This document shows, one piece after another, positions 1 through 64,000 of a DNA stretch of 64,000 nt. A model generated the notes under the pieces. That model saw only the letters and a program-made list of their open reading frames with translations. It was not told the origin of the DNA and ran no database searches. The translations under genes were made by a program, and so were the position numbers. Every line of letters starts with the position of its first letter. The stretch's first letter is position 1. The stretch is from the sequence record DRR378314_409; one strand, 5' to 3'.

Positions 1-236
1 ACCCTTATCTGGTTCTGGTTGCCAAAGCAGCCGAGGATGTGAGGCCCAACGATTTACAGGCCTTTATCGCCACAGCAGATCAAGGTGTGAATTATCACGC
101 TGGCACCTGGCATCACCCGGTCCTTGCGCTTGAAGGTGTGAGTGATTTTCTTGTGGTTGATCGCGGTGGAGAAGGGCATAACTGTGATGAATTTTTCTTT
201 GCAGATGACGTGCAGATCCTGCTGGACCGCCCTTAG
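1..236 (+). CDS. allA: Ureidoglycolate lyase, 3' part (5' end outside window)
   Basis: C-terminal motif [17 protein letters not shown]...[13 protein letters not shown] typical of AllA. Confidence 0.85.
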
Positions 237-239
237 GAT

Positions 240-977
240 CTATCGCTTCAGATAATAGATATAGCTGTAAAGCGGGCCTTGAAATCCTTGTTTTTGCCAA
301 AATCCGGTCCCTTTGTGATTGTCTCCGACAACTTGTAGATAAGCAATTTTGATTTGATCCTTAGCCCCCTCCGCGAGGAGGGTGTTGAGGATCCGTGTGG
401 CCAGGCCTTGTCTTTGATACGCTGGATCGGTGGCAAATTCGAACAGACCCATCAGCCCATCCCCATAGGTTGCCATGCCAACCGCGATGGCCCTGGTCCC
501 TTCATACAGAAATGCAAACCGGGTCTTATAGGTAATGTGATTTAGGTTTTCCCGATAGATCAGGGCTTTGCTGACTGGTTTGTCGGTCAGCAAGCACAAG
601 TCGGTAAATTGTTTGTCATCCAGGTGATCAGTTAGGAAAACCTGGCGGTCAGCCGCCAAAAAGGTATCGAGTTTTCGGGTTAGAATATCGGTTTCATCCA
701 GGGGCTTGTAGTTGCGCTCTTCCAATAGCTGTACCAGCCCGGCATCGGCGAGGCTGGTGACGCGAAATACGACCGGCTGTTTGAGGGACCGGTATAGGGT
801 TTCGCAATGCGCGACCTTATCAGCAAGAGAGAGCTGGCTTGCCTCAGTTCCCGGAAAATTCACAGAGTTGGCCCGTTTCGCCAGATGCTTTGATTGTCGG
901 ATTAACCAGCCGTCATAAAGGTCTTCACCTTCGCTGGGTAAAGAGTGAAAGGAGTGCTTCTCAATAAGTTCAATCAT
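240..977 (-). CDS. GNAT family N-acetyltransferase
   Basis: GWLIR...KRANSV N-terminus and acetyl-CoA motif A TDPAYQRQGLA; start placed at ATG 977 (ORF track extends to 1007). Confidence 0.8.
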   Translation of the reverse strand: MIELIEKHSFHSLPSEGEDLYDGWLIRQSKHLAKRANSVNFPGTEASQLSLADKVAHCETLYRSLKQPVVFRVTSLADAGLVQLLEERNYKPLDETDILTRKLDTFLAADRQVFLTDHLDDKQFTDLCLLTDKPVSKALIYRENLNHITYKTRFAFLYEGTRAIAVGMATYGDGLMGLFEFATDPAYQRQGLATRILNTLLAEGAKDQIKIAYLQVVGDNHKGTGFWQKQGFQGPLYSYIYYLKR

Positions 978-1044
978 GACGCTATGCTGTGAATGCGTTA
1001 AGGTCAAAAATCATCAATACAGACGGAAAAAGGAAAGCCGTACC

Positions 1045-3183
1045 GTGATTTTTGTTTCAGGATCAGTTTCAAGGATCTGGCTGGCAATAGCAATGCTGTT
1101 GATGGGGCTGGCGGTGAGTTTATTCTATATCTTCGTCGACCTGAAGCCTCAAGTCTCCCCGGATTTCTTCTTTGGATCGGACGATCCGGAAATGGCAGAT
1201 ACACGCGATATTTCTGAAAAATTTCCAGCGGAGGAATTCCTGATTTTAAGGGTGGCTGGACCGTCCATCTATGATGAGACATATCTGAGAGAGCTTGAAA
1301 AACTCACCCTGCGTCTTTCAGACCTGAAAACGTTCAATCGGATCCTTAGTCTGAGCAATGGTCCTGAGAATGTGGCGGAGGCAGCGAAAAGCCCGTTCTG
1401 GAAGCCATTACTCATTGATGAGCGGGGGAATGCTTCTTTTCTGTTGGCGTTTTTACCGCGACAGGTGCCGGACGGCCTGATTGCTGCGGTTGAGGAGATC
1501 GTTGCAGATTTTGAAAACAGGGATGCAATTCAGGGTATCGACATTTCCGGAATGCCTTTTATTGCTGAGCATATCAAGCGCAGCATAGTGCGGGATGCCC
1601 AGCTTTTCAGTCTGACAGGGCTTGTTGTTTTTGGCGCGCTTATTTTTTGGCTTTACCGGTCCTATGCCATCGTGGTGGGGGCGGCGTTTAGCGGTATTTT
1701 TGCGGTGGTTAGCGGGTTGTTGTTTCAATCTTTTCTGGGCCAGCCCGTCGGGATCCTGACCGCCAATCTGGCGATTATCATTTATGTTCTGGTTCAGTCG
1801 CAAGTGATTTACCTGACTAATAACTGGCTTTCCTTGAAAGGTGAAAAAGGGGAACAGGCTGTTTTTACTGCCGTAAAGATGACCTCCGTTCCGGCGCTTT
1901 GGTGTGGAATCACCACCCTATTGGGATTTGTCAGCCTTTTATTTGTCTCCGCCGAACCGCTTCGCCAATTGGGATTGGGTGGATCTGTCGGGGTTGCAGC
2001 TGCGCTGATTGCAGCGCTGGGTATTTACCCGGCATTTCTAACACTGGCTGCAGGTAAACCAGCGGAACCAGGTTTGGTCGAAGCGGGCATGGGCCGCAGT
2101 TGGTTCTACAAAACTGGACAGGTGACTGTTGCAGTTCTGTTGCTGGTTGGATTAGTGGCCGTGATCCCGGGCCTGATGAAGTTGAAAACGGACCCGGGTT
2201 TGATGGCCTATTTTTCAGAAAAGGGGAAAATAGGGACAAGCTTAAGGAAAATCGATGAAAACGGCGGGAGTAGTCCTCTGTTAGTCGTTGTGTCCCTTAA
2301 AACCGGGGAGCAACTGGATACGGCAGGATCGTATGAAAAATTATGGGCACTGCATAACCAGTTATCAAACAGTCCAGCGGTTGGCACTGTGTTATCGCTT
2401 CCGGCGCTGCTTGCAGAGGCGAACAGACATCCGCTGGCCTTCCTGATACCCTGGCAGCAGATCGTTTCTTTGCTACAGATGGAAGCCAATCAGCAAGTGG
2501 TGGATAGTTTCCTGACGCAAGATCGCACGCAGGCATTATTTCTACTCCGGATGGAAGAAATCGGGACCGAGGTAGGGCGTCTTGACGTCATCGACCGGCT
2601 TGAAGATATCGTGGCTCAAAATGGGTTTCGTGCAGATTTGACCGGTGGCGTTTATGTTTTACAGGCGCGGTTGTCAGATCTTGTTGCCAGCAGTCTGATC
2701 ACAGGGCTGGTCGCGCTGATCTTCATTTTTGCGGGCATCGCCTTTCTACTGACCCGCCGGATTGGTTTGACCCTTGCCATGGTGGGCGCAGCAGGTGTGA
2801 TGCCGGTTCTTTTGCTGGGCGGGGCGGGTTTTTTGTCTATCCCGCTGGATGTAATTTCGGCGCCCGCCATCAGCGTGTCTTTTGGGCTGGCGGTAGATGC
2901 GATCATACATTTGGCGATGGCAGTTGTTCGGGCGTCCAAGGAGGTGCCGGTTGCTGATCGCTTGCGAACAGCCTTACGGGCGCAAGGCAGGGGAATACTG
3001 GCAGCCAATGGATTGCTGGCGTTGGGTTTCATGATTTTCACAGTGTCAGAGTTTCCGCCAACTGTGCGATTTGGCGGTATGATTGTAGTTGGCGCGCTGA
3101 TCGCCATTCCGGCGGCGATGGCGCTCTTTCCTCTATTGGCGCGGATACTATCAAACAGGGCGGCTATTCGGCCCACAAAATAG
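1045..3183 (+). CDS. MMPL/RND-family membrane transporter
   Basis: Two repeats of 1 TM, periplasmic loop and about 5 TM; TTLLGFVSL, GLAVDAIIH, FPPTVRFG motifs; GTG 1045 preceded by AAGGA. Confidence 0.8.
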   Translation: MIFVSGSVSRIWLAIAMLLMGLAVSLFYIFVDLKPQVSPDFFFGSDDPEMADTRDISEKFPAEEFLILRVAGPSIYDETYLRELEKLTLRLSDLKTFNRILSLSNGPENVAEAAKSPFWKPLLIDERGNASFLLAFLPRQVPDGLIAAVEEIVADFENRDAIQGIDISGMPFIAEHIKRSIVRDAQLFSLTGLVVFGALIFWLYRSYAIVVGAAFSGIFAVVSGLLFQSFLGQPVGILTANLAIIIYVLVQSQVIYLTNNWLSLKGEKGEQAVFTAVKMTSVPALWCGITTLLGFVSLLFVSAEPLRQLGLGGSVGVAAALIAALGIYPAFLTLAAGKPAEPGLVEAGMGRSWFYKTGQVTVAVLLLVGLVAVIPGLMKLKTDPGLMAYFSEKGKIGTSLRKIDENGGSSPLLVVVSLKTGEQLDTAGSYEKLWALHNQLSNSPAVGTVLSLPALLAEANRHPLAFLIPWQQIVSLLQMEANQQVVDSFLTQDRTQALFLLRMEEIGTEVGRLDVIDRLEDIVAQNGFRADLTGGVYVLQARLSDLVASSLITGLVALIFIFAGIAFLLTRRIGLTLAMVGAAGVMPVLLLGGAGFLSIPLDVISAPAISVSFGLAVDAIIHLAMAVVRASKEVPVADRLRTALRAQGRGILAANGLLALGFMIFTVSEFPPTVRFGGMIVVGALIAIPAAMALFPLLARILSNRAAIRPTK

Positions 3184-3221
3184 AGCTATACAGGGCACAC
3201 GACCCCGGATATCTATGGGCT

Positions 3222-5753
3222 ATGGATAAGTTGATCAAACACACAGGGTTGCCAGTTGAAGACGTCTTGCCAGAACTTCTCACCCATTTGACGGAAGGCA
3301 ATGAAGCGGTTTTACAGGCCCCACCGGGGGCTGGTAAAACAACACTGGTGCCGCTTTGGTTGTTAGGACTACCGGCACTCGCGGGACGAAAAATCCTGAT
3401 GCTGGAGCCGCGACGGCTGGCAGCCCGGGCAGCAGCCCGGCGCATGGCTGATCTGTTGGGAGAAGCGGTGGGTGAGACCGTTGGTTACAGGATCCGAATG
3501 GATACGAAAGTCAGTGCCAAGACCCGGATCGAAGTGGTCACTGAAGGGATCTTGACCCGAAAATTGCAGCAGGATCCGGAACTGTCCGATACGGCGATCG
3601 TTGTGTTTGATGAGTTTCATGAGCGGAATTTAAACTCAGATCTGGGGCTGGCGCTGACCCGGCAAGCCCAGGAATTCTTGCGTGAAGATCTGAAAATCCT
3701 AGTAATGTCTGCAACCTTGGATGCAGGCGGTGTGGCCAAGCTGTTGGGGGATGCACCGATTATCACCTCAGAAGGGCAGATCCATCCTGTACAGACCCGG
3801 TTTATCGAGCGCACACCGAAAGGACGGTATGAGGAAATTCTGTGTGGCTGGATTACACAAATTGCTGAGGATGAACCGGATGGTGATATTTTGGTGTTTC
3901 TTCCTGGTGCAGGAGAAATTAACCAGTTAAAAAGTAAATTGCAGAATATAAAGGCATTTTCTGAGCTGTCGGTTCACTCTTTATTTGGCAATCTGCCGCA
4001 AAAGGAGCAGGATCTGGCTTTGCGCCCCAGCGTGGATGGAAAGCGGAAGATAATTCTATCCACCGATATTGCAGAGACTAGTCTGACAATAGATGGGGTG
4101 CGTATCGTTGTGGATACCGGGTTGAGCCGAAAGCCCAGATTTGATCCCAATAGCGGTATGAGCCGGTTGGAATTAAAACGTATTTCCCGCGCATCAGCGG
4201 ATCAGCGTCGCGGGCGTGCAGGGCGAATGGGCCCGGGGATTTGTTACCGCATGTGGGCCCGCGCCGAAGACAAAGGCCTTGTCCCCTACAGTGAACCGGA
4301 AATTGCGACCGCTGATCTCAGCTCCCTCGCGCTGGAACTGGCCAAATGGGGCGTTGAGGATGCCAATGAACTGTCCTGGATGACACCGCCGCCCGAAGGA
4401 CTGTTAGCGCAGGCCCACGATCTGTTGATTGCTTTGGGGGCTGTGGATACGCAGGGACAGGTAACAGCGCTTGGCAATGAAATGGTCAAACTGCCTTTGC
4501 ATCCACGCCTTGCGGTTATGATCCTGGAAGCGGAGGAACCGGAGGAGCGGGCGTTGGCCTGTGATCTTTCGGCACTGCTGTCGGAGCGGGATGTCCTTTC
4601 CTATAACAGGGATGCACCCAATTCCGATTTAAAAAGCCGCCTGGAAATTCTTAATCGGGCGCGGCACTCTAAAGGGCAAAACCCAGCCGCAGCTCAGGTC
4701 CTTCGAAATGCTACGGATTTGCGGCGTCGCTTTAAATGTCAGCAGATTTCGACAGCAGATATTTTGCCGGGCCCTGTCTTGGCGCGGGCCTATCCGGACC
4801 GGATTGGAGAGCAGCGAAAATCCAATCCCAAAGCCTACAGACTTTCGGCCGGGCGGGGGGCCGCCCTTAAAGCCGGAGACCGATTGACGGGCGAGCCATA
4901 TCTGGTTGTTGCTGAGTTGGAAGGAAAAGGCCGGGATGCGGAAATCCGGCTTGCCGCCGCGATTACCTATCAACAACTGATGGAGCAGTTTGCCGATCAT
5001 CTGGCCAGCCGAATTAATATCCGCTGGGAAGAGGATAAGGATCGGATTATTGCGGATGAAGAAACCTGCATTGGGGCCTTGGTTTTGGATCGTAAGCGGA
5101 TCAAATCACCGGACCCGGAGGCCGTTTCAGAGGTGTTGCTTGAGGTGATTGCCGCCAAGGATCTCAGGCCCTTACCCTGGACGAAAGAGATCGAATCCTT
5201 CCTTGGTCGGGTGGCGTTTCTGATTCTGCATTTCGGCGATGACCTGCCGGATGCCGGGGCAGAGTTGCGACATTTGAACCGCGATTGGCTGACGGCAAAT
5301 CTGGAAAGGTGGTTGAAGCCTTACTTGGCAGGTTATAGCAGTCTGGCGGACCTACAGAAACTGGACCTTTTGCAGATTTTGCAATCGTTCCTGAGTTGGG
5401 AGGTTCAGCAGTTTTTGGAAAAAGAAGTTCCCGCCCGCCTGCAAGTGCCGACGGGCTCTAAAATCCGGTTGGATTATCAAAATCCGGATAGCCCGGTTCT
5501 GGCGGTCAGGTTGCAGGAAATGTTTGGGCAGGCAGATTTGCCCCGGCTGGCCGGCGGCAAGGTTCCGATTACCGTTCATCTGCTAAGTCCCGCAGGACGA
5601 CCCGCGCAGATTACAACTGATCTTGCCGGGTTTTGGGTCAATAGCTATGACGCGGTGAAAAAGGACTTGAAGGGACAATATCCAAAACACTATTGGCCGG
5701 ATGATCCATTGCAGGCTGAACCCACGGCACGGGCGAAGCCCCGAAAATCCTGA
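3222..5753 (+). CDS. hrpB: ATP-dependent RNA helicase HrpB
   Basis: APPGAGKTT, EPRRLAAR, DEFHER, TDIAETSLT, QRRGRAGR and HrpB C-terminus LLSPAGRP...YPKHYWP. Confidence 0.95.
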   Translation: MDKLIKHTGLPVEDVLPELLTHLTEGNEAVLQAPPGAGKTTLVPLWLLGLPALAGRKILMLEPRRLAARAAARRMADLLGEAVGETVGYRIRMDTKVSAKTRIEVVTEGILTRKLQQDPELSDTAIVVFDEFHERNLNSDLGLALTRQAQEFLREDLKILVMSATLDAGGVAKLLGDAPIITSEGQIHPVQTRFIERTPKGRYEEILCGWITQIAEDEPDGDILVFLPGAGEINQLKSKLQNIKAFSELSVHSLFGNLPQKEQDLALRPSVDGKRKIILSTDIAETSLTIDGVRIVVDTGLSRKPRFDPNSGMSRLELKRISRASADQRRGRAGRMGPGICYRMWARAEDKGLVPYSEPEIATADLSSLALELAKWGVEDANELSWMTPPPEGLLAQAHDLLIALGAVDTQGQVTALGNEMVKLPLHPRLAVMILEAEEPEERALACDLSALLSERDVLSYNRDAPNSDLKSRLEILNRARHSKGQNPAAAQVLRNATDLRRRFKCQQISTADILPGPVLARAYPDRIGEQRKSNPKAYRLSAGRGAALKAGDRLTGEPYLVVAELEGKGRDAEIRLAAAITYQQLMEQFADHLASRINIRWEEDKDRIIADEETCIGALVLDRKRIKSPDPEAVSEVLLEVIAAKDLRPLPWTKEIESFLGRVAFLILHFGDDLPDAGAELRHLNRDWLTANLERWLKPYLAGYSSLADLQKLDLLQILQSFLSWEVQQFLEKEVPARLQVPTGSKIRLDYQNPDSPVLAVRLQEMFGQADLPRLAGGKVPITVHLLSPAGRPAQITTDLAGFWVNSYDAVKKDLKGQYPKHYWPDDPLQAEPTARAKPRKS

Positions 5754-5757
5754 CGGC

Positions 5758-6543
5758 TTATGCCATCATGGCTGAAAGGGTCAGCAAAAAGGCAATCTCT
5801 GTGACTTGTTGAATGCTCCCAAGGACATCACCCGTTTGCCCGCCAATTTGGCGCCAGGCAACAAAGCCCGTAATCAGCGCGGCGCAGATACTAGCAAGCA
5901 GGGCGGCTGATCCCAAAAAAGGTTCGAACAGAATAATCGGGAAGAGCAGTCCCAGAACGAGAGCGGATAAAGCGGCCGTCAGCGGGGGCTTCCCGGCACT
6001 CGCGCCGAGGCCATCCTTGCGGGCAGGTGGCAGTAGATACATGGCAAGGCTGACGAAGGCGCGGCTGGCCGCCCCCGAGCTGATAAGCGCCAGGAACGCT
6101 GTGATGGGCAGATCAAAACTGGCAAGCGCACTGACTTTCAGGCCAAGGGTCAAGATAAGCGCGACGACCGCATAGGTGCCAACCCGACTATCGCGCATAA
6201 TCTCCAGTTTCCTGGTTTTGTCATGTCCGCCGCCAAATCCGTCAGCGACATCCCCGATGGCATCTTCATGTAAGGCCCCAGTCACCAGAACCTGGATGCC
6301 AATAGCTATGAAAGCGAGGGAGAGGGAGCTTAATCCGAAGTTTCCCAATGCAAGAAAAACAGCACCGGATAAGCCACCGATAATCACCCCGATCAACGGG
6401 AAACAACGACTGGATGAGCCGACGGCGGTCAGGGAAAATTCCATATTCAGTCGGAGGGGGAGGCGCGTTAAAAAGACAAGAGCGACCAGAAAATCCTGAT
6501 GCCAGTAGCCTTTATATTTTTGCGGGGATTCCTGATCAGCCAT
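5758..6543 (-). CDS. cobS: Cobalamin synthase (adenosylcobinamide-GDP ribazoletransferase, CobS/CobV)
   Basis: FLTRLP, TGALHED...DG, IMRDSRVG, GGQTGDVLG. Confidence 0.93.
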   Translation of the reverse strand: MADQESPQKYKGYWHQDFLVALVFLTRLPLRLNMEFSLTAVGSSSRCFPLIGVIIGGLSGAVFLALGNFGLSSLSLAFIAIGIQVLVTGALHEDAIGDVADGFGGGHDKTRKLEIMRDSRVGTYAVVALILTLGLKVSALASFDLPITAFLALISSGAASRAFVSLAMYLLPPARKDGLGASAGKPPLTAALSALVLGLLFPIILFEPFLGSAALLASICAALITGFVAWRQIGGQTGDVLGSIQQVTEIAFLLTLSAMMA

Positions 6544-6545
6544 GG

Positions 6546-7070
6546 TTATTTCAGCTTCTGCGGCAGTCCCGCCGTTATAAAATAGACATTTTTACACTCT
6601 GCCGCCAACCGTTGATGCAGCAGACCCGCATGATCCCGAAAGGCGCGGGCCATGGCATTGTCAGGAACGATCCCCTGTCCCACTTCGTTAGAGACAAAAA
6701 GAATATGGCCTTTTACCTGTGGGAATGCATCGAGCAGTTCATCAAATGAGTGTTCAATATTTTTCTCAGCCATCATCAGGTTGGTGATCCATAAGGATAG
6801 GCAGTCAATTAAGATAACTCGATCATCACGGCTTTGGTCCAGCAGGGTTTGGGTCAGGGCAAGCGGCTCTTCAATTGTTAGCCAGTCACTGCCCCGGTCC
6901 GATTGATGTTTCAGAACACGGCTTTCCATTTCGGTATCAAAAATCTGACTGGTCGCCAGATAAACACGCGACAACCTGGTATCACGAGCAAGAGTTTCAG
7001 CAAAGCGGCTCTTACCTGAGCGGGCACCGCCGAGGATCAGGGTGATTTGAGTGCTACCCGTCATGAGCAT
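6546..7070 (-). CDS. cobU: Bifunctional adenosylcobinamide kinase/phosphate guanylyltransferase (CobU/CobP)
   Basis: LGGARSGKS, W.TIEEP, VSNEVG.GIVP...FRD.AG. Confidence 0.95.
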   Translation of the reverse strand: MLMTGSTQITLILGGARSGKSRFAETLARDTRLSRVYLATSQIFDTEMESRVLKHQSDRGSDWLTIEEPLALTQTLLDQSRDDRVILIDCLSLWITNLMMAEKNIEHSFDELLDAFPQVKGHILFVSNEVGQGIVPDNAMARAFRDHAGLLHQRLAAECKNVYFITAGLPQKLK

Positions 7071-8391
7071 GATCCCTGTCGATCAAATGTATGAAGGAGC
7101 CAAAAGCAGATCCATCATAACCACCAACATCGCCCTTGGACTGTCCCACAGCATCTGCTGCTTTAAAAAGTGGCGCCGATTTGGAAGGGGTGTCCATTTC
7201 ACATGCATAGTGAAATTCATGTGCCCTGAAATGTCTGCCTAAAGGCCCAAAAGGGGTTGCCGTAAGAAGCTCTAATTTGCGATAGCCAAGGTGAAGGCGC
7301 GGCGTTTCAAACGACGTGCGATGGGCAAGAAGTCCGGTCATTGGATAGGCGTGACCATCTTTGCCGACAATGTCTTGCCCCATCACCATATATCCCCCGC
7401 ATTCACCAAAAATCGGAATGTTGTTTTGTTTTGCCACCCTTAGACTTTCTCTAAAGCGCGCTGCATTTGCAAGTCTTTCCAGATACAATTCTGGATAGCC
7501 TCCGGGTAGATAAATAAAGGTGGCTTCGGGGTCCGGAACTTCATCTGATAGGGGGGAGAAGTAGCTGATTTTCTGACCTGCTGCGCGAAGATTTTCCACC
7601 ACATGCGGATAGAGAAAAGTGAAGGCGGCATCTTTGGAGATTGCAATATGGGAGGTTGGAAATAAAGGTTCCACAGGTTTGTTCGATGGCGTCAATCGCG
7701 GTATGGCAGCCAGTTTTTGCAGCAGATCCAGGTCAACCGACGATGTGATCAGATCAGCGGCCTGATCCAGAAACCGTTCTCGTTCAGGCATTTCATCTGC
7801 CTGGACCAATCCCAGATGCCGGCTTGGCAATTCAAGATGATCTTTTCTTGGGATCAAGCCAAGGCAGGGTATGTTGAGACTATCGGCTGCATTTTTCAGA
7901 AATTCCCCATGGGCTGGACTGCTGACCTGATTGAAAATGACACCGGCAATTTTCGTATCGCTTCGAAATTGATTAAACCCGTGTAATACGGCGCCAGCGC
8001 TGGCCGCCTGACCTTTTGCGGTCATGACAAGAATAATCGGGATTTGATAGCGAGCGGCTAAATCCGCAGTAGAGCCACTTCCATCGCGCGCGCCATCAAA
8101 CAGACCCATCACACCTTCCCCTATGATCAGTTCCGAATTTTGAGCAGTGTGATTTAGTGTCTGATCGAGGGTGTGATCCCGCATCCCCCAGGGGTCCAGA
8201 TTAAGGCAAAGCTGTCCGCTGGCATGCTGGTGGAAAACGGGGTCAATATAATCTGGTCCAACCTTGAAAGAGGTGACCGAGACGCCGCGCTTTTGAAAAG
8301 CGCGCAGCAGTGCCAGCGTCACGGTTGTCTTGCCAGAGCCGGAGGCTGGGGCAGCGATGATCAGTGTTGGCGGGCGGGAAGATGTCGTCAT
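7054..8391 (-). CDS. cobB: Cobyrinate/hydrogenobyrinate a,c-diamide synthase
   Basis: SGSGKTT, FKVGPDYIDP, EGVMGLFDG, LPSRHLGL, GGYPEL, GECGGY, HEFHY. Confidence 0.95.
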   Translation of the reverse strand: MTTSSRPPTLIIAAPASGSGKTTVTLALLRAFQKRGVSVTSFKVGPDYIDPVFHQHASGQLCLNLDPWGMRDHTLDQTLNHTAQNSELIIGEGVMGLFDGARDGSGSTADLAARYQIPIILVMTAKGQAASAGAVLHGFNQFRSDTKIAGVIFNQVSSPAHGEFLKNAADSLNIPCLGLIPRKDHLELPSRHLGLVQADEMPERERFLDQAADLITSSVDLDLLQKLAAIPRLTPSNKPVEPLFPTSHIAISKDAAFTFLYPHVVENLRAAGQKISYFSPLSDEVPDPEATFIYLPGGYPELYLERLANAARFRESLRVAKQNNIPIFGECGGYMVMGQDIVGKDGHAYPMTGLLAHRTSFETPRLHLGYRKLELLTATPFGPLGRHFRAHEFHYACEMDTPSKSAPLFKAADAVGQSKGDVGGYDGSAFGSFIHLIDRDHAHDG

Positions 8392-9182
8392 TCAGCAGGC
8401 GGAACAGCGTCAAGATACCAGCCGAGCTGTTCATGCAGGTTGACAACCTGACCCACAACAATCAGCGCCGGAGGCTGAAGATCACTTTTGGCAAGGTCAG
8501 CCACAGCCGTTGCAAGGGTTGTCGTCACCATTTTCTGATCCGGCAAGGTTGCATTGGCAATAATGGCAACCGGTTCATCGGCCGCGCGGCCATAGCGGAT
8601 CAGTTTGGAGGTAATTTCCGCGATATGCTTGACGCCCATATAGATGACGATCACGGGGGAGCCTTTTGCAATATGTTCCCAATCAACACTGGGAACAGCG
8701 CCGTTGGCATCATGTCCGGTGACAAAGGTTGCAGCAGAGTTTGTTGTCCGGTGGGTCAGCGGAATACCAGCATAGGCCAATCCGCCAACACCTGAAGAAA
8801 TACCGGGGATGACCCGAAATGGAATGTGATTGGCTTTAAGGGTCAGCGCTTCTTCACCGCCCCGACCAAAGATATAAGGATCGCCGCCTTTCAGACGGAG
8901 GACCTTTTTCCCTTCCTTGGCCAGCTCGACCAGTCGATCGCTAATATCCTGCTGCTTGGCGGAGGGTTTACCCCCGCGTTTGCCTGCATAGACAAGTTCA
9001 CAATCGGGGTTGGTCAGGCTGAGAATGGCGTCACTGACCAGCGCATCATAAACAAGCACATCAGCTTGGCGTAGCCCCTCCACCGCATAAAGGGTCAATA
9101 GACCGGGATCGCCCGGCCCAGCGCCTAACAGCCAAACAGTTCCAGCATCAAATGCAGGTATTTTTTTAAGGATGTGTTCCAT
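8388..9182 (-). CDS. cobA: Uroporphyrinogen-III C-methyltransferase
   Basis: GAGPGDPGLLT, RLKGGDPYIFGRGGEE, GIPLTHR. Confidence 0.95.
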   Translation of the reverse strand: MEHILKKIPAFDAGTVWLLGAGPGDPGLLTLYAVEGLRQADVLVYDALVSDAILSLTNPDCELVYAGKRGGKPSAKQQDISDRLVELAKEGKKVLRLKGGDPYIFGRGGEEALTLKANHIPFRVIPGISSGVGGLAYAGIPLTHRTTNSAATFVTGHDANGAVPSVDWEHIAKGSPVIVIYMGVKHIAEITSKLIRYGRAADEPVAIIANATLPDQKMVTTTLATAVADLAKSDLQPPALIVVGQVVNLHEQLGWYLDAVPPAE

Positions 9183-9251
9183 GTTTTTCTTTTAACGGGG
9201 TTTCCGTCATCTAGCTAGCCAACAAGTCCATGTTATGCCTATAAATAGCCG

Positions 9252-10340
9252 ATGAATGGGACAGAGTCAGATAAAAAATTGCGAACGGGGTGGACAACGG
9301 GCGCCTGTGCAACCGCAGCGACAAAATCTGCCATGTCTGCCCTTGTGGGAGATGGGTTTTTGGACCCGGTTACCATTACCCTGCCCAAGGGACAGACCCC
9401 AGCCTTCGCATTAGCCACTGAGCAGATGAACGATGGGATCAGTGAAGCCAGTATCATCAAGGATGCGGGTGATGATCCGGATGTGACACATTTGGCAAGA
9501 GTTATCGCCTGCGTAAGATTTGCCCCTTCAGGAAGCGGTATTGTGTTTAAAGCAGGGACAGGCGTCGGAACAGCAACCCGTGAAGGTCTACCTATTGGTG
9601 TGGGAGAGCCCGCGATTAACCCGGTTCCCCGCCAGATGATGCGTGATGTGATAGAAGCTGTTTGCAGGGAAAAGAATTTGCCTGCCGATGTCGAGGTGAC
9701 TATCGGGATCGAAAACGGTCAGGAGCTTGCCAAATATACCATGAACGGACGCCTTGGTATCGTAGGTGGATTATCTGTTTTGGGAACGACTGGAATTGTC
9801 ACGCCTTATTCCTGCGCCGCTTGGATTGCCTCTTTGCATCGGGGAATTGATGTGGCCCTAGCTGCCGGACAATCCCATGTGATCGCCTCCACCGGGTCTA
9901 CATCGGAAAAAGCTGCAAATCAAATCTATCAGTTACCTGATTATGCTCTTCTGGATATGGGGGATTTTGCCGGTGGGGTTTTAAAATATCTCAAGAAACA
10001 CCCAGTTCAGAAGCTAACAGTGGCGGGAGGGTTTGCCAAAATTACCAAACTGGCAAAGGGTCACATGGATTTGCATTCGGGAAGAAGCCAGGTGGATTTT
10101 AATTGGTTGGCTGATGAACTTACTGATCTTGGCGCGTCAATAGAGGTGCAAGAAATTTGCCGGACAGCCAATACGGCGATGCAGGTCCTTCAGGTTTGCG
10201 AGCAGGCGAAGCTGCCAATTGCCGATCACATTGCCAGATTGGCAGCGGACAAAGCATGCGAAATCGTGACGGATCAGGTGGACATTGAGGTGCTGATTTT
10301 TGATCGCTCCGGGAATTTGGTGGGCCGTCATGACGCCTAA
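9252..10340 (+). CDS. cbiD: Cobalt-precorrin-5B C1-methyltransferase
   Basis: LRTGWTTGACATAA, KDAGDDPDVTH, AINPVPR, RLGIVGGLSVLGTTG, DLHS. Confidence 0.95.
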   Translation: MNGTESDKKLRTGWTTGACATAATKSAMSALVGDGFLDPVTITLPKGQTPAFALATEQMNDGISEASIIKDAGDDPDVTHLARVIACVRFAPSGSGIVFKAGTGVGTATREGLPIGVGEPAINPVPRQMMRDVIEAVCREKNLPADVEVTIGIENGQELAKYTMNGRLGIVGGLSVLGTTGIVTPYSCAAWIASLHRGIDVALAAGQSHVIASTGSTSEKAANQIYQLPDYALLDMGDFAGGVLKYLKKHPVQKLTVAGGFAKITKLAKGHMDLHSGRSQVDFNWLADELTDLGASIEVQEICRTANTAMQVLQVCEQAKLPIADHIARLAADKACEIVTDQVDIEVLIFDRSGNLVGRHDA

Positions 10341-11085
10341 CAAGACCCCGGTTCTATTGCTTGGCGGAACAGGGGAGGCCGCAGAATTAAATAAGCAGCT
10401 TGCCGATGACCCAGCGATTGAATTGGTGACCAGTTTGGCCGGACGAACAGATGAAGTCTCTGGATTGACGGGTGAGGTTCTGCGTGCCGGGTTTCAGGAA
10501 TTTGACGGTTTGGAAGCTTTTTTAAAGACGCGACAAATTCGACTGGTGGTGGATGCAACACACCCCTATGCAGATGAAATGACCGCAAAGGCCGAGCGGA
10601 TCTGCAGCGCGACAAAAACCCGGTATCTCCGCCTACACCGGCCCGAATGGCAAAAGCAGCCAGATGATAATTGGATTGAAATTCCGGATATGAAGAGTGC
10701 GGCGCTGGCATGTCAGGAGTTTGAGCGGATTTTCCTGTCCATTGGACGGCAGGAATTATCTCATTTTTCAGGCTTAAAGCAGAAGAAACTGTTGATCCGC
10801 TCTGTGATGGAAACAGGGTTCGTGAACCCGCACTCTGAAATCATGTGGGTGCAGCAGAAAGGCCCGTTCGATCTGACCTCGGAACAGCGTCTTCTGGCGG
10901 ATCATCAAATCGAAGTCGTGGTTTCCAAAAATAGCGGCGGGCCCACAACATACGCCAAAATTGAAGCGGCCCGAAACTTAAAGCTACCGGTAATTCTTGT
11001 TGGCCGCAAAGAGCCGAAAACATCTGGCTCTTTTAACAGCATTGAGGACATTTTGTCTGCAATCAGGCTTTTCGTTTCGGCCTGA
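10330..11085 (+). CDS. cobK: (Cobalt-)precorrin-6A reductase CobK/CbiJ
   Basis: [32 protein letters not shown] 10330 overlaps the cbiD end. Confidence 0.93.
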
Positions 11086-11827
11086 GAACATGCACATGAT
11101 CTGCATGATAAAGGGCGCTGTCGCGATAGTCTTTTGCCTCCAGCACGCGTCCGACAATGATCAGTGCGGTTCGCGTAATTTTTTCGGCGCGCACTTTTCC
11201 CTGAATATCTTCAAGTGTACCGCGAATGACCTTTTCATCGGGCCAACTGGCGCGGTAAACAACTGCAACCGGACAGTCAGCACCATAATGAGGGATCAAG
11301 TCGGCGGTGACTTTACGAAGGTTTCGAACACTTAAGTGAATGGCGAGGGTTCCTCCTGATTTGCCAAGCGTATCCAAATCTTCCTGATTAGGCATATCCG
11401 TTGCCTTCATCGCGGTACGGGTGAGGATAATGCTCTGACTGATATCGGGGAGGGTCAGTTCGGTTTTCAGGGTGGCTGCCGCTGCGGCAAACGCCGGGAC
11501 CCCCGGGGTGATGGTATAGTCGATGGAAAGCTCCTCCAGCCGGCGCATCTGTTCGCCGATGGCGCCATAAATGCTGGGATCACCGGAGTGAACACGCGCG
11601 ACATTCTGCTCCTTGGCATGGGCGGCTTTAAATTCAGCCATGATCTCATCCAGAGTGAGGGGGGCGGTATCGATGATCCGTGCGTCGGCCGGAGCGTGAC
11701 TGAGAATTTCTTCGGGCACGAGAGATCCCGCATAAAGACACACTGGGGAGGCTGCGATCAGGTCGCGACCGCGTAAGGTAATCAGATCGGCAGCACCGGG
11801 CCCGGCGCCAATAAAATGAACCGTCAT
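11063..11827 (-). CDS. cobM: Precorrin-4 C11-methyltransferase
   Basis: [46 protein letters not shown]. Confidence 0.95.
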
Positions 11828-13653
11828 TATATCGCTTCCTTTCGTGAGACCTGCATTTTCCCGGCATATCCGCGCGGGGTATAGGCCCAGTTTTTTGTTC
11901 CTGTATTGGTGGTTGTGATTTTACTTTCACTGGAGCCGACCATGACCAATGTCAGCATATCAATGGTTTCAGGGTCCAGATCCCGCAAATTTGTGATGCT
12001 AACCGTTTCATCATCTCGCCCTAAATTTCGGGCTATGATAACGGGGGTGGTTTCGGGCCGTTTTTCCAAAAGGATGGATTTGGCCGCATGCAGTTGAGTG
12101 CGCCGCTTTTTGGAAACCGGATTATAAAAAGCAACAACAAAATCGCCCTCTGCCGCAGCTTTAAGGCGTTTTTCAATCGCCTCCCAAGGAGTTAGAAGGT
12201 CCGAGAGGGAAATGGTGCAGAAATCGTGACCGAGGGGCGCGCCGGCTCTGGCGGCTGCGGCTTGCAACGCTGAAATCCCCGGTGTGACCTCTAGGTCCAG
12301 TCGATCCCATTCCGGCCGTTTTTCAAATTCAATCAGCTCATAAACCAAGGTCGCCATGGCATAAATTCCGATATCGCCAGACGAAATAAGCGCAACATTT
12401 TTCCCCGTGGCGGCCAGATCTAGGGCATAGCGGACCCTGTCTTCTTCCTCCCCCAGATTAAAATCATGGCGCACTTTGCCAAAGGCGGCGTCGCTCAGAA
12501 GATCGATATACAGGCTATAGGCAACCAGATCAGTTGCCTGTTTGATCAGATCGCTGGCTTCAGGGGTTCGCCACGGCTCTTGCCCCGGGCCAATTCCAAC
12601 GATGGACAGTTTTCCCTGAGGGATACCCAACCGTTCGGGTTCAATTGGCAATTCCGCGATCGCAGCGGCCATAGTAGTCCGCTTGGATTTCACCTTTGGC
12701 AGGATCATCATTCCCGTTTTGCCAACAGCTGCCAAAGCAGCACCTTCGCTAACACCGTGGCAACCAACTTCGGCGAAGACAATGTCAGAGGGATTGATCA
12801 AGCGGCCTGCTTCCTGCTCCAGCCGTTCCGCAGAGAAAAAGCGAGGCTGCAATCCAAAATAAGCCGCGGTTTGATGTACAGCCTGTTCATCAGATTTCAA
12901 ATCGATGGAGGTGATGGCTCCGACAGAAAGGGGGGATAGCTTGTTGGCCTTCAGGTTTTGGCGAACAAGCTCGATGAGTTCTTCGCCTGCAGCACCCCGT
13001 TCACATCCAACACCAACGGCCAGCAGTTTCGGGTGGTAAACAAGCTTGTTAGGAGCACCTTTCACATCTCGTGTGGTGACTTCAATGGTCAGTTTTGCCG
13101 TTTCATCAAACGGTAAATCAGAACGGGAAAGCCAGTCACTTTCCCCCAATAGACGAACTTTCTGACCTGCCAAAAGATTTGCGGCAAACGTCTTCACATG
13201 CTCCGGATTGGCCAGATGCAATCCCGGCGGTGGACTATCAAGCGCAATGTTATACTGAAGGTCGCTTGCCGTTGTTACCGCCGCCGTACCGTTCAGATAA
13301 TCGGCGATTTCCCGTGCCATATCATTGGCGCCGTGATGTCCACCGAGGAGCGGAACAGCAATAGCACCGGTTTCAGAAACACTGACGACTGGTGGTTCGG
13401 TCAGTTTGTCCTTTAACGCGGGCGCTAGGCAACGGACCAGAATAGCCGAGGCGCATATCCCGACGGTTGGTGTTTGGCTTTTGAAAAGTTCCTGTAAATG
13501 CTGAGCCGTTTGCTGAAAAGTGATATCAGCGCCGCTTACACGGCCAGCCAGGCCATGGACCAACGCCTCAGGGTAGAGGCTTTGGAGCTTGCGAGCAGTC
13601 TCCCATCCACCTTCGGTCAGCAGAATTATTGCAGTTGGGGGTGTCAAATCCAT
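11827..13653 (-). CDS. cobJ: CbiG-CobJ fusion (cobalt-precorrin-5A hydrolase plus precorrin-3B C17-methyltransferase)
   Basis: N-terminal CbiG motifs [30 protein letters not shown]-terminal [34 protein letters not shown]. Confidence 0.93.
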
Positions 13654-14348
13654 GCTTGCCCTCGTTTGTGAATAAGGATCATGGAGAAATAGGGGGCGGC
13701 GTCTTTGGGAACATCCTGCAACGGAAGGATGCGCTGATTTGTCATGCTGGCTCTTTCAATGTAGCTGGCTTTGTCCAGAAGACCCATTTCCTGGATCAGA
13801 TCCCGGACTTTTTCAAAATGGCGGCCAATTTTCATGATGGCGATGCTTTGGGCGTCTTCAATCCTGTTTTTCAGGGTTTCCGTATCCAAAGGCGCTGGCA
13901 GAACGGTGAGAATATCGTTTCGGGCTGAGAGCGGCATTCGCAGGGCCCCCGCGCACGCGGTGAGCGACGAGACACCGGGAATGACCTCAATCTCATATTT
14001 TTCTATCAGTCGGCCAAATAGATACATGAAAGAGCCATAGAAAAATGGATCCCCCTCACACAGCACGGCGACATCCTGACCGGCACCCAGGTAGGCAGAC
14101 AGTTCGTCTGCAGCGATGTCATAGGCCGCTTGGGCCGGTTCTCTTGCCACGGTCATGGGAATGCTGATCGTTACCTCGGTTTTGGTGCTGGTCAAATGAG
14201 GTGCAACGATGGATCTGGCAAGACTTTCGCCGCCTTCCAATGCCGGATAAGCCAGCACAGGGCTATTTTGTAGGGCCTTTAGCGCTTTGACCGTAATCAG
14301 GTCCGGATCACCCGGGCCGATGCCCAATCCATAAAGTTTGCCTGTCAT
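13644..14348 (-). CDS. cobI: Precorrin-2 C20-methyltransferase
   Basis: GIGPGDPDLITVKA, LCEGDPFFYGSF, PYFS; ATG 14348 overlaps the cobL stop (ATGA). Confidence 0.93.
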   Translation of the reverse strand: MTGKLYGLGIGPGDPDLITVKALKALQNSPVLAYPALEGGESLARSIVAPHLTSTKTEVTISIPMTVAREPAQAAYDIAADELSAYLGAGQDVAVLCEGDPFFYGSFMYLFGRLIEKYEIEVIPGVSSLTACAGALRMPLSARNDILTVLPAPLDTETLKNRIEDAQSIAIMKIGRHFEKVRDLIQEMGLLDKASYIERASMTNQRILPLQDVPKDAAPYFSMILIHKRGQAWI

Positions 14349-15553
14349 ATTTTTTGTAACCTTAACTGTGTGACCTGACGGTACGGCTTCCAACTGGTGA
14401 AGCCCCCAATTTTCATTGCCCTAGAAAAATTCAGCCGGGTAAGCTCCCCTCCATACGTGTCGGAAAGCTCAAATGCAAGCTGCTCGCCTTCTACGGTGAC
14501 TGTATTGGCCACCAGAATACCACCGGATTTCAGCGCATCCCAACAGGTGGAGAACAGATTGGATGTGGTCAGGCCCCCACCAATAAAGATCTGATCTGGC
14601 GCTTCCAGCCCATGCAACACATCCGGTGCTTTGCCTGACATGATTTTAAGACCGGGAACCCCCAGGTTGGTTTTATTGACCTCAATCATGGTGAGGCGAT
14701 CTTGCCGGTGTTCGATAGCAATAGCGCGGTTCTGCGGATGTAGGCGCATCCATTCAATACCAACTGATCCCGATCCCGCCCCGACATCCCAAAGCAGCCC
14801 GCCGGGAATTGGGGTTAGGGCGGATAAGGTCGAGGACCGAATTTCCCGTTTGGTCAATTGCCCGTCTTGCAGGAAGGCGGTGTCGGGAAGTCCGGGTGCA
14901 ACGGATAAGGAAATTGCCTCAGCCCCGGCTTTGCAGGTGATCGCCAAGGTATTGAGATCCGCCATGGATGCCTGATCCCACCTATTAGCTGGTCCGCTAT
15001 GAGACGCTTCTTTTGCGCCGCCCATATGTTCCAGAACGGTTAGTGTACTTTCCCCAAACCCTCGTGCGGTGAGCAATTTTGCGACCGTCTTTGGGGTTGT
15101 GCCATCCTCGGAGAGGGCGAGAATTTGCGCACCGTCATATAGATGAGGGAGCAACAGCTCCAACGGGCGACCATGCAGGGTCATGGTGACTGTTTTTGAC
15201 AGATCCCAGCCCAGACGGGCAGCCGCCAGGGAAAAAGCTGACGGGGCCGCATGGACCGTATATTCGGATTTTGCAAGGTGCTTGGCAAAGGTAACGCCAA
15301 TCCCATAATGCATGGGATCGCCCGTGGCCAGAATAACGATCTGTTGTCCTTTTCGGTTAAGGACTTCTTCGACCAACTTAATCAATGGGCTTGGCCAGCT
15401 AAGGACTGGCCGATCAAAATCGGCAGGCAACATCGCCAGATGTCGATCGCCGCCGATGACAAGTTCTGCTGTCTTGATTAAGGCTTTTAAAGGAGCAGAC
15501 AGACTATCAAGCCCATCGTCCCCAACGCCAATAATATGAAGCCACGGTTTCAT
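14345..15553 (-). CDS. cobL: Precorrin-6Y C5,15-methyltransferase (decarboxylating), CbiE-CbiT fusion
   Basis: LATGDPMHYGIG, TLHGR, TKREIR, WDVGAGSGSV, FIGGG. Confidence 0.93.
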   Translation of the reverse strand: MKPWLHIIGVGDDGLDSLSAPLKALIKTAELVIGGDRHLAMLPADFDRPVLSWPSPLIKLVEEVLNRKGQQIVILATGDPMHYGIGVTFAKHLAKSEYTVHAAPSAFSLAAARLGWDLSKTVTMTLHGRPLELLLPHLYDGAQILALSEDGTTPKTVAKLLTARGFGESTLTVLEHMGGAKEASHSGPANRWDQASMADLNTLAITCKAGAEAISLSVAPGLPDTAFLQDGQLTKREIRSSTLSALTPIPGGLLWDVGAGSGSVGIEWMRLHPQNRAIAIEHRQDRLTMIEVNKTNLGVPGLKIMSGKAPDVLHGLEAPDQIFIGGGLTTSNLFSTCWDALKSGGILVANTVTVEGEQLAFELSDTYGGELTRLNFSRAMKIGGFTSWKPYRQVTQLRLQKI

Positions 15554-16182
15554 GAGCCTTGTCCTGCCAAGGTGGCGGCATTGGTGGCAGCCGCAGCCAT
15601 CGCGCTTCCCCCTTTTCGGCCCAGAAGAGTGATGAAAGGGATTTCCAGGTTATCAGCAACCAATGCGGCCTTGGATTCAGCGGCACCGACAAACCCAACG
15701 GGAAAGGCCAGAATGGCTGCTGGTTTTGGCGCACCGTTTCCTAATAGTTCCAGCAAGTGAAAAAGGGCGGTTGGCGCATTCCCAAAAACGGTGACAGCCC
15801 CCTCCATCTGATCCGTCCAAAGCTCAATCGCGGCGGCAGAACGGGTGGTTCCCAGTCTTTTGGCAAGTGCGGGAACTTGGGGGTCATTCAGGGTGCAGGT
15901 CACCTGATCCGGCATGGCAAGAAATCGTTGGATGATGCCATTTTTCAACATTTCACAGTCACAGAGAATTGGTTTCTTCTGACGGATCGCAGCGCTAGCG
16001 ACTGAAGCGACTGAGTTGGAAAAACGCAGTTCGGAGCGGATTTCTGGCATACCACAAGAATGAACGATCCGAATAATCATCTGCTGTAAATCTTCAGGAA
16101 GCCCATCCAAATCTGTTTCGCCGCGAACGGTGGCGAAGGATTTCTCGTAAATGGCCGCAGGATCTTTCAAATAGTCATACAT
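15550..16182 (-). CDS. cobH: Precorrin-8X methylmutase
   Basis: TRSAAA, GNAPTALF, PVGFVGAAESK, GRKGGS. Confidence 0.95.
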   Translation of the reverse strand: MYDYLKDPAAIYEKSFATVRGETDLDGLPEDLQQMIIRIVHSCGMPEIRSELRFSNSVASVASAAIRQKKPILCDCEMLKNGIIQRFLAMPDQVTCTLNDPQVPALAKRLGTTRSAAAIELWTDQMEGAVTVFGNAPTALFHLLELLGNGAPKPAAILAFPVGFVGAAESKAALVADNLEIPFITLLGRKGGSAMAAAATNAATLAGQGS

Positions 16183-16189
16183 GGCCGTG

Positions 16190-17245
16190 TTATTTCTTCT
16201 TCATGGTCACCGGGCCAAGGGGATGGTCCGCGTGGGGGTAGGGATGGTGGTGATGATCATGCCCGTGCCCATGACCGTGCCCATGACTATGGGAGTGTCC
16301 GTGATCATGTGAAGGATCATGGGAATGCTCATGAGAGTGATCATGGCTATGCCCGTGGTCATCAGTTCCAGTGCCAATCCCTTCTACATGGTGGTGGTGG
16401 CTTTCCTGTACGAGGCCTACTTCCTCTTCAAATCCAAGAGCTTGTTCCCGGTATTTGCAGAGGCCGCAGTTCATATTGTTTGTGCCTTCAAGGATTTCCA
16501 AGACCCGATCAGCGAAGCAATCCAGAACCAGGGGATGATCATTCAGGTATGGGGCTTTGATAAATTCAATGTCGGAGTGATTTGCGGCAACTTTATCAGT
16601 GTAATCATAAATCCGATTGACGAGGATCCCGGTGAACAGGAAATAGGGAAAAACCACAATCCGTTTATAGCCAAGCTTTGCGGCATGTTCGAGACCTGGT
16701 TCCACCAAAGGAAATGTCACGCCAGAATAAACCGTTTCGCCCCAACCAAAACCGAGGCCTTCCCACAACATCCGCATGACTTTAGAGACGTTGGAGTTGG
16801 CATCAGGGTCAGAAGCGCCGCGACCGACGACAACCAGCATTGTTTCATGAAGAGGAACGTCGTCAGTGGCTTCATCGATCGCCTGTTTGATCCGATCGCC
16901 TGCGGCGCGGATCATCTTCAGATCAATACCAAGCTCCCGACCATAGGAAATTTTTAATCCCTCTTTCTTGGCGGCATATGCGTTCAAAACAGATGGGATA
17001 TCGTTTTTGGCGTGTCCAGCAGCAAAAAGCATGCCGGGGACAGCCAGAATGTGGTTATGGCCGCTTTCCACCAGATTATCCAGCCCGTCCCGAATAATCG
17101 GGTTCGCAAATTCCAGAAACCCGGAATCAACCTCATATTGGGGCAGGCGTTGTGCAATTCCCTTGGCGACAGAGGCAAACTCGCGGACGGCGCCTTCATC
17201 GCGGCTTCCATGTCCACAAACCATAACTCCGATTTTTTCACTCAT
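16190..17245 (-). CDS. cbiX: CbiX-type sirohydrochlorin cobaltochelatase with MNCxxC motif and His-rich tail
   Basis: GHGSRD, FLEF..P, AGHAKNDIP, GRGASDPDAN, PYFLFTG, MNCGLCKYR, long His-rich insert. Confidence 0.88.
   Translation of the reverse strand: MSEKIGVMVCGHGSRDEGAVREFASVAKGIAQRLPQYEVDSGFLEFANPIIRDGLDNLVESGHNHILAVPGMLFAAGHAKNDIPSVLNAYAAKKEGLKISYGRELGIDLKMIRAAGDRIKQAIDEATDDVPLHETMLVVVGRGASDPDANSNVSKVMRMLWEGLGFGWGETVYSGVTFPLVEPGLEHAAKLGYKRIVVFPYFLFTGILVNRIYDYTDKVAANHSDIEFIKAPYLNDHPLVLDCFADRVLEILEGTNNMNCGLCKYREQALGFEEEVGLVQESHHHHVEGIGTGTDDHGHSHDHSHEHSHDPSHDHGHSHSHGHGHGHGHDHHHHPYPHADHPLGPVTMKKK
16245..16362 (-). repeat. Low-complexity coding repeat encoding (D/E/G/S)H dipeptides in the CbiX tail
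   Basis: Translates to DHGHSHDHSHEHSHDPSHDHGHSHSHGHGHGHGHDHHHH; boundaries approximate. Confidence 0.85.
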
Positions 17246-17355
17246 ACCTAGCTCCGTTTACTGGCTGTGTTTCAGCAGAAGGTTTGACATCGTTTCGTGA
17301 TGTCTGTTTTCAAAATCCGGTTGACCGGAATATGCCGCCATATCATGTTGGCGTA

Positions 17356-18357
17356 ATGATAGACTTCTTTCACCATTTGACCAACGGTGTCCCATCGCCG
17401 CTTTTGCTTGCCTTTGTGGTCATGGGTATTGATCTGCTGGTTGGTGATCCAGCCTGGCTGTATGGACGTCTTCCGCACCCGATAGTTCCTATCGGGAATT
17501 TTATTGGTTGGCTGGAAACGCGGTTGAATAAGACGCAAGCTTCGCACCGGTCTCAATTTTTGGCCGGTCTGGTGACAAGCCTGTTGGTAATCCTCATTGT
17601 GGCTTTGATCGGTGTTGGTCTGACGATTTTGGCCGACCAGTTTTCTTTCGGTGGTATTTTGCTTGCTATCGCAGCCAGTAGCCTGATCGCCTGCAAGGGC
17701 TTGTATCAAGCGGTAGTCAAAGTCGAGGCTGGACTGACCCTCTCCCTTTCGCAGGGGCGTGAAGCGGTTAGCCATATTGTTGGCCGGGATCCTGAAAGTC
17801 TGGATGAGGCAGGTGTTGCCCGCGCGGCGATTGAAAGCCTTGCGGAGAATTTTCTGGATGGCACTGTATCGCCGATATTCTGGTTCCTGATTTTCGGCCT
17901 GCCCGGTCTGCTTGTCTACAAAACGGTGAACACTCTGGATAGCATGATCGGACATCGCAATGACCGATTTGAATATTTTGGTAAATTCGCGGCCCGCCTT
18001 GACGACGGATTGAATTATATACCCGCCCGGTTGACCGGTTTGTTGATTGCAGTCAGCAGTCTTTTCTTGAAAAGCGCCAATGTGACAGCTGCGTTTCGGG
18101 TCTTGTTTCAGGATGCGGGCTTGCATAAAAGTGTCAATGCGGGCTGGCAGGAGGCGGCAATGGCCGGCGCCCTTGGTATTTCGTTGGCGGGACCCCGCCG
18201 TTATGCCGGACAAACAACCGAAGATCACTGGATGAACGGGGGCGGGCGCAAAGACGCCACCGCCGAAGATATTCGGAATGCGCTTAAACTTTATTGGGTC
18301 GCCGCAGGGGGGCTGCTGCTGATCCTGTTGGTGCTGGCCGTTTTGCCCGTGTCCTAG
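17356..18357 (+). CDS. cbiB: Adenosylcobinamide-phosphate synthase CbiB (CobD in aerobic nomenclature)
   Basis: GDP...HP, IVGRD, AAIESLAEN, NTLDSMIG, AARLDD..NYIPARL, NAGW.EAAMAG; start estimated. Confidence 0.93.
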   Translation: MIDFFHHLTNGVPSPLLLAFVVMGIDLLVGDPAWLYGRLPHPIVPIGNFIGWLETRLNKTQASHRSQFLAGLVTSLLVILIVALIGVGLTILADQFSFGGILLAIAASSLIACKGLYQAVVKVEAGLTLSLSQGREAVSHIVGRDPESLDEAGVARAAIESLAENFLDGTVSPIFWFLIFGLPGLLVYKTVNTLDSMIGHRNDRFEYFGKFAARLDDGLNYIPARLTGLLIAVSSLFLKSANVTAAFRVLFQDAGLHKSVNAGWQEAAMAGALGISLAGPRRYAGQTTEDHWMNGGGRKDATAEDIRNALKLYWVAAGGLLLILLVLAVLPVS

Positions 18358-19811
18358 CATCCGCCAATCTCCATCAGATGGTCGATGTTCAAATGCTGTT
18401 CCAGATGTGCGGCAAGACCGTTGAGACTTTCTTCGACTTCCTGTTCAAACTGGCGGATGTTTCTGTGTCCGGGACGCAGTTTGTTTAAAAATTCATGGCG
18501 GAATTGGTCTTGATGGAAAAGCCCGTGCAGATAAGTCCCCATAATCTGCCCGTTTTGAGAAACACATCCATCGTTACCAGATTTCAGGCGCAGGAACGGA
18601 CGGGATAGGGCTGAGCCACTGCATTTTCCCAGATGCATGTGATAGCCGGATACAGGTGTGCCGCTCTCAAGATGAATACCAGCTTCTTCCAGTAATGTTT
18701 TGGCCGGTTGCATCTCAGTTTCAAAATCCAACAATCCTAGTCCGGCTACTTCGGGTCGGCTGCTTTCAATGCCCGCAGGATCGCGAATGAGATTTCCCAT
18801 CATTTGATAACCACCGCAAATTCCAAGGACATGGCCGCCTTGTCGCAGATGGGCGTGGATATCAATATCCCAGCCCTGATTTTTAAGAAATTCCATGTCG
18901 TCAATGGTCGATTTTGAACCGGGTATTATGATCAGGTCCATACCTGTTGGGATGGGGGTGCCCGGCCGGACCATTACCAGATTAACATTCGGATCCGTAC
19001 CAAGGGGATCAAAATCATCATGGTTTGAAATGCGGGAAAGAACCACAACGGCAACATTTATCGCGCCAGTGGTTTTCGGGTGATCATAAACTGAAAGCGC
19101 ATCTTCCGGTGGGAGCTTATAGGCATCATGAAAGAAGGGAACAATGCCCAAACTGTCCCAGCCCGTTTCCCGACTGATAATTTGCAGGCCGTCCAGAAAT
19201 AGACTGGAATCTCCACGGAATTTATTGATGATATAGGCTTTGATCCGCGTTTTCTCAGACGATGTCAGCAGGGCGTGGGTTCCAACAAGTTGGGCAATAA
19301 CGCCGCCGCGATCAATGTCTCCAGCCAGAATAACCGGGATATCAGCCGCTTCGGCAAAACCCATATTGGCGATATCGTTTTTGCGAAGATTAACCTCTGC
19401 GGGGCTACCCGCGCCTTCTACCAGAACGATATCAGATTTATTTTTTAACCGGTTAAAACTATCAATGGCGTGTGGGAGTAAGTCTTTCTTTAAATCCTGA
19501 TATTTTTTTGCGCCCGCCTGACCCCAGATTTTCCCTTGGACAATGATTTGTGCGCCGGTCTCGCTTTGCGGTTTTAAAAGGACAGGGTTCATGTCATTGA
19601 GCAAGGGCGTGCGGGCCGCTCTTGCCTGCAAGGCTTGAGCGCGCCCAATCTCTCCACCCTCTGATGTGACGGCGGCATTATTGGACATATTCTGAGGTTT
19701 GAAGGGCATGACTTTCAGGCCCCGAAGGGTCAAGGCACGCGCGATGCCAGCGACAAGCAGAGACTTGCCGACATCAGAACCGGTTCCTTGAATCATCAGG
19801 GCAGCGCTCAT
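18354..19811 (-). CDS. cobQ: Cobyric acid synthase
   Basis: QGTGSDVGKS, PFKPQNMSNN, MNPVLLKP, EGAGSPAEVNL, GICGGYQM, GTYLHG. Confidence 0.96.
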   Translation of the reverse strand: MSAALMIQGTGSDVGKSLLVAGIARALTLRGLKVMPFKPQNMSNNAAVTSEGGEIGRAQALQARAARTPLLNDMNPVLLKPQSETGAQIIVQGKIWGQAGAKKYQDLKKDLLPHAIDSFNRLKNKSDIVLVEGAGSPAEVNLRKNDIANMGFAEAADIPVILAGDIDRGGVIAQLVGTHALLTSSEKTRIKAYIINKFRGDSSLFLDGLQIISRETGWDSLGIVPFFHDAYKLPPEDALSVYDHPKTTGAINVAVVVLSRISNHDDFDPLGTDPNVNLVMVRPGTPIPTGMDLIIIPGSKSTIDDMEFLKNQGWDIDIHAHLRQGGHVLGICGGYQMMGNLIRDPAGIESSRPEVAGLGLLDFETEMQPAKTLLEEAGIHLESGTPVSGYHMHLGKCSGSALSRPFLRLKSGNDGCVSQNGQIMGTYLHGLFHQDQFRHEFLNKLRPGHRNIRQFEQEVEESLNGLAAHLEQHLNIDHLMEIGGC

Positions 19812-20446
19812 CAGAATTCAATACCAACCTGCGCCTTGACGCCTGAGCGGAAGGGATGCTTGATCTGGGTCATTTCTGTCACGAGATCGGCAACCTCAAT
19901 CAGTTCTTCCTTGGCGTTGCGGCCAGTGACCACCACATGCAGATTTTCAGGTTTGTTTTTCAGAAACTCCACAACTTCTTGAAGATCAATACTGTCATAG
20001 CGAAGGACAATATTCAGTTCATCCAGAACGATCATGTCATATTGCGGATTTTCGCCGCGGCAGGCCTCAATCATTTCCTTGGATTTAGCCCAGGCGTTTT
20101 CCGCTGCCCGAATATCCCTTTCCCGATCTTGCGTCTCCCAGGTGAAACCCTCTCCCATGGTGTGAATTTCAACTTGATCTGGAAACGCTTCCAGAACTTT
20201 GCGCTCCCCCGTTTCCCATTTGCCTTTGACATATTGCACTATCCCGACCGTCATATCGTTTCCGATGGCCCGTGCGGCGAGACCAAAAGCAGCGGTGGAT
20301 TTGCCTTTTCCTTTGCCTGTGTGAACGATCAGCAACCCTTTTTCGATGGTCTTGGTTGCCAGCATTTTGTCACGGGCAGCCTTTTTCTTGCGTGCTTTTT
20401 CGTTAGCTCGAGTGAGCTCTTGCGGGCTCAACTTTTTTTCTGTCAT
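19811..20446 (-). CDS. cobO: Cob(I)yrinic acid a,c-diamide adenosyltransferase
   Basis: HTGKGKGKSTAAFG, GEGFTW, LDEL, VTGR, KHPF..G..AQ.GIEF. Confidence 0.96.
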   Translation of the reverse strand: MTEKKLSPQELTRANEKARKKKAARDKMLATKTIEKGLLIVHTGKGKGKSTAAFGLAARAIGNDMTVGIVQYVKGKWETGERKVLEAFPDQVEIHTMGEGFTWETQDRERDIRAAENAWAKSKEMIEACRGENPQYDMIVLDELNIVLRYDSIDLQEVVEFLKNKPENLHVVVTGRNAKEELIEVADLVTEMTQIKHPFRSGVKAQVGIEF

Positions 20447-23400
20447 GCCACTAACTCCTTTTTCAATTCCGTCAAGTCAGCCTTCAAACTGTTTCGCCTG
20501 GGTTGCCATAAACCTCGGTTGAGGGCCTCCTCAAACCGCTCCAACATGTCTATCAGGGCATCCGGGTTATTTTCTTCCAGGAACTGCCGGACGGTTTCAT
20601 CTTTAATATAGGCATCATACAGGAGGTCAAAGTGATGATCCTTGACCGCCTGCGCAGTTGCCGCAAACGCAAAAAGATAATCGACTGTCGCACTCATTTC
20701 AAAAGCGCCTTTGTAGCCGTGGCGCATGACACTTTCGATCCATTTAGGGTTTGCTGCACGAGCCCGAACGATCCGTCCGATTTCGTCTTCCAATGTTCTG
20801 ATTTTTGGGCTTTCCGGTCGCGAATGATCATTGTGATAGATATGCGGCTGCGATCCCTTCAAGTGCCGAACGGCTGCTGTCGCCCCGCCTTCAAACTGGT
20901 AATAGTCGTCGCTGTCGAGAATATCATGTTCCCGGTTGTCCTGATTATGAATGACGGCATCAATTGATTTGAGCCGGGTTTCAAACAGGCTATGGGCCGC
21001 TGTTCCCTCTGATTTGGAGCCATATGCATATCCGCCCCAGGCCACATAGGCTCGGGCCAGATCGGCTTCGCTTTCCCATCCTTTTTCATCTATCAAAGCT
21101 TGCAGACCTGCCCCATAGGCACCGGGTTTGGCGCCGAACAGGCGATAGCCTGCTTTCAGGCTTGCATCTTCTGCAGACAGACCTTCTCCAACTAATCGGT
21201 CGCGATCACTTTTAACGCGGGCGGCAAGGGGATTGGTTTGTTCATCTTCCTGCAGTTCAGCGACAGCACGAACCGCACTATCAAATAATGCCATTTGTTG
21301 AGGGAAGGCATCACGGAAAAAACCGGAAATTCGAAGTGTTACATCAACCCGCGGACGATCCAGCAGGCTTGCAGGCAGAATTTCAAATCCGACCACCCGG
21401 TTGGAGGCTTTGTCCCATCTGGGGCGAACCCCCATCAGAGCTAGGGCCTGTGCAATATCATCGCCGCCCGTTCGCATGTTTGACGTTCCCCATGCACTCA
21501 AAATCATGGATTTTGGCCAACTGCCATTTTCCTGACGGTAGTGCTGGATTAGTCTTTCTGCAGATTTCCACCCCAGCAGCCAGGCCGTCGGGGTCGGAAC
21601 AGATCGGCTATCGACAGAATAAAAATTTCGGCCTGTTGGCAGGACATCGTTGCGCCCACGGGTTGGTGCACCGGATGAGCCGGGTTCAACAAACTCGCCG
21701 TTTAACCCTTTGAGTAATCCTTGCAGTTCCAGATCTCCACAACTGCTGAGAAGAGGCAGTAGCGTGTTCCGGACATACTCCAGCACTATTGTCGTTTCAG
21801 TCCAGTTGGATGGCACTTTCTGTGATCCGCTGACCAACTGACTGGCTAATATTTCCAGTCGTTCGACAGTATCTCCATTGCTTCGCCAGGTTCCATCCGT
21901 TTGCAGGATATCTGGTTTTGAGCCCTGCCAGGGGATTGCCATTTCGCAGTCCAGGGGATCAAACTCTTCATCCAATTTCAGATCCTTGGCGATCGCCCGG
22001 ATCAGAGATTGGTTTCGTCCTGCCCCATCAAATCTGGGAATACGCACTAGTGCGACCAGCAGATCGATCAGAGACTGGCCGTCTGGTGACTGCCCGAAAA
22101 TATGTAGACCATCGCGGATTTGCAGCTCTTTTAACTCACAAAGGTAGTTATCCAGTTTGGAAAGTTGTTCGTCTTCTGGATCGATCGGATCAATCCCGCA
22201 ATCCTGATCAATCCCGCTTAGTTGGGTGAGTTCCAGGATTTGTTGACGGAGCAGTTGCAGACGGCGAGGATCGACGCCTGCCGCCTCATAATATTCATCA
22301 ACCAGTCGCTCCAGGTCGGCCAGGGGACCATAGCTTTCGGCGCGGGTCATTGGTGGGGTCAAGTGATCGATAATAACCGCTGCAGCCCGGCGTTTGGCTT
22401 GCGTTCCTTCGCCGGGGTCATTGACAATAAAAGGATACAAGTGGGGCGTCGGACCAAATACAGCCTCGGGAAAACAATTGTCAGACAGCGCCAATGCTTT
22501 GCCCGGCAGCCATTCCATATTCCCGTGTTTGCCCATATGGATCATGGCATGGACATTTTCGGATTTTCGCAGCCATGCATAAAATGCCAGATAGCCATGA
22601 GGGGGAACCAGATCCGGATCATGATAGGTTTTAACCGGATCTATATTGTAGCCACGTGCGGGCTGAATGCCGACCCAGATATTTCCATATTGCTTTAACG
22701 AAAGGTGAAAGGCACCTTCAAAGAAAAAGGGATCGGTTTGGGGCGCCCCCCATTGGTCAGTGATCTGTTGCTGCACTATTTGTGGCAGCGTTTTGAAATG
22801 TTCGAGATATCGGCTCAAGGAAAGCTGGATATCGCTTGATTGGGGTTTGCCATCCTGACGATCATTAGTTGGCCCTTGCAACAATTGGGTAATCAGGCTG
22901 TTGCCATCGGGCGGAAATTCATTGATTTGATATCCCGCATTTGAGAGGGCGTTCAGAACACGAACGGTGCCGGCAGGTGTATCCAGTCCAACACCGTTGC
23001 CCAGCCGCCCGTTTTTGTTGGGATAATTGGCAAGGATCAAGGCGACTTTTCGGTTTTCAACATCGGTGGTTTTGAGCTGTGCCCAGCTTTTTGCCAGATT
23101 AGCGACAAACTCAATCCGATCTGGAACAGATTTATAGGCAACTCTGTTTGTCTGGGTGTTTGGATCATAGCCGCCATCCGCTTTGAAAGACACGGCCCGG
23201 CTCAAAATGCGTCCATCCACCTCGGGCAGCGCCACATTCATGGCAATATCCCTTGCAGAAAGTCCGTGTAATCCACCTCGCCAGCCCGCTTCATTGCCAC
23301 CCGAAAATATCATCTGGAGTACGGGACAATTTGCAACGTCAAAAGGGCTGTCTTTTTTGACGCCGCCGGGATTGCTGACTGCAAAACCGGTACTGTTCAA

Positions 23401-24186
23401 AATAACAGCAGGTAAGTGGTCGGCGAAATAGGATCTCACAATTTCTGCAGAAACCGGATCTTTAAGACTGGAAACATAAAGAGGCAGGGGGTTGAGCCCG
23501 TTCCGTTGCAAGGCCTTGATCAGGTCATCAACCGGGCTGAGATTGTTGGCTTGAAAAAGGGCGCGGTAAAATACCAGTCCGACAACGGGGGCATTCGTCT
23601 GCCAACGTTGTTGAAGATCGGACAGGCTGGCCGTTGGTTCATTGGGCCAATAGATCCCGGCGTTCAGGAGGGGCCTTGGCTCCTGCCACTCGGTCTTGCC
23701 ATCAAGAAGGCTTTGCGCGTAGCCAAGAAAGGATTGATAGTTGAGGGCACCACCTTGGACCAAATACTGCCAAAGGCGGTGGGATGCATCCCTTGGCAGG
23801 GTGCTGAGCCCGGTCAATTCTTCGTCCGGTTGGTCATCGCCGGACAAAAAGGCAAGCGGTATGTTGTTTTGCCGGCAGCAATTGGTGATTTGCTCCACTC
23901 CATAGGGCCAGTAACTGACACCGCCAAGGAGCCTGATGATCACCAGTTTGGCGTTGGCGATCATGTCTTCCACATAAATATCAACACTCAGATTGTGGGA
24001 GAGTTGCATCTGGTTGGCCAGCCGCAAGGAAGCGGATGGGGCCAAAATTTCGGCGTATGCCAGCGAAAGGCTGGTCAGCTCACTATCGGCCGCAGACAGA
24101 AACAGAATATCGCCGGGCTTCTGGCCCAGATCAACCGCTTCAGATCCATCTGATATTCCGCCTGGTGTTGCGGCCAATAAATGCAT
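20443..24186 (-). CDS. cobN: Cobaltochelatase large subunit
   Basis: 1247 aa; MHLLA start, VALPEVDG, HMGKHGNMEWLPGK, NDPGEG.QAKRR, LPTGRNFY, RISGFFRDAF, NPKWI..VMRHGYKG. Confidence 0.97.
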   Translation of the reverse strand: MHLLAATPGGISDGSEAVDLGQKPGDILFLSAADSELTSLSLAYAEILAPSASLRLANQMQLSHNLSVDIYVEDMIANAKLVIIRLLGGVSYWPYGVEQITNCCRQNNIPLAFLSGDDQPDEELTGLSTLPRDASHRLWQYLVQGGALNYQSFLGYAQSLLDGKTEWQEPRPLLNAGIYWPNEPTASLSDLQQRWQTNAPVVGLVFYRALFQANNLSPVDDLIKALQRNGLNPLPLYVSSLKDPVSAEIVRSYFADHLPAVILNSTGFAVSNPGGVKKDSPFDVANCPVLQMIFSGGNEAGWRGGLHGLSARDIAMNVALPEVDGRILSRAVSFKADGGYDPNTQTNRVAYKSVPDRIEFVANLAKSWAQLKTTDVENRKVALILANYPNKNGRLGNGVGLDTPAGTVRVLNALSNAGYQINEFPPDGNSLITQLLQGPTNDRQDGKPQSSDIQLSLSRYLEHFKTLPQIVQQQITDQWGAPQTDPFFFEGAFHLSLKQYGNIWVGIQPARGYNIDPVKTYHDPDLVPPHGYLAFYAWLRKSENVHAMIHMGKHGNMEWLPGKALALSDNCFPEAVFGPTPHLYPFIVNDPGEGTQAKRRAAAVIIDHLTPPMTRAESYGPLADLERLVDEYYEAAGVDPRRLQLLRQQILELTQLSGIDQDCGIDPIDPEDEQLSKLDNYLCELKELQIRDGLHIFGQSPDGQSLIDLLVALVRIPRFDGAGRNQSLIRAIAKDLKLDEEFDPLDCEMAIPWQGSKPDILQTDGTWRSNGDTVERLEILASQLVSGSQKVPSNWTETTIVLEYVRNTLLPLLSSCGDLELQGLLKGLNGEFVEPGSSGAPTRGRNDVLPTGRNFYSVDSRSVPTPTAWLLGWKSAERLIQHYRQENGSWPKSMILSAWGTSNMRTGGDDIAQALALMGVRPRWDKASNRVVGFEILPASLLDRPRVDVTLRISGFFRDAFPQQMALFDSAVRAVAELQEDEQTNPLAARVKSDRDRLVGEGLSAEDASLKAGYRLFGAKPGAYGAGLQALIDEKGWESEADLARAYVAWGGYAYGSKSEGTAAHSLFETRLKSIDAVIHNQDNREHDILDSDDYYQFEGGATAAVRHLKGSQPHIYHNDHSRPESPKIRTLEDEIGRIVRARAANPKWIESVMRHGYKGAFEMSATVDYLFAFAATAQAVKDHHFDLLYDAYIKDETVRQFLEENNPDALIDMLERFEEALNRGLWQPRRNSLKADLTELKKELVA

Positions 24187-24188
24187 GA

Positions 24189-25226
24189 TTAGCCTTCCAG
24201 AAGTTTGGTAATAGCAGCTTCATCTAGGCCGTGCTCGCCAATAATAACCAGGCGGCTAACCGGGTTTTCATTGGCCTGCCATTCCCGGTCATAATAATGT
24301 TGGATCCGGTTTCCAACGGCCTGCACCACAAGGCGCATTGCTTTTCCCTCAACGGCAATGAACCCTTTTGCCCGTAAAATACCATGAGTTTCAATGGCAG
24401 CCTTCAAGCGATCCAGAATTTCATTGGGAGTATCAGGGTTTGCCAGTTGGACTACAAAACTGTCGAAGTCGTCATGTTCATGATCATCGGCAGAATCATG
24501 ATGGGACTTTCGCACGTCCAAATCATCCTCTGCGGCCGCTCCAATCCCTAAAAGCACGCTGGCATCCAGCTTGCCATGACTGGTTTTAATAATTTTGACG
24601 GCCGGGCGAACTTGCGCGCTGATGTCCTCGGATGCTTTGTCGATGGCTTCGGCAGAAAGCATATCAGCTTTGTTGAGAAGGATCATATCTGCACAGTTGA
24701 GCTGGTCTTCAAATAATTCTTCCAGTGGGCTGTCATGATCCAGGTTCTCGTCGGCTTCCCGCTGGGCCTGCACCGCATCCGGATTAGCCGCAAACAAACC
24801 ATCGCGGTATGCGGGTCCATCTATAACGGTTACAACGCCATCAACGGTTACCTGGGTTCGAACTTCAGGCCAGCCGAAGGCCCGAACCAGCGGTTTTGGC
24901 AAGGCAAGACCGGACGTTTCGACGATTATATGGTCTGGCCGATTTTCCCGATCCAACAGAGCCTGGATCGTTGGCAGGAAATCATCAGCAACCGTGCAGC
25001 AGATGCAGCCATTTGCCAGCTCAAGGATGTCGTCCTCATCGCAATTTTCGTTGCCGCATCCTTTAAGGACCTCCCCATCAACGCCAAGATCGCCAAATTC
25101 GTTGATGATCAGAGCGAGGCGCTTGCCATTGGCGTTCTCAATGAGATTGCGAATGAGGCTGGTCTTACCGGCCCCCAAGAAGCCGGTAATAACGGTAGCG
25201 GGAATTTTTTCGTTGTTATTTTGCAT
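24189..25226 (-). CDS. cobW: Cobalamin biosynthesis metallochaperone GTPase (COG0523)
   Basis: TGFLGAGKT, INEFG, NGCICCTVADDF, ETSGLA.P, NKAD; directly upstream of cobN. Confidence 0.95.
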   Translation of the reverse strand: MQNNNEKIPATVITGFLGAGKTSLIRNLIENANGKRLALIINEFGDLGVDGEVLKGCGNENCDEDDILELANGCICCTVADDFLPTIQALLDRENRPDHIIVETSGLALPKPLVRAFGWPEVRTQVTVDGVVTVIDGPAYRDGLFAANPDAVQAQREADENLDHDSPLEELFEDQLNCADMILLNKADMLSAEAIDKASEDISAQVRPAVKIIKTSHGKLDASVLLGIGAAAEDDLDVRKSHHDSADDHEHDDFDSFVVQLANPDTPNEILDRLKAAIETHGILRAKGFIAVEGKAMRLVVQAVGNRIQHYYDREWQANENPVSRLVIIGEHGLDEAAITKLLEG

Positions 25227-25341
25227 AGGATAAACCTGCCGAGTGGAAAAAACGTCGGAATAGGGCAGACTTAGATGTCTGCGGCGGTATTTTAGGGCAC
25301 GAGTGCAGCATAAGCTGCTGTGATGTATCAGCCAACATCAT
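25216..25341 (-). CDS. Putative 41-aa leader ORF between riboswitch and cobW (not in ORF track)
   Basis: GGAGG at 25349-25345 followed by ATG ATG; MMLADTSQQLMLHSCPKIPPQTSKSALFRRFFHSAGLSYAK; its 3' end overlaps the cobW start. Confidence 0.35.
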   Translation of the reverse strand: MMLADTSQQLMLHSCPKIPPQTSKSALFRRFFHSAGLSYAK

Positions 25342-25369
25342 GATCCTCCGTCATGGAATATAATATTTG

Positions 25370-25538
25370 GATGGCAGGTCTCCTGACTTGCGAATGACAC
25401 CCTGATCGCCCTTCCCGTCGATAACAGTGGGATATGATCCTGGCTAATCGCTTACAGTTGCGGGGACAGTCACGGAATTGACCAAAATCGCACCGTGTTC
25501 CCTTTTAATCCCGAGCGGCTGCTCTGGAACCATCGCAA
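25370..25538 (-). promoter_or_regulatory. Cobalamin (AdoCbl) riboswitch upstream of cobW-cobN-cobO-cobQ
   Basis: Minus strand reads GGTTCC...AAAAGGGAACACGGTG...AATTCCGTGACTGTCCCCGCAACTGTAAG...CCACTG...GGGAAGG...AAGTCAGGAGACCTGCCA (B12 box). Confidence 0.95.
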
Positions 25539-25641
25539 CGGACGCTATGCTGCTTCACGCCCGGTGTCAATTCTTTAAGTGACAGCGCAGGTTACACGGA
25601 TTAAATTGCGCCAATCCTCGGTTGTTATAAAAGGTAAGTTC

Positions 25642-26058
25642 ATGCCCCCATTTCATCTCGCATTCCCGGTTTTGACGATTGAAGAAACCCGGAGTTTCTA
25701 TGTCGATTTGCTCGGCTGCAAGGTTGGACGTGAAGCGGAAAAATGGATTGATTTCAATTTCTTTGGCCATCAGATTTCCGCTCATGTAAAGCCGGAACAA
25801 TGCGATGGTGCCCGCACCAATGAGGTGGATGGAGACAATGTTCCGGTGCGTCATTTTGGTGCTGTTCTGGAATGGCGTGATTGGGAAAAGCTGCGAGATA
25901 AAGTAGCCGTCTCTGAGGTCCCCTTTTTGATCGAGCCCAGAATCCGGTTTGAAGGTCAGGCGGGGGAGCAGGGTATTTTCTTTTTGCAAGATCCTTCTGG
26001 CAATGCCATGGAATTCAAGACTTTCCGGGACATGCAAAGCCTGTTTGACAGAGGTTAG
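25642..26058 (+). CDS. VOC/glyoxalase-like (extradiol dioxygenase family) protein
   Basis: PFHLAFPV, FY..LLGC..GR, W.DF.FFGHQ, VPVRHFG, DPSGNAMEFK. Confidence 0.85.
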   Translation: MPPFHLAFPVLTIEETRSFYVDLLGCKVGREAEKWIDFNFFGHQISAHVKPEQCDGARTNEVDGDNVPVRHFGAVLEWRDWEKLRDKVAVSEVPFLIEPRIRFEGQAGEQGIFFLQDPSGNAMEFKTFRDMQSLFDRG

Positions 26059-27071
26059 GGAAAAGACTGTAGGGCGGTATTCAGGCGCATCCATTCCCCT
26101 TCAGTTGCGGGATGACCGAAGCGTAAATGATCCGGCAACTGTTTAAACGGCCTGACCAGAATTTTTTCAGTGCAAAGATGTGTGTATAAATTTGCCGCGC
26201 TGGTGCAGCGGGTAAAGGTGAATAGGCCTGTCTGTCCCTCAACGACCAGGCCGTTGTCGCTAAGAAGCCCGTGCAGACGTTGCTGATCCTGCTTGAGCTG
26301 ATAACGGGTGCGGGATATCCAGTCATGATCAGAAAGGGCCTTGCACCCGATTTCCAACGCAGGTCCGTTGATCGCCCAAGGTCCGATCAGTTCCTTCAGG
26401 TTCTGAATTATGTTTGGCGGGCCGATCGCAAACCCTAGCCGTAGGCCGGCCAGACCAAAAAATTTTCCAAACGACTTAAGCGTCAGAATTGGCAGATCCT
26501 GAAGATCTTGAGACAGGATCGAGGTGGCAGTTACATCGGCAAATGCCTCATCAAGGATCAAAACACCATTGCGGGCTTTTAGCTCCTTTGCCCGCGCCAG
26601 AAGGGTGGCCGGATCGGACACAACTCCTGTCGGATTGTTAGGCGAGACACAAACCAGCAGGTCAGCGTTCGACGTTAGTTGATCCAGGGATGCCAAGTGA
26701 CTGACTGTTGCCCCGGATCGTTGCCAACATGTTTCATGCTCCGCGTAAGTGGGGCTGAGGATACTGACGGTCCGTTGTGGCAGGATTTGGGGAAGGAGTT
26801 GAATAAGTATCTGAGTGCCGGGAGCTGCGATAATTTCAAGATGATCTGGCACTTGATAATAGCTTCGGGCTGCGCTTAATAACTCGGATTCTCGGTCGCC
26901 AGCCGGAAGCCTGCTCCAACTGCTTTTCTCAAGGGTAGGGACCGGATATGGGCGCGGATTAATTCCTGTGCTGAGGTCCAACCAATCTTCAGGCTGCCCG
27001 CCATAGCGCGCACAGGCACTGGACAGGTCCCCCCCATGATAAACATTTCTGTTATAGCTACCCGTGGTCAT
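26055..27071 (-). CDS. cobD: Threonine-phosphate decarboxylase (CobD; CobC in aerobic nomenclature)
   Basis: HGG, WLDLSTGINP, PNNPTG, DEAF, KSFGKFFGLAGLRLG PLP motif. Confidence 0.92.
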   Translation of the reverse strand: MTTGSYNRNVYHGGDLSSACARYGGQPEDWLDLSTGINPRPYPVPTLEKSSWSRLPAGDRESELLSAARSYYQVPDHLEIIAAPGTQILIQLLPQILPQRTVSILSPTYAEHETCWQRSGATVSHLASLDQLTSNADLLVCVSPNNPTGVVSDPATLLARAKELKARNGVLILDEAFADVTATSILSQDLQDLPILTLKSFGKFFGLAGLRLGFAIGPPNIIQNLKELIGPWAINGPALEIGCKALSDHDWISRTRYQLKQDQQRLHGLLSDNGLVVEGQTGLFTFTRCTSAANLYTHLCTEKILVRPFKQLPDHLRFGHPATEGEWMRLNTALQSFP

Positions 27072-27139
27072 ATTCCGGTTTCATATCTGAATTCATTCCT
27101 GTAGGTTTATGGCAATAAAATTCATGGGGTTCAAGTTAA

Positions 27140-27925
27140 GTGTCCGTAGCTGCTGCAAAAATTGATGTTCAGAATCTCGTTAAGACCTTTGATGGGGTTA
27201 ACGCGCTGGATGGCTTGAGTTTTAAAGTTTTGCCAGGTGAAATCCTCACTTTGATCGGCCCATCCGGATCCGGTAAAAGCCTGGCGTTGAAATCCATTCT
27301 AGGTTTGGTCCGCCCGAGCAGTGGGACCATCTTACTGGACGGTGCGAATGTGACGAAACTGCGCGGTGAAGCCTATGATGAGTATCTGAAGCAGTTTGGG
27401 ATCTTGTTTCAGAAATCGGGTCTGTTTGATGGCTTGCCAGTATGGGAAAATATTGGCTTTCGGCTTTTGCAAGAACCTGGTCAAACGCGCAAATCTGTCC
27501 GGGAATTGACCCTTCAGAAGCTGAAATCAGTCGGGTTGCAACCGGATATCGTTGATCTTTTCCCCTCTGAGCTTTCTGGCGGCATGCAGAAAAGGGTTGG
27601 GATCGCCAGAGCCCTCGCCGGGGAGCCGTCTATTCTGTTTCTGGACGAACCTACAGCCGGTCTTGATCCAATAATGAGCAATGTGATTAATGATCTAATT
27701 GTTCGAAATGTGCGTGAGCTTGGAAGTACTGCAATTGTCATTACAAGCAACCTCATGACAGCACGCCGGATCTCGGATCATATTGCCATGCTGCACCAGG
27801 GAAAATGTGTCTGGTCAGGAACTGTTGCAGAGGCAGAAACTGCTGACAATCCTTATATGTATCAGTTCTGGCATAAGAAAAAAGATGGCCCCATCGATAT
27901 GCCAGTGGCATCGATGACCGGCTAA
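27140..27925 (+). CDS. Orphan MlaF/Ttg2A-like ABC ATPase with atypical H-loop
   Basis: GPSGSGKS, FQKSGLFD, PSELSGGMQKRVGIARA, DEPTAGLDPI; ITSN at the usual ITHD position. Confidence 0.85.
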   Translation: MSVAAAKIDVQNLVKTFDGVNALDGLSFKVLPGEILTLIGPSGSGKSLALKSILGLVRPSSGTILLDGANVTKLRGEAYDEYLKQFGILFQKSGLFDGLPVWENIGFRLLQEPGQTRKSVRELTLQKLKSVGLQPDIVDLFPSELSGGMQKRVGIARALAGEPSILFLDEPTAGLDPIMSNVINDLIVRNVRELGSTAIVITSNLMTARRISDHIAMLHQGKCVWSGTVAEAETADNPYMYQFWHKKKDGPIDMPVASMTG

Positions 27926-27999
27926 CGCCTGGCCAACAAATTCACAAACTTTGAAAATCTGGCGTCGATTGTGCATTTCCGCGAAATGAAAGCAGTTGC

Positions 28000-28731
28000 A
28001 TGGCAGGTCAGTATGAAAGCTCTTTTTTCAAACTTTTCGAACCCAGAGAACTGACGGGCTGGCCGAACGAACAAAAATTAAAAAATATCTGGAGTGCCAT
28101 ACAGCTTTTGGACAATGTTCCTGCCAAGGAATTTAGAGCGCAGCGGTATGATACAGAAACCATTTTACGTCTAGGTGTTCAGGAAACGGTTGAAGATTCC
28201 ATTCGGGGATATTCATACCGGACATACCAATCCTGGATTGCTGATTTTAATTTTATGTCCAGATTGATGAATATCGATCAACTGATTGGCTATACCCCAA
28301 ATTTTCTGACATTGGCTTCACTGATGCCTGTTGCATTAAAGCAGCAGCGGCGAAATGCGGTGAAGCAGTATTTGGTCAAACGCCTTGATTTTGAAGATCA
28401 GTATATCCGGCGGCACGGGAATCAATTTATTCGAAGTTCTGTCATCATGTATCCGGCAGATACGCTGTTTTCAATTGCGGATGGCTATATGTATTTGCTC
28501 GCGCAAAATCATGATCAATCGGCGCGTGCCATCAAGTGCCGGATTGCAACGATGATCCGGTCATTACAACTGATGTCTGATGCCGAGATCATCCGGCTCT
28601 TTCAATGCGCTTCCACCTACAGGGACCACTTGCAATTTCTTTATCAGCAATGTCGTTACTACCGTATGTCTGTTGCTGATGTGTTTAACCTGTCGCAAAG
28701 AGAAAATGAGGGTGATGAGTTAAAAAGCTGA
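28000..28731 (+). CDS. Hypothetical protein, 243 aa, no recognised family
   Basis: Long ATG-started ORF filling the gap between genes, no competing long ORF. Confidence 0.65.
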   Translation: MAGQYESSFFKLFEPRELTGWPNEQKLKNIWSAIQLLDNVPAKEFRAQRYDTETILRLGVQETVEDSIRGYSYRTYQSWIADFNFMSRLMNIDQLIGYTPNFLTLASLMPVALKQQRRNAVKQYLVKRLDFEDQYIRRHGNQFIRSSVIMYPADTLFSIADGYMYLLAQNHDQSARAIKCRIATMIRSLQLMSDAEIIRLFQCASTYRDHLQFLYQQCRYYRMSVADVFNLSQRENEGDELKS

Positions 28732-29283
28732 ACCGGGTGTTGCTATAAAGGCATCTTCGGCAGGTGTGTTCTGTCGGCCCAGAGCAGCATTGCGATGGGG
28801 AAAACGGCCAAATTTTTCGATCACCTCTTTGTGGCGAATAGCAAAGTCCAGCTTGACGGGATCGCCGATTTTTTCAAATAGGGACACTGAATAGGATTGA
28901 TCCTCAATATTTTCGGCATGTTCGAACGGTAAGGCAGCAAAACCCTTTTCCAGATTTGTGAGTTCATCGTAAAAGCCGCTTGAAATCAAATGACGAGCGA
29001 GTTCTCGCGCCTTGCCATCACATTCGAACGCACGCGCCTCCCCCCGAAACATGTTACGGGAGAATTGGTCAAACAGGATGATCAGGGCTAAAGTACCGTC
29101 TTTATGCTCTGTCCAGTCTAGCAGATATCCGTGTTTCGCCTTCTCGTAAATATCCAGAAATTGATCACGGATTTTCTGATCAAAATCATCATTTTTTTGA
29201 AACCATTCAGATCTGTTAGAACCGTAATCCGGATGAGATTTCGGCAGGAACCAAAAATCGAGTATTTCTTGATATTGGGTCAT
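28720..29283 (-). CDS. DUF924 family protein
   Basis: ILDFWF, LA.IIL.DQFSRNMFR, LPFEHAE, H..VI.KFGRFPHRN..LGR..T. Confidence 0.92.
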   Translation of the reverse strand: MTQYQEILDFWFLPKSHPDYGSNRSEWFQKNDDFDQKIRDQFLDIYEKAKHGYLLDWTEHKDGTLALIILFDQFSRNMFRGEARAFECDGKARELARHLISSGFYDELTNLEKGFAALPFEHAENIEDQSYSVSLFEKIGDPVKLDFAIRHKEVIEKFGRFPHRNAALGRQNTPAEDAFIATPGSAF

Positions 29284-29377
29284 CGTGGATACTTTTCCTT
29301 TTCCGATTAATCTCCTCTCAATCTTATTTGATTATGGTGCTTTTCGTCCAGTTGAGTTCGTGAGGTTATGAGAACAA

Positions 29378-29653
29378 ATGAAACTGAAAAAGATGAAATG
29401 CGGCGTGAAAGGGACGGCTTTGTGTGTCGTTGCTTTGTCCTTTGCGCTTGGGGGATGCTTTGATCCGTCCCAAAAGGAAATACTTGAAAAGGTCAATGGC
29501 CTGAAAAGTGCAGAGAAAATTGCTGTTGCGTTGGGGCCTGCAGATACCACCGATGAGACCGGTGCAATGACTTTGTGGCGGTATTCAGCACGCGAAGGGG
29601 ATGTTTGCTTTTCTGTTATTCGTGACATGGCGCTTCGGATGGCGTGCCAATAA
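29378..29653 (+). CDS. Small predicted lipoprotein
   Basis: Basic N-terminus, hydrophobic stretch, lipobox-like LGGC; LGPAD...WRY; two further Cys. Confidence 0.7.
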   Translation: MKLKKMKCGVKGTALCVVALSFALGGCFDPSQKEILEKVNGLKSAEKIAVALGPADTTDETGAMTLWRYSAREGDVCFSVIRDMALRMACQ

Positions 29654-29656
29654 CAG

Positions 29657-30457
29657 ATGGGCGGTCTCGCGCTCAGGGTCTTGTGCACCCTAATATGTCT
29701 GAGTTTCCTGCTGGTTGAAACTGCAACAGCGGAACGGCAGATTTTTCCAAGAGGCATTAAAGGAACAGACGATCGAAGTCGGGTTAATATTCGTGAATAT
29801 CCATGGAGTTCAATCGGTCGCCTGAATAAAGATGGTGGCTTTTGTACAGCCATTTTGATCGCGCCAAATCAGGTTTTGACGGCGGCTCATTGCTTTTGGA
29901 ACCGCAGAACTAACCGATGGTCTCTGGCTCGCTTTTATCATTTTGTCGTTGGGTATGAAAAAGGGTCGTTTTCGGCGCATGCGAAAGGGGTTTCCTATAT
30001 AACCCGCTACGGATCTTCACCCTCAAAAACCTTTCCGGAATTTCCAAGATCCGAAGACTGGGCGATTCTGACATTGGATCAGGCGTTGGGCTCCGAGTTT
30101 AAGCCCGTTCCAATTTTAAGTGAAACGCCAATTCTTAGAACCCTTCGGGCAAAACAGCCCGCAACGGTGAGTCAGGCCGGTTATAGCCGTGACTATGCCC
30201 ACGTGCTGACCGTCCATGCAAAATGCCAGATTACCTCAAAGCAGAAACCCTCCAAACAGTCGGATCCGGTTTTCGTTCATGATTGTGATGCGACACAGGG
30301 AGATTCCGGCTCACCCATTCTGCATTTTAACGGGAAGGAACCCGGCATAATCGGCATTCATTCTGCAACGTTAAAGTTGCAAAAAGGAAACACGTTGGGC
30401 CTTGCGGTCTCCAGCGGGCATTTTCGACGATTCGCTTATCCAGACTCCAACGACTGA
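29657..30457 (+). CDS. Exported trypsin-like (V8/glutamyl endopeptidase-like) serine protease
   Basis: Signal peptide; YPWSSIGRL, LTAAHC, DWAIL, AGY, CDATQGDSGSP (complete His-Asp-Ser triad). Confidence 0.9.
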   Translation: MGGLALRVLCTLICLSFLLVETATAERQIFPRGIKGTDDRSRVNIREYPWSSIGRLNKDGGFCTAILIAPNQVLTAAHCFWNRRTNRWSLARFYHFVVGYEKGSFSAHAKGVSYITRYGSSPSKTFPEFPRSEDWAILTLDQALGSEFKPVPILSETPILRTLRAKQPATVSQAGYSRDYAHVLTVHAKCQITSKQKPSKQSDPVFVHDCDATQGDSGSPILHFNGKEPGIIGIHSATLKLQKGNTLGLAVSSGHFRRFAYPDSND

Positions 30458-30479
30458 GTTTTGCCCTTCGGAGTGCTCA

Positions 30480-30570
30480 TCCCGCGAATTAGGGATAAGA
30501 AAACCTGAAAATATCCCTAAAATTTTAGTAAAATACCCAGAAAACTGTATTTAGTACCTCGTTTGGGGGA
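30480..30570. promoter_or_regulatory. Array of four imperfect 16-bp palindromes (NarL/LuxR-type boxes, putative)
   Basis: TCCCGCGAATTAGGGA 30480, CCCTAAAATTTTAGTA 30515, TACCCAGAAAACTGTA 30534, TACCTCGTTTGGGGGA 30555. Confidence 0.35.
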
Positions 30571-30668
30571 TGATTTTCTGAAATGGGCAAGCTAGCCTAG
30601 GCAGCATAATCGAATTCAAAGGTGAGCAGAAGAAGCCAGTCGGCTGCTGATGCGAGAGGTGTATTGAA

Positions 30669-31013
30669 ATGGCAAATTCGGATAAATTTGACTCCGTTGA
30701 CGCTGCCAGGATCGAAGAAGTGTTGCAGGACGCAGATAATTCTGCGAGTGCGTCAGTAGTTTCTGGCGAAGATACTGCAGTGACTGACTTTCTGACAGAT
30801 AATCAGGAAGAACTTGTCGATCTGGATGCCTTGTTCGATGCTTTGAATATTGCTGCCGAAGATGGTATCGATGCGATGAGTTATGTGGAAGATGCAGAGC
30901 ACGGGAGTACATTGTCGATCCCCGGAGACGCCCTACCAGTTTCCGGGCTGGAGGATGTATCTGCTGTTGTCGCGGACCAGTTGAAGGACGGGATCATCTC
31001 AGACGAATCCTGA
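30669..31013 (+). CDS. Small acidic protein resembling a stand-alone type I secretion C-terminal target domain
   Basis: RBS GAGAGG, own terminator; about a quarter D/E, no Cys, no signal peptide; DTAVTDF...LVDLDALFD pattern and GIISDES end. Confidence 0.6.
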   Translation: MANSDKFDSVDAARIEEVLQDADNSASASVVSGEDTAVTDFLTDNQEELVDLDALFDALNIAAEDGIDAMSYVEDAEHGSTLSIPGDALPVSGLEDVSAVVADQLKDGIISDES

Positions 31014-31037
31014 CATAGGTATAACTGTGTCACCTGC

Positions 31038-31069
31038 AGGCTCCCGATTGTGAAACGGGAGCCTTTTTT
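31038..31069 (+). terminator. Intrinsic terminator after the small acidic gene
   Basis: AGGCTCCCG-loop-CGGGAGCCT followed by a T run. Confidence 0.8.
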
Positions 31070-33140
31070 ATTCCGTATTTGATGCTGCCTGTTTTAAGGA
31101 GTCTTCAAAGGCGGCGCCGGCTTTCGTTGCAAGAAACTGGTCAAATGCCTCTGCAATGGTCGCATCATATTTTTCCGGGTTCGCCCGAAATACTTCCATG
31201 GCTTCTTCAACGCTGATAGCGCTGCGGTAAGTCCGGGGGGAGACCCGGGCAACAAGGATATCAGCCATACCTAGCAAACGTGCCAATATATCAATTCGAT
31301 CTCCTTGAAGCTTATTGGGATAGCCGGAGCCGTCCTGGCGCTCATACATTTGACAGACAGCCGTGATAACCGTGTCATCAATTTCCATTTCCCGAAGCAA
31401 TGCTTCAGCTTGGGCAACATGACCCTGCATTATCTGTTTTTCAGATTCTGAAAGGCGTCCTTCTTTGGTTCTGATCTCAGCTGGGATAGATATTTTTCCA
31501 ATTTGCGAGAGGTTCGCCCCCGCATGCAGGCTTTCTTTTTGTTCTCGTGATAGTGGCAGAATATCAGCTACACTGCCGGTCAAGACACTCATATGGGCGG
31601 AATGACCTGCCAGATGGGGATCGTTGGCCTCCAACATGCGAAGGAGGATTGAAATGGTTTTCCGGCCCAAATCCTCTTTCTGGCGTTGAAAGGTGATATA
31701 GTCGGTGATATCGCCACTGACCGTTACAATACCTAGAAAAGAGCCATCATCATCAACTAACTGGGATTTTTCAACACGTACGATTTTGGATTTTTTCTGA
31801 AGTTCCAGTTCAAGGATCTCGTTCAGGGTTTCGCCAGTTTCCGCAACCTGATTGTCCATATCTGAGAATTTACGCGCTATTTTATCCCCAAATAGATCCC
31901 GGTCGGTTTTCCCCGGGATGCTCGCTTCCGGAAAGTCAACAAAACGTGCAAGGGCCGGGTTCGCATAGGCGTAAGTGCCATCGGGCCCCTTGAGGCTGAT
32001 TAAATCCTGAACAGTGTTATTAATATTACCAAGTAACCGCCGCTGCGCATTAATCCGCTGTGCAAGATCTTTATATTGATCTGCGAGGTTTTTAGCATTT
32101 TGGGTTTTCAGGCTGAACCAGATACCGCTGCCAATACTGCAAATGACGACAAAGACGCTGACGGCAAGACCCAGAACAACAAAACTGTAGGTATTGAGAG
32201 GTGCCAGTGCAGAATCCGTTGGGATTGTTTGCATCAGGACCAAACCGGTGTTTTCAATGTCACGGCCGACAGTATAAGTGGTTTGGTTCATCCCCTCAAA
32301 ATCCCGCTCACTGAAGGTTATGAGATCCTCCTCAAGCGAAAATGCCTGTTCTGTTTCCAAATACGGGGGACGGTTCGGAGAGACCTCATGATAGCCGTCA
32401 GCTGCTTTTTGAAAGATACGTGTTGCCTCGCCCGTTAAAGATACAGTGGTTCGAGCGAGAATGGCCGACAGCGGTCCGGCAGCGGGGACCGTCATCAGAA
32501 ACGCGCCAACCGGTTTATTGGTGCTTTCCGATAAAGGCTGGGCGGCATAAATTGGTATGATGAAGTCAATAACCACATTCCCGCCAACCAGATGAAAAGG
32601 CGAGGTAAGAAAATTGGCTTGATTATATTGCTCTTGGGCAAGGTCCCTTTGATTTTGCGTTAAACTAGGGGAATTACTGGACGCCAGATAGGCGCGCCCG
32701 TCCTGGCCAATCATGTAGGCGGCAATCAGATTATTTTCACTGACAAACTGATTGATTGCATTTTGCATATAGGGAAGCTGAGCGGAGAGAGCGGTTGACA
32801 GCTCTTGTCCTTCTAACGCATTGATTTCGGATGCAAACAGCTTGATGAGAGGATTTCCAACGAGAGCATTGGATTGCTGTGCAGCTTGTTCAATCCAGGT
32901 TTTTAAAACATCAACTTTTCCGTTTACCGTGATTTGTTGCCGGGTTTCCAGAGAGTTGAGAATTTCAGCCTTTTTGTCTGAAATAATGATGTAGGAAATC
33001 CACATGCAGGCAATCAGCAGGACGAGGACAGATCCGATTGCAACCAGCAAAGGCTTATTTCGGTTTGTGGACATTTTATTTCCGGAGTTTTTTTCCTCCA
33101 GAAACCGTTCCAATTCAAAATGGGCAGTTGTTTCGGTCAT
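31068..33140 (-). CDS. Membrane receptor: TM, periplasmic (Cache-like) domain, TM, PAS, degenerate HD-GYP
   Basis: Two TM helices, PAS (ISLKGPDG..AYANPA...PGKTD), HD-GYP fold with LSQIGK in place of LHDIGK, QMYERQDGSGYP, SPRTYR. Confidence 0.85.
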   Translation of the reverse strand: MTETTAHFELERFLEEKNSGNKMSTNRNKPLLVAIGSVLVLLIACMWISYIIISDKKAEILNSLETRQQITVNGKVDVLKTWIEQAAQQSNALVGNPLIKLFASEINALEGQELSTALSAQLPYMQNAINQFVSENNLIAAYMIGQDGRAYLASSNSPSLTQNQRDLAQEQYNQANFLTSPFHLVGGNVVIDFIIPIYAAQPLSESTNKPVGAFLMTVPAAGPLSAILARTTVSLTGEATRIFQKAADGYHEVSPNRPPYLETEQAFSLEEDLITFSERDFEGMNQTTYTVGRDIENTGLVLMQTIPTDSALAPLNTYSFVVLGLAVSVFVVICSIGSGIWFSLKTQNAKNLADQYKDLAQRINAQRRLLGNINNTVQDLISLKGPDGTYAYANPALARFVDFPEASIPGKTDRDLFGDKIARKFSDMDNQVAETGETLNEILELELQKKSKIVRVEKSQLVDDDGSFLGIVTVSGDITDYITFQRQKEDLGRKTISILLRMLEANDPHLAGHSAHMSVLTGSVADILPLSREQKESLHAGANLSQIGKISIPAEIRTKEGRLSESEKQIMQGHVAQAEALLREMEIDDTVITAVCQMYERQDGSGYPNKLQGDRIDILARLLGMADILVARVSPRTYRSAISVEEAMEVFRANPEKYDATIAEAFDQFLATKAGAAFEDSLKQAASNTE

Positions 33141-33832
33141 TTTTCAATCCTCGCTGCTTCATTAGCCGCGGTGTATTGACTTGGGATATGCGCCCAACGG
33201 GTGGTCTCATTTACCGAATAGAGGGGCACATAGTATTTGACGAATTTTTCTTCGAAAACCTTATCTGTCTGAGAATCCAGAATGTAAGATTTCCGGTTGA
33301 GCCGTAGGCTGAGAATGGTATGGGCAGTCCCGCGAAGAACATCCCGCGTGACAACAATTCGCATCTGGCTAGAGGTGAACCCCAATTCTCTCAGACTGAC
33401 GTATTTCATGATGGCGAAATCTTCGGAATCTCCACCAACTGTCATAAATTCAAGTGGCGGCGCCCAATAATCCTTTTGATGGTGGGTCACCCAGTCACTG
33501 TTATACTGCCACTTGTTCACAAAGCGATTGATCTGTCGCATGATGATACTTTTGGGGCTGTTTTCCAGTTCCTGAATTTTGGTGCGCCATAGGGTCATTT
33601 GTTGTGAGTTGCATTTCAGGATGTCTTGATCGCAAGCAGTTGCTGCCCGATTTAAGTCCCCAAAACTATCCATCGCCCGGCGCCATTGAGGCAGCGCCTG
33701 CAAATCACTCGATGCTATTTCCAATGTACCAAACAGACCATCGGCATTTTGCGCCAGAGCGGATCCGCTCATCGGTAAGAGGGGAGCCAGAAGTACGCCG
33801 CCCAAAAAGATGTATCTAAAGAGTTTCATCAT
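33137..33832 (-). CDS. LapG-family transglutaminase-like peptidase (BTLCP/C93), Cys-to-Ser variant
   Basis: Signal peptide; INRFVN..QY..D, DYW..P.EF, GGDSEDFAIMKY..L...G, AHTIL, YILDS. Confidence 0.88.
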   Translation of the reverse strand: MMKLFRYIFLGGVLLAPLLPMSGSALAQNADGLFGTLEIASSDLQALPQWRRAMDSFGDLNRAATACDQDILKCNSQQMTLWRTKIQELENSPKSIIMRQINRFVNKWQYNSDWVTHHQKDYWAPPLEFMTVGGDSEDFAIMKYVSLRELGFTSSQMRIVVTRDVLRGTAHTILSLRLNRKSYILDSQTDKVFEEKFVKYYVPLYSVNETTRWAHIPSQYTAANEAARIEK

Positions 33833-35157
33833 CTTTCCCGGAGTGCGTTATTCTTGGTTTTCAGGATTGGTTTCAGGATGTAGTCCAGAACAGATTTGTG
33901 ACCTGTTAATGTATCTACTGATGCAATCATGCCTGGCTTGATGGGAAAGATTTTCTCTCCACGCTTCAGAGAGGCTTCTTCGGTGCGCACAATAATTTTA
34001 TAGAATGTCTCACCGGTTTGCTCATTGACCGTTGTATCCGCGCTGATCCGCTCAACAGTTGCTGGCAGACCTCCGTAGATGGAAAAATCATAAGCTGTGA
34101 TCTTCACGGTTGCCTTTTGGCCAGGTCTGAGGAAGGCGATATCGGACGGACGGATCTTGGCTTCAACCAACAGGTTTTCTTCAATAGGGACAATTTCAAC
34201 GATATCCTGACCAGGTTTTACAACGCCACCAATAGTCTGGATTTTCAGCTCTTTAACTTCCCCTTTGAGCGGCGAGCGAACATCCGTTCGGGTGACCCGG
34301 TCGCGCGCTGCCAAAATGGTTTGGCGAACAGATTCATAATCTGCACGGGCAATACTCAATTCCTGGGAGGCCAGACTTCTGAAGTTCAGAATTTTCTCTT
34401 CAATCCGCTGGTTGGCTTCCTGCAGGGCGCCTCTCGCTCGGGGCAGGGCGAGTTCAGAGGCGGAAATCTGCCCTTTAAGATCATTGGCTTCGCGCTTCAG
34501 TTTCAGAAGCTGGACTTTTGGGACAATTCCTTTGACCGCGAGCGGCTCTGTAATTGCGAGTTCTTCATTTACAAGGGCTAAACTGGATTTTAATTGCCTT
34601 AGGCGGCCGTCAATTTCGGCGATTTCCTGTTTTCGTTGCTGGGCCTGTTGCCGCAGGATCGAAATTTGAGACTGCAGCTCTGCTTGGCGGGCGTTGAAAA
34701 GGTTTTGCTCCCGAATGGAAATTTGTTGTCCTTCTGCGAGCAGCTCAGGCGGATAATCGACGCCTTTTCCTTCTGCCTCAGCGCTCAAGCGGGCAATTTT
34801 ACCCATCAGGTTTAGATATTTGGATTCAATTTCGCCAACCCGGGCTGCGAAGCCCGTATCATCAATTCGCAGAAGGATCTGCCCTTTCTCAACAATTTCG
34901 CCTTCACGCACCAGCAGTTCCTTGAGAATACCCCCCTCCAGATTCTGGATGATCTGTACCTGAGATGAGGGAATAACTTTACCGTCACCCCGCGTCACTT
35001 CATCAAGGATTGCATTGTCTGCCCAGATAAAGGCCGCGACAAAAAAAGCGATGACGCCAAATAGCAAAAGCATCGACTTGGGGTTCGGGCCCTGCATTTT
35101 GGCCGCAACCACATCCGAGGCAAAATCGGTATCATTCCATTCCGTTTGACTAGCCAT
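33829..35157 (-). CDS. HlyD-family T1SS periplasmic adaptor (LapC-like)
   Basis: GKVIPSSQVQIIQNLEGGI, RSP..G.VK, TIGGVVKPG, VKITAYDFSIYG, PGM, YILKPI...ALRER. Confidence 0.93.
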   Translation of the reverse strand: MASQTEWNDTDFASDVVAAKMQGPNPKSMLLLFGVIAFFVAAFIWADNAILDEVTRGDGKVIPSSQVQIIQNLEGGILKELLVREGEIVEKGQILLRIDDTGFAARVGEIESKYLNLMGKIARLSAEAEGKGVDYPPELLAEGQQISIREQNLFNARQAELQSQISILRQQAQQRKQEIAEIDGRLRQLKSSLALVNEELAITEPLAVKGIVPKVQLLKLKREANDLKGQISASELALPRARGALQEANQRIEEKILNFRSLASQELSIARADYESVRQTILAARDRVTRTDVRSPLKGEVKELKIQTIGGVVKPGQDIVEIVPIEENLLVEAKIRPSDIAFLRPGQKATVKITAYDFSIYGGLPATVERISADTTVNEQTGETFYKIIVRTEEASLKRGEKIFPIKPGMIASVDTLTGHKSVLDYILKPILKTKNNALRER

Positions 35158-35193
35158 TCTTACGGTCTCTTCCTGTCAAATTCACGATCGCAC

Positions 35194-37515
35194 TCACTGC
35201 GTTTTGCCGGTTTTTTTGGTTGCGCGCTGTCCCACTTTCAGAATTTCATCCCTTGGCCCGTCCGCAACCACTTTGCCATGTCCAAGAACGATGATGCGAT
35301 CAACGACCGAGAAGAGCGAGGTTCGATGCGTGACCAACAGCAATGTCTTGCTCTGTGCAAATTTTTTCGGTTTAGAGATGAACTGACGTTCCGAATTTAG
35401 ATCCATGGAACTGGTCGGTTCATCAAACATGAGAACGGGCGGATTGGGAAGCAAAGCCCGGGCAATACCCATGGACTGTCTTTGCCCACCGGATAATGTA
35501 GCGCCTTTCTCCCCAACTTTCAGATCATAGCCATGGGGGTGGCGACTGACAAAATCATGAACACCAGCCAATTTTGCGGCCTTGAGGATCATTTCATCGT
35601 CTGCTTGCGGATGGCCCATGGTGATATTCTGGCGGATCGTCGCCTGGAACAGCGTTACGTCCTGCATGACGCTGCCGACAGAGCGCCGAATATCAGAGGG
35701 ATCGATTTGACGAATATCGGTGCCGTCGATGAGAACAGCGCCTTCATCAGGCTCATACAAATTAATTAAAAGCCGGGAAATAGTCGTTTTTCCAGATCCG
35801 ACCGGGCCAATAATGGCAACCTTTTCACCAGGTTGAATTTTGAAGGATACGTTTGAAAGGGCTGGGATGTCAGTACCGGGATATTTAAATGTGACATCTT
35901 TGAATTCAATTTCACCATGAATGTTAGGCCGGCTCAGCTGGCGCTTTTCAGCGGCTCTTTCCACGGGCAAGGCCATAATCTGGTTTAACCCTTTCAAGGC
36001 AACCATCGCTTGGTTGAGCCGCGTTAATAGAGCTGCAATCTGACCCAGAGGGGCCATGGTCCGGCCGGTTAAAATGGTGGATGCAATGAGAGCGCCAATT
36101 GTCATCGTGCTATCGGGTTGCGACATAAGATAGACGCCATAAACAACCACAAGAACGGTTACCAACTGCATTGCAGCGGCAGAAAGGTTGATGCCCAATG
36201 TTGCAAAGAAACGTGAAACCACGCTGGTTTGCGCGGTCTGACCGACAAAACGCTCCCACTCCTTTTGCATATGGCCTTCAACACCAAGGCTTTTGACCGT
36301 ATCAAGTGCAGAGATCGTCTCAATAATCACGCCATGTTTTTGAGAGCTTTCCTCAGTATTTTTGGCAACTGAGCGTCGCATGGGCAGTTGCAGCAATAGG
36401 CCCATAATAATGACAACAGGAACCGCAACAGCCGGGACGATGGCGATCGGTCCACCAATTAAGTAAATAATTAGCAAAAATACGCCCAGGAAGGGCAGAT
36501 CAACAAGCGCAGTAACGGTCGCAGAAGTAAAAAAATCGCGAAGCGTTTCGAATTCCCGCAAGTGGTTGGCAAATGCCCCGGCAGATTGGGGGCGTGCTTT
36601 CACCTGGATATTGAGGACTTGTTCAAAAATCCGGCTGGACAGAAGAACGTCGGCCCTTTTTCCCGCATTATCGACAAAATAGGCTCGCAAGGTTTTCAAA
36701 AGAAGATCAAAACAGATAACGGTGATGACGCCAAAAGCCAGGACTGAAAGCGTTTCCAGTGCCTTGTTGGGAACAACACGATCATAAACATTCATGATGA
36801 AGAGCGGGCTCGCAATCGCAAAGCTGTTAATCAGAAAGGCAGCCAGGATCACTTGCGAATAGGTTGGCCAAAATTGCCACATGGTTCCCCAGAACCAAGA
36901 CCCTTTGCGCTGGTACAGTTTTTCATCTCTTTCGATGCGGAACTGGAAGTTGGGGCGAACAAAGATCGCGTATCCAGCATATAGGTCTTCCAGTTCTTTT
37001 AAGGGAATAACTTGATGCCCTTCACCGGTTTCCGGGAAAATAACCTCAGCTTCTTTATCGGTTTTTTTCAGCAGAACACAGGCTTTTTTCTCTTTGAGTA
37101 GTAAAACAGTGGGCAGGACAACTGATGGAATTTTATCCAGTTTTCGATTTGTAATGCGGGCACTGATCCGAACTTTTTCTGCGGCCCTAATAAAAAGATT
37201 TGGGGTTAGCCGATTCTCTTCCAGCGGGAGCCCATAAACCAGCGCATCTTCGGTTCGTGGGTCTTCAAAAATCTTTGTCAATGCGACGAGGCAGCCCAGC
37301 AAAGGATCTTGGTCGGTTCTTTTGATATCTGAAAGCGGGATATCCCAGTTGTCTTCCTGTTCTGCTTTTTCGAGGGACGGCTCAGCAGCGTTTTCAATGA
37401 CAGGGTCGTCGGTTGCCGAGTTGTCAGCGATTGATCGCAGTCTTTCTGTCGTTGATACGTCTATTGCGCTTGGGTCTTCTGTTGCCCCACCCGCCATAGT
37501 TTGCTTATCTGTCAT
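35194..37515 (-). CDS. T1SS permease/ATPase with C39-like domain (LapB/LssB-like)
   Basis: DPLLGCL...GLP N-domain, SWFWG, LFIMNVYDRVVPN, DLPF, GPVGSGKTT, LSGGQRQ, FDEPTSSMD, VTHR; start estimated. Confidence 0.93.
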   Translation of the reverse strand: MTDKQTMAGGATEDPSAIDVSTTERLRSIADNSATDDPVIENAAEPSLEKAEQEDNWDIPLSDIKRTDQDPLLGCLVALTKIFEDPRTEDALVYGLPLEENRLTPNLFIRAAEKVRISARITNRKLDKIPSVVLPTVLLLKEKKACVLLKKTDKEAEVIFPETGEGHQVIPLKELEDLYAGYAIFVRPNFQFRIERDEKLYQRKGSWFWGTMWQFWPTYSQVILAAFLINSFAIASPLFIMNVYDRVVPNKALETLSVLAFGVITVICFDLLLKTLRAYFVDNAGKRADVLLSSRIFEQVLNIQVKARPQSAGAFANHLREFETLRDFFTSATVTALVDLPFLGVFLLIIYLIGGPIAIVPAVAVPVVIIMGLLLQLPMRRSVAKNTEESSQKHGVIIETISALDTVKSLGVEGHMQKEWERFVGQTAQTSVVSRFFATLGINLSAAAMQLVTVLVVVYGVYLMSQPDSTMTIGALIASTILTGRTMAPLGQIAALLTRLNQAMVALKGLNQIMALPVERAAEKRQLSRPNIHGEIEFKDVTFKYPGTDIPALSNVSFKIQPGEKVAIIGPVGSGKTTISRLLINLYEPDEGAVLIDGTDIRQIDPSDIRRSVGSVMQDVTLFQATIRQNITMGHPQADDEMILKAAKLAGVHDFVSRHPHGYDLKVGEKGATLSGGQRQSMGIARALLPNPPVLMFDEPTSSMDLNSERQFISKPKKFAQSKTLLLVTHRTSLFSVVDRIIVLGHGKVVADGPRDEILKVGQRATKKTGKTQ

Positions 37516-38092
37516 TATGTGTTTCCATATCCCGACACGCATCTGCTTGAACTCTAAACCCAGCCGGCAGTTCAGCAGGAGCGCAGCCCCATTAATTGGT
37601 CTCAAATCTGAAGGCAGTACACTGCCTTGGAGTTGGACCTTACCCCAATTGCTTCCAAGTCCTTATGAAACTTGGAAATGTACACTCATGGTTGCATTCT
37701 ATTGATATATAAAAAGCCATTTTAGTGAAAAACATGTTAACAAACCTAATTCTGTCAAAATATTCGCCATAGGCAAAGTTGAATTCTTGATTATGGTTAA
37801 TTTCAAGTGATGTCTTCGGACCTGTTGGCGGGGTAGAGATCTCTGAATATAAATATCCTATCTTGATTAGAAGTAACTAAGGTTGAAAAGAAACAAGGGT
37901 TTAAGTTCACAAGTGCTAGCCTTATTCGTTCTGTTTTTTAGAGAGAATTTCAAATTCTAGAATGCAAATCACTCCCGAATCTCAGTTTTCAGTATGAGGG
38001 AGAGTTGTGAATACACTTTCTGTGAAGAATAGGGCGCGATTGTGAATGTTTATAGGCAGGCTAAATCGTTGCAAAAAAAACACAAAATCGCT

Positions 38093-38107
38093 TTAAGCGA
38101 GATTTAA
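38093..38107. promoter_or_regulatory. CtrA-consensus box in the lapB/tolC divergent region (putative)
   Basis: Perfect TTAA-N7-TTAA (TTAAGCGAGATTTAA); near-match TTAA-N7-TTGA at 38119-38133. Confidence 0.45.
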
Positions 38108-38298
38108 TCGGGGAAGTGTTAAGTCCGAGTTGATTATATTCGGCTGCATACGATACTATCCTGCAAAATCCACGCTTTACGCGAAATTTTCTTTACGTTT
38201 ATTAAAGGAAATTGGTTGATATATTTAATAAATATAGACAAAAATCCGTATGCGACAGAGTACGGTCTTCGGAGATTTAAGATGATTGGGAGAGGGGT

Positions 38299-39639
38299 AT
38301 GATTTCCAGTTTGGGCTCAAAGAGTGCTCGAAAGTTAGTGGCAACGAGTGCACTGGCAGCCATTTTGGCGAGCGCTTCCATTTTATCACCAGCTGTTGCA
38401 GCATCATTGAAAGATGCAGTCCAGACAACGGTTAATAGCTATCCTGAAATCGGCGAGGCATCTGCCAATCGTCGGGCCATTGATCAGGAACTTGAGCAAG
38501 CACACGGACTATATTACCCATCTGTTGACCTGGCTCTAGGGGGCGGTAAAGAATGGACGGATACGGTCACCATTGATGATGAGTGGTTGACCCGGACCGA
38601 AAGTAGTCTCTCACTTTCACAGACATTGCTGGATGGCGGTGCACGATCTGCCGAGGTTGATCGGCAATCCAGTCGGGTTGATGGCGCGGCGTATCGGGTG
38701 CGGGAGCGGGCTGAAGCTATCAGCCTTGATGCAGTGCAGGCTTATCTTGATGTTTTGAGAAACCAGGAAATTGTGAGCCTGGCTCAGGAAAATCTGGAAA
38801 TTCACAAACAGACACTTTCTGAAATCAGTGACCGTGTTGATGCCGGACAAAGTGGTGTTGGGGATGCTCAGCAGACCGACGCCCGCGTAGCTGCTGCCGA
38901 AGCAACTGTTGCCGAGACATTACGTCAGCTTGATGCTTCCGAAATCGCATATCGTCGCTTGGTCGGTGAATCGCCAGTAGATTTAACGCAGCCAGCTTTT
39001 AATGATGGCGTTCTTCCAGAGCAACTTGAAGATATTGTTGCAATCGGTCTGGAAAGTAATCCGGATGTGCGCTTTGCCAAGGCCGATGTAAACACAGCGG
39101 ATGCGGAAATTCGCGCAGCTGAAGCAAATTTCTATCCAACAGTTGCCCTGGAGCTGGATGCTAGCGCTGACAATGATATTGACGGTGTCGAGGGTCACAA
39201 TGATGACTTCACTGCAATGGTACGACTGCGCTACAATCTTTACAGAGGTGGGATTGACGTTGGACGTCAGCAAGAAGCGATCGAAAGAAGCGCGGAAAGC
39301 AAGCAGCGTCAGGCTCGTTTTGAGCGTTTGGTTGAAGAGGAAATCCGTCAAGGTTGGAGTATAATGGCCCGGTCCAAAGCTCGTGCTGCCGCACTGGGGG
39401 ATCAGGTTGTTGCGAATGGACAGGTTGCATCAACCTATCGTCAGGAATTCCAGATTGGTCAACGTGATCTTCTCGACATGTTGGATGCCGATAATGAACT
39501 ATTCAACTCACGAACTGCCTTGGCAACCGTTGAATATGCGGTTTTGTTCTCAAAATATAGATTGCTTGCGACTATGGGCCGTTTGAACAGCACGCTCGGC
39601 GTAGTTTTGCCAGAAGAAGCTCTACCTGGTCGGAACTAA
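38299..39639 (+). CDS. TolC-family T1SS outer membrane protein (LapE-like)
   Basis: Signal peptide; YYPSVDL, Q.L.DGG, YLDVL, YNLYRGG, Y..EF.IGQR.LLD.LDA.NE. Confidence 0.92.
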   Translation: MISSLGSKSARKLVATSALAAILASASILSPAVAASLKDAVQTTVNSYPEIGEASANRRAIDQELEQAHGLYYPSVDLALGGGKEWTDTVTIDDEWLTRTESSLSLSQTLLDGGARSAEVDRQSSRVDGAAYRVRERAEAISLDAVQAYLDVLRNQEIVSLAQENLEIHKQTLSEISDRVDAGQSGVGDAQQTDARVAAAEATVAETLRQLDASEIAYRRLVGESPVDLTQPAFNDGVLPEQLEDIVAIGLESNPDVRFAKADVNTADAEIRAAEANFYPTVALELDASADNDIDGVEGHNDDFTAMVRLRYNLYRGGIDVGRQQEAIERSAESKQRQARFERLVEEEIRQGWSIMARSKARAAALGDQVVANGQVASTYRQEFQIGQRDLLDMLDADNELFNSRTALATVEYAVLFSKYRLLATMGRLNSTLGVVLPEEALPGRN

Positions 39640-39658
39640 TTCAACGATTACTTAATTT

Positions 39659-39689
39659 AAAAGCCTCGCAGTTTTGCGAGGCTTTTTTT
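39659..39689. terminator. Bidirectional intrinsic terminator between tolC and lapG
   Basis: AAAAGCCTCGCA-loop-TGCGAGGCTTTT with flanking A and T runs. Confidence 0.85.
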
Positions 39690-39704
39690 ATTGGAAAAGC
39701 TGGT

Positions 39705-40340
39705 TCAGGTTGGTTTGTAACGCCACCAGCCTTTTTCGTTCAGGGCATATATGGGACGGTAATGGCGAATTCGCTTTGCGTCAATAACGAGACCAATCTG
39801 ATTGTCCAGAACCATCTTTTTATTTTCAAAATTGACCGTGAGTATGGCGTGGGCAATTCTAAGGTTCATGTCCTGCAGAACAATGATTTTCATGTCATCC
39901 GCACTCCAGCCGAGTGCACGCAGAGTGAAATATTTAACAATTGCGTAGTCTTCACAATCCCCAAATTTGGCAAAAAACTCTTTAGGGATCTCCCAGTAAT
40001 CCTTGATACCCCAATTGATGGGGTCCAGTATATATCGGTAGAGATTTAGATATGAGTTGACCTTGGCGAGTTGAAATTTTTTGGGTTGATCTTTCAGCTG
40101 GTCGATCAGCTCTTTCCACTTGTCATAAGCACAAGCGTTCAACTGACCGCTCCCACAGGGACCGGGTTCATTTTTGTAAGAATTCAAAACCTTGCGCCAT
40201 TTGGGGAACGGCTTCAGGTCCGTATGAGTGTAGGCCTTGAAGCCGAAAATATCCGGGCTTTCCGCTGAAGCATGCGGGGGACTGAAAATGAGACATCCCA
40301 GTATTAAAGACGCTTTCAGTAATGTTTTCATACTTGCCAC
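39705..40340 (-). CDS. LapG-family transglutaminase-like cysteine peptidase (BTLCP/C93), canonical
   Basis: Signal peptide; DYWEIPKEF, GDCEDYAIVKY..L...G, AHAIL, VLDN (Cys-His-Asp triad intact). Confidence 0.93.
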   Translation of the reverse strand: MASMKTLLKASLILGCLIFSPPHASAESPDIFGFKAYTHTDLKPFPKWRKVLNSYKNEPGPCGSGQLNACAYDKWKELIDQLKDQPKKFQLAKVNSYLNLYRYILDPINWGIKDYWEIPKEFFAKFGDCEDYAIVKYFTLRALGWSADDMKIIVLQDMNLRIAHAILTVNFENKKMVLDNQIGLVIDAKRIRHYRPIYALNEKGWWRYKPT

Positions 40341-40513
40341 AAGTTAAGATGGGTTGCCATTTCCAAGCAAATCTAGACGTAAAATGGAAAATTCATTCTA
40401 ATAGTCGTCTAAAAAGGTAAACAACCATTAACTCTCTATTTAAAAACTTATGAAATTATTGTGAGTTAAAAGCTAACCCGTTACAATACATAAATTTTTG
40501 ACGACCGGCGTCA

Positions 40514-42640
40514 GTGACACAGGAAGCAGTAATGTCTGATATCAACGAAGAAATCAGTGCGACAAAGCGAACCCATAAAGTCATTTGGTTTGCATTTATT
40601 CTGCTATTTGCCGTCGTCGTTGGCGGCGTATGGGGAACGATTTCTTTCGTTAATCAACAGCGCGAGCGGGACCTTCAGAATTGGGAAATCCGTCTTGGCA
40701 TTGTTGCTGATAGCCGCCTTGCCAGTGTTGAAGAGTGGCTGGCCAAGCAAAAAGACGCAATTCTTTCTTTGGCTGAAAACGAAAGTCTTCAAGTCTATTT
40801 AACACAGTTGGTGATCGATACAGAAGACAACGGATCAAGAATAGAAGAGGTCCCCGAAGCTGGTTATCTGACAAATCTTTTAAATAATCATGCGGTCATC
40901 AGCGGGTTCTGGGAAGCGCCGGAACCGGAAATTCGAGCGAATGTTGCAAGACCGGGAAAAGCAGGCATTGCGCTAACCGATGCTACTGGAAAGCTGCTTG
41001 TCTCCAGTGGCAATATGCCTCCGATGACACCGGAAATCCGTGCAGCAATGGCGGAAGCGGACAGTGGGGTTTCAGCCGTTATTGATGCGTATGAAGGATT
41101 GGATGGCGAGCCGATCATGGGCTTTGTACAACCGGTCTATGCAATTCAGCAAGATAGTGACGCGGAAAATATTATTGGCTTTATTGTCGGTGTGCGAACA
41201 ATAGGGAGATCTTTGTTCCCCCGGTTGTTTCAACCAGGAGATACGCATCAAACCAGTGAGACATATCTTGTTCGGCAGAATGGAAACCTTACAGAATATG
41301 TTTCGCCGTTGGCGGATGGGACAGGTCCACTGAAGCGCCGCCTGACAACGGATGATGGCCGCGCGGCCTCTTTCGTGATAAGCAAACCCGGTGCGTTTGC
41401 AACCAAGTTTAATTATCTTGGAGATGAGGTTCTGGTCACCGGGCGCGCTGTTACCGGCGCCCCTTGGTATCTGGTGCGAAGCATTACTACTTTTGAGGCT
41501 CTGTCAGAATCCAAAGATCGCCTGAACACCATGTTAGGCGTGTTCCTGCTGCTGATCCTAGGTGTTACCGGGACGGTCGTTGCGGTTTGGCGGCATGGTA
41601 CATCCATTCGAGCTGCAGAACTTGCTGAAAAATATAAGAAAACCGCCGATGATTTACAGGAACAGTCTAATTTTTTGAATGTCGTGACCGATAGCCAGCC
41701 GACGGGTATTGCTGTTTTCAGTGATCGGAACCGATTTACTTTTGCAAACAAAGTCGCGGCAGATGCGGTGGAAATGCCTAAAGACGCTGTTGTCGGACGG
41801 CGGATTACAACTGTCTATCCTCCTGAGGTTGCGGAACAGATCCAGGAAATGTTGCATGAAGCGGGAAAAGATAATCAAAACAAGAGCCAGCTTATTGAAG
41901 TTCTGCAAGGTGACGAAGATCATATCTGGAAATCCGATGTTATTCCCCTTGGTGCGGGCAGAGATCAAATCAATAACTTTCTTGCGGTTTTCCAAGACAT
42001 TACAGATGTTGTAAATGAACGCGAGCAGCGTGAAGCGGTTCTTCGAAATCTTGTTTCCACTCTGGTTGCCTTTTTGGATCGGCGTGATCCATATTCTGCC
42101 AACCAATCTTCGAGGGTGGCGGAGGTTGGGGTTGCGATTGCAGAGGAATTAGGCAGTGCAGAACGTGTTATTCGCACCGTCGATATTACAGGTAATCTTA
42201 TGAACCTTGGTAAGATCCTGGTGCCGACTGAAATTCTCACCAAGGCTGGCGATTTGACAGCAGATGAAATGGAAATTGTCCGGGATAGTTTGTTTGCAAG
42301 TGCAGATCTATTGGACGATGTGAAGTTTAACCTACCGGTGACTGAAACTCTCCGTCAGCTTCAGGAACGATGGGATGGGACTGGTAAACCACGGGGCTTG
42401 AAAGAGGCTGCAATTAATGAAGCTGCTCGCATTATCATGGTGGCCAACGCTTTTGTTGGTATGGTCAGCCCGCGGGCTTACCGTGATGCCCATGATTTCA
42501 GCAAGGCGGTCACAATTTTGATGGAGGATGCGGACAAGAAATTCGACCGCCGTCCGGTCAGTGCACTGGTCAATTTCTTGGACAATCGTGGGGGAAGAGA
42601 CAAGTGGGCCCACTTCGCCGTTCCTCCTGAAAGCAACTAA
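40514..42640 (+). CDS. Second membrane receptor: TM, periplasmic (Cache-like) domain, TM, PAS, degenerate HD-GYP
   Basis: Two TM helices, PAS, RDPYSANQS, LMNLGK for LHDIGK, QLQERWDGTGKP for HHERxDGxGYP, SPRAYR. Confidence 0.85.
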   Translation: MTQEAVMSDINEEISATKRTHKVIWFAFILLFAVVVGGVWGTISFVNQQRERDLQNWEIRLGIVADSRLASVEEWLAKQKDAILSLAENESLQVYLTQLVIDTEDNGSRIEEVPEAGYLTNLLNNHAVISGFWEAPEPEIRANVARPGKAGIALTDATGKLLVSSGNMPPMTPEIRAAMAEADSGVSAVIDAYEGLDGEPIMGFVQPVYAIQQDSDAENIIGFIVGVRTIGRSLFPRLFQPGDTHQTSETYLVRQNGNLTEYVSPLADGTGPLKRRLTTDDGRAASFVISKPGAFATKFNYLGDEVLVTGRAVTGAPWYLVRSITTFEALSESKDRLNTMLGVFLLLILGVTGTVVAVWRHGTSIRAAELAEKYKKTADDLQEQSNFLNVVTDSQPTGIAVFSDRNRFTFANKVAADAVEMPKDAVVGRRITTVYPPEVAEQIQEMLHEAGKDNQNKSQLIEVLQGDEDHIWKSDVIPLGAGRDQINNFLAVFQDITDVVNEREQREAVLRNLVSTLVAFLDRRDPYSANQSSRVAEVGVAIAEELGSAERVIRTVDITGNLMNLGKILVPTEILTKAGDLTADEMEIVRDSLFASADLLDDVKFNLPVTETLRQLQERWDGTGKPRGLKEAAINEAARIIMVANAFVGMVSPRAYRDAHDFSKAVTILMEDADKKFDRRPVSALVNFLDNRGGRDKWAHFAVPPESN

Positions 42641-42659
42641 TTAACATCTGAAAGTTGAG

Positions 42660-43679
42660 CTAAAGAATAGGGCCGGCCTGTAGAGCGGCCGGGCCCGTCA
42701 GGATGAGTTTAACCAACTCACTTTGTCGACTGGTATCTGTTTTGCGGAAAATCTGACGGAGTTGGGAGCGGACGGTATGCATGCTGACCCCCCATTCTTC
42801 AGCAAGGTCATCCAGCTTGCTGCCATTTGTCAATCCGAGCGCCAGTCGTCCTTCTGCAGGGGTTAAAGCATAAAGGCGGCAAATTGTGTCAATGGACAGC
42901 TCAACCGCCTCGCTTGGATCGGAAATAAAGAGAACAGCGCCTTTTCCAGCTACACCTGTTCCAATAGGCGCCACCATGACAGTCAGCGCGGTATCACTGT
43001 CTTCGCGTGATACGGACATGGAAAAATCGCTTTCCATGTTTTCACCTTCGGCAGATAACGCATTTTCCAACAATTCGGTAAGTTGTTTATTTTCTTTAAC
43101 GTTGCTGGCCCGACAGACGCGATTGCTATCCAAAAGGAGCCCGTCTTTTCGATCCAGAAATGCTTTTGCCTTCCCGTTCAAAAACAGAACTCTGGAAGCT
43201 GACGTCACCAAAATAACGCCAAGTGGCAGCCTGTTAAGGACAGCCGTTGCAGATTCAAGCAACGGTGTCGTGTCGGGCGATCTACCTTGACCGCTTTGGC
43301 GTTCAATTGCACTGATCAGGTTCCGGGCAAGACCATTTGCCGTTAATTGATTTCGGATCAAATAATCCTGTGCACCATTTCGAATAGCAAGCTTTCCAAT
43401 ATTTTCTTCATCATCGGTCAGCAGAACAACAGGTGTTTCGGGGAAAACGGAGCGAAGTGATTTTAAGGTTTCAAAATCGGTATCGCCCGTACTATCAGCG
43501 TCTAATAGCACCACATTCGCGTTTGCGAGGCTGCGTTGATTAAGCACTGCATCTGCATCGGGCAGGTGCATAAGTTCCAAAATCGGCTTGGTGACATTTG
43601 AAATCAGCCAGCTGAGTTGCTGTGCATCACCTTCTTTTCGTCCGATGAAAAGAATTTTACAGGTCGGTGCATCGTTCAT
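42660..43679 (-). CDS. Atypical receiver, PAS-like and LuxR HTH transcriptional regulator
   Basis: REC fold (VVLLD, PVVLLT, GAQDYL), PLGVILV PAS-like segment, LTPAE...G...TVRSQL.QIF.KT...RQ.ELV. Confidence 0.88.
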   Translation of the reverse strand: MNDAPTCKILFIGRKEGDAQQLSWLISNVTKPILELMHLPDADAVLNQRSLANANVVLLDADSTGDTDFETLKSLRSVFPETPVVLLTDDEENIGKLAIRNGAQDYLIRNQLTANGLARNLISAIERQSGQGRSPDTTPLLESATAVLNRLPLGVILVTSASRVLFLNGKAKAFLDRKDGLLLDSNRVCRASNVKENKQLTELLENALSAEGENMESDFSMSVSREDSDTALTVMVAPIGTGVAGKGAVLFISDPSEAVELSIDTICRLYALTPAEGRLALGLTNGSKLDDLAEEWGVSMHTVRSQLRQIFRKTDTSRQSELVKLILTGPAALQAGPIL

Positions 43680-43943
43680 CTGGCGTTAGTGCTCCAATAT
43701 CTTCTATAACAACCTTGCCCTACTGAATTCTGGGACTAGTTTGTTCGGAAACTACTGCTGGTTCTTATGAGTGAAATGGCGATCAAAAGTGCAAATTAGA
43801 GTGTTGGCTTTGCCAGCCGCTATTTCACCGATAGCCAAAGCTACTTGAAGAATAGTAACAAAATCGTTTCTTTTTGGTGCGGTGTCTTTAAAAATTTAGA
43901 GGTTGTGGCTTATGAGCCATATAAACTATTGGGTTGAGATAAA

Positions 43944-44513
43944 TTGGTGAAACAACATAAATACATAGCCTTTAACAAACCTTATGGAGTGCTGAGTCAA
44001 TTTACAAGTGAAGGTGGCCATCCAGGACTCAAAGGGTTTGACCTTCCCCCCGAAGTGTATCCAGTTGGTCGGCTGGATCGTGACAGCGAAGGGCTCCTTC
44101 TGCTCAGCAATGATGGACGCTTCATAAAACAATTGCTGGATCCCAAATTCCATCATCCCCGAACATATTGGGTCCAGGTGGAAGGGGAGCCAACAGATGA
44201 TAAGCTGAAGACACTTTCGGCCGGAGTGATGATCCAAGGATATCGAACGAAACCCTGTGAGGTGGTCGTTCTCGACCCGCAACCCCAAATCGCAGAGAGA
44301 GAACCGCCAATTCGATTTCGGAAATCCATACCAACAACATGGGTCGAACTGACTTTGACGGAAGGCAAAAACCGACAAGTCAGGCGTATGACCGCTGCCG
44401 TCGGATATCCCACGCTTCGATTAATTCGAAAAAAAATCGGCTCATTGGAGTTGCCAAATCTGGGAGAAGGGGCATATCTGGAAGTGCGAAAAGAGGATAT
44501 CCTGCCAAGGTGA
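43944..44513 (+). CDS. rluE: RsuA-family pseudouridine synthase (RluE-like)
   Basis: FNKPYGVLSQF, GRLDRDSEGLLLL, PPIRFRK.IP, EGKNRQVRRMTAAVGYPTLRLIR. Confidence 0.85.
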   Translation: MVKQHKYIAFNKPYGVLSQFTSEGGHPGLKGFDLPPEVYPVGRLDRDSEGLLLLSNDGRFIKQLLDPKFHHPRTYWVQVEGEPTDDKLKTLSAGVMIQGYRTKPCEVVVLDPQPQIAEREPPIRFRKSIPTTWVELTLTEGKNRQVRRMTAAVGYPTLRLIRKKIGSLELPNLGEGAYLEVRKEDILPR

Positions 44514-44589
44514 TGGATGGAGTGGAGTTTGGCGGATACCCTCTCTTGCAATCAGAACCGAAGCTCTGATTTTCTCTGTCTTAGTTATC

Positions 44590-45414
44590 TTAGTGTGCGA
44601 ATAGTATCGGCGCTGTCATATGCTTTAAAATCTCTTGTGTCGCGCCACCAAGAATCATCTCCCGAAGGCGGCTGTGCCCATAAGCACCCATCACGAGCAT
44701 ATCCGCATCCTGATCAACCAAAGTGTCAAGCAGCGCGTTCCCAACCCCGATATCTTTCCAATGTCCAACCTTCATGGTCGCTTCCACATCGTGGCGTTTC
44801 AGGTGTGCAATAATAGCGGCATTCTCGTTAGTTTCGTCCTTGTCTGGATTGACACTGAGCAAGGTTACTTTTTCAGCAGCTTTCAGGAATGGAAGGGCAT
44901 AATGCACTGCTTTGGCGGCTTCGCGGGTGTTGTTCCAGCCAACCAAGACATGTTTGCCAAAGTTTGAAAAATTTCCAGCATAGGGGACAGCCAAAACCGG
45001 TTGTGGACAGGAGACGACCAGCTCATCCGCTAGATATTGATATTGTGAACCTTTTTCATCATCAGAATCAATTTGTCCAATAACCACCAAGTCCACGGCC
45101 AGTGCGTTTTTGTTGATAATGTCGAGGGCATATCCCTCTTCAACCACGGTCTCAAGCGGTACATTTACTTTAGCGGCAGCATCTTTTATTTTTTCAACAG
45201 CTTCCTCTGCAGCTTTGGTTTCAACCGCACGTGTCTGCTCGATCAGCTCTGGTGGGATATATCCCATAAAGGAAGTTGGCGGTGTCGCCGGCAAAATGGA
45301 GTAAACAGCCTTAATAGAGGCGTTATTTTCTGTCGCCAAACCAAGGGCGACTGAAATGGACTTCTCTAAAGCGTCTGTATTTGTTAAATGTAACAGGATA
45401 GTTTTGATTGTCAT
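44590..45414 (-). CDS. Tandem universal stress protein
   Basis: IKTILLHL, DLVVIGQ, VLVGWN..REA..A, DMLVMGAYGHSRLREMILGG; ATG 45414 with GAGGAG upstream. Confidence 0.92.
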   Translation of the reverse strand: MTIKTILLHLTNTDALEKSISVALGLATENNASIKAVYSILPATPPTSFMGYIPPELIEQTRAVETKAAEEAVEKIKDAAAKVNVPLETVVEEGYALDIINKNALAVDLVVIGQIDSDDEKGSQYQYLADELVVSCPQPVLAVPYAGNFSNFGKHVLVGWNNTREAAKAVHYALPFLKAAEKVTLLSVNPDKDETNENAAIIAHLKRHDVEATMKVGHWKDIGVGNALLDTLVDQDADMLVMGAYGHSRLREMILGGATQEILKHMTAPILFAH

Positions 45415-45479
45415 TATTCCACTCCTCTTATTTTTCCGATCCATTACGTTGACTTTATCAACTTTGATCGTGTTTTGAA

Positions 45480-45493
45480 TTGATCTCAAGCAA
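45480..45493. promoter_or_regulatory. FNR/FixK-like box upstream of the USP gene (putative)
   Basis: TTGATCTCAAGCAA, one mismatch from TTGAT-N4-ATCAA. Confidence 0.45.
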
Positions 45494-45577
45494 TTGGCTA
45501 AATATTTTTCGGCTCTATTATACGGTAAAACGAAATTGGGATTGTTCAAGGGGAGATCGGTCAAGAAGGAAAAAAAT

Positions 45578-46129
45578 ATGGAAGCCCTAGAAGCGTTGCT
45601 TACCAGGAAATCAACACCGCGCCTTTCCGCGCCAGGTCCCGATCAACAGCAGCTGGAACTGCTTATAAAAGCTGCGGTCCGCGCGCCAGATCATGCGGCG
45701 TTAAAGCCCTGGAAATTTGTTGTTTTCGCGGGGGAGGGGTTGGATGATCTAGGTCAGATATTTGCTGACGCCTTGCAGGAAAAGGATCCGGAAATAGCGG
45801 AAACTACTTTGGAAAAGGCGAAAAGCCGCCCTCATCGGGCGCCAATGGTAATCGCTGTACTCGCTAAAGTGACAGAGCATCCAAAGGTTCCCGCAATTGA
45901 ACAGATTTTGTCGGCGGGCTCTGCTGCACAGAATATTCTGATCGCTGCCCATTCCATGGGATTAGCCGGAATATGGCGGACCGGAGATCCCTGCTTTGAT
46001 CCGTTTGTTCGGCAAAAACTGGGGGCATCCGGGGATGATCAGATTGTTGGGTTCCTATATTTAGGAACCGCTGCTGCCATGCCGCCGATACCGGAACTGG
46101 ATGTGCAAGACTTTCTCAAAGTCTGGTAG
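45578..46129 (+). CDS. Nitroreductase family protein (YdjA-like)
   Basis: L.TRKS, RAPDH..L.PW.F, RAP, EQ..S, WRTG, VGFLYLGT; ATG 45578 after AAGGA. Confidence 0.9.
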   Translation: MEALEALLTRKSTPRLSAPGPDQQQLELLIKAAVRAPDHAALKPWKFVVFAGEGLDDLGQIFADALQEKDPEIAETTLEKAKSRPHRAPMVIAVLAKVTEHPKVPAIEQILSAGSAAQNILIAAHSMGLAGIWRTGDPCFDPFVRQKLGASGDDQIVGFLYLGTAAAMPPIPELDVQDFLKVW

Positions 46130-46245
46130 ATTTCAGATAATGTGTCTTGTGGATTGGGTTGCTATTGCTAAGTGTGCAAAGCATTTGATATTGTCTTTTT
46201 CAGAAATCGTGATTACATCCCCTAAAATAACAACTGGAGTATTTT

Positions 46246-46821
46246 GTGACTGACTTTAAAAGAATTGCAGCGGGTTTGATTGTATCTGTTGGGCTAGGAC
46301 TGTCTGTTTTCGGAGCAGGCCTTGTAAATGCCCAAGAGGAAATTCCTGTCGCAAAAGCAGCAGTCGTTGATGTAAATAAGGTACTGGTCTCCTCAAACGC
46401 TTGGAAACAGGCCGAAGAGAAGATGAAGCAGCAGGTTCAATCTGTTCGCGACCAGATTGAGCAGAGCAATAATAGCTTGAAAGAAAAAGCGGCTGAGCTA
46501 AAACGCCAGCAGGCGATCCTGGCACCAGATGTGTTTCAGCAAAAAGCGGCTGCCTTGCAACAGGAACAGCGTCAGTTGCAACGGCAAATGCAGGCCACTA
46601 ACAGCAAGCTGAACGAAACGCTTCAAAGAGTTCGGGGGCAGCTCAAATCTTTAATTGTGAAGATCTCTGTGGATGTTGCATCTGAAAAGGGCATGAATAT
46701 CGGTTTCGATAAGGCGAATGTTATCTTCTTCAAAGATAGCATTGATATTACTGAGAGTGTTCTTGAAAAATTTAATGCTGCCAAGATTGAGATTTCAAAC
46801 GAACCAGCGAAACAGAACTAA
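46246..46821 (+). CDS. OmpH/Skp family periplasmic chaperone
   Basis: Signal peptide, AVVDV.KVL..S, long Gln/Lys coiled coil, IDIT..VL. Confidence 0.8.
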   Translation: MTDFKRIAAGLIVSVGLGLSVFGAGLVNAQEEIPVAKAAVVDVNKVLVSSNAWKQAEEKMKQQVQSVRDQIEQSNNSLKEKAAELKRQQAILAPDVFQQKAAALQQEQRQLQRQMQATNSKLNETLQRVRGQLKSLIVKISVDVASEKGMNIGFDKANVIFFKDSIDITESVLEKFNAAKIEISNEPAKQN

Positions 46822-46834
46822 TTTTTCCTCATTA

Positions 46835-47800
46835 TTATAACTGAGCCAGAAGCTGCTCTTTTAAGGCGTCATCACAAAAGGCGCTTTGGATCGCGTTTCG
46901 GGTAATTTGTGCCAGATCTAAATCTGTCCAGCCAAAGGCAGCTGCTGTTCGTTCATATTCCTGACCAACAGAAGTTGCAAAAAAAGGCGGATCGTCTGAG
47001 CTGAGTGTAATTATACAACCCATTTTTTTTAACCGGTTAATTGGATGTGAGAGGTAATTTTTATATAAACCTGTTGAGATGTTGCTGCCTGGGCAAAGTT
47101 CCAGCGGGACTTGACGCTCTGCCAACTCAGATATCAGATCAGGATCCTCAATGGCACGAACCCCGTGCCCGATGCGCTTGACCGGTAAATTATCAAGGGT
47201 TGCGCGAATGCTTTCAGGGCCCCCAAATTCCCCGGCATGATTTGTTGTTGATAAGCCTGATTGATCGACAAGATCAAAAGCTGGTTTGAAGTCAACAGGG
47301 TGATATTGAGCTTCATCGCCGCCCATTCCAAAACCAACCACATAGGGATGCGGGTTTTGAATGACCTGTTTGGCAACTGAAAGGGCTTTTTCTGGACCGA
47401 GGTGGCGAACACAGGTCACAATTATTCTGCATTCAATACCAAAATCTTTTTTTGCATCATCAATTCCGGCTGCAATACCGTCTAAATGCTGCTGATAAGT
47501 CATGCCAGCATTGGCCGCATGGTCGGGGGAAGAAAAGGTTTCGACGTAAATGACATTTTCAGCGGCGCATCGCTTTAGGTAGTCATAGGTAACAAGCCGA
47601 TAGTCATCTGCAGATTGAATGGCCGCTGCCGCTTTATCATAACAGCGTAAAAAATCCCAAAAGTCAGACCACTTATATGTCCCATCGGAGGCAAAGGTGG
47701 ATGGGTCAAGTTCCGCCCCGTTTTGGGCGGCCAACTGTCGAACAAGCGCCGGTGTTGCGGACCCTTCCAGATGCAGATGCAGTTCGGCTTTTTTGATCAT
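46835..47800 (-). CDS. add: Adenosine/adenine deaminase
   Basis: KAELHLHLEG, HAGE, RIGHG, LELCPGSN, SDDPPFF. Confidence 0.92.
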   Translation of the reverse strand: MIKKAELHLHLEGSATPALVRQLAAQNGAELDPSTFASDGTYKWSDFWDFLRCYDKAAAAIQSADDYRLVTYDYLKRCAAENVIYVETFSSPDHAANAGMTYQQHLDGIAAGIDDAKKDFGIECRIIVTCVRHLGPEKALSVAKQVIQNPHPYVVGFGMGGDEAQYHPVDFKPAFDLVDQSGLSTTNHAGEFGGPESIRATLDNLPVKRIGHGVRAIEDPDLISELAERQVPLELCPGSNISTGLYKNYLSHPINRLKKMGCIITLSSDDPPFFATSVGQEYERTAAAFGWTDLDLAQITRNAIQSAFCDDALKEQLLAQL

Positions 47801-47802
47801 GA

Positions 47803-49008
47803 TTAGTCCAGAAAGCTTGTGCCATGTCGCAATGGTGACAGTCCCAAATGCAATGCAATGGATTGTCCTATATCTGAAAAGGTTTGACGCTCCCCTATAT
47901 TGCAGGGGGATAAGGTTTTTGAAAAGGCAATGACGGGCACAACTTCGCGGGTGTGATCTGTTCCAGGCCAGGTTGGGTCGCAGCCATGATCGGCGGACAG
48001 GATCAACAGGTCATCTGTCTGCATATGATTTTCAATTTCCGGCAGACGGGCATCAAACTCTTCAAGGGCCTGGGCGTATCCTGAAATGTCACGTCGGTGT
48101 CCAAAAGATTGATCAAAATCCACCAGGTTGGTGAATATTAAAGACCCCTCGCTGGCCCGGGTCATTGCGTCAAGTGTTGCATCTACCAACGCCATGTTGC
48201 CTGCAGCTTTGACGATTTCACCGGTTCCCCGATGGGCAAAAATATCCCCGATTTTACCCACCGATATAACCTGGTGTCCAGCGTCGCTGAGGTGATCAAG
48301 AAGGGTGGGTTCTGCAGGAGGGACGGCAAGGTCTTTTCGATTGTCTGTTCGTTCGTAATGCCCGTCGGCACCGATAAACGGGCGGGCAATGACCCGGCCA
48401 ATTTCTAGATCATCTACAAGTTTTCGGGCAACCTCACAGAGGTCATAAAGACGTTGAAGTCCAAAACTTTCTTCATGGGCGGCGATTTGAAGAACACTAT
48501 CAGCAGAGGTGTAGAATATCGGCTTACCGCTTTTCACATGTTCATCGCCCAGACGTGTGATAATTTCAGTCCCGGAGGCATGGCAATTACCCAGTATGCC
48601 CGGCAATTTGCAGGTTCTGATCAAACTATCGGTCAGTTCCTCTGGGAAGCAGGGGACTGTTTTGGGAAAATATCCCCAATCAAACAAAACTGGAAATCCT
48701 GCCATTTCCCAATGTCCGGAAGGCGTGTCTTTACCTTTGCTTTTTTCCTGCGCATAACCAAATCGGCCCTGCACTTCGTCACTCTGCACGGCGCCGGTTG
48801 TTTTCATTTGATGCGCAGCAAATAAACCAAGGCGCGCCAGATTTGGTAGTCGCAGAGGTCCTTGACGCATATCGTTGTCTGCTTGACCATTTGCTGCGGC
48901 TTGGAGAATATGTCCGAATGTATCTGCACCTTCATCACCGAAGTCGGCAGCATCCCGGGCATAGCCAAGACCAAAACTGTCCAGAACAATTAAGATGGCG
49001 CGGCTCAT
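47803..49008 (-). CDS. deoB: Phosphopentomutase
   Basis: [62 protein letters not shown]. Confidence 0.96.
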
Positions 49009-50342
49009 ACATCCTCCAATGTCAGTTTCCGTTTGACCACAGGTCGGCTGGTGGGGGGCTCCTCCACAATCTGAATTGCTGATAAAATACGTTTTTCAGC
49101 TTTATCCGCGGCTTCCTCGCTTCTGGCAAGGATCGTGGCAATGGGGTCACGCGGACCGGTTTTATCGCCGATCCCTTTGATATTGGAAAGTCCGACACCA
49201 TAATCAATAGGATCGGCTGCCCGGTGGCGTCCGCCGCCAAGATCCATCACAGCAACGCCCATTGTGCGGGTATCCATCTCTCCGATATATCCTCGCCTCG
49301 GGGCAATGACATGGCGCCGAATTGGGGCGAGGGGAAGATGTTCGTCGGGGTTTGTCATTAAATCCGACGGACCGCCCAGCGCTACAGTCATTTGGGCAAA
49401 TCGTTCTGCAGCACTTCCGCTTTTTAAGGCACCATGTATAGCGAGAGGGGCCGTTGTCTCGTCGGCGATGCCGGTAATGATCAGCATTTCCGCACAGAGT
49501 GCTGTCACCACTTCAAGTAATCTGGGGTCTTGATTAGCGCCCATCAGAAAATCTATGGTTTCACGGACCTCAATTGCGTTTCCAGCGGTGGTTCCCAATA
49601 CCTGGTTCATATCCGTCAATAAGGCAGAGGTCGGCATGTCTGCGCCATTAGCGACAGTGACGATGCTTTTAGCGAGATCTTCTGCATCGTTATAATCGGA
49701 TTTAAAAGCACCGGAGCCGTATTTTACATCCATAACAAGAGCATCAAGCCCTGCCGCCAGTTTCTTGGAGAGAATGGATGCGGTGATCAGGGAAATACTT
49801 TCGACCGTCGCAGTGACATCACGGGTCGCATAAAAGCGTCGGTCAGCAGGGGCGAGGTCTGAAGTTTGACCAATAATCGCGCAGCCAACGGTTTTGACAA
49901 CCTTGCTGAGCAATGCTGGATCGGGAGCGGTATTATATCCGGGAACACTGTCCAGTTTATCCAGCGTTCCGCCGGTATGACCAAGCCCGCGCCCGGAAAT
50001 CATGGGGACAGCGCCACCGCAGGCAGCAACAATCGGGGCCAGCATCAGGCTAACCTTATCGCCAACGCCGCCCGTAGAGTGTTTGTCAACAACAGGACGG
50101 CCCAGATCAGCTTTCGACCAATCCATGACATCCCCAGACTGAACCATTGCTTTGGTTAACCAAATGCGTTCCTGCATGGGCATGTCGCGAAAGAACACGG
50201 CCATTGCAAAAGCGGCAATCTGTCCCTCACTAATACTGTTATCCGTAATTCCGCGGACCATGAACCGAATTTCGGCTTCACTTAAGGCAAGACCATCCCT
50301 TTTTTTACGGATGATTTCCTGTGGAAAAAAATCCTCAGCCAT
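49005..50342 (-). CDS. deoA: Thymidine phosphorylase
   Basis: [38 protein letters not shown]. Confidence 0.95.
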
Positions 50343-50347
50343 AGGGC

Positions 50348-52723
50348 TTATTCTCCATAAGGGATCCAGATGTTTTTCACCTGGGTTGCCTGGTGTAAAA
50401 ATTCGCGGCCTTCACCTTGAACTGGATCCAACCAGTTCCGGGCTTTGCCATTGCTGACCCATGTGCGCTTCATATTGCCAGCGGAGGCTGTTTCCACCAT
50501 GCGGCTGCCGTCTTCGGACCCAAAGTACCAGACAGACTTAACATCGTCATGGTCAGCCAAGGTCTTTGCCAATTCTTCTTGATAGCCGGTAATTATATTA
50601 AAGCTCCCGGCAGGGATGTCAGAGGTTTCAAGGACCTGATAGAGGTCTGTTGCAAGAAGGGGATATGCTTCCGATGCCACAAGGACAATCTGGTTTCCCA
50701 TCGCAAGAGCCGGTGCAGCAAGGGAAATCATAGAGAGCAAGGGGGTTGTGTCAGGGCAGATGATCCCGATGGTGCCTAATGCCTCTTTCATGGCGAGGGT
50801 TACGCCGCGCATGGGTGGTGTATGGATCTGTCCTTCAAATTTGTCAGCCCAGGCTCCGTAGGAGAAGAGGCGGCTAACCGAGCAATCTACTTCTGCCACT
50901 GCCTGTTTTTTTGTGGCGCCAGTCGTACGTGTCAATCTTGCGGTAAATTCGTCCCGCCGAATATCCAGATTTTCGGCCAGATAATAAAGAACCTGCGCGC
51001 GACCATGGGCAGAGTTTGACGTCCAGCCTGTATTTTTGCGCGCGGCCTCCACCGCATTTCGAATGTCTTTGCGGTTTCCATGGCCCACTTCAGCGATTTT
51101 TTCACCTTTTGCATCAAAGGCAGGCAGGCTGTAGCCACTGTCCGGGCGGGCTTGTTTCCCACCAATATAAAGCTTTGGTGTGCGGTCAATGTGGAGGGAA
51201 GGCGAGGCTTGTTTGGGCGATGGAGTGTTGAGTGGTTTTTGTTGCGGCAAACTGGATAGAAACGCGGGTTTTAAAACTTCCATCATGCCTTCACGGCCGC
51301 CTTCACGTCCATAGCCGGACTCCCGGTTACCACCAAATCCGCAAGCAGCGTCAAATTGATTGGTACTGTTGATCCAGACGACACCGCAGTCCAGTTTCGG
51401 GGCTATATCCAAGGCAAGGTTTATGCTCTCACTCCAAATAGAGGCAGCCAAGCCGTAGCGGGTATTATTCGCCAGTTTGACAGCTTCGTCGGGTGTTCGG
51501 AATGTCATGGTCACAACGACAGGGCCAAAAATCTCCTCCTGCGCAATGACTGAAGCTGTTTCCACACCCGTAAAGAGGCTGGGTGGGTAGAAAGATCCAT
51601 CCTTTGGTATCGCCCAACTGGGTTGCCATAAAGTAGCGCCTTCCTCTTGACCTCGGGCCACCAGTTTCTCAATCCTTGAAAGTTGCATCGGGGAGACAAT
51701 AGCGCCCATATCAATACATTTATCCAGAGGATCGCCGAGACGAAGTTTTTCCATTCGAAATTTCAGTTTTTCAATAAACTGATCATGGATGCCCTCTTGA
51801 ATCAGCAGGCGAGAGCCTGCGCAACATACCTGGCCCTGATTAAACCAAATGGCATCAACCACGCCTTCGACAGCACTGTCCAAATCTGCATCTTCAAAGA
51901 CAATGAACGGAGATTTCCCGCCAAGTTCCAAGGTCAGTGATTTACCGCTGCCAGCTGTCGCTTGTCGAATTTTCCGGCCCACTGCAGTAGAGCCTGTAAA
52001 CGCAATTTTGTTGACGTCCGGATGATTGACAATCAGCTCTCCGGTCATGCCATCACCCGTGACAATATTGATCACACCAGCGGGTATGCCCGCATCTTTG
52101 CAGATCTCTGCAAAACAGAGGGCGGTGAGGGATGTATATTCCGCCGGTTTTAAAATAACTGTATTTCCAGCGGCGATAGCGGGTGCAATTTTCCAGGCCA
52201 GCATGAGTAAAGGGAAATTCCAGGGAATAATCTGACCGACGACGCCTAGTGGCTCCATCCCGGCAAATTCGCTTTCCTGCAATTGTGCCCATCCGGCATG
52301 GTGATAAAAATGACGAGCCACAAGGGGAATATCAATATCCCGGGTTTCGCGGACCGATTTGCCGTTGTCCAAGGTTTCCAGAACCGCCAGAAGTCGCGCG
52401 TTGCGTTGGATTGCGCGGGCAAGGCTATAAAGATGACGCGCCCGCTCATGTCCGGAAAGCGCGGCCCAGCCACTTTGGGCTTTGCGGGCAGATTTGACAG
52501 CTTTATTGACATCTTCTTCACTGCCAGCAGCAATTTCAGCCAGGATTTTCCCGGTACCTGGATTGCTGGATTTGAACCATTTATCCTGAGATGGTTTTAC
52601 CCATTCTCCTTTAATGAAATGGCTGAATTTGGCGTTTTTCCCCTGCAACCATTCAAGTGCTTCTTTATCACTTTCAGGAGCAGGGCCATATTCCATTGTT
52701 TCAAAAATTTGATCGACGTTCAT
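50348..52723 (-). CDS. Extended aldehyde dehydrogenase (ALDH16-type, second Rossmann-like domain)
   Basis: IPWNFP, FTGST, LELGGK, GQVCCAG, EEIFGPV followed by a second truncated ALDH domain ending KNIWIPYGE. Confidence 0.9.
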
Positions 52724-52733
52724 GTCCAAGTCC

Positions 52734-53720
52734 TCAACCCATGGGGTGACGGAAGTCTGCAGAATAGCGGCCCGTTACAAAATGTTCGAGCTGGCGTTCA
52801 ATATCGGCCAATAAGCTGGAAGCACCTATTCGAAATAGTTCTGGTTGTAGCCAGTCATTCCCAAGCTCCTCCTTCATTAGGATCTGGTAGGATATGACAT
52901 CCTTGGCGGTGCTGATACCGCCAGCAGGTTTATAGCCGATCTTGAACCCGGTCATATTTTCGTAAGCCCTGATGGCCCGGATCATGACCAAACTGACCGG
53001 CAAGGTTGCATTGACACTTTCCTTGCCGGTTGAGGTTTTGATGAAATCTGCGCCCGCCATCATGGCAATCATGCTGGCCTTGGCAACGTTGCGAAGAGTG
53101 ACAAGTTCACCCGTCCCCAAGATTGCTTTCAAATGGGCATCCCCACAGGCTTCGCGAAAGGTTTTGATTTCTTCGTATAAGGCTTGCCAGTTTCCGGTTA
53201 GGACATGCCCACGGGTGATCACGATATCAATTTCCTTCGCGCCCGCCGCTACCGAAGCCTCAATCTCTTTGACACGAAGATCAAAAGGGCTAAGTCCGGC
53301 TGGAAATCCCGTTGAAACGGCGGCAACCGGAATATTAGTGCCTTCCAAAGCCTGAACCGCAGTTTCCACCATGGTGTGATACACGCAAATGGCGCCGGTT
53401 GTCAGATGCTGGTTTTGCATACCAAGCGCATCAATCAGGTCTGCCCGAACCGGTTGCCTGGCTTTGGCGCATAGTCGGCGAACCCGGCCTGGTGTGTCAT
53501 CACCGCTTAAGGTGGTCAGGTCAATGCAGGAGATGGCTTTTAAAAGCCAGGCAGCCTGATATTCCTTTTTGACAGTTCGCCGCCCCGGTAATGTTTTGGC
53601 CCGGCGTTCAACTGCACTTAAATTGACATGGATATTTTCAATCGCATCGCTGGAATAGGGTAATCCGGGATTACGGCTATCGGCCTGTTCGCTAGGGGTC
53701 AATTTGCTAATTGTTGCCAT
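52734..53720 (-). CDS. deoC: Deoxyribose-phosphate aldolase
   Basis: IDLTTL.GDDT, VSTGFP.G, EIDIV, GADFIKTSTGK, KPAGGI, RIGASSLL. Confidence 0.95.
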   Translation of the reverse strand: MATISKLTPSEQADSRNPGLPYSSDAIENIHVNLSAVERRAKTLPGRRTVKKEYQAAWLLKAISCIDLTTLSGDDTPGRVRRLCAKARQPVRADLIDALGMQNQHLTTGAICVYHTMVETAVQALEGTNIPVAAVSTGFPAGLSPFDLRVKEIEASVAAGAKEIDIVITRGHVLTGNWQALYEEIKTFREACGDAHLKAILGTGELVTLRNVAKASMIAMMAGADFIKTSTGKESVNATLPVSLVMIRAIRAYENMTGFKIGYKPAGGISTAKDVISYQILMKEELGNDWLQPELFRIGASSLLADIERQLEHFVTGRYSADFRHPMG

Positions 53721-54573
53721 TGGTTTCCTCTTTCAGATGTGCCTTCAAGAGTTCGCGCTTCAAGGTTTCAAGGAAGATAACCACTAATTTTTCCAAATCT
53801 GCCGCCGCCAGTTTCGCACATTCCAGAGTCTGTTCGTGACTGAGTTTGGTTTTGCTCAATCCTGCGACAAGATTGGTAATATTTGAAATGCCAGCCACGC
53901 GCATTCCACAGTGTCGGGCAACCAGCACTTCTGGCGTGGTCGACATGCCGACCGCATCAGCCCCCAGGGTTTTAAAAGCTCTGATCTCGGCAGGGGTTTC
54001 AAAATTGGGGCCAGGGTAATGCAGGTAAACACCTTCGCTGAGTGTGATCTCCAACTCTTTGGCCACAGCCTTCAGATGTTCCCGCAATATTGGATCATAG
54101 GCGTCTTCCATTGAAAAAAAACGCGGGCCAAATCGATCGTCATTCTCTCCGATCAGGGGATTGCGGGCCGTGAAATTGATGTGATCTGAAATCAGCATCA
54201 GACTGCCGGCGCCAACCTCTTCATGAAAGCTACCAGCCGCATTTGTAACCAGTAATATGTCCACGCCAATCAGCTTCATGACCCGAATGGGAACCGCCAG
54301 ATCCTGAGGCTCGCCCCCTTCATATAGATGGATACGGCCTTGCATGCAGACAACAGGCATGCCGCCCAAACGCCCGAGGATCAAGCGACCCTGATGTCCC
54401 TCGACAGTGGATTGCGGAAATTCAGGAATCTCTGAAAAATCAACTGACGCAATCGCGTCGATCTGGTCGGCAAGACCGCCCAACCCAGAACCCAGAATAA
54501 TCCCGACCTTTGGGGAAAAGCCAGGAACCTTGGATTTGAGAAAATCAGCGCCAATATGGGGATCTAGTGGCAT
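53707..54573 (-). CDS. Trimeric purine-nucleoside phosphorylase (PunA/XapA type)
   Basis: ILGSGLG, GH.G, QGRIHLYEG, TNAAG, GPNFETPAE, VGMSTTPE, ITN. Confidence 0.93.
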   Translation of the reverse strand: MPLDPHIGADFLKSKVPGFSPKVGIILGSGLGGLADQIDAIASVDFSEIPEFPQSTVEGHQGRLILGRLGGMPVVCMQGRIHLYEGGEPQDLAVPIRVMKLIGVDILLVTNAAGSFHEEVGAGSLMLISDHINFTARNPLIGENDDRFGPRFFSMEDAYDPILREHLKAVAKELEITLSEGVYLHYPGPNFETPAEIRAFKTLGADAVGMSTTPEVLVARHCGMRVAGISNITNLVAGLSKTKLSHEQTLECAKLAAADLEKLVVIFLETLKRELLKAHLKEETNGNN

Positions 54574-55544
54574 TATTTTTCCTTGATGTAAGGTTGTCCG
54601 ATTGCTTTCGGAGGATGGGCCTTGCCGACAAACCCTGCCAACAGCAATACAGTAAGAATATAGGGTAGTGCCTGAATAAATTGTACCGGTATCACTCCGA
54701 TTAACGGAACTTCAACGCCTTGCAGGCGGGCTTGTAACGCATCGGTAAAGGCAAATAACAGACAGGCGAGCAACGTCGGCACCGGTTTCCATTTCCCGAA
54801 GATTAAGGCAGCCAATGCCAGATATCCTTTGCCTGCGGTCATATCGCGAATAAATCCAGCACCGTGCGCGGTGGATAGGTACGATCCCGCAATGCCACAG
54901 AGGAACCCGGTAACTGCCAGGGCTTTATAGCGCATCAACGCGACAGAAATTCCAGCCGTATCTACGGCCGACGGGTTCTCACCGACAGCCCGCACTCTTA
55001 AACCAAACCGGGTCCGATACAGAATATAAGCTACGATAGGAACGGATAGGGCGGCCATATACACAATCACGTTATGACCTGATATTAATTCTGAATAGAT
55101 ATTGCCTAGGATCGGCACATCAGCAAGTGCATCCGCAAAAGGCAGGGTGATTGCCGTAAAACGTTCGTCTCCCTGCAGGGCAGGTGTGCGGCCACCCAGC
55201 TTGAACCATGCATACCCCAGCGTCGGTGTCAGTCCGGCCACGACAATATTGATGGCCATGCCTGAGACAACCTGATTTCCGTTATGGGTCACACAGGCAT
55301 AAGCATGCAATGACGACAAGGTCAAGGAGGCAAGAATACCTGCCCCAAGTCCCAACCAGGCGGAGTCTGTTGTCGTTGCAACGGCGGCTGCGGCAAACGC
55401 GGCGCCAAGCATTTTACCTTCCAGCCCGATATCCACAATGCCGGAGCGTTCTGAAAACATCCCTGCCATGGCCGCAAGGACCAATGGGGTGGCAACACGC
55501 AGCGTTGCATCAAAGAGAAGGATGAGGGCTTCGAATATTTCCAT
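54573..55544 (-). CDS. Nucleoside ABC transporter permease
   Basis: FSERSG.VDIGLEG.M, NQVVSG.AIN, RAVGENP, G.GYLALAA.IFGKW. Confidence 0.9.
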   Translation of the reverse strand: MEIFEALILLFDATLRVATPLVLAAMAGMFSERSGIVDIGLEGKMLGAAFAAAAVATTTDSAWLGLGAGILASLTLSSLHAYACVTHNGNQVVSGMAINIVVAGLTPTLGYAWFKLGGRTPALQGDERFTAITLPFADALADVPILGNIYSELISGHNVIVYMAALSVPIVAYILYRTRFGLRVRAVGENPSAVDTAGISVALMRYKALAVTGFLCGIAGSYLSTAHGAGFIRDMTAGKGYLALAALIFGKWKPVPTLLACLLFAFTDALQARLQGVEVPLIGVIPVQFIQALPYILTVLLLAGFVGKAHPPKAIGQPYIKEK

Positions 55545-55547
55545 GAA

Positions 55548-56669
55548 TTATGCCTCCACCTTGCCGGATGCAGTTTTCCGCTTGAAGAGCCCTTCGATTT
55601 TTGGCCGGAACATATTTTCAAGTGCGCCAGAGAACAAAATGATCAACCCCTGGATCACAATCACCATTTCCTTATTGATGTTGCTCATCTCAAAAGACAG
55701 TTCAGTGCCGCCCTGATAGATCGCCCCAAACAAAAGCGCTGCCATGAAAATGCCGACCGGGTGGTTGCGGCCCATCAATGCCACGGCAATTCCAACAAAA
55801 CCATAGCCACCCGTGAAATCCATTAAGACCTTATGGTGAACGCCCAGCAGTTCATTGACCGCAACAAAACCAGCAAGTCCGCCGGATATGACCATGGCAA
55901 GAATAATGTTTTTTGACGGCGAAATTCCGGCATATTTACCTGCATGTTCATTTTGACCGACGACCCGGATTTCGTATCCCCAGCGGGTTTTCCAAACAAA
56001 ATAGTAGAAAGCAAAGCTCAAAGCGATGGCGAGGATAAAACTGAAATTCAGTGGGCTGTCGGCCATACCGGTAAATTCTGGCGCGTTTGCCAGCCAGGTA
56101 TGTTCAGCAAATTCGCGGGTTTCAGGGGATCCGCCCGCTTTTGGATTGATCATCACTTCCACCAGCAAATAGTTCATCACCGAAAAGGCGATAAAGTTAA
56201 ACATGATCGTGGTAATGACGATATGGCTGCCCCGTTTTGCCTGCAGGTAAGCTGGAATATAGGCCCATCCCGCACCGAATACAGCGGCCCCCATAATGGC
56301 GAGAGGTATCACGGCCCAAAAGGGGAGAAAATCAAGATAAAGTGCTCCAAGCCCGACGCCCAGACCGCCAATAAAGGCTTGTCCCTCTGCGCCGATATTA
56401 AAAAGACCGCAATGAAATGCGATGGCAACGGCCAGGCCTGTAAAGATGAAGTTGGTGGTGTAATAAAGTGTGTATCCAATGGCTTCGGGATAGCCAAACG
56501 CCCCGTAAATGAGGACTTCCAAAGCCATGATCGGATCGTCACCAACGATAAGGATTACAACGCCCGAGATCAGGAATGCAGCGATGAGATTAATTAAAGG
56601 AATAAGACCCAGATTGACCCAGCCGGGCACTTTGGCGGGCGCACCAAAACCTGCTTTTGTCTCCGCCAT
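55548..56669 (-). CDS. Nucleoside ABC transporter permease
   Basis: GLFNIGAEGQ, VITTIMFN, GYEIR.VG.N, GFVGIAVALMGRNHP. Confidence 0.9.
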   Translation of the reverse strand: MAETKAGFGAPAKVPGWVNLGLIPLINLIAAFLISGVVILIVGDDPIMALEVLIYGAFGYPEAIGYTLYYTTNFIFTGLAVAIAFHCGLFNIGAEGQAFIGGLGVGLGALYLDFLPFWAVIPLAIMGAAVFGAGWAYIPAYLQAKRGSHIVITTIMFNFIAFSVMNYLLVEVMINPKAGGSPETREFAEHTWLANAPEFTGMADSPLNFSFILAIALSFAFYYFVWKTRWGYEIRVVGQNEHAGKYAGISPSKNIILAMVISGGLAGFVAVNELLGVHHKVLMDFTGGYGFVGIAVALMGRNHPVGIFMAALLFGAIYQGGTELSFEMSNINKEMVIVIQGLIILFSGALENMFRPKIEGLFKRKTASGKVEA

Positions 56670-58234
56670 CAGACTTTTGCCTCACTCATACTCTGATCCT
56701 CATCAGCCTCATCGGTGATACCGGCCATCATCAACCCCAGTTTTTGTTCAGTCGCATCCTTTGCATCCAATTCACCAACAATGGCGCCGTCGAACATCAC
56801 CGCAATTCGATCGGATAGGGACATTACCTCATCAATTTCAACGGAGACCACGAGGATGGCTTTGCCCTGGTCGCGCATATGGATCAGTTGTTTGTGGATA
56901 AATTCAATCGCACCAATATCAACCCCGCGGGTTGGTTGGCCAACGAGGAGAACGTCAGGGTCTTGTTCCATTTCACGGGCGAGAACGAGTTTCTGCTGAT
57001 TGCCGCCAGAAAAACCGGAGGCTTTCAGGCTGGGGTCAGGCGGGCGCACATCAAACTTCTCAATATATTCCTCGCAGGTTGAGACCATCTGACTGGTGTC
57101 CAATGTCGTACCGTTATTGAACATGGGCAGGTCATGATAGCCGAGCGCCGTATTTTCATTGGCGCTGAAGGAAAGGACCAGACCTGCTTTGTGACGATCT
57201 TCTGGGACATGCCCCAGACCAATTTTCCGAAGGTCACGGGCGTTGAACTGAGGCGAGCCGACCAGCTCTTGCCCTTTGAAAAGGACACTTCCCGATTTTG
57301 GCGTCTTAATACCTCCCAGAACTTCCATAAGTTCGGATTGTCCATTTCCGGATACACCAGCGATACCAAGGATTTCCCCCGCCTTTACGGAGAGGCAAAT
57401 ATTTTTCAGACGGGCGACCCCATCACCATCAGCGTAATTGAGGTCGGTTACTTTTAGAAGTTCTGCGCCGGGTTTAGCGTCCTCTTTTTCAACGCGTAAG
57501 AGGACGGACCTGCCGACCATGAGCTCGGCAAGATGCTCCCGATCTGTGTCTTTTGTTGCCACATGCGCCACCATCTCACCGCGCCGCATAACGGACACAT
57601 TATCCGTAATGGCCATGATTTCCCGAAGCTTATGGGTAATCAGGATAACGGTTTTGCCCTGATCGCGAAGCGTGTTCAGGATGCGGAACAAGTGATCGGC
57701 TTCCTGTGGTGTTAACACGCCTGTGGGTTCGTCCAGGATCAGGATTTCTGCGCCTCTGTACAAAGCTTTCAGAATCTCGACCCGCTGTCGGAGGCCTACA
57801 GGTAAATCCCCGACGAGGGCGTCGACATCGACTTCCAGAGTATATTCTTTTTCAAGGCGTTCCAGTTCAGCACGGGCGTGTTGCATGCCCTTAGCCAACC
57901 GGTTGCCGCCCTCCACACCCAGAATGATATTTTCAAGGACAGTGAAGGTATCAACCAGCATGAAATGTTGATGGACCATTCCGATGCCAGCCTGGATGGA
58001 AGCTTGCGGATTATCTATTTCACACGGAGTGCCATTGACATAAATATCTCCGTCGTCGGCTTGATAAAAGCCGTACACAATACTCATAAGAGTGGATTTA
58101 CCAGCGCCATTTTCGCCAATAATCCCGTGAATGGTGCCGCGGTCCACTGACAAGGAGATATCCTTGTTTGCGTGAACCGCGCCAAACCATTTATTCACGC
58201 GGCGCAACTCTAGCGCCGGTTTTGCTTTCGTCAT
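56669..58234 (-). CDS. Nucleoside ABC transporter ATPase (CUT2, two NBDs)
   Basis: GENGAGKST, GMVHQHF, LDEPT, GVSGNGQ, PEDRH, SGGNQQK, QPTRGVD. Confidence 0.93.
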   Translation of the reverse strand: MTKAKPALELRRVNKWFGAVHANKDISLSVDRGTIHGIIGENGAGKSTLMSIVYGFYQADDGDIYVNGTPCEIDNPQASIQAGIGMVHQHFMLVDTFTVLENIILGVEGGNRLAKGMQHARAELERLEKEYTLEVDVDALVGDLPVGLRQRVEILKALYRGAEILILDEPTGVLTPQEADHLFRILNTLRDQGKTVILITHKLREIMAITDNVSVMRRGEMVAHVATKDTDREHLAELMVGRSVLLRVEKEDAKPGAELLKVTDLNYADGDGVARLKNICLSVKAGEILGIAGVSGNGQSELMEVLGGIKTPKSGSVLFKGQELVGSPQFNARDLRKIGLGHVPEDRHKAGLVLSFSANENTALGYHDLPMFNNGTTLDTSQMVSTCEEYIEKFDVRPPDPSLKASGFSGGNQQKLVLAREMEQDPDVLLVGQPTRGVDIGAIEFIHKQLIHMRDQGKAILVVSVEIDEVMSLSDRIAVMFDGAIVGELDAKDATEQKLGLMMAGITDEADEDQSMSEAKV

Positions 58235-58257
58235 GCTGAATAGTCTAGCTGGTCAGT

Positions 58258-59244
58258 TTATTGAGCCGAGTAGTCGGTGACTTTGATTTTACCGGAAATG
58301 ATGTCAGCTTTGGCAGCTTCCAGCTTTTCAATCATGTCTTTGCTCATCATGTCTTTGTTATGCTGATCAACGGCATAACCAACGCCACCTTCGGCAAGAC
58401 CCAGAATTTTAATTCCGGGCTCCCAAGTGCCATTCTTTGCGGACATGAAAGCATCCTGAACGGCAACATCAACCCGTTTGAGCATGGAAGTCAGCATCGT
58501 GCCCGGTTGTAAATGATTTTGGTTGCTGTCAACGCCGATGGCCAACTTGCCACTATCTTTTGCGGCTTGATAAACACCAATACCGGTTCCGCCGGCAGCG
58601 GCATAAACGACATCAGCCCCCCGATCGAATTGACTTTTAGCCAACTCACCGCCTTTGGTTGGATCATTCCACGCCGAAGGAGTTGTACCTGTCATATTTT
58701 CAAAGACTTCTGCATCTGAGTTGGCATATTTAACGCCTTCTTTATAACCAAGCGCAAATTTCCGGATCAGTGGAATATCCATGCCTCCAACAAAACCGAC
58801 TTTACCGGTTTTACTGGCCATAGCAGCCGCCATACCAACAAGGAAGGATCCTTCATGTTCTTTAAAGATAACGGATTGAACATTTGGAAGGTCGACAACC
58901 ATATCGATGATAGTGAATTTGGTGTCCGGATTAGCCTTGGCTGCCTTTTCAACAGCAGATCCTTGGGCAAATCCCATGGCAACAACGATGTCAGCACCTT
59001 TGCGCGCCATACGTTTAGTTGCTTGTTCGCGCTGGGAAACCTGAGTGACCTCAAACTCCATATATTCAATGCCGGTTTCTTTTTTGAAGGCTTCCGCACC
59101 ATTATAACCAGCCTCGTTAAAGGACTTGTCAAATTTACCGCCCATGTCATAGACGATAGCCGGTTTAAAATCGTCGGCCTGTGCGACGCCGGTGACCGCA
59201 AAAACGGCCGCTGCGATTGCTGTGAGTTTGAGCTTTTTAAACAT
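58258..59244 (-). CDS. BMP-family substrate-binding protein (nucleosides)
   Basis: Signal peptide, DMGGKFDKSFNE, F.EHEGSFL.G, AAGGTG.G, IGVD.NQ; ATG 59244 with GGAGAGG. Confidence 0.92.
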   Translation of the reverse strand: MFKKLKLTAIAAAVFAVTGVAQADDFKPAIVYDMGGKFDKSFNEAGYNGAEAFKKETGIEYMEFEVTQVSQREQATKRMARKGADIVVAMGFAQGSAVEKAAKANPDTKFTIIDMVVDLPNVQSVIFKEHEGSFLVGMAAAMASKTGKVGFVGGMDIPLIRKFALGYKEGVKYANSDAEVFENMTGTTPSAWNDPTKGGELAKSQFDRGADVVYAAAGGTGIGVYQAAKDSGKLAIGVDSNQNHLQPGTMLTSMLKRVDVAVQDAFMSAKNGTWEPGIKILGLAEGGVGYAVDQHNKDMMSKDMIEKLEAAKADIISGKIKVTDYSAQ

Positions 59245-59317
59245 TATAGACCTCTCCCTGTCCAAATGTGGTTGATTCCTGTAGACTTGGCTTGCTGATT
59301 GAAGCCAAACGTAAAAT

Positions 59318-59333
59318 TTGACTAATTGGTCAG
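59318..59333. promoter_or_regulatory. RutR-like operator upstream of the nucleoside operon (putative)
   Basis: TTGACTAATTGGTCAG versus TTGACCAnnTGGTCAA, two mismatches. Confidence 0.55.
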
Positions 59334-59472
59334 ACTTTGTCGAGTCTTCATTTCGAGTATAAAAGGCAAAACGGCTTTGATATAGTTTTTTCATGTCAGA
59401 AGAGCCGCGATCGGGTTATATAGCCTAGAAATAACCAATGCATCATTTCGAAGATGAGTAAAGGGATACTAG

Positions 59473-59652
59473 ATGTCAGATTCTGAACCTGTTGTGATCG
59501 ATTTAAAAGAACTGGTGCAACAACATTTGGACGGTCGGAAGGGATTCGCCAACACCAAGAAACTCAGAAAACTCGGCCTGGGAAAATATTGTGAGTGGAA
59601 AGAAGAGACACTTGCCAAACAAATAGCTGGTCGAAAATCCGGAAAATCTTGA
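59473..59652 (+). CDS. Putative 59-aa basic small protein (below ORF-track cutoff)
   Basis: AAGGGA RBS; MSDSEPVVIDLKELVQQHLDGRKGFANTKKLRKLGLGKYCEWKEETLAKQIAGRKSGKS; ends 13 nt before the next gene. Confidence 0.55.
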   Translation: MSDSEPVVIDLKELVQQHLDGRKGFANTKKLRKLGLGKYCEWKEETLAKQIAGRKSGKS

Positions 59653-59665
59653 GAGATATTTGTAA

Positions 59666-60229
59666 ATGCGTGTTGTGAAGGGTCTCGTCTTTGTCGCTGC
59701 CTTAGTCTGTTGTAGTCTTGCCTTAAATGTATCAGCGATCATGGCCACGCCGAAAACGGTGTTGATCCTCTCAGAATCTGGGGTGCCGGCAAACAATATT
59801 TCGCAGATCCTTTTTAAAACCGTTGCGAAAAGAATATCCAATCAACTGGAGTTGGCGGGATTTACGGCAGAACAGACTGAAGAGCTTTCTGAACGCTCGG
59901 ATCCAGAGTTACTGGCAGAATTAAAGGCGGCGCGCCAAACTGGGGGCCTTCAGAAAGCTGTTGATTATGTGGCCTTAATTCAAATCACTGCTGATACAGT
60001 TCTTGAAGAGAAGGGCGCGATTATTCGCGTTGAAATTCAGGGGCGAATGCTGGATGTTCAATCGGGAAACCGCTTGGCACTGTTTGAACTGCCAGTCCCT
60101 CAGCAGCTCCTCGCGCCTCAGAATTGTAACCGGAATTGTATTTTGCGACTGCTGAATGACAATATCGAAAGTTTGGCTGACGGCTTAGGTCTTATCCTGG
60201 GGCAACGGTTGAACGCAGTCGACGAATAA
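59666..60229 (+). CDS. Hypothetical exported protein
   Basis: Signal-peptide-like N-terminus, alpha/beta pattern, CxxxC pair near the C-terminus. Confidence 0.65.
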   Translation: MRVVKGLVFVAALVCCSLALNVSAIMATPKTVLILSESGVPANNISQILFKTVAKRISNQLELAGFTAEQTEELSERSDPELLAELKAARQTGGLQKAVDYVALIQITADTVLEEKGAIIRVEIQGRMLDVQSGNRLALFELPVPQQLLAPQNCNRNCILRLLNDNIESLADGLGLILGQRLNAVDE

Positions 60230-60232
60230 GAG

Positions 60233-61336
60233 CTAGTCTCTCAATCCGTACGTGACGAACTCATTCTCATCAGGCGGGCCGTCCGAGACCTCAATCGTAA
60301 GTGCATCCAGATCCAGAATGGCTGCAGTGACTGTAATGGTCCGCATCGCTTCTGGGTCCTCAGGGTTGGGATGTCGGCAGATGGCTTTTGGATGGCCAAA
60401 CTTATCCTTGAGGCAGCTTTTTAGATGTTCGCTATCCCATTTTTGATTGTTTTGCCGGATTAACCGATCCAGACGCGGGGTCCGATAGAGGCTGCAGGGT
60501 GCAATCCGTTCAAATTCCGTTTCAATTCCAGTTCGATTGATGAAGTGGTTCCCGTGGGTTATCAATCCATTTTCCGGATACAGTGTATGAGCTACTTTGG
60601 CAGAGGATTCGATATCCAGAACCTCACCTCCCCTTTGGGCAATCACCCAATTGGTAGAGCAAACCCGGTCGGTTGAAAAAATGACTTTTAGAGCCTCATT
60701 CAGATGTGTGCTCCGCATGATGTCCTGGACCCGAATATGAAAGGGGCGGTGGTGAAGTTCCGTACCGTCACCGAGTGCGGATAACCCGTTAACACATAGG
60801 CCGACACCATATTCATTCAAACCAAACATGCCGGATACAATACCGGCTTGGGTCACAACCATATAATCAGGATGGTCCGAGCTGCGAACCCGGAGCAGAC
60901 AAACATGTCCCATGAGCCCTTCCAGCCAGTCCCAGTTTTGGCCAATCACTGTATGACCATTTGCCATATATTCGGGCTGAACTCCAAAAGACGTGCAGCC
61001 TTCCGGTTCGGTTGAAGGGATGTCGTTTGCGGCAGCAGCTTCGGACGTGTAAAGGGAGTAGGCAATTTCATAGCGGGCGTTCAGGAGCCCGATTTCAGTC
61101 AAAGAAATACCTGAACCCTCAGCTATTCCAGTCATTTCTTCAAAATAACCTTCATCATGTTCCCGAAATCGCTGGGTCCAGCTTTTCGCCTGTTCCATGA
61201 TTTGCGTATCCGTAGCCCCACCAACCAAAAACCGATTCTTATAGGTTTGAATATTGGCGCGAATGCTGTCTTTCATTTCGCGGCCATGGATCATGCCTCG
61301 TTCAAAAGGACTGCCTGAGAGTTCTAGTCTTTTCAT
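60233..61336 (-). CDS. Peptidase C45 family (Ntn-hydrolase, acyl-CoA:6-APA acyltransferase-like)
   Basis: G.P.ERG..HG, EEM.GIAEG, LNARYE, EG-CTS autocleavage site, GQNWDW, G.NE.G, H.NHF. Confidence 0.88.
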   Translation of the reverse strand: MKRLELSGSPFERGMIHGREMKDSIRANIQTYKNRFLVGGATDTQIMEQAKSWTQRFREHDEGYFEEMTGIAEGSGISLTEIGLLNARYEIAYSLYTSEAAAANDIPSTEPEGCTSFGVQPEYMANGHTVIGQNWDWLEGLMGHVCLLRVRSSDHPDYMVVTQAGIVSGMFGLNEYGVGLCVNGLSALGDGTELHHRPFHIRVQDIMRSTHLNEALKVIFSTDRVCSTNWVIAQRGGEVLDIESSAKVAHTLYPENGLITHGNHFINRTGIETEFERIAPCSLYRTPRLDRLIRQNNQKWDSEHLKSCLKDKFGHPKAICRHPNPEDPEAMRTITVTAAILDLDALTIEVSDGPPDENEFVTYGLRD

Positions 61337-61378
61337 TGCTTTTCCCGTTACGTCTTTTTTCTCAGCTTAAGTCAAATA

Positions 61379-61394
61379 TTGACCATCGGGCCAG
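61379..61394. promoter_or_regulatory. Second RutR-like site between the divergent C45 and upp genes (putative)
   Basis: TTGACCATCGGGCCAG, left half matches TTGACCA, three mismatches in the right half. Confidence 0.4.
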
Positions 61395-61481
61395 TTTTTT
61401 CTGGATTTTGGGTAATGACGACTTGCCGCCCGACTGAGGCTGGCTATATTCTGGGCGAAATTCAAACGACAGGTGTTCAGC

Positions 61482-62132
61482 ATGGCAATAGATCCCAGAT
61501 TTCCAAATCTTCATATTCTTGATCATCCTTTGATTGTTCATAAGCTCAGTCATATGCGGATGGAAAAAACCTCAACCAAGACCTTTCGGCAGCTGTTGAA
61601 AGAAATTGCACTGTTGATGGGGTATGAAATTACCCGGAACCTGCAAATGACGGTTGAAGATATTGTGACCCCAATCTGTCCTATGGAGGCACCGGTACTT
61701 GCTGGCAAGAAAGCAGCGATTGTTCCCATTTTGCGGGCTGGACTTGGCATGGCCGATGGGCTGTTGGAATTAATGCCAGCAGCACGTGTTGGGCATATTG
61801 GAATGTATCGGGATCCTGTGACCAAACGGCCAGTAGAATATTTGAAAAAGCTGCCAACGGCAGCGGACCGCCTTTATATCGCTGTGGATCCTATGCTAGC
61901 GACAGGATATACCGCCGCCGCTGGCGTCGATATTCTGTTAGATCATGGCGTGAAGGAAGAGGATATCAGCTTCATGGCGTTGGTCGCCGCCCCGGAGGGG
62001 GTTCAGGTGATGCTGGATGCTCACCCGAAAGTGAAGGTTTATGTGGCTGGTCTGGATGAAAAGCTTAATGAAAAAGCCTATATCGTTCCAGGGTTGGGGG
62101 ATGCGGGTGACCGCCTTTACGGCACGCTATAA
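61482..62132 (+). CDS. upp: Uracil phosphoribosyltransferase
   Basis: [42 protein letters not shown]. Confidence 0.96.
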
Positions 62133-62154
62133 CCGTTTCTGAAAGTTAAGAATC

Positions 62155-62188
62155 AAAAAACCCCTCTGTTCATGCAGAGGGGTTTTTC
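62155..62188. terminator. Bidirectional intrinsic terminator after upp
   Basis: AAAAAACCCCTCTG-loop-CAGAGGGGTTTTT. Confidence 0.88.
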
Positions 62189-62453
62189 TTTGGAAAATAA
62201 TTCCGTGGAGACTTGTGAACTAGCTTCCTGGACAATTGCAGCCATGACAGGGAGTTACCATGAGCGATTTGACACGTTTCTCATTCATCGTTTCAATGAA
62301 TAAAACGGCGAGATTAAGTAAACTGTATCTATGTCTAATCATGACAAACCTCATTTGGCTTTCATCGTTTATTTCGAGTATTAAGTTAAGGGAAAATTGC
62401 GACGTTGGCTGTGAGCATAATCACTTAATTCGCAGGTGCGGTATAATAGCCAC

Positions 62454-62597
62454 AAAAAAGGCCCCGATGGGGGTCGGGGCCTTTTTATTTTAGGATTGCC
62501 TGTGCTGCTTTGGGAGGTGGCAGGGCAATCCAGATTTTAGAAAAGATATGAATTATCATAGTGTTAAGTAATTTGGGGGAGCTTAACACGGAGAGGG
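62454..62597 (-). ncRNA. Candidate three-hairpin sRNA with C-rich anti-Shine-Dalgarno loops and intrinsic terminator
   Basis: Minus strand: GTGTTAAG-CTCCCCCAAATTA-CTTAACAC; GGATTGCC.CTGC-CACCTCCCAAA-GCAG.GGCAATCC; GGCCCCGA-CCCCCA-TCGGGGCC-TTTTTT; 5' end approximate. Confidence 0.6.
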
Positions 62598-62733
62598 ATT
62601 TATCAAATTCAACCTATCTAAAATCAATAACGCGTTGGCGTTACAATTCATTTAGGAAGTGGTTTCTAAAATTCCAAGACACAGAAGTGTGAGCGGTGTC
62701 ACAGACGGTAGAATCACTTGGGTGAAACAAAAA

Positions 62734-63582
62734 TCAAGGCCATTTAACCTCAGGCGGAAGGGACATGAGAATGGCTTCAGTATTACCGCCTGTTTTAAGT
62801 CCAAAAGTGGTGCCCCGATCATAGAGCAGGTTAAATTCGACGTAACGCCCGCGTTTGATCAATTGCTGTTCACGTTGTGCCTCACTCCACTCTTTGTTCA
62901 TGTGTTCACGAACAATTTGCGGATAGATATCGGCAAATGCTTTGCCCACATCCTGTGTGAAGGCAAAATCGGCAGCCCATTCAGTTTCCAGTTTGTCGTA
63001 GAAAATCCCGCCAACACCTCTTGGCTCTTTGCGGTGAGGGAGATAGAAATATTCATCACACCATTTTTTGAAGTCGGGATAGTATTTTGGGTTATGGCGA
63101 TCGCAGGCTGTTTTTAGCGCAGCGTGAAATTTATCAGAGTCCGATTCATTTGAAAACATGGGCGTTAAATCAGCGCCACCGCCGAACCAGGACCTTCCTG
63201 TGACAATATGTCGCGTGTTCATATGGACGGCAGGGACAAGCGGCGATCTCATATGGGCAACTAGCGAAATTCCGCTAGCCCAAAAAGTTCCTGAATTTTC
63301 GGTTCCAGGGATGTTCGCTCTGAATTCCGGGGAGAATTCGCCATGTACAACCGAAATATTAACCCCAACCTTCTCGAAAACACGTCCTTTCATGACAGAC
63401 ATTTCACCCCCGCCGCCGCCGGGGCGGTCCCATTTTGTCACCTCAAAGCGACCGGGCGGCAGGTCGCTATGTTGACCAATGAGCTCATCTTCCAGCGCCT
63501 CAAACCGGTTCCGAATGTCGTCGCGAAGATCTTTAAACCACTGTGAGGCTTGAGTTTTTTGATTTTCTATCTGGTCAGTCAT
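62734..63582 (-). CDS. hemF: Oxygen-dependent coproporphyrinogen-III oxidase
   Basis: [58 protein letters not shown]. Confidence 0.96.
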
Positions 63583-63592
63583 CGGTCTTTCC

Positions 63593-64000
63593 TTATTCTT
63601 TTCCCGGGAATGCATCGGTCTGGCGAAGGCCTTCCCCCAAAACCATCGCAGCGGAGAGGGCCACGTTAATGGATCGGGCGCCTTCCTGCATCGGAATGGT
63701 CAATCTTGCCTCCACTGTTTCATGAACGTCCTCAGGAACTCCAGCGCTTTCCCGACCCAACAGTAGGATATCATTTGGTTGAAACTGGAAATCTGTATAA
63801 GGTCCACTTGCTTTTGTCGTTAGCAACAAAACCCGTTTATTCTGGGTGTTTTGCCGAAACTGGGCCCATGAAGCATGACGCGTTACACGGGCAAGATTTG
63901 CATAATCCATAGCAGCCCGGCGCAAGTCTTTTGCCCCAAATGGAAAACCGCATGGATCGATAATGTGAACCGGGCAGTTCATGCATGCCCCGAGGCGGAT
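63593..64000 (-). CDS. trmL: tRNA (cytidine/uridine-34-2'-O)-methyltransferase, 5' end outside window
   Basis: [29 protein letters not shown]...RSINVA SPOUT motifs. Confidence 0.9.

Follow-up and report, generated by a model that had tools for sequence, protein, structure and literature searches.

Inside-out control of adhesin release has been described in two systems that resemble the locus analysed here. In Pseudomonas fluorescens Pf0-1 (LapD/LapG/LapA, with LapBCE), it operates through a degenerate c-di-GMP enzyme domain of LapD; LapG is a BTLCP-family protease with a calcium motif, and the secretion proteins comprise an LssB-type ABC transporter, an HlyD-family adaptor and a TolC channel. 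In Desulfovibrio (Nitratidesulfovibrio) vulgaris Hildenborough (DvhD/DvhG/DvhA, with DvhEBC), which has no LapD, T1SS genes are followed by a LapG-like gene and then by the gene of a dCache-PAS-HD-GYP receptor. According to the accessible parts of PMC13090378 and PMC10990149, DvhG is inactivated by the replacement C317A as well as by D316A/E318A. The former source, in the portion available, also states that most DvhG orthologues carry signal peptides, and presents the DvhD-DvhG complex as an AF3 model only, not as a solved structure.

We analysed a window of 64,000 nucleotides (sequence record DRR378314_409), the host of which reads as a marine, Sneathiella-like alphaproteobacterium. Within it, region 31068–42640 is a locus for adhesin secretion that includes two pairs of a c-di-GMP receptor and a protease: lapB-lapC-G1-D1, which form one operon with ATGA overlaps, are followed by lapE and then by the divergent G2/D2 pair. 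All of the Lap-type elements listed in a first-pass annotation of this DNA (LapB, LapC, LapE, two LapG-family proteins and two TM-periplasmic-TM-PAS-HD-GYP proteins) were found where it had placed them. This also applies to the second, divergent pair (39705–42640; G2 on the minus and D2 on the plus strand) and to the two ATGA overlaps, of the lapC stop with the G1 start (33829–33832) and of G1 with D1 (33137–33140), both of which can be read directly in the sequence. G1/D1 is translationally coupled to lapB-lapC. As had been claimed, neither a GGDEF/EAL protein (LapD) nor a giant adhesin is encoded in the window: all eight of its ORFs of at least 600 aa were annotated (MMPL, HrpB helicase, CbiG/methylase, CobN, D1, LapB, D2 and aldehyde dehydrogenase). 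The seven-gene layout recurs in a Sneathiella MAG (L029; 57–76% protein identity) and in Oceanibacterium (L039), thus the arrangement seen in the window is not due to chance.

The secretion genes correspond in type to those of Pf0-1. They encode (i) an LssB/LapB-type T1SS ABC transporter (lapB, 35194–37605, minus strand; TIGR03375, 946 bits against a cut-off of 693.1, residues 100–791) with a C39-like N-terminal domain (PF03412, 23 bits), (ii) an HlyD-family T1SS periplasmic adaptor (lapC, 33829–35157, minus strand; TIGR01843, 408 bits, cut-off 208.65), and (iii) a TolC-family outer-membrane channel (lapE, 38299–39639, plus strand; TIGR01844, 296.7 bits, cut-off 225.15; Pfam OEP, 153.9 bits). 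The start codon of lapB is uncertain, since the protein has 803 aa when read from TTG here versus 770 aa from ATG in the L029 orthologue. Promoters presumably lie in the 693 bp (37606–38298) that separate lapE from the lapB operon, which runs in the opposite direction. This region contains no other gene of the ORF list; no Rfam family matched it, and hence no c-di-GMP riboswitch was found, and its promoter-like matches did not rise above the shuffled expectation. The convergent genes lapE and G2 are separated by a terminator-like palindromic hairpin (39659–39686; 12-bp stem with 6 GC pairs), preceded by an A-run and followed by a T-run. A conserved neighbour convergent with D2 (42660–43679, minus strand) encodes a protein that resembles response regulators and carries a LuxR/FixJ-type HTH at its C-terminus; its Response_reg match (20 bits) is below the cut-off and the NCBIfam GacA/FixJ-type matches are weak. 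L029 has the gene at the same position, with 85% identity over the C-terminal 137 aa.

D1 (690 aa; 31068–33140, minus strand) is a DvhD-type inner-membrane c-di-GMP receptor composed of TM, dCache, TM, PAS and degenerate HD-GYP segments (Pfam PAS_4, residues 377–480; HD_5, 499–662). It matches all three DvhD crystal chains, i.e. PAS/HD-GYP (9rc0, E 2.6e-48), HD-GYP (9rbz, 5e-38) and dCache (9rc2, 4e-20, residues 64–313). The HD motif of D1 is changed to SQ, with loss of the His-His pair, as in DvhD (PMC13090378, accessible part); S545/Q546 are invariant in 13 family members, and GYP is kept. D2 (708 aa; 40514–42640, plus strand) shares this architecture (PAS_4, 393–499; HD_5, 519–679) and belongs to a distinct clade. 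Its HD-GYP domain is fully degenerate, with HD replaced by MN and GYP by GKP. The search against DvhD and dCache models proposed in the first-pass annotation gave a match to 9rc0 for both receptors (for D2, E 2.2e-39 with the single sequence and 8e-64 with the family profile) and to the dCache chain for D1 only; dCache_1 was matched by 11 of 21 D2 family members, not by the window D2 itself.

As both HD-GYP domains are degenerate, D1 and D2 are receptors, not enzymes. By our own mapping, 6 of the 11 DvhD residues that contact c-di-GMP are identical in D1. Among 21 D2 family members, the positions equivalent to DvhD L577, M646 and R650 do not vary, and that of Y652 is conserved in at least 90%. 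In both families, the residues at the core of the canonical c-di-GMP site (those corresponding to L577, R650, Y652 and P567) either do not vary or show a conservation of at least 90%. The bridging site differs from that of DvhD: by the same mapping, K520 is replaced by N in D1 and by R in D2, and R569 by E in both receptors. Unlike LapD, the receptors contain no LapD_MoxY_N, HAMP, GGDEF or EAL domain. Their direct homology to DvhD supports the alphaproteobacterial, HD-GYP-based inside-out switch that had been proposed. The accompanying statement that this switch is "duplicated" is correct in that two modules are present, but the wording is misleading: D1 and D2 align collinearly over their full length with an identity of only 20%, which indicates old lineages rather than a recent duplication, and the identity of G1 and G2 is 31%. 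D1/G1 is a DvhD/DvhG-type module, orthologous to DvhG/DvhD, and with the T1SS genes before it repeats the gene order of the Dvh locus. D2/G2 represents a clade of its own, which is larger (344 matches to D2 versus 65 to D1 at E ≤1e-10) and evolves more slowly. Neither this second, distantly related pair, nor the pairing of two modules with one secretion system, has a counterpart in Dvh or Pf0-1, respectively, and the Dvh system also differs in its host.

Both proteases belong to the Peptidase_C93/BTLCP family (PF06035, cut-off 27 bits): G1 (33137–33832, minus strand) is a LapG/DvhG-family periplasmic protein (56.7 bits) and G2 (39705–40340, minus strand) a LapG-family periplasmic cysteine protease (62.2 bits). 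In contrast to LapG of Pf0-1, they fall below the 320-bit equivalog cut-off of the NCBIfam LapG model (78 bits for G1, 93 bits for G2). Their N-termini are signal-peptide-like (the G1 stretch was read from the sequence), whereas DvhG is membrane-anchored. G2 has an intact Cys-His-Asp triad with the flanking Asp/Glu calcium motif (FGDCEDY), and GDCEDYAIVKYFTLRALGW is intact in all six G2 sequences compared (the window and five Sneathiella genomes). In G1, unlike in the active DvhG, Ser replaces the catalytic Cys (GGDSEDF), with His and Asp kept; the earlier reading of one active and one altered protease therefore holds. The AF2 model of G1 (pLDDT 89.3) is most similar to Legionella pneumophila LapG (4fgq; E 3e-12, TMt 0.70). 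We regard G1 as a probable pseudoprotease and ligand of D1.

Structure prediction of receptor-protease pairs, suggested in the first-pass annotation, was applied to the D1-G1 pairing. The periplasmic part of D1 (residues 55–316) with G1 passed, scoring 0.73 in all three runs against 0.00 for the best of three controls; at least 90% of the contacts agreed between runs and the partner pLDDT was at least 83. Among solved complexes, 51 of 78 attain the mark for this score, as do 2 of 108 mismatched pairs. Since the test is also passed by close relatives of a true partner and by 7 of 44 blind neighbouring gene pairs, the score, which says nothing on c-di-GMP dependence, supports binding and does not prove it. 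The predicted interface (D1 96–131 and 199–203; G1 37–52, 121, 123 and 204–222) resembles the published AF3 model as given in the accessible part of PMC13090378 in its use of a dCache helix. It includes residues invariant in the D1 family (L101, F102, E105, Q121 and Q201, with A103, L122, P123, F132 and P196 beside the contacts) and in the G1 family (L47, W50, W123, R212, A214 and H215, with E38, L44 and W213 beside them). Thus, G1 is predicted to bind the periplasmic domain of D1 at family-invariant residues.

The loss of the G1 cysteine is not confined to the window. The nucleophile position is occupied by Ser in the window and in all five Sneathiella genomes, and at least 90% of the 69 clade members share this Ser136 (22 Ser, one Ala and no Cys among the 23 of these 69 that were listed). 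Elsewhere, Pro was found in Oceanibacterium, Thr in one genome (G011) and Ala in two (G014 and G015). The window codon, TCC, is one step from TGC; the degenerate set comprises TCC/TCA, CCG and ACG, and the Cys orthologues use TGC/TGT, which is consistent with a single TGY-to-TCY change and subsequent one-step changes. The cysteine has been lost (S/P/T/A) in 10 of 11 genomes with a D2-type receptor (at least 40% identity) and kept in 5 of 5 without one, although these genomes are related to one another and do not represent independent events; the exception, G013, has both modules and an intact G1 Cys. The G1 alignment retains 49 invariant columns in 69 sequences, down to 47% identity. In the cleft, no variation is seen at W123, G133 and G134, and conservation reaches at least 90% at S136, D138, F139 and A140. 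Such conservation around a lost nucleophile favours a cleft that is still in use. His171 is conserved in at least 90% of the clade members and Asp186 in all of them. The calcium motif is kept in most sequences and lost in one Sneathiella subclade (GGGSRDF), in which one G1 also shows a change of His to Gln. G1 is retained, not decaying, and as judged from these alignments the altered protease is a conserved lineage without the catalytic Cys, not a one-off. Sequence comparison with G005 (D2 72%, D1 57%; G2 76%, G1 64% identity) indicates that module 1 is the faster-evolving of the two.

A synteny survey, also proposed earlier, revealed two or more LapG-family genes in 34 of 39 genomes of the Sneathiella order, and in 29 of the 39 two such genes lie 6.3–7.0 kb apart on one contig. 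Of the three outcomes that would have spoken against the HD-GYP-based switch, none was observed: the receptor-protease linkage is conserved, as just described, binding is predicted for D1 and G1, and, as to a canonical lapD elsewhere in the genome, LapD_MoxY_N was detected in none of the 39 genomes, while the same search gave 47 of 201 across the phylum, and this absence concerns the relatives of the window organism.

The adhesin, unlike in the Dvh system, lies outside the locus. The search of relatives for large RTX proteins yielded candidate substrates: all five Sneathiella genomes encode an RTX/VWA/Calx-beta protein of 1346–1558 aa that has T1SS-143 repeats and an N-terminal domain resembling a retention module. 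The retention_LapA model, however, matched only below the cut-off (0/5 above). As in LapA of Pf0-1, the N-terminal order is retention module, helix, DP motif, x-A-G site and Gly-rich linker, but the putative site is P[E/Q]AG, as opposed to [T/A/P]AAG in LapG and DvhG substrates. With such a site and sub-cut-off retention_LapA matches, these proteins are no more than candidates for cleavage by G2. Both the adhesin of the window organism and its lack of LapD would follow from these relatives. A small acidic ORF convergent with D1 (P0314, 114 aa; 30669–31013, plus strand) matched no Pfam or NCBIfam family and gave no usable Atlas match. Its place beside D1 is conserved in L029 (52% over 75 aa, E 4e-27). 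Its "TDF..DLDALFD.L.I" stretch recurs at the C-terminus of the G005 candidate RTX adhesin (pairwise E 6e-4), and it ends in SDES, as that adhesin does. P0314 is possibly a small T1SS substrate, which we note as a lead only.

We slightly favour a Lap/Dvh-type inside-out release in which one T1SS is combined with two non-equivalent receptor/LapG modules, G2/D2 being the working switch and G1/D1 a non-catalytic receptor-ligand module. Judging from family membership, LapB, LapC and LapE would export an RTX adhesin encoded elsewhere, and the N-terminal retention module would keep it plugged in LapE. By analogy with LapD/LapG and DvhD/DvhG, G2 would act as a working periplasmic cysteine protease, restrained by D2 when c-di-GMP sits on the degenerate HD-GYP domain of the latter. 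Module 1 has lost the nucleophile and kept the LapG fold, the conserved cleft and the predicted surface for docking to the D1 dCache domain. G1 may thus be a pseudoprotease with no catalytic role, bound and let go by D1 depending on c-di-GMP. Free G1 would then act on the adhesin without cutting, most likely by occupying the retention module and cleavage site in competition with G2. With G1/D1, release would be decided on two c-di-GMP inputs, or with a threshold. It is in this sense that we infer a decoy or two-input circuit.

The conservation of Ser136, His171, Asp186 and the cleft, together with the calcium-motif Asp and Glu of the window G1, could also indicate that G1 still cuts through a Ser-His-Asp triad, giving two active proteases with their own receptors and perhaps different substrates or cleavage sites; Ser within GDSEDF is also found in a non-Sneathiella metagenomic clade (10 of the 26 sequences listed, nine metagenomic and one the window protein). 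This is unlikely. In papain/transglutaminase-like folds, activity is usually lost when Ser takes the place of Cys. Moreover, orthologues in the same operon position keep His and Asp beside Pro, Thr or Ala, so that conservation of these two residues is no sign of catalysis, and the GGGSRDF subclade lacks the motif whose alteration (D316A/E318A) inactivates DvhG. It seems similarly improbable that the modules serve different adhesins or secretion routes, D2/G2 having been imported for another class (e.g. TPS, CdrA-like) and release of the T1SS adhesin being non-proteolytic. LapG does cleave the TPS adhesin CdrA in P. aeruginosa (PMC4694147, as far as the accessible text goes), the D2 family is much larger than that of D1, and in the distant relative G013 a divergent G2/D2-type pair lies approximately 2–4 kb from genes for a ShlB-type TpsB and a TPS-domain exoprotein. 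However, lapE is the direct neighbour of G2/D2 here and throughout the Sneathiella order. None of the five Sneathiella genomes yielded a TPS domain, which is weak evidence because the built-in control was silent, and the restriction of G1 Cys loss to genomes with a G2/D2-type module fits functional take-over better than independence.

Retention of the predicted D1-G1 interface, of the D1 PAS domain and c-di-GMP-site residues, and of the calcium motif in most G1 sequences could also suit an outside-in or coincidence sensor, in which G1, as a periplasmic co-receptor (e.g. for Ca2+ or adhesin occupancy), would by its binding alter both the state of D1 in the cytoplasm and the interplay of D1 with c-di-GMP enzymes, and would have no direct role in adhesin cleavage. 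Bidirectional signalling has been described for LapD in the available part of PMC5231407. Nevertheless, loss of the calcium motif in one subclade and the conserved G1 cleft, which such a sensor leaves unexplained, make this decidedly unlikely. Finally, the lost catalytic residue, the further erosion of the calcium motif and His in some lineages, and the faster evolution of module 1 might mark D1/G1 as a functionless relic of the ancestral module, heading for loss. We consider this highly improbable, given the uninterrupted reading frames found throughout the order (at least two copies in 34 of 39 genomes), the invariant G1 columns, the conservation of the predicted interface on both sides, the retained translational coupling, and the occurrence of split frames only in D2-type genes (G001 and G014), not in D1 or G1.

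In the preferred reading, with G2/D2 as the working switch, G1 may be likened to the inactive rhomboids (iRhoms) and other pseudoproteases, in which selection maintains a catalytically dead paralogue alongside an active one and binding surfaces are retained. For the LapG/BTLCP family, a search of the literature found no such pseudoenzyme regulator in print. A conserved G1 without the catalytic cysteine points to a new level, one that involves no cutting, at which the timing of detachment from surfaces may be controlled.

The locus described here spans positions 30669–43679 of the window, and profile matches revealed within it the ABC transporter, adaptor and outer-membrane channel of a T1SS. 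The gene lapB (35194–37605, minus strand) encodes an ABC protein of the LssB subfamily (TIGR03375, 946.1 bits; cut-off 693.1) with an N-terminal C39-like domain (PF03412, 23 bits; cut-off 22), lapC (33829–35157, minus strand) a HlyD-family adaptor (TIGR01843, 408 bits; cut-off 208.65), and lapE (38299–39639, plus strand; divergent from lapB) a TolC-family channel (TIGR01844, 296.7 bits; cut-off 225.15). The secretion genes are accompanied by two modules, each composed of a LapG-family protein (G1, G2) and a receptor (D1, D2) with PAS_4 and HD_5 profile matches. In module 1, the genes of G1 (33137–33832, minus strand; PF06035, 56.7 bits, cut-off 27) and D1 (31068–33140, minus strand) follow lapC, and ATGA overlaps at the lapC/G1 and G1/D1 junctions were read directly in the sequence. 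Module 2 consists of the divergent genes of G2 (39705–40340, minus strand; PF06035, 62.2 bits, cut-off 27) and D2 (40514–42640, plus strand). This parts list is directly established. Promoter- and terminator-like matches in the locus did not exceed the shuffled expectation, with the exception of a strong palindromic hairpin (39659–39686) located downstream of lapE and before G2, and an Rfam search detected no c-di-GMP riboswitch in the locus. The statement of the first-pass annotation that the window encodes neither a GGDEF/EAL LapD nor a giant adhesin was borne out, since all eight ORFs of at least 600 aa could be annotated and no GGDEF/EAL protein or adhesin was among them.

The closest relatives of D1, D2 and G1 are proteins of Sneathiella limimaris (79%, 89% and 76% identity, respectively), which indicates that the window derives from a Sneathiella-like alphaproteobacterium. 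Several neighbouring features were also recorded. Convergent with D2 lies a gene (42660–43679, minus strand) for a protein that resembles response regulators and has a LuxR/FixJ-type HTH; in L029, a related locus from a Sneathiella MAG, its C-terminal part is matched at 85% identity, and the protein is possibly a transcriptional regulator of the locus. A gene for a trypsin-like serine peptidase (29657–30457, plus strand) is a conserved neighbour (60% identity, same position in L029). Much of the region 5758–25226 is filled by a cobalamin biosynthesis cluster containing cobW and cobN, with a cobalamin riboswitch (25356–25549, minus strand; 113 bits) upstream of it.

The proposed kinship of both receptors with DvhD of Desulfovibrio vulgaris was confirmed by searches against the DvhD crystal chains. 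D1 matched the PAS/HD-GYP chain 9rc0 (E 2.6e-48), the HD-GYP chain with c-di-GMP 9rbz (5e-38) and the dCache chain 9rc2 (4e-20). D2 matched 9rc0 (E 2.2e-39) and 9rbz (8e-35) as a single sequence, and its family profile (21 members) matched 9rc0 with an E value of 8e-64; neither the single sequence nor the profile matched 9rc2. However, PF02743 (dCache) was matched by 11 of the 21 D2-family members, and D1 and D2 align collinearly over their full length (20% identity, E 2e-35). On these indirect grounds, the periplasmic domain of D2 is probably a dCache as well. With TM segments read from the sequence, the DvhD-type architecture (TM, periplasmic dCache, TM, PAS, HD-GYP) was thus found in both receptors, the dCache of D2 being assigned via its relatives. 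The domains of a canonical LapD (LapD_MoxY_N, HAMP, GGDEF, EAL) are present in neither of them. The low identity of D1 to D2 (20%) and of G1 to G2 (31%) led us to reject a recent tandem duplication.

Both HD-GYP domains are degenerate. In D1 the HD motif reads SQ (a pair invariant across 13 family members) and the His-His pair M-Y, while GYP is kept; in D2 these motifs read MN, L-Q and GKP, respectively. Active HD-GYP phosphodiesterases were therefore rejected, as the metal ligands have been lost. According to the text of PMC13090378, DvhD likewise carries SQ as its HD motif and a replaced His-His pair, and binds c-di-GMP without hydrolysing it; D1 resembles it in this SQ motif. We mapped the 11 named c-di-GMP contacts of DvhD by sequence alignment, with the chain offset derived from the residue numbers in the text of PMC13090378. 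By this mapping, six of the 11 appear identical in D1 (P567, L577, K582, Y621, R650, Y652) and six in D2 (Y523, P567, L577, M646, R650, Y652). In both receptor families, the equivalents of L577, R650, Y652 and P567 show either invariance or conservation of at least 90%, and the bridging-site residue R569 aligns with Glu in both D1 and D2. We classify D1 and D2 as catalytically degenerate HD-GYP proteins that keep c-di-GMP contacts and are predicted to bind the nucleotide. As a separate observation, two overlapping frames take the place of an intact D2-type gene in S. glossodoripedis (G001:C9:139246-141334; also P0125) and in one MAG (G014:C3:585815-587873), which may reflect a frameshift or a draft-assembly error.

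The two LapG-family proteins differ at the catalytic site. G2 carries the motif FGDCEDY and a Cys-His-Asp triad conserved in six of six sequences. The corresponding motif of G1 is GGDSEDF, with Ser in place of the catalytic Cys and with His and Asp present. The Asp and Glu flanking this position, equivalent to the calcium-site residues D316 and E318 of DvhG, are kept in both proteins of the window (D-S-E in G1, D-C-E in G2). The DvhG variants C317A and D316A/E318A are described as inactive in the text of PMC13090378. Neither protein is a LapG equivalog in the NCBI sense, since G1 and G2 scored 78 and 93 bits, below the NCBIfam cut-off of 320. G1 is a member of the LapG family by descent and fold, and is not classed as an active LapG protease.

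A sequencing error was rejected as the origin of the Ser, because dozens of assemblies made independently share this residue. When G1 was aligned with its 68 top-ranking relatives from the database (47–76% identity), conservation of Ser136 was at least 90%; among the 23 rows listed of these 69 sequences, the column contains 22 Ser, 1 Ala and no Cys. For the next 50 relatives (36–44% identity; aligned without the short fragments P0274 and P0285), the 26 rows listed contain 10 Ser, 1 Thr and 15 Cys. The operon-linked orthologue carries Ser in all five Sneathiella genomes; two of these have GGGSRDF, so that the calcium motif is lost (G-S-R), and in one the His is replaced by Gln. At the same operon position, Pro was found in Oceanibacterium, Thr in the MAG G011 and Ala in the MAGs G014 and G015 (the second LapG-like match of G015, L116, which has an in-frame TAG, was left out of this alignment). 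The nucleophile position is encoded by TCC or TCA where Ser is present, by CCG for Pro and by ACG for Thr, versus TGC/TGT in Cys-bearing orthologues, a pattern that fits a single TGY-to-TCY change with additional one-step changes after it.

The linkage of receptor and protease proposed in the first-pass annotation proved to be conserved. A DvhD-type receptor adjoins a LapG-family gene in both pairs of the window, this adjacency is kept in relatives, and the complete seven-gene layout recurs in L029 and in an Oceanibacterium locus (L039). Within the GTDB order around S. glossodoripedis, a LapG-family match was detected in all 39 genomes, and two or more in 34 of them. In 29 of the 39, two copies lie 6.3–7.0 kb apart on one contig (coordinates read by hand). 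Among the five genomes with a single copy, three are assemblies of only 2.4–2.6 Mb, and in two the match lies within about 100 bases of a contig end. The LapD_MoxY_N domain (PF16448) was found in none of the same 39 genomes. As the built-in control of this search was silent, a sample of 201 genomes from across the phylum served as the positive control; the domain was detected in 47 of them, mostly in ORFs of about 640–680 aa.

We then located the D1- and D2-type receptor genes and the adjoining LapG-family genes in 15 genomes, applying a threshold of at least 40% identity for D2-type receptors and adding the window to the counts. The Cys is absent from the operon-linked G1-type protein in 10 of the 11 genomes with a D2-type receptor (window included), the exception being the MAG G013, and it is kept in all five genomes without such a receptor (Inquilinus, Fodinicurvata, an Inquilinaceae MAG, the MAG G012 and Pelagibius marinus, which has two loci of this kind); owing to the relatedness of the genomes, the counts do not represent independent events. 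That a conserved G1 lineage has lost its nucleophile, and that this loss co-occurs with the second module, is directly established, as is the homology of the proteins to DvhD and LapG. G1 is 42–53% identical to the Cys-bearing proteins of single-module genomes versus 31% to G2, which indicates that G1/D1 is the ancestral DvhG/DvhD-type module and that G2/D2 was added.

Some of these genomes contain further arrangements. In P. marinus (G008; L043/L044, L091, L096 and L099–L101), the two separate D1-type/LapG loci both encode the Cys, and the genome has three additional BTLCP genes belonging to other types. No LapG, T1SS or adhesin genes were found around the D2-type gene of G015. In G013, a distant alphaproteobacterial MAG, a divergent G2/D2-type pair (L124, G013:C50:11000-30999, about 9819–20000) adjoins TPS genes: its neighbours encode a TpsB transporter of the ShlB type and an exoprotein with a TPS domain, along with a Sel1/PG-binding protein. 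The arrangement is reminiscent of the control of CdrA by LapG. The TPS domain PF05860 was detected in none of the five Sneathiella genomes, a weak count given that the built-in control was silent.

Structural modelling suggested that G1 is still folded. An AF2 model of G1 computed on the alignment of 69 sequences had a mean pLDDT of 89.3 and a pTM of 0.82, and its best PDB matches were Legionella LapG entries (4fgq, E 3.4e-12, TMt 0.70). Complex prediction was performed with residues 55–316 of D1 and 28–231 of G1, leaving the supplied alignments unused. The predicted complex scored 0.73 in all three runs (best of three controls, 0.00). Of 78 solved complexes, 51 attained this mark, as did 2 of 108 mismatched pairs; a pass does not single out the family member that binds, and 7 of 44 pairs of neighbouring genes taken blindly pass as well. 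The modelled runs share at least 90% of contacts, with a partner pLDDT of at least 83. Predicted contacts fall on family-invariant columns in both D1 (L101, F102, E105, Q121, Q201) and G1 (L47, W50, W123, R212, A214, H215), and further invariant residues lie beside contact residues (A103, L122, P123, F132 and P196 of D1; E38, L44 and W213 of G1). In the text of PMC13090378, the DvhD dCache and DvhG are presented together as an AF3 model only, in which a helix of the dCache and the back of DvhG take part. As no DvhD-DvhG complex has been solved, it is unlikely that the D1-G1 pair passed because such a structure was already known to the predictor. The model thus supports the view of G1 as a folded, receptor-binding protein with D1 as its predicted partner.

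Candidate substrates were found in all five Sneathiella genomes, in the form of putative adhesins of 1346–1558 aa with RTX, VWA and Calx-beta domains (L109:739-5397 in G005, 1552 aa; also L110, L111, L104 and L106). In all five genomes the retention_LapA profile matched within open frames of 1347–1558 aa, with scores below its cut-off of 50 (up to 39 bits when the genomes were searched, 21 bits by hmmscan). The G005 candidate contains a FecR-like N-terminal domain, Calx-beta, Cadherin_4, VWA and Big_9 domains, RTX repeats and T1SS-143 repeats (T1SS_rpt_143, 128 bits; cut-off 66). In the candidates, the FecR-like, retention-like domain is followed by an acidic stretch, then P-E-A-G or P-Q-A-G, then a Gly-rich linker. 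The acidic stretch includes a DP motif in four of the five (absent in G002), and the putative cleavage site reads P-E-A-G in four and P-Q-A-G in one. The substrates of LapG and DvhG carry DP and then [T/A/P]AAG, as given in the text of PMC13090378; the Sneathiella candidates thus have P[E/Q]AG where LapA and DvhA have [T/A/P]AAG. Convergent with D1, and at the same place in L029, lies a very acidic 114-aa ORF (P0314; 30669–31013, plus strand), for which neither a family match nor an Atlas match was obtained. It has a "TDF..DLDALFD.L.I" stretch and a terminal SDES in common with the C-terminal end of the RTX adhesin candidate from a related genome, and could itself be exported by this T1SS as a small substrate.

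By analogy, c-di-GMP-bound D2 would restrain G2, and at low c-di-GMP G2 would cut the periplasmic anchor of the adhesin. We infer that G1 would act without cutting, as a c-di-GMP-gated competitor of G2; substrate binding is the most economical role for it, because the cleft around the lost nucleophile is conserved. A more far-reaching reading, which we put forward tentatively as a possible and rather doubtful one, is that G1 is a dead, c-di-GMP-gated "anti-protease" released or captured by D1, that D1 and D2 together form a two-input, thresholded (ultrasensitive) release switch, and that the switch arose when the second module was gained and the ancestral protease was repurposed as its competitor.

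Other explanations compete with the inferred role of G1 as a non-cutting competitor of G2. With Ser at the nucleophile position and His and Asp present, G1 might be a Ser-His-Asp hydrolase; however, His and Asp persist even in the orthologues with Pro, Thr or Ala at this position, and their conservation is therefore no argument for catalysis. The two modules might instead be aimed at separate adhesin targets, G1/D1 might act as an outside-in sensor, or this module might be a relic.

The Lap system is a textbook case of inside-out c-di-GMP signalling. In searchable text, the DvhD-type variant is reported only for Desulfovibrionales, and DvhD and DvhG occur together only in the two distinct works on this system. 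Alphaproteobacteria, paralogs and duplication are unmentioned in the main text of PMC13090378, and alphaproteobacteria in the available text of PMC10990149; Fig. 9b of the former (class-level distribution) and its supplementary gene neighbourhoods may list other classes and show DvhDG outside Desulfovibrionales. Searches of the full-text literature retrieved no LapG pseudoprotease, only unrelated matches for a catalytically inactive LapG paralog, and no joint mention of Sneathiella and c-di-GMP.

The DvhD-type receptor emerges from this analysis as the standard partner of LapG-family proteins across a whole alphaproteobacterial order. One secretion system can carry two DvhD-type receptor/LapG modules, and an ancestral protease can persist in them as a conserved pseudoenzyme, which the modelling predicts to be receptor-bound. 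The proposed competitor role of G1 lends itself to direct testing in culturable Sneathiella species and in the reconstitution system already published for P. fluorescens. If G1 is indeed a competitor or a shield, it would be the first pseudoprotease reported in the Lap pathway and would represent a new way of setting thresholds in second-messenger output.

Follow-up and report, generated by a model that had tools for sequence, protein, structure and literature searches.

A member of the LapG/DvhG family of adhesin proteases that carries Ser in place of its catalytic Cys is probably a non-catalytic, receptor-docking pseudoprotease descended from an active enzyme of that family. The protein, referred to here as GS, is a LapG/DvhG-like BTLCP of 231 aa encoded on the minus strand at 33137..33832 of the window, the 64,000-nucleotide stretch of DNA that was analysed. 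It is best read as part of a type I secretion/adhesin system of the Dvh type, under c-di-GMP control, in an alphaproteobacterium resembling Sneathiella. The control of biofilm adhesins by periplasmic proteolysis in Lap and Dvh systems is a textbook example of inside-out c-di-GMP signalling. LapG-family proteases cut their adhesin in a calcium-dependent manner at a [T/A/P]AAG site, and to our knowledge all G proteins studied to date are active cysteine proteases. No published description of a Cys-less LapG or of a LapG pseudoprotease was found in the open-access PMC and bioRxiv literature. Three features by which pseudoenzymes are recognized are seen in GS, namely a homologous fold, a missing catalytic residue, and purifying selection.

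GS matches Pfam PF06035 (Peptidase_C93) over residues 67-218 (E 3.3e-15; 56.7 bits, cut-off 27) and aligns to solved LapG chains (4fgo, E 6.1e-21; 4u65_E, E 3.6e-15) with a Ser falling exactly on their catalytic Cys (ggdSedfai versus ggdCedfai). This residue, Ser136, stands inside GGDSEDFAIMKY and is specified by a TCC codon at 33425..33427, read as 33427-33425 on the minus strand; base-by-base reading confirmed the statement of the initial annotation that the codon gives Ser where the paralogue at 39705-40340 has Cys. The Cys-His-Asp triad is incomplete only at this position, as had also been noted: His171 (CAT, 33320..33322, within AHTIL) and Asp186 (GAT, 33275..33277, within YILDS) are retained on the same strand, together with the flanking acids D135, E137, and D138, which by residue identity would make up the D-x-E-D calcium motif. 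The N-terminus (MMKLFRYIFLGGVLLAPLLPMSGSALA/QN), judged by eye, looks like a Sec signal peptide, in agreement with the signal peptide described previously, and residues 28-231 are taken as the mature protein. The AF2 model of GS (pLDDT 91.5, pTM 0.88) shows a predicted LapG, or transglutaminase-like, fold, and the top six Foldseek matches to the model are all LapG chains (E 5e-12 to 5e-11, TM 0.62-0.71), with 4fgq, 4fgo, and 4u65_E included among the best.

The initial annotation had allowed for a strain-specific mutation or a sequence error at this codon, TCC being one base away from TGC, and had proposed that orthologues at the syntenic position be examined for a conserved Ser with varied codons. 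Such a pattern was found. Among 80 related loci with the same operon position (ABC-MFP-G-receptor), the nucleophile position is occupied by Ser in 34, Ala in 3, Thr in 1, and Cys in 42, and close orthologues are therefore not uniformly Cys-bearing. The 34 Ser loci use TCA (12), TCC (8), TCT (5), and TCG (9). Because syntenic orthologues from independent assemblies share the Ser and write it with all four TCN codons, a TGC misread as TCC or mutated privately in one strain is refuted as an explanation and hardly deserves further credence. Ser is likewise present in 85 of the 120 database homologues listed, the window proteins left out; with the two window proteins included, the residue counts in the nucleophile column become 86 S, 30 C, 4 A, 1 P, and 1 T. 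Of the best 150 representatives at 50% clustering, aligned by MAFFT with a fast setting, 13 lack the Cys and carry Ser (6), Ala (3), Pro (2), Glu (1), or Asp (1) instead, and 9 of these rank among the top 15 matches. As judged from these alignments, an entire group of marine alphaproteobacteria shares the Cys-less state.

A second suggestion of the initial annotation was a Ser-nucleophile variant, in which GS would keep the transglutaminase-like fold and remain active as a hydrolase through a Ser-His-Asp triad, the nucleophile having been swapped at least in the window's subclade. In keeping with this suggestion, D135, S136, E137, D138, His171, and Asp186 are intact (string DSEDHD) in 21 of 37 non-Cys rows, GS among them, at overall identities of 43-64%; Ser itself persists in 33 of the 37, including rows that have lost the calcium-site acids, and is encoded by each of the four TCN codons, and the LapG fold is modelled with confidence. 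A chemical role that has been preserved would explain this retention of Ser, and of the full site in the 21 rows, as well as a structural or binding role would, and to that extent the retention counts against a pseudoprotease. The calcium-site acids have nonetheless been lost in the other 16 of the 37 rows, which read RSED, GSRD, RSRD, DSEG, DTVD, GAAE, AAAD, or GAEA, one of them with the His changed to Gln, and the gene persists in these rows as it does in several lineages of the same clade with Ala, Thr, Pro, Glu, or Asp in the nucleophile position. All 68 Cys rows read D-C-E-D/H/D. Of the positions with 90% or higher conservation in the Cys clade, those changed or relaxed in the non-Cys clade lie mostly beside the triad (S133, D135, C136, E137, Y139, A172, V173, A175, L188), a distribution indicating that decay in the non-Cys clade is centred on the active site. 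Exchange of Cys for Ser usually costs papain-like or transglutaminase-like enzymes most of their activity, and we know of no natural Ser nucleophile in a transglutaminase-like fold. Because of the variety of residues at the nucleophile position and the calcium-site decay within the clade, we infer that GS is without catalytic activity; the Ser-nucleophile variant is weakened by the same decay, even though GS itself keeps D-S-E-D, His, and Asp, and an active Ser hydrolase is regarded as unlikely.

The 38 non-Cys loci and the window form one clade nested among Cys forms. In the tree, produced like the others by a quick search with SH-aLRT support only, 37 non-Cys rows fall on one side of a branch (SH-aLRT 98) among operon-embedded Cys forms, and the Cys-bearing paralogue of the window, GC, belongs to a separate deep clade (SH-aLRT 100). 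When the active-site columns are removed, the free quick tree needs two changes rather than one, and a tree that holds the non-Cys rows together is 10.08 lnL better than the free quick tree (p-AU 0.672). The Cys thus appears to have been lost in one or possibly two events, and a single origin is likely but not proven, since the constrained tree is better and is not rejected although the free search gave two changes.

Loss of the catalytic Cys might also mean that the operon carries GS along as a dead enzyme gene without function, and GS and D1 (the adjacent receptor gene) do evolve faster than GC and D2 (the second receptor gene): relative to a related locus, L001, identity is 64% for GS versus 74% for GC, and 57% for D1 versus 72% for D2. 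Against a relic, dN/dS for GS is 0.06-0.14 in seven pairs (dS 0.18-2.3), values indicating that the gene is under purifying selection in the non-Cys clade. A point against the pseudoprotease reading is that in three very close pairs (dS 0.06-0.13), one of which involves a record with ambiguous bases, GS dN/dS is 0.37-0.62; D1 is similarly high (0.36-0.43) in the two of these pairs in which D1 differs at all. The reading frame of GS is intact in every locus whose contig spans the full gene, and 74 sequences share 25 invariant positions, among them the LPQW and NETTRWAH motifs and two Cys that likely form a disulfide. The start codon of GS is still coupled by an ATGA overlap to the stop of the preceding membrane fusion protein gene, as is its stop codon to the start of D1. 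A gene without function is, on this evidence, very improbable.

The order ABC-MFP-G-receptor is conserved in related loci. In the window, the ABC transporter of the type I secretion system (T1SS), with an N-terminal C39-like domain, lies at 35194..37605 on the minus strand (Pfam ABC_tran 1.7e-32, ABC_membrane 2e-21, Peptidase_C39 23 bits, cut-off 22), followed on the same strand by the HlyD-family membrane fusion protein (MFP) at 33829..35157 (HlyD_3 9.4e-22), GS, and D1 at 31068..33140. A TolC-like outer membrane factor is encoded on the plus strand at 38299..39639 (OEP 5.5e-45). D1 is a DvhD-like transmembrane receptor with a periplasmic dCache-like domain at approximately residues 54-317, followed by PAS (PAS_4 3.5e-14) and a degenerate HD-GYP domain (HD_5 1.6e-35) with SQ for HD, MY for HH, and GYP kept. 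Its PAS/HD-GYP part matches PDB entries 9rc0 (E 2.6e-48) and 9rbz (5.2e-38) and its dCache domain 9rc2 (4.1e-20); these are taken to be DvhD structures because their depositor named them 'HD domain/sensory box protein' and because PMC13090378 describes the SQ motif. In a search of the whole window against Rfam a cobalamin riboswitch was the sole match, with no c-di-GMP riboswitch, and a promoter and terminator scan of 30400-40600 gave counts not above those of shuffles.

The paralogue GC (39705..40340, minus strand) carries FGDCEDYAIVKY and an intact D-C-E-D plus His and Asp (site string DCEDHD; PF06035, 62.2 bits), is 31% identical to GS over 211 columns (E 2e-40), and is presumed to be an active Cys protease. 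It sits beside D2 (40514..42640, plus strand), a second, divergently oriented DvhD-like receptor with PAS (PAS_4 1.5e-12) and a degenerate HD-GYP domain (HD_5 4.9e-31) in which MN replaces HD and GKP replaces GYP; D1 and D2 are 20% identical over their full length. In Sneathiella-type loci GC lies beside D2, and a Cys paralogue adjoins the non-Cys copy in all 24 such loci long enough to show it, as well as in one further locus, L032. With G copy number counted in relatives' genomes only, each of five Sneathiella genomes has exactly two PF06035 matches, and a GDCEDY copy is present in all five checked genomes with non-Cys forms (one Thr, three Ala, and one Ser, the last being L032's own genome). 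Wherever a check was possible, a non-Cys genome or locus was found to retain a Cys paralogue as well, which is a further point against GS being a hydrolase in its own right.

The closest known counterpart is DvhG/DvhD of Desulfovibrio vulgaris Hildenborough, in which T1SS ABC and MFP genes are likewise followed by a BTLCP protein and then a receptor (PMC10990149, PMC13090378). DvhD resembles D1 in combining a periplasmic dCache domain with PAS and with an HD-GYP domain whose HD is replaced by SQ, and a DvhD homologue of Sneathiella marina is already included in the supplementary neighbourhood table of PMC13090378. DvhG is an active calcium-dependent protease with an intact C-H-D triad and calcium site, inactive as a C317A variant; DvhG has the catalytic Cys where GS has Ser, and it has a transmembrane helix and long linker where GS has a signal-peptide-like N-terminus. 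Unlike the Dvh system, the window contains two G/D pairs, one without and one with the Cys, and the word 'serine' is absent from the main text of PMC13090378. The LapG/LapD systems of Pseudomonas fluorescens and Legionella pneumophila (4FGO, 4FGP, 4FGQ, 4U65; PMC4359373) have in common with GS the Pfam family and fold, a D-x-E-D calcium motif surrounding the nucleophile position, and the arrangement of a periplasmic protein, an inner-membrane c-di-GMP receptor, and an adjoining T1SS. They differ in having Cys in LapG where GS has Ser, and in the receptor, LapD being of LapD_MoxY_N/HAMP/GGDEF/EAL architecture and D1 of the DvhD-like dCache/PAS/HD-GYP type.

Complex modelling supports the view that GS has kept the ability to dock on the dCache domain that D1 exposes in the periplasm. 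The predicted complex of GS and this domain reached a score of 0.74, compared with 0.00 for the best of three controls, the score being a model confidence that is computed without alignments and is blind to which family member binds; 51 of 78 solved complexes attain that mark, as do 2 of 108 mismatched pairs. At least 92% of contacts are common to the model runs, and partner pLDDT is at least 84. In the predicted contact, two invariant GS motifs, LPQW and NETTRWAH, meet the most conserved helix residues of the D1 dCache domain, with W50 and R212/W213/H215 as predicted interface residues, and conservation of interface residues is 0.70 in the non-Cys clade versus 0.64 in the Cys clade. In the model, the G protein would sit on the dCache helix via the sheet side behind its active site, which resembles the AlphaFold 3 model in the discussion of PMC13090378, and the predicted docking does without the GWxQ-loop tryptophan mechanism of LapD. 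The interpretation offered in the initial annotation therefore stands in part: a pseudo-protease is the best-supported of its options, by the conserved Cys-less clade, the varied nucleophile residue, calcium-site decay, purifying selection, and, at the level of a model, docking.

If GS is such a receptor-docking pseudoprotease, D1, like DvhD, would use its inactive HD-GYP domain to bind c-di-GMP and would capture or release GS in the periplasm. Free GS may then bind the periplasmic retention domain and cleavage region of one or more secreted adhesins without cutting them, competing with the protease GC at the adhesin, and the two receptor/ligand pairs would jointly set adhesin retention versus release. 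That GS binds an adhesin is purely what we infer, because no adhesin substrate was found within the window; of the confidence placed in a pseudoprotease, roughly half goes to a non-cleaving guard of the adhesin and the remainder to a role on the receptor or secretion apparatus. A more specific and more tentative proposal is that GS acts as an anti-protease gated by c-di-GMP. In this proposal a LapG/DvhG protein turned substrate trap, with D1 as its dedicated receptor, would block GC; released GS would cover the retention domain and cleavage region, and GC would answer to D2.

Adhesins were also looked for in relatives. A TIGR03661 search returned large VWA-domain proteins 70-86 kb from the locus in three genomes, with RTX repeats in one; these are candidate adhesins only. 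A search of five Sneathiella genomes with the NF033682 retention module gave only sub-cut-off matches (best 39.2 bits against 50), which were not accepted. By eye these matches look FecR-type beta-domain-like; they occur in large proteins and in small secreted proteins, and the large ones adjoin apparent CHASE2 cyclase genes in three loci.

Coexistence of an active cysteine protease with a conserved paralogue that has no nucleophile is familiar from the pseudo-caspase FLIP(L). The likeness to GS is limited to this coexistence; the two proteins are not homologous, and contact between GS and GC is not implied. For the family, the name 'transglutaminase-like cysteine peptidase' is a wrong annotation for the Cys-less clade. 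That a Cys-less branch has held on to a DvhD-like receptor of its own and to its position in the secretion operon, beside an intact protease/receptor pair, suggests that the LapG fold also serves a non-proteolytic function and that adhesin release is under two-channel control. We know of no anti-protease layer described for any Lap or Dvh system; if GS does act in this way, receptor/ligand pairs with opposite outputs would give a window or hysteresis in the decision to shed the adhesin.

The LapG/DvhG-like protein GS, which is encoded on the minus strand at 33137..33832 and comprises 231 residues, scores 56.7 bits with Pfam PF06035 (Peptidase_C93, the bacterial transglutaminase-like cysteine proteinases), whose cut-off is 27. 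Read base by base, codon 136 is TCC (33427-33425, minus strand), inside GGDSEDFAIMKY, and the triad partners His171 (CAT, 33322-33320) and Asp186 (GAT, 33277-33275) are kept. The paralogue GC (39705..40340, minus strand) is 31% identical to GS (E 2e-40) and retains the Cys, its site reading FGDCEDYAIVKY. GS also matches the solved LapG structures of L. pneumophila (4fgo, E 6.1e-21) and P. fluorescens (4u65_E, E 3.6e-15), and in both alignments the catalytic Cys of LapG lies opposite the Ser of GS. The six best fold matches of an AlphaFold2 model of mature GS (pLDDT 91.5, pTM 0.88) are LapG chains (E 5e-12 to 5e-11, TM 0.62-0.71). The codon, the alignments and the LapG fold thus agree on the replacement of the catalytic Cys by Ser that the initial annotation had described.

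GS is coupled to secretion and receptor genes in a run of four consecutive minus-strand genes: an ABC transporter whose N-terminal domain is C39-like (35194-37605), an HlyD-type fusion protein (MFP, 33829-35157), GS, and the 690-residue membrane protein D1 (31068-33140). GS shares an ATGA overlap with each neighbour, at its start with the MFP stop and at its stop with the D1 start. D1 matches three PDB entries named by their depositors 'HD domain/sensory box protein': 9rc0 covers PAS/HD-GYP (E 2.6e-48), 9rbz covers HD-GYP (E 5.2e-38) and 9rc2 covers the periplasmic part (E 4.1e-20). The D1 motifs ANLSQIGK and QMYERQDGSGYP have SQ for HD and MY for HH, the same kind of degeneracy as in DvhD's HD-GYP domain (SQ and MN), where, according to PMC13090378, it goes with binding of c-di-GMP and no hydrolysis. 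A second receptor, D2 (40514-42640, plus strand), is divergent from GC, and 20% identical to D1 over its full length; in its HD-GYP domain, MN replaces HD and GKP replaces GYP. By these matches and degenerate motifs, the sequence marks the locus as a Dvh-type system with two pairs of LapG/DvhG-type protein and receptor, rather than a LapD-type one.

Several neighbouring features accompany these genes. A TolC-like gene (38299-39639, plus strand) converges on GC, and the space between the two holds a hairpin (12 bp, GC-rich, with T runs; 39659-39686) that looks like a bidirectional terminator. Adjoining D2 is a 339-residue protein (42660-43679, minus strand) whose match to a receiver domain is weak (20 bits, under the cut-off) and which is kept at the same place in 23 related loci with 56-79% identity. 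Three co-directional plus-strand genes within 29378-31013 converge on D1: a 91-residue ORF (in 16 of 80 related loci), a trypsin-like serine protease that looks secreted (29657-30457; TAAHC and GDSGSP motifs; Pfam Trypsin, 1.7e-16) and a very acidic 114-residue ORF (30669-31013). The latter two directly adjoin D1 in 37 and 27 of the 80 loci, respectively, and in eight Cys-type loci a trypsin-like gene immediately follows D1 on the same strand. This set may be a recurrent accessory of these alphaproteobacterial Dvh-type loci.

The initial annotation had allowed for a sequence error or strain-private mutation, and had proposed examining whether Ser is conserved, with varied codons, in syntenic orthologues. 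In a scan with one genome per species, 80 related loci carry at the position between the MFP gene and the D1 homologue a protein with Ser (34), Ala (3), Thr (1) or Cys (42). The Ser codons comprise all four TCN forms (TCA 12, TCC 8, TCT 5, TCG 9), with GCG for Ala, ACG for Thr and TGC or TGT for Cys; error or private mutation is therefore refuted. Database searching returned 178 homologues of GS at E <= 1e-5, the best among the matches listed being 76% identical and named Sneathiella limimaris, and the nucleophile column of 120 listed homologues and the two window proteins reads S 86, C 30, A 4, P 1 and T 1. One locus, JBALWO010000014.1, is titled a Pseudomonas marincola MAG, yet is Sneathiella-like, its GS and D1 being 97% identical to those of another related locus (L003); the public record was probably misbinned or mislabelled.

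In a quick IQ-TREE analysis of 105 G proteins, with the short rows L040 and L061 left out, the 37 non-Cys rows all fall on one side of a single branch (SH-aLRT 98). This group is nested within mostly operon-linked Cys forms, which come from other alphaproteobacterial assemblies with Kiloniellales, Geminicoccaceae and Rhodospirillales in their record titles; the GC type is a separate deep clade (SH-aLRT 100). Active-site columns were then removed so that the nucleophile trait could not place rows. The free search requires two changes of the Cys state; a tree holding the non-Cys rows together is 10.08 lnL better than the free tree and is not rejected (p-AU 0.672). A single loss of Cys is the simplest reading of these sequences, and two losses are possible.

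The Cys paralogue consistently accompanies the altered protein. The order D2, GC, TolC, ABC, MFP, GS, D1 is found in all 24 Sneathiella-type loci of sufficient length to reveal it, and at L032 a GC-type gene lies 5 kb downstream. A second PF06035 gene with GDCEDYAI.KY is present in all five genomes searched (nucleophile Thr 1, Ala 3, Ser 1), the Ser case being L032's own genome and not independent of it. Exactly two PF06035 matches occur in 5/5 Sneathiella genomes; where the operon copy has Cys, 3/5 genomes have a single match. The simplest history suggested by these distributions is that a lineage with two pairs let its operon copy lose catalysis.

The surroundings of the nucleophile have also relaxed. 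The 68 Cys rows share, without exception, the site D-C-E-D, H, D. The string DSEDHD is retained by 21 of the 37 non-Cys rows, the window's among them, and for this subclade a residual Ser-His-Asp hydrolase is possible. The other 16 lack one or more site residues (GSRD 9, and RSED, RSRD, DSEG, DTVD, GAAE, AAAD and GAEA 1 each), with His replaced by Gln in one GSRD row. A comparison of 34 non-Cys rows with 40 Cys rows shows where Cys forms reach at least 90% conservation and their non-Cys counterparts have relaxed or changed: mostly at positions beside the triad (S133, D135, C136, E137, Y139, A172, V173, A175, L188), with a few elsewhere, including Y110, G118, Y122, F152 and T210. A library clustered at 50% identity gave 4524 matches, and the best 150 of these include 13 without Cys (S 6, A 3, P 2, E 1, D 1), of which nine fall within the 15 closest. 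Another genome, whose operon copy has Ala, carries a third PF06035 paralogue (L091, G004:C4:324197-327391) reading GGDEEDYAIAKF, with Glu at the nucleophile position; the library representatives P0123 (Glu) and P0151 (Asp) are like cases.

Seven pairs (dS 0.18-2.3) give Nei-Gojobori dN/dS values of 0.059-0.135 for GS, and those with a defined estimate give 0.019-0.146 for GC, 0.036-0.089 for D1 and 0.015-0.030 for D2. Three very close pairs (dS 0.06-0.13) give 0.37-0.62 for GS, with few substitutions behind the estimates; D1 in the same pairs gives 0.36-0.43 in two, likewise from few substitutions, and is identical in the third. Judged by substitution rates, the GS gene is maintained despite its site changes. 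Twenty-five positions are invariant in 74 G sequences, including C67, C74, W50 (LPQW) and N208, E209, R212, W213, A214 and H215 (NETTRWAH).

A complex of the D1 periplasmic fragment (residues 54-322) and mature GS (28-231), modelled without supplied alignments, scored 0.74 against 0.00 for the best of three controls. This score was attained by 51 of the 78 solved complexes and by 2 of the 108 mismatched pairs used for comparison. At least 92% of contacts agree between runs, and partner pLDDT is at least 84. Predicted GS contacts (full-length numbering 37-52, 121, 123, 161, 163, 170, 204-205 and 212-223) include invariant LPQW and RWAH residues, and those of D1 (fragment positions 43-78 and 146-150) hold the fragment's most conserved residues (L45, L48, F49, E52, L65, Q68, M72, Q148). 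Conservation at the interface stands at 0.70 for the non-Cys clade and 0.64 for the Cys clade. In the predicted arrangement a dCache helix packs on the sheet side of GS, behind its active site, much as in the AlphaFold 3 DvhD-DvhG model that PMC13090378 describes. The model supports continued docking of GS on D1. The RWAH positions differ in GC (WWRY) and the D1 helix motifs are absent from D2, so the two pairs may be insulated from each other.

By extension from the Dvh/Lap literature (PMC10990149, PMC13090378), c-di-GMP sensed by D1 would alter its grip on GS. Free GS would bind the adhesin at its periplasmic retention domain and cleavage region, leave it uncut, and thereby compete with GC. 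This mode is preferred, if speculative; alternatively, within the same frame, GS might act on D1 or the secretion apparatus. The window contains no large adhesin gene, its longest ORF being CobN (1247 residues). A cobalamin riboswitch (RF00174, 113.3 bits; 25356-25549, minus strand) lies upstream of a CobW-like gene (24189-25226) and the cob cluster.

Three Sneathiella genomes have, at a distance of 70-86 kb from the receptor and protease locus, a gene whose product ends in a type I secretion domain (TIGR03661, C-terminal). The two examined encode VWA-domain proteins of 2164 (L115:13153-19647, plus strand) and 879 residues (L116:2110-4749, minus strand), one also with RTX repeats, and share an N-terminal ...D-[IV]-[SN]-P-[AQ]-[SA]-G..GGGANF. 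A second family of large proteins (L102-L106) has DP..[IS]-P-[EQ]-A-G...GGGA.F, and its N-terminal part looks by eye like a FecR-type domain. In both groups P-[AQE]-[SA]-G and then GGGA.F follow a beta-rich N-terminal domain, similar to, but not matching, the published DP...[T/A/P]AAG consensus. These proteins are candidates for adhesins that Sneathiella relatives export by type I secretion, and may be substrates or ligands of GC and GS.

No description of a Cys-less LapG was found among literature titles and abstract openings, and the word 'serine' is absent from the main text of PMC13090378, whose supplementary neighbourhood table includes a Sneathiella marina DvhD homologue. The GS clade combines relaxation centred on the active site with co-occurrence of a Cys paralogue, and is best read as a branch of LapG/DvhG-family pseudoproteases that has a receptor of its own.
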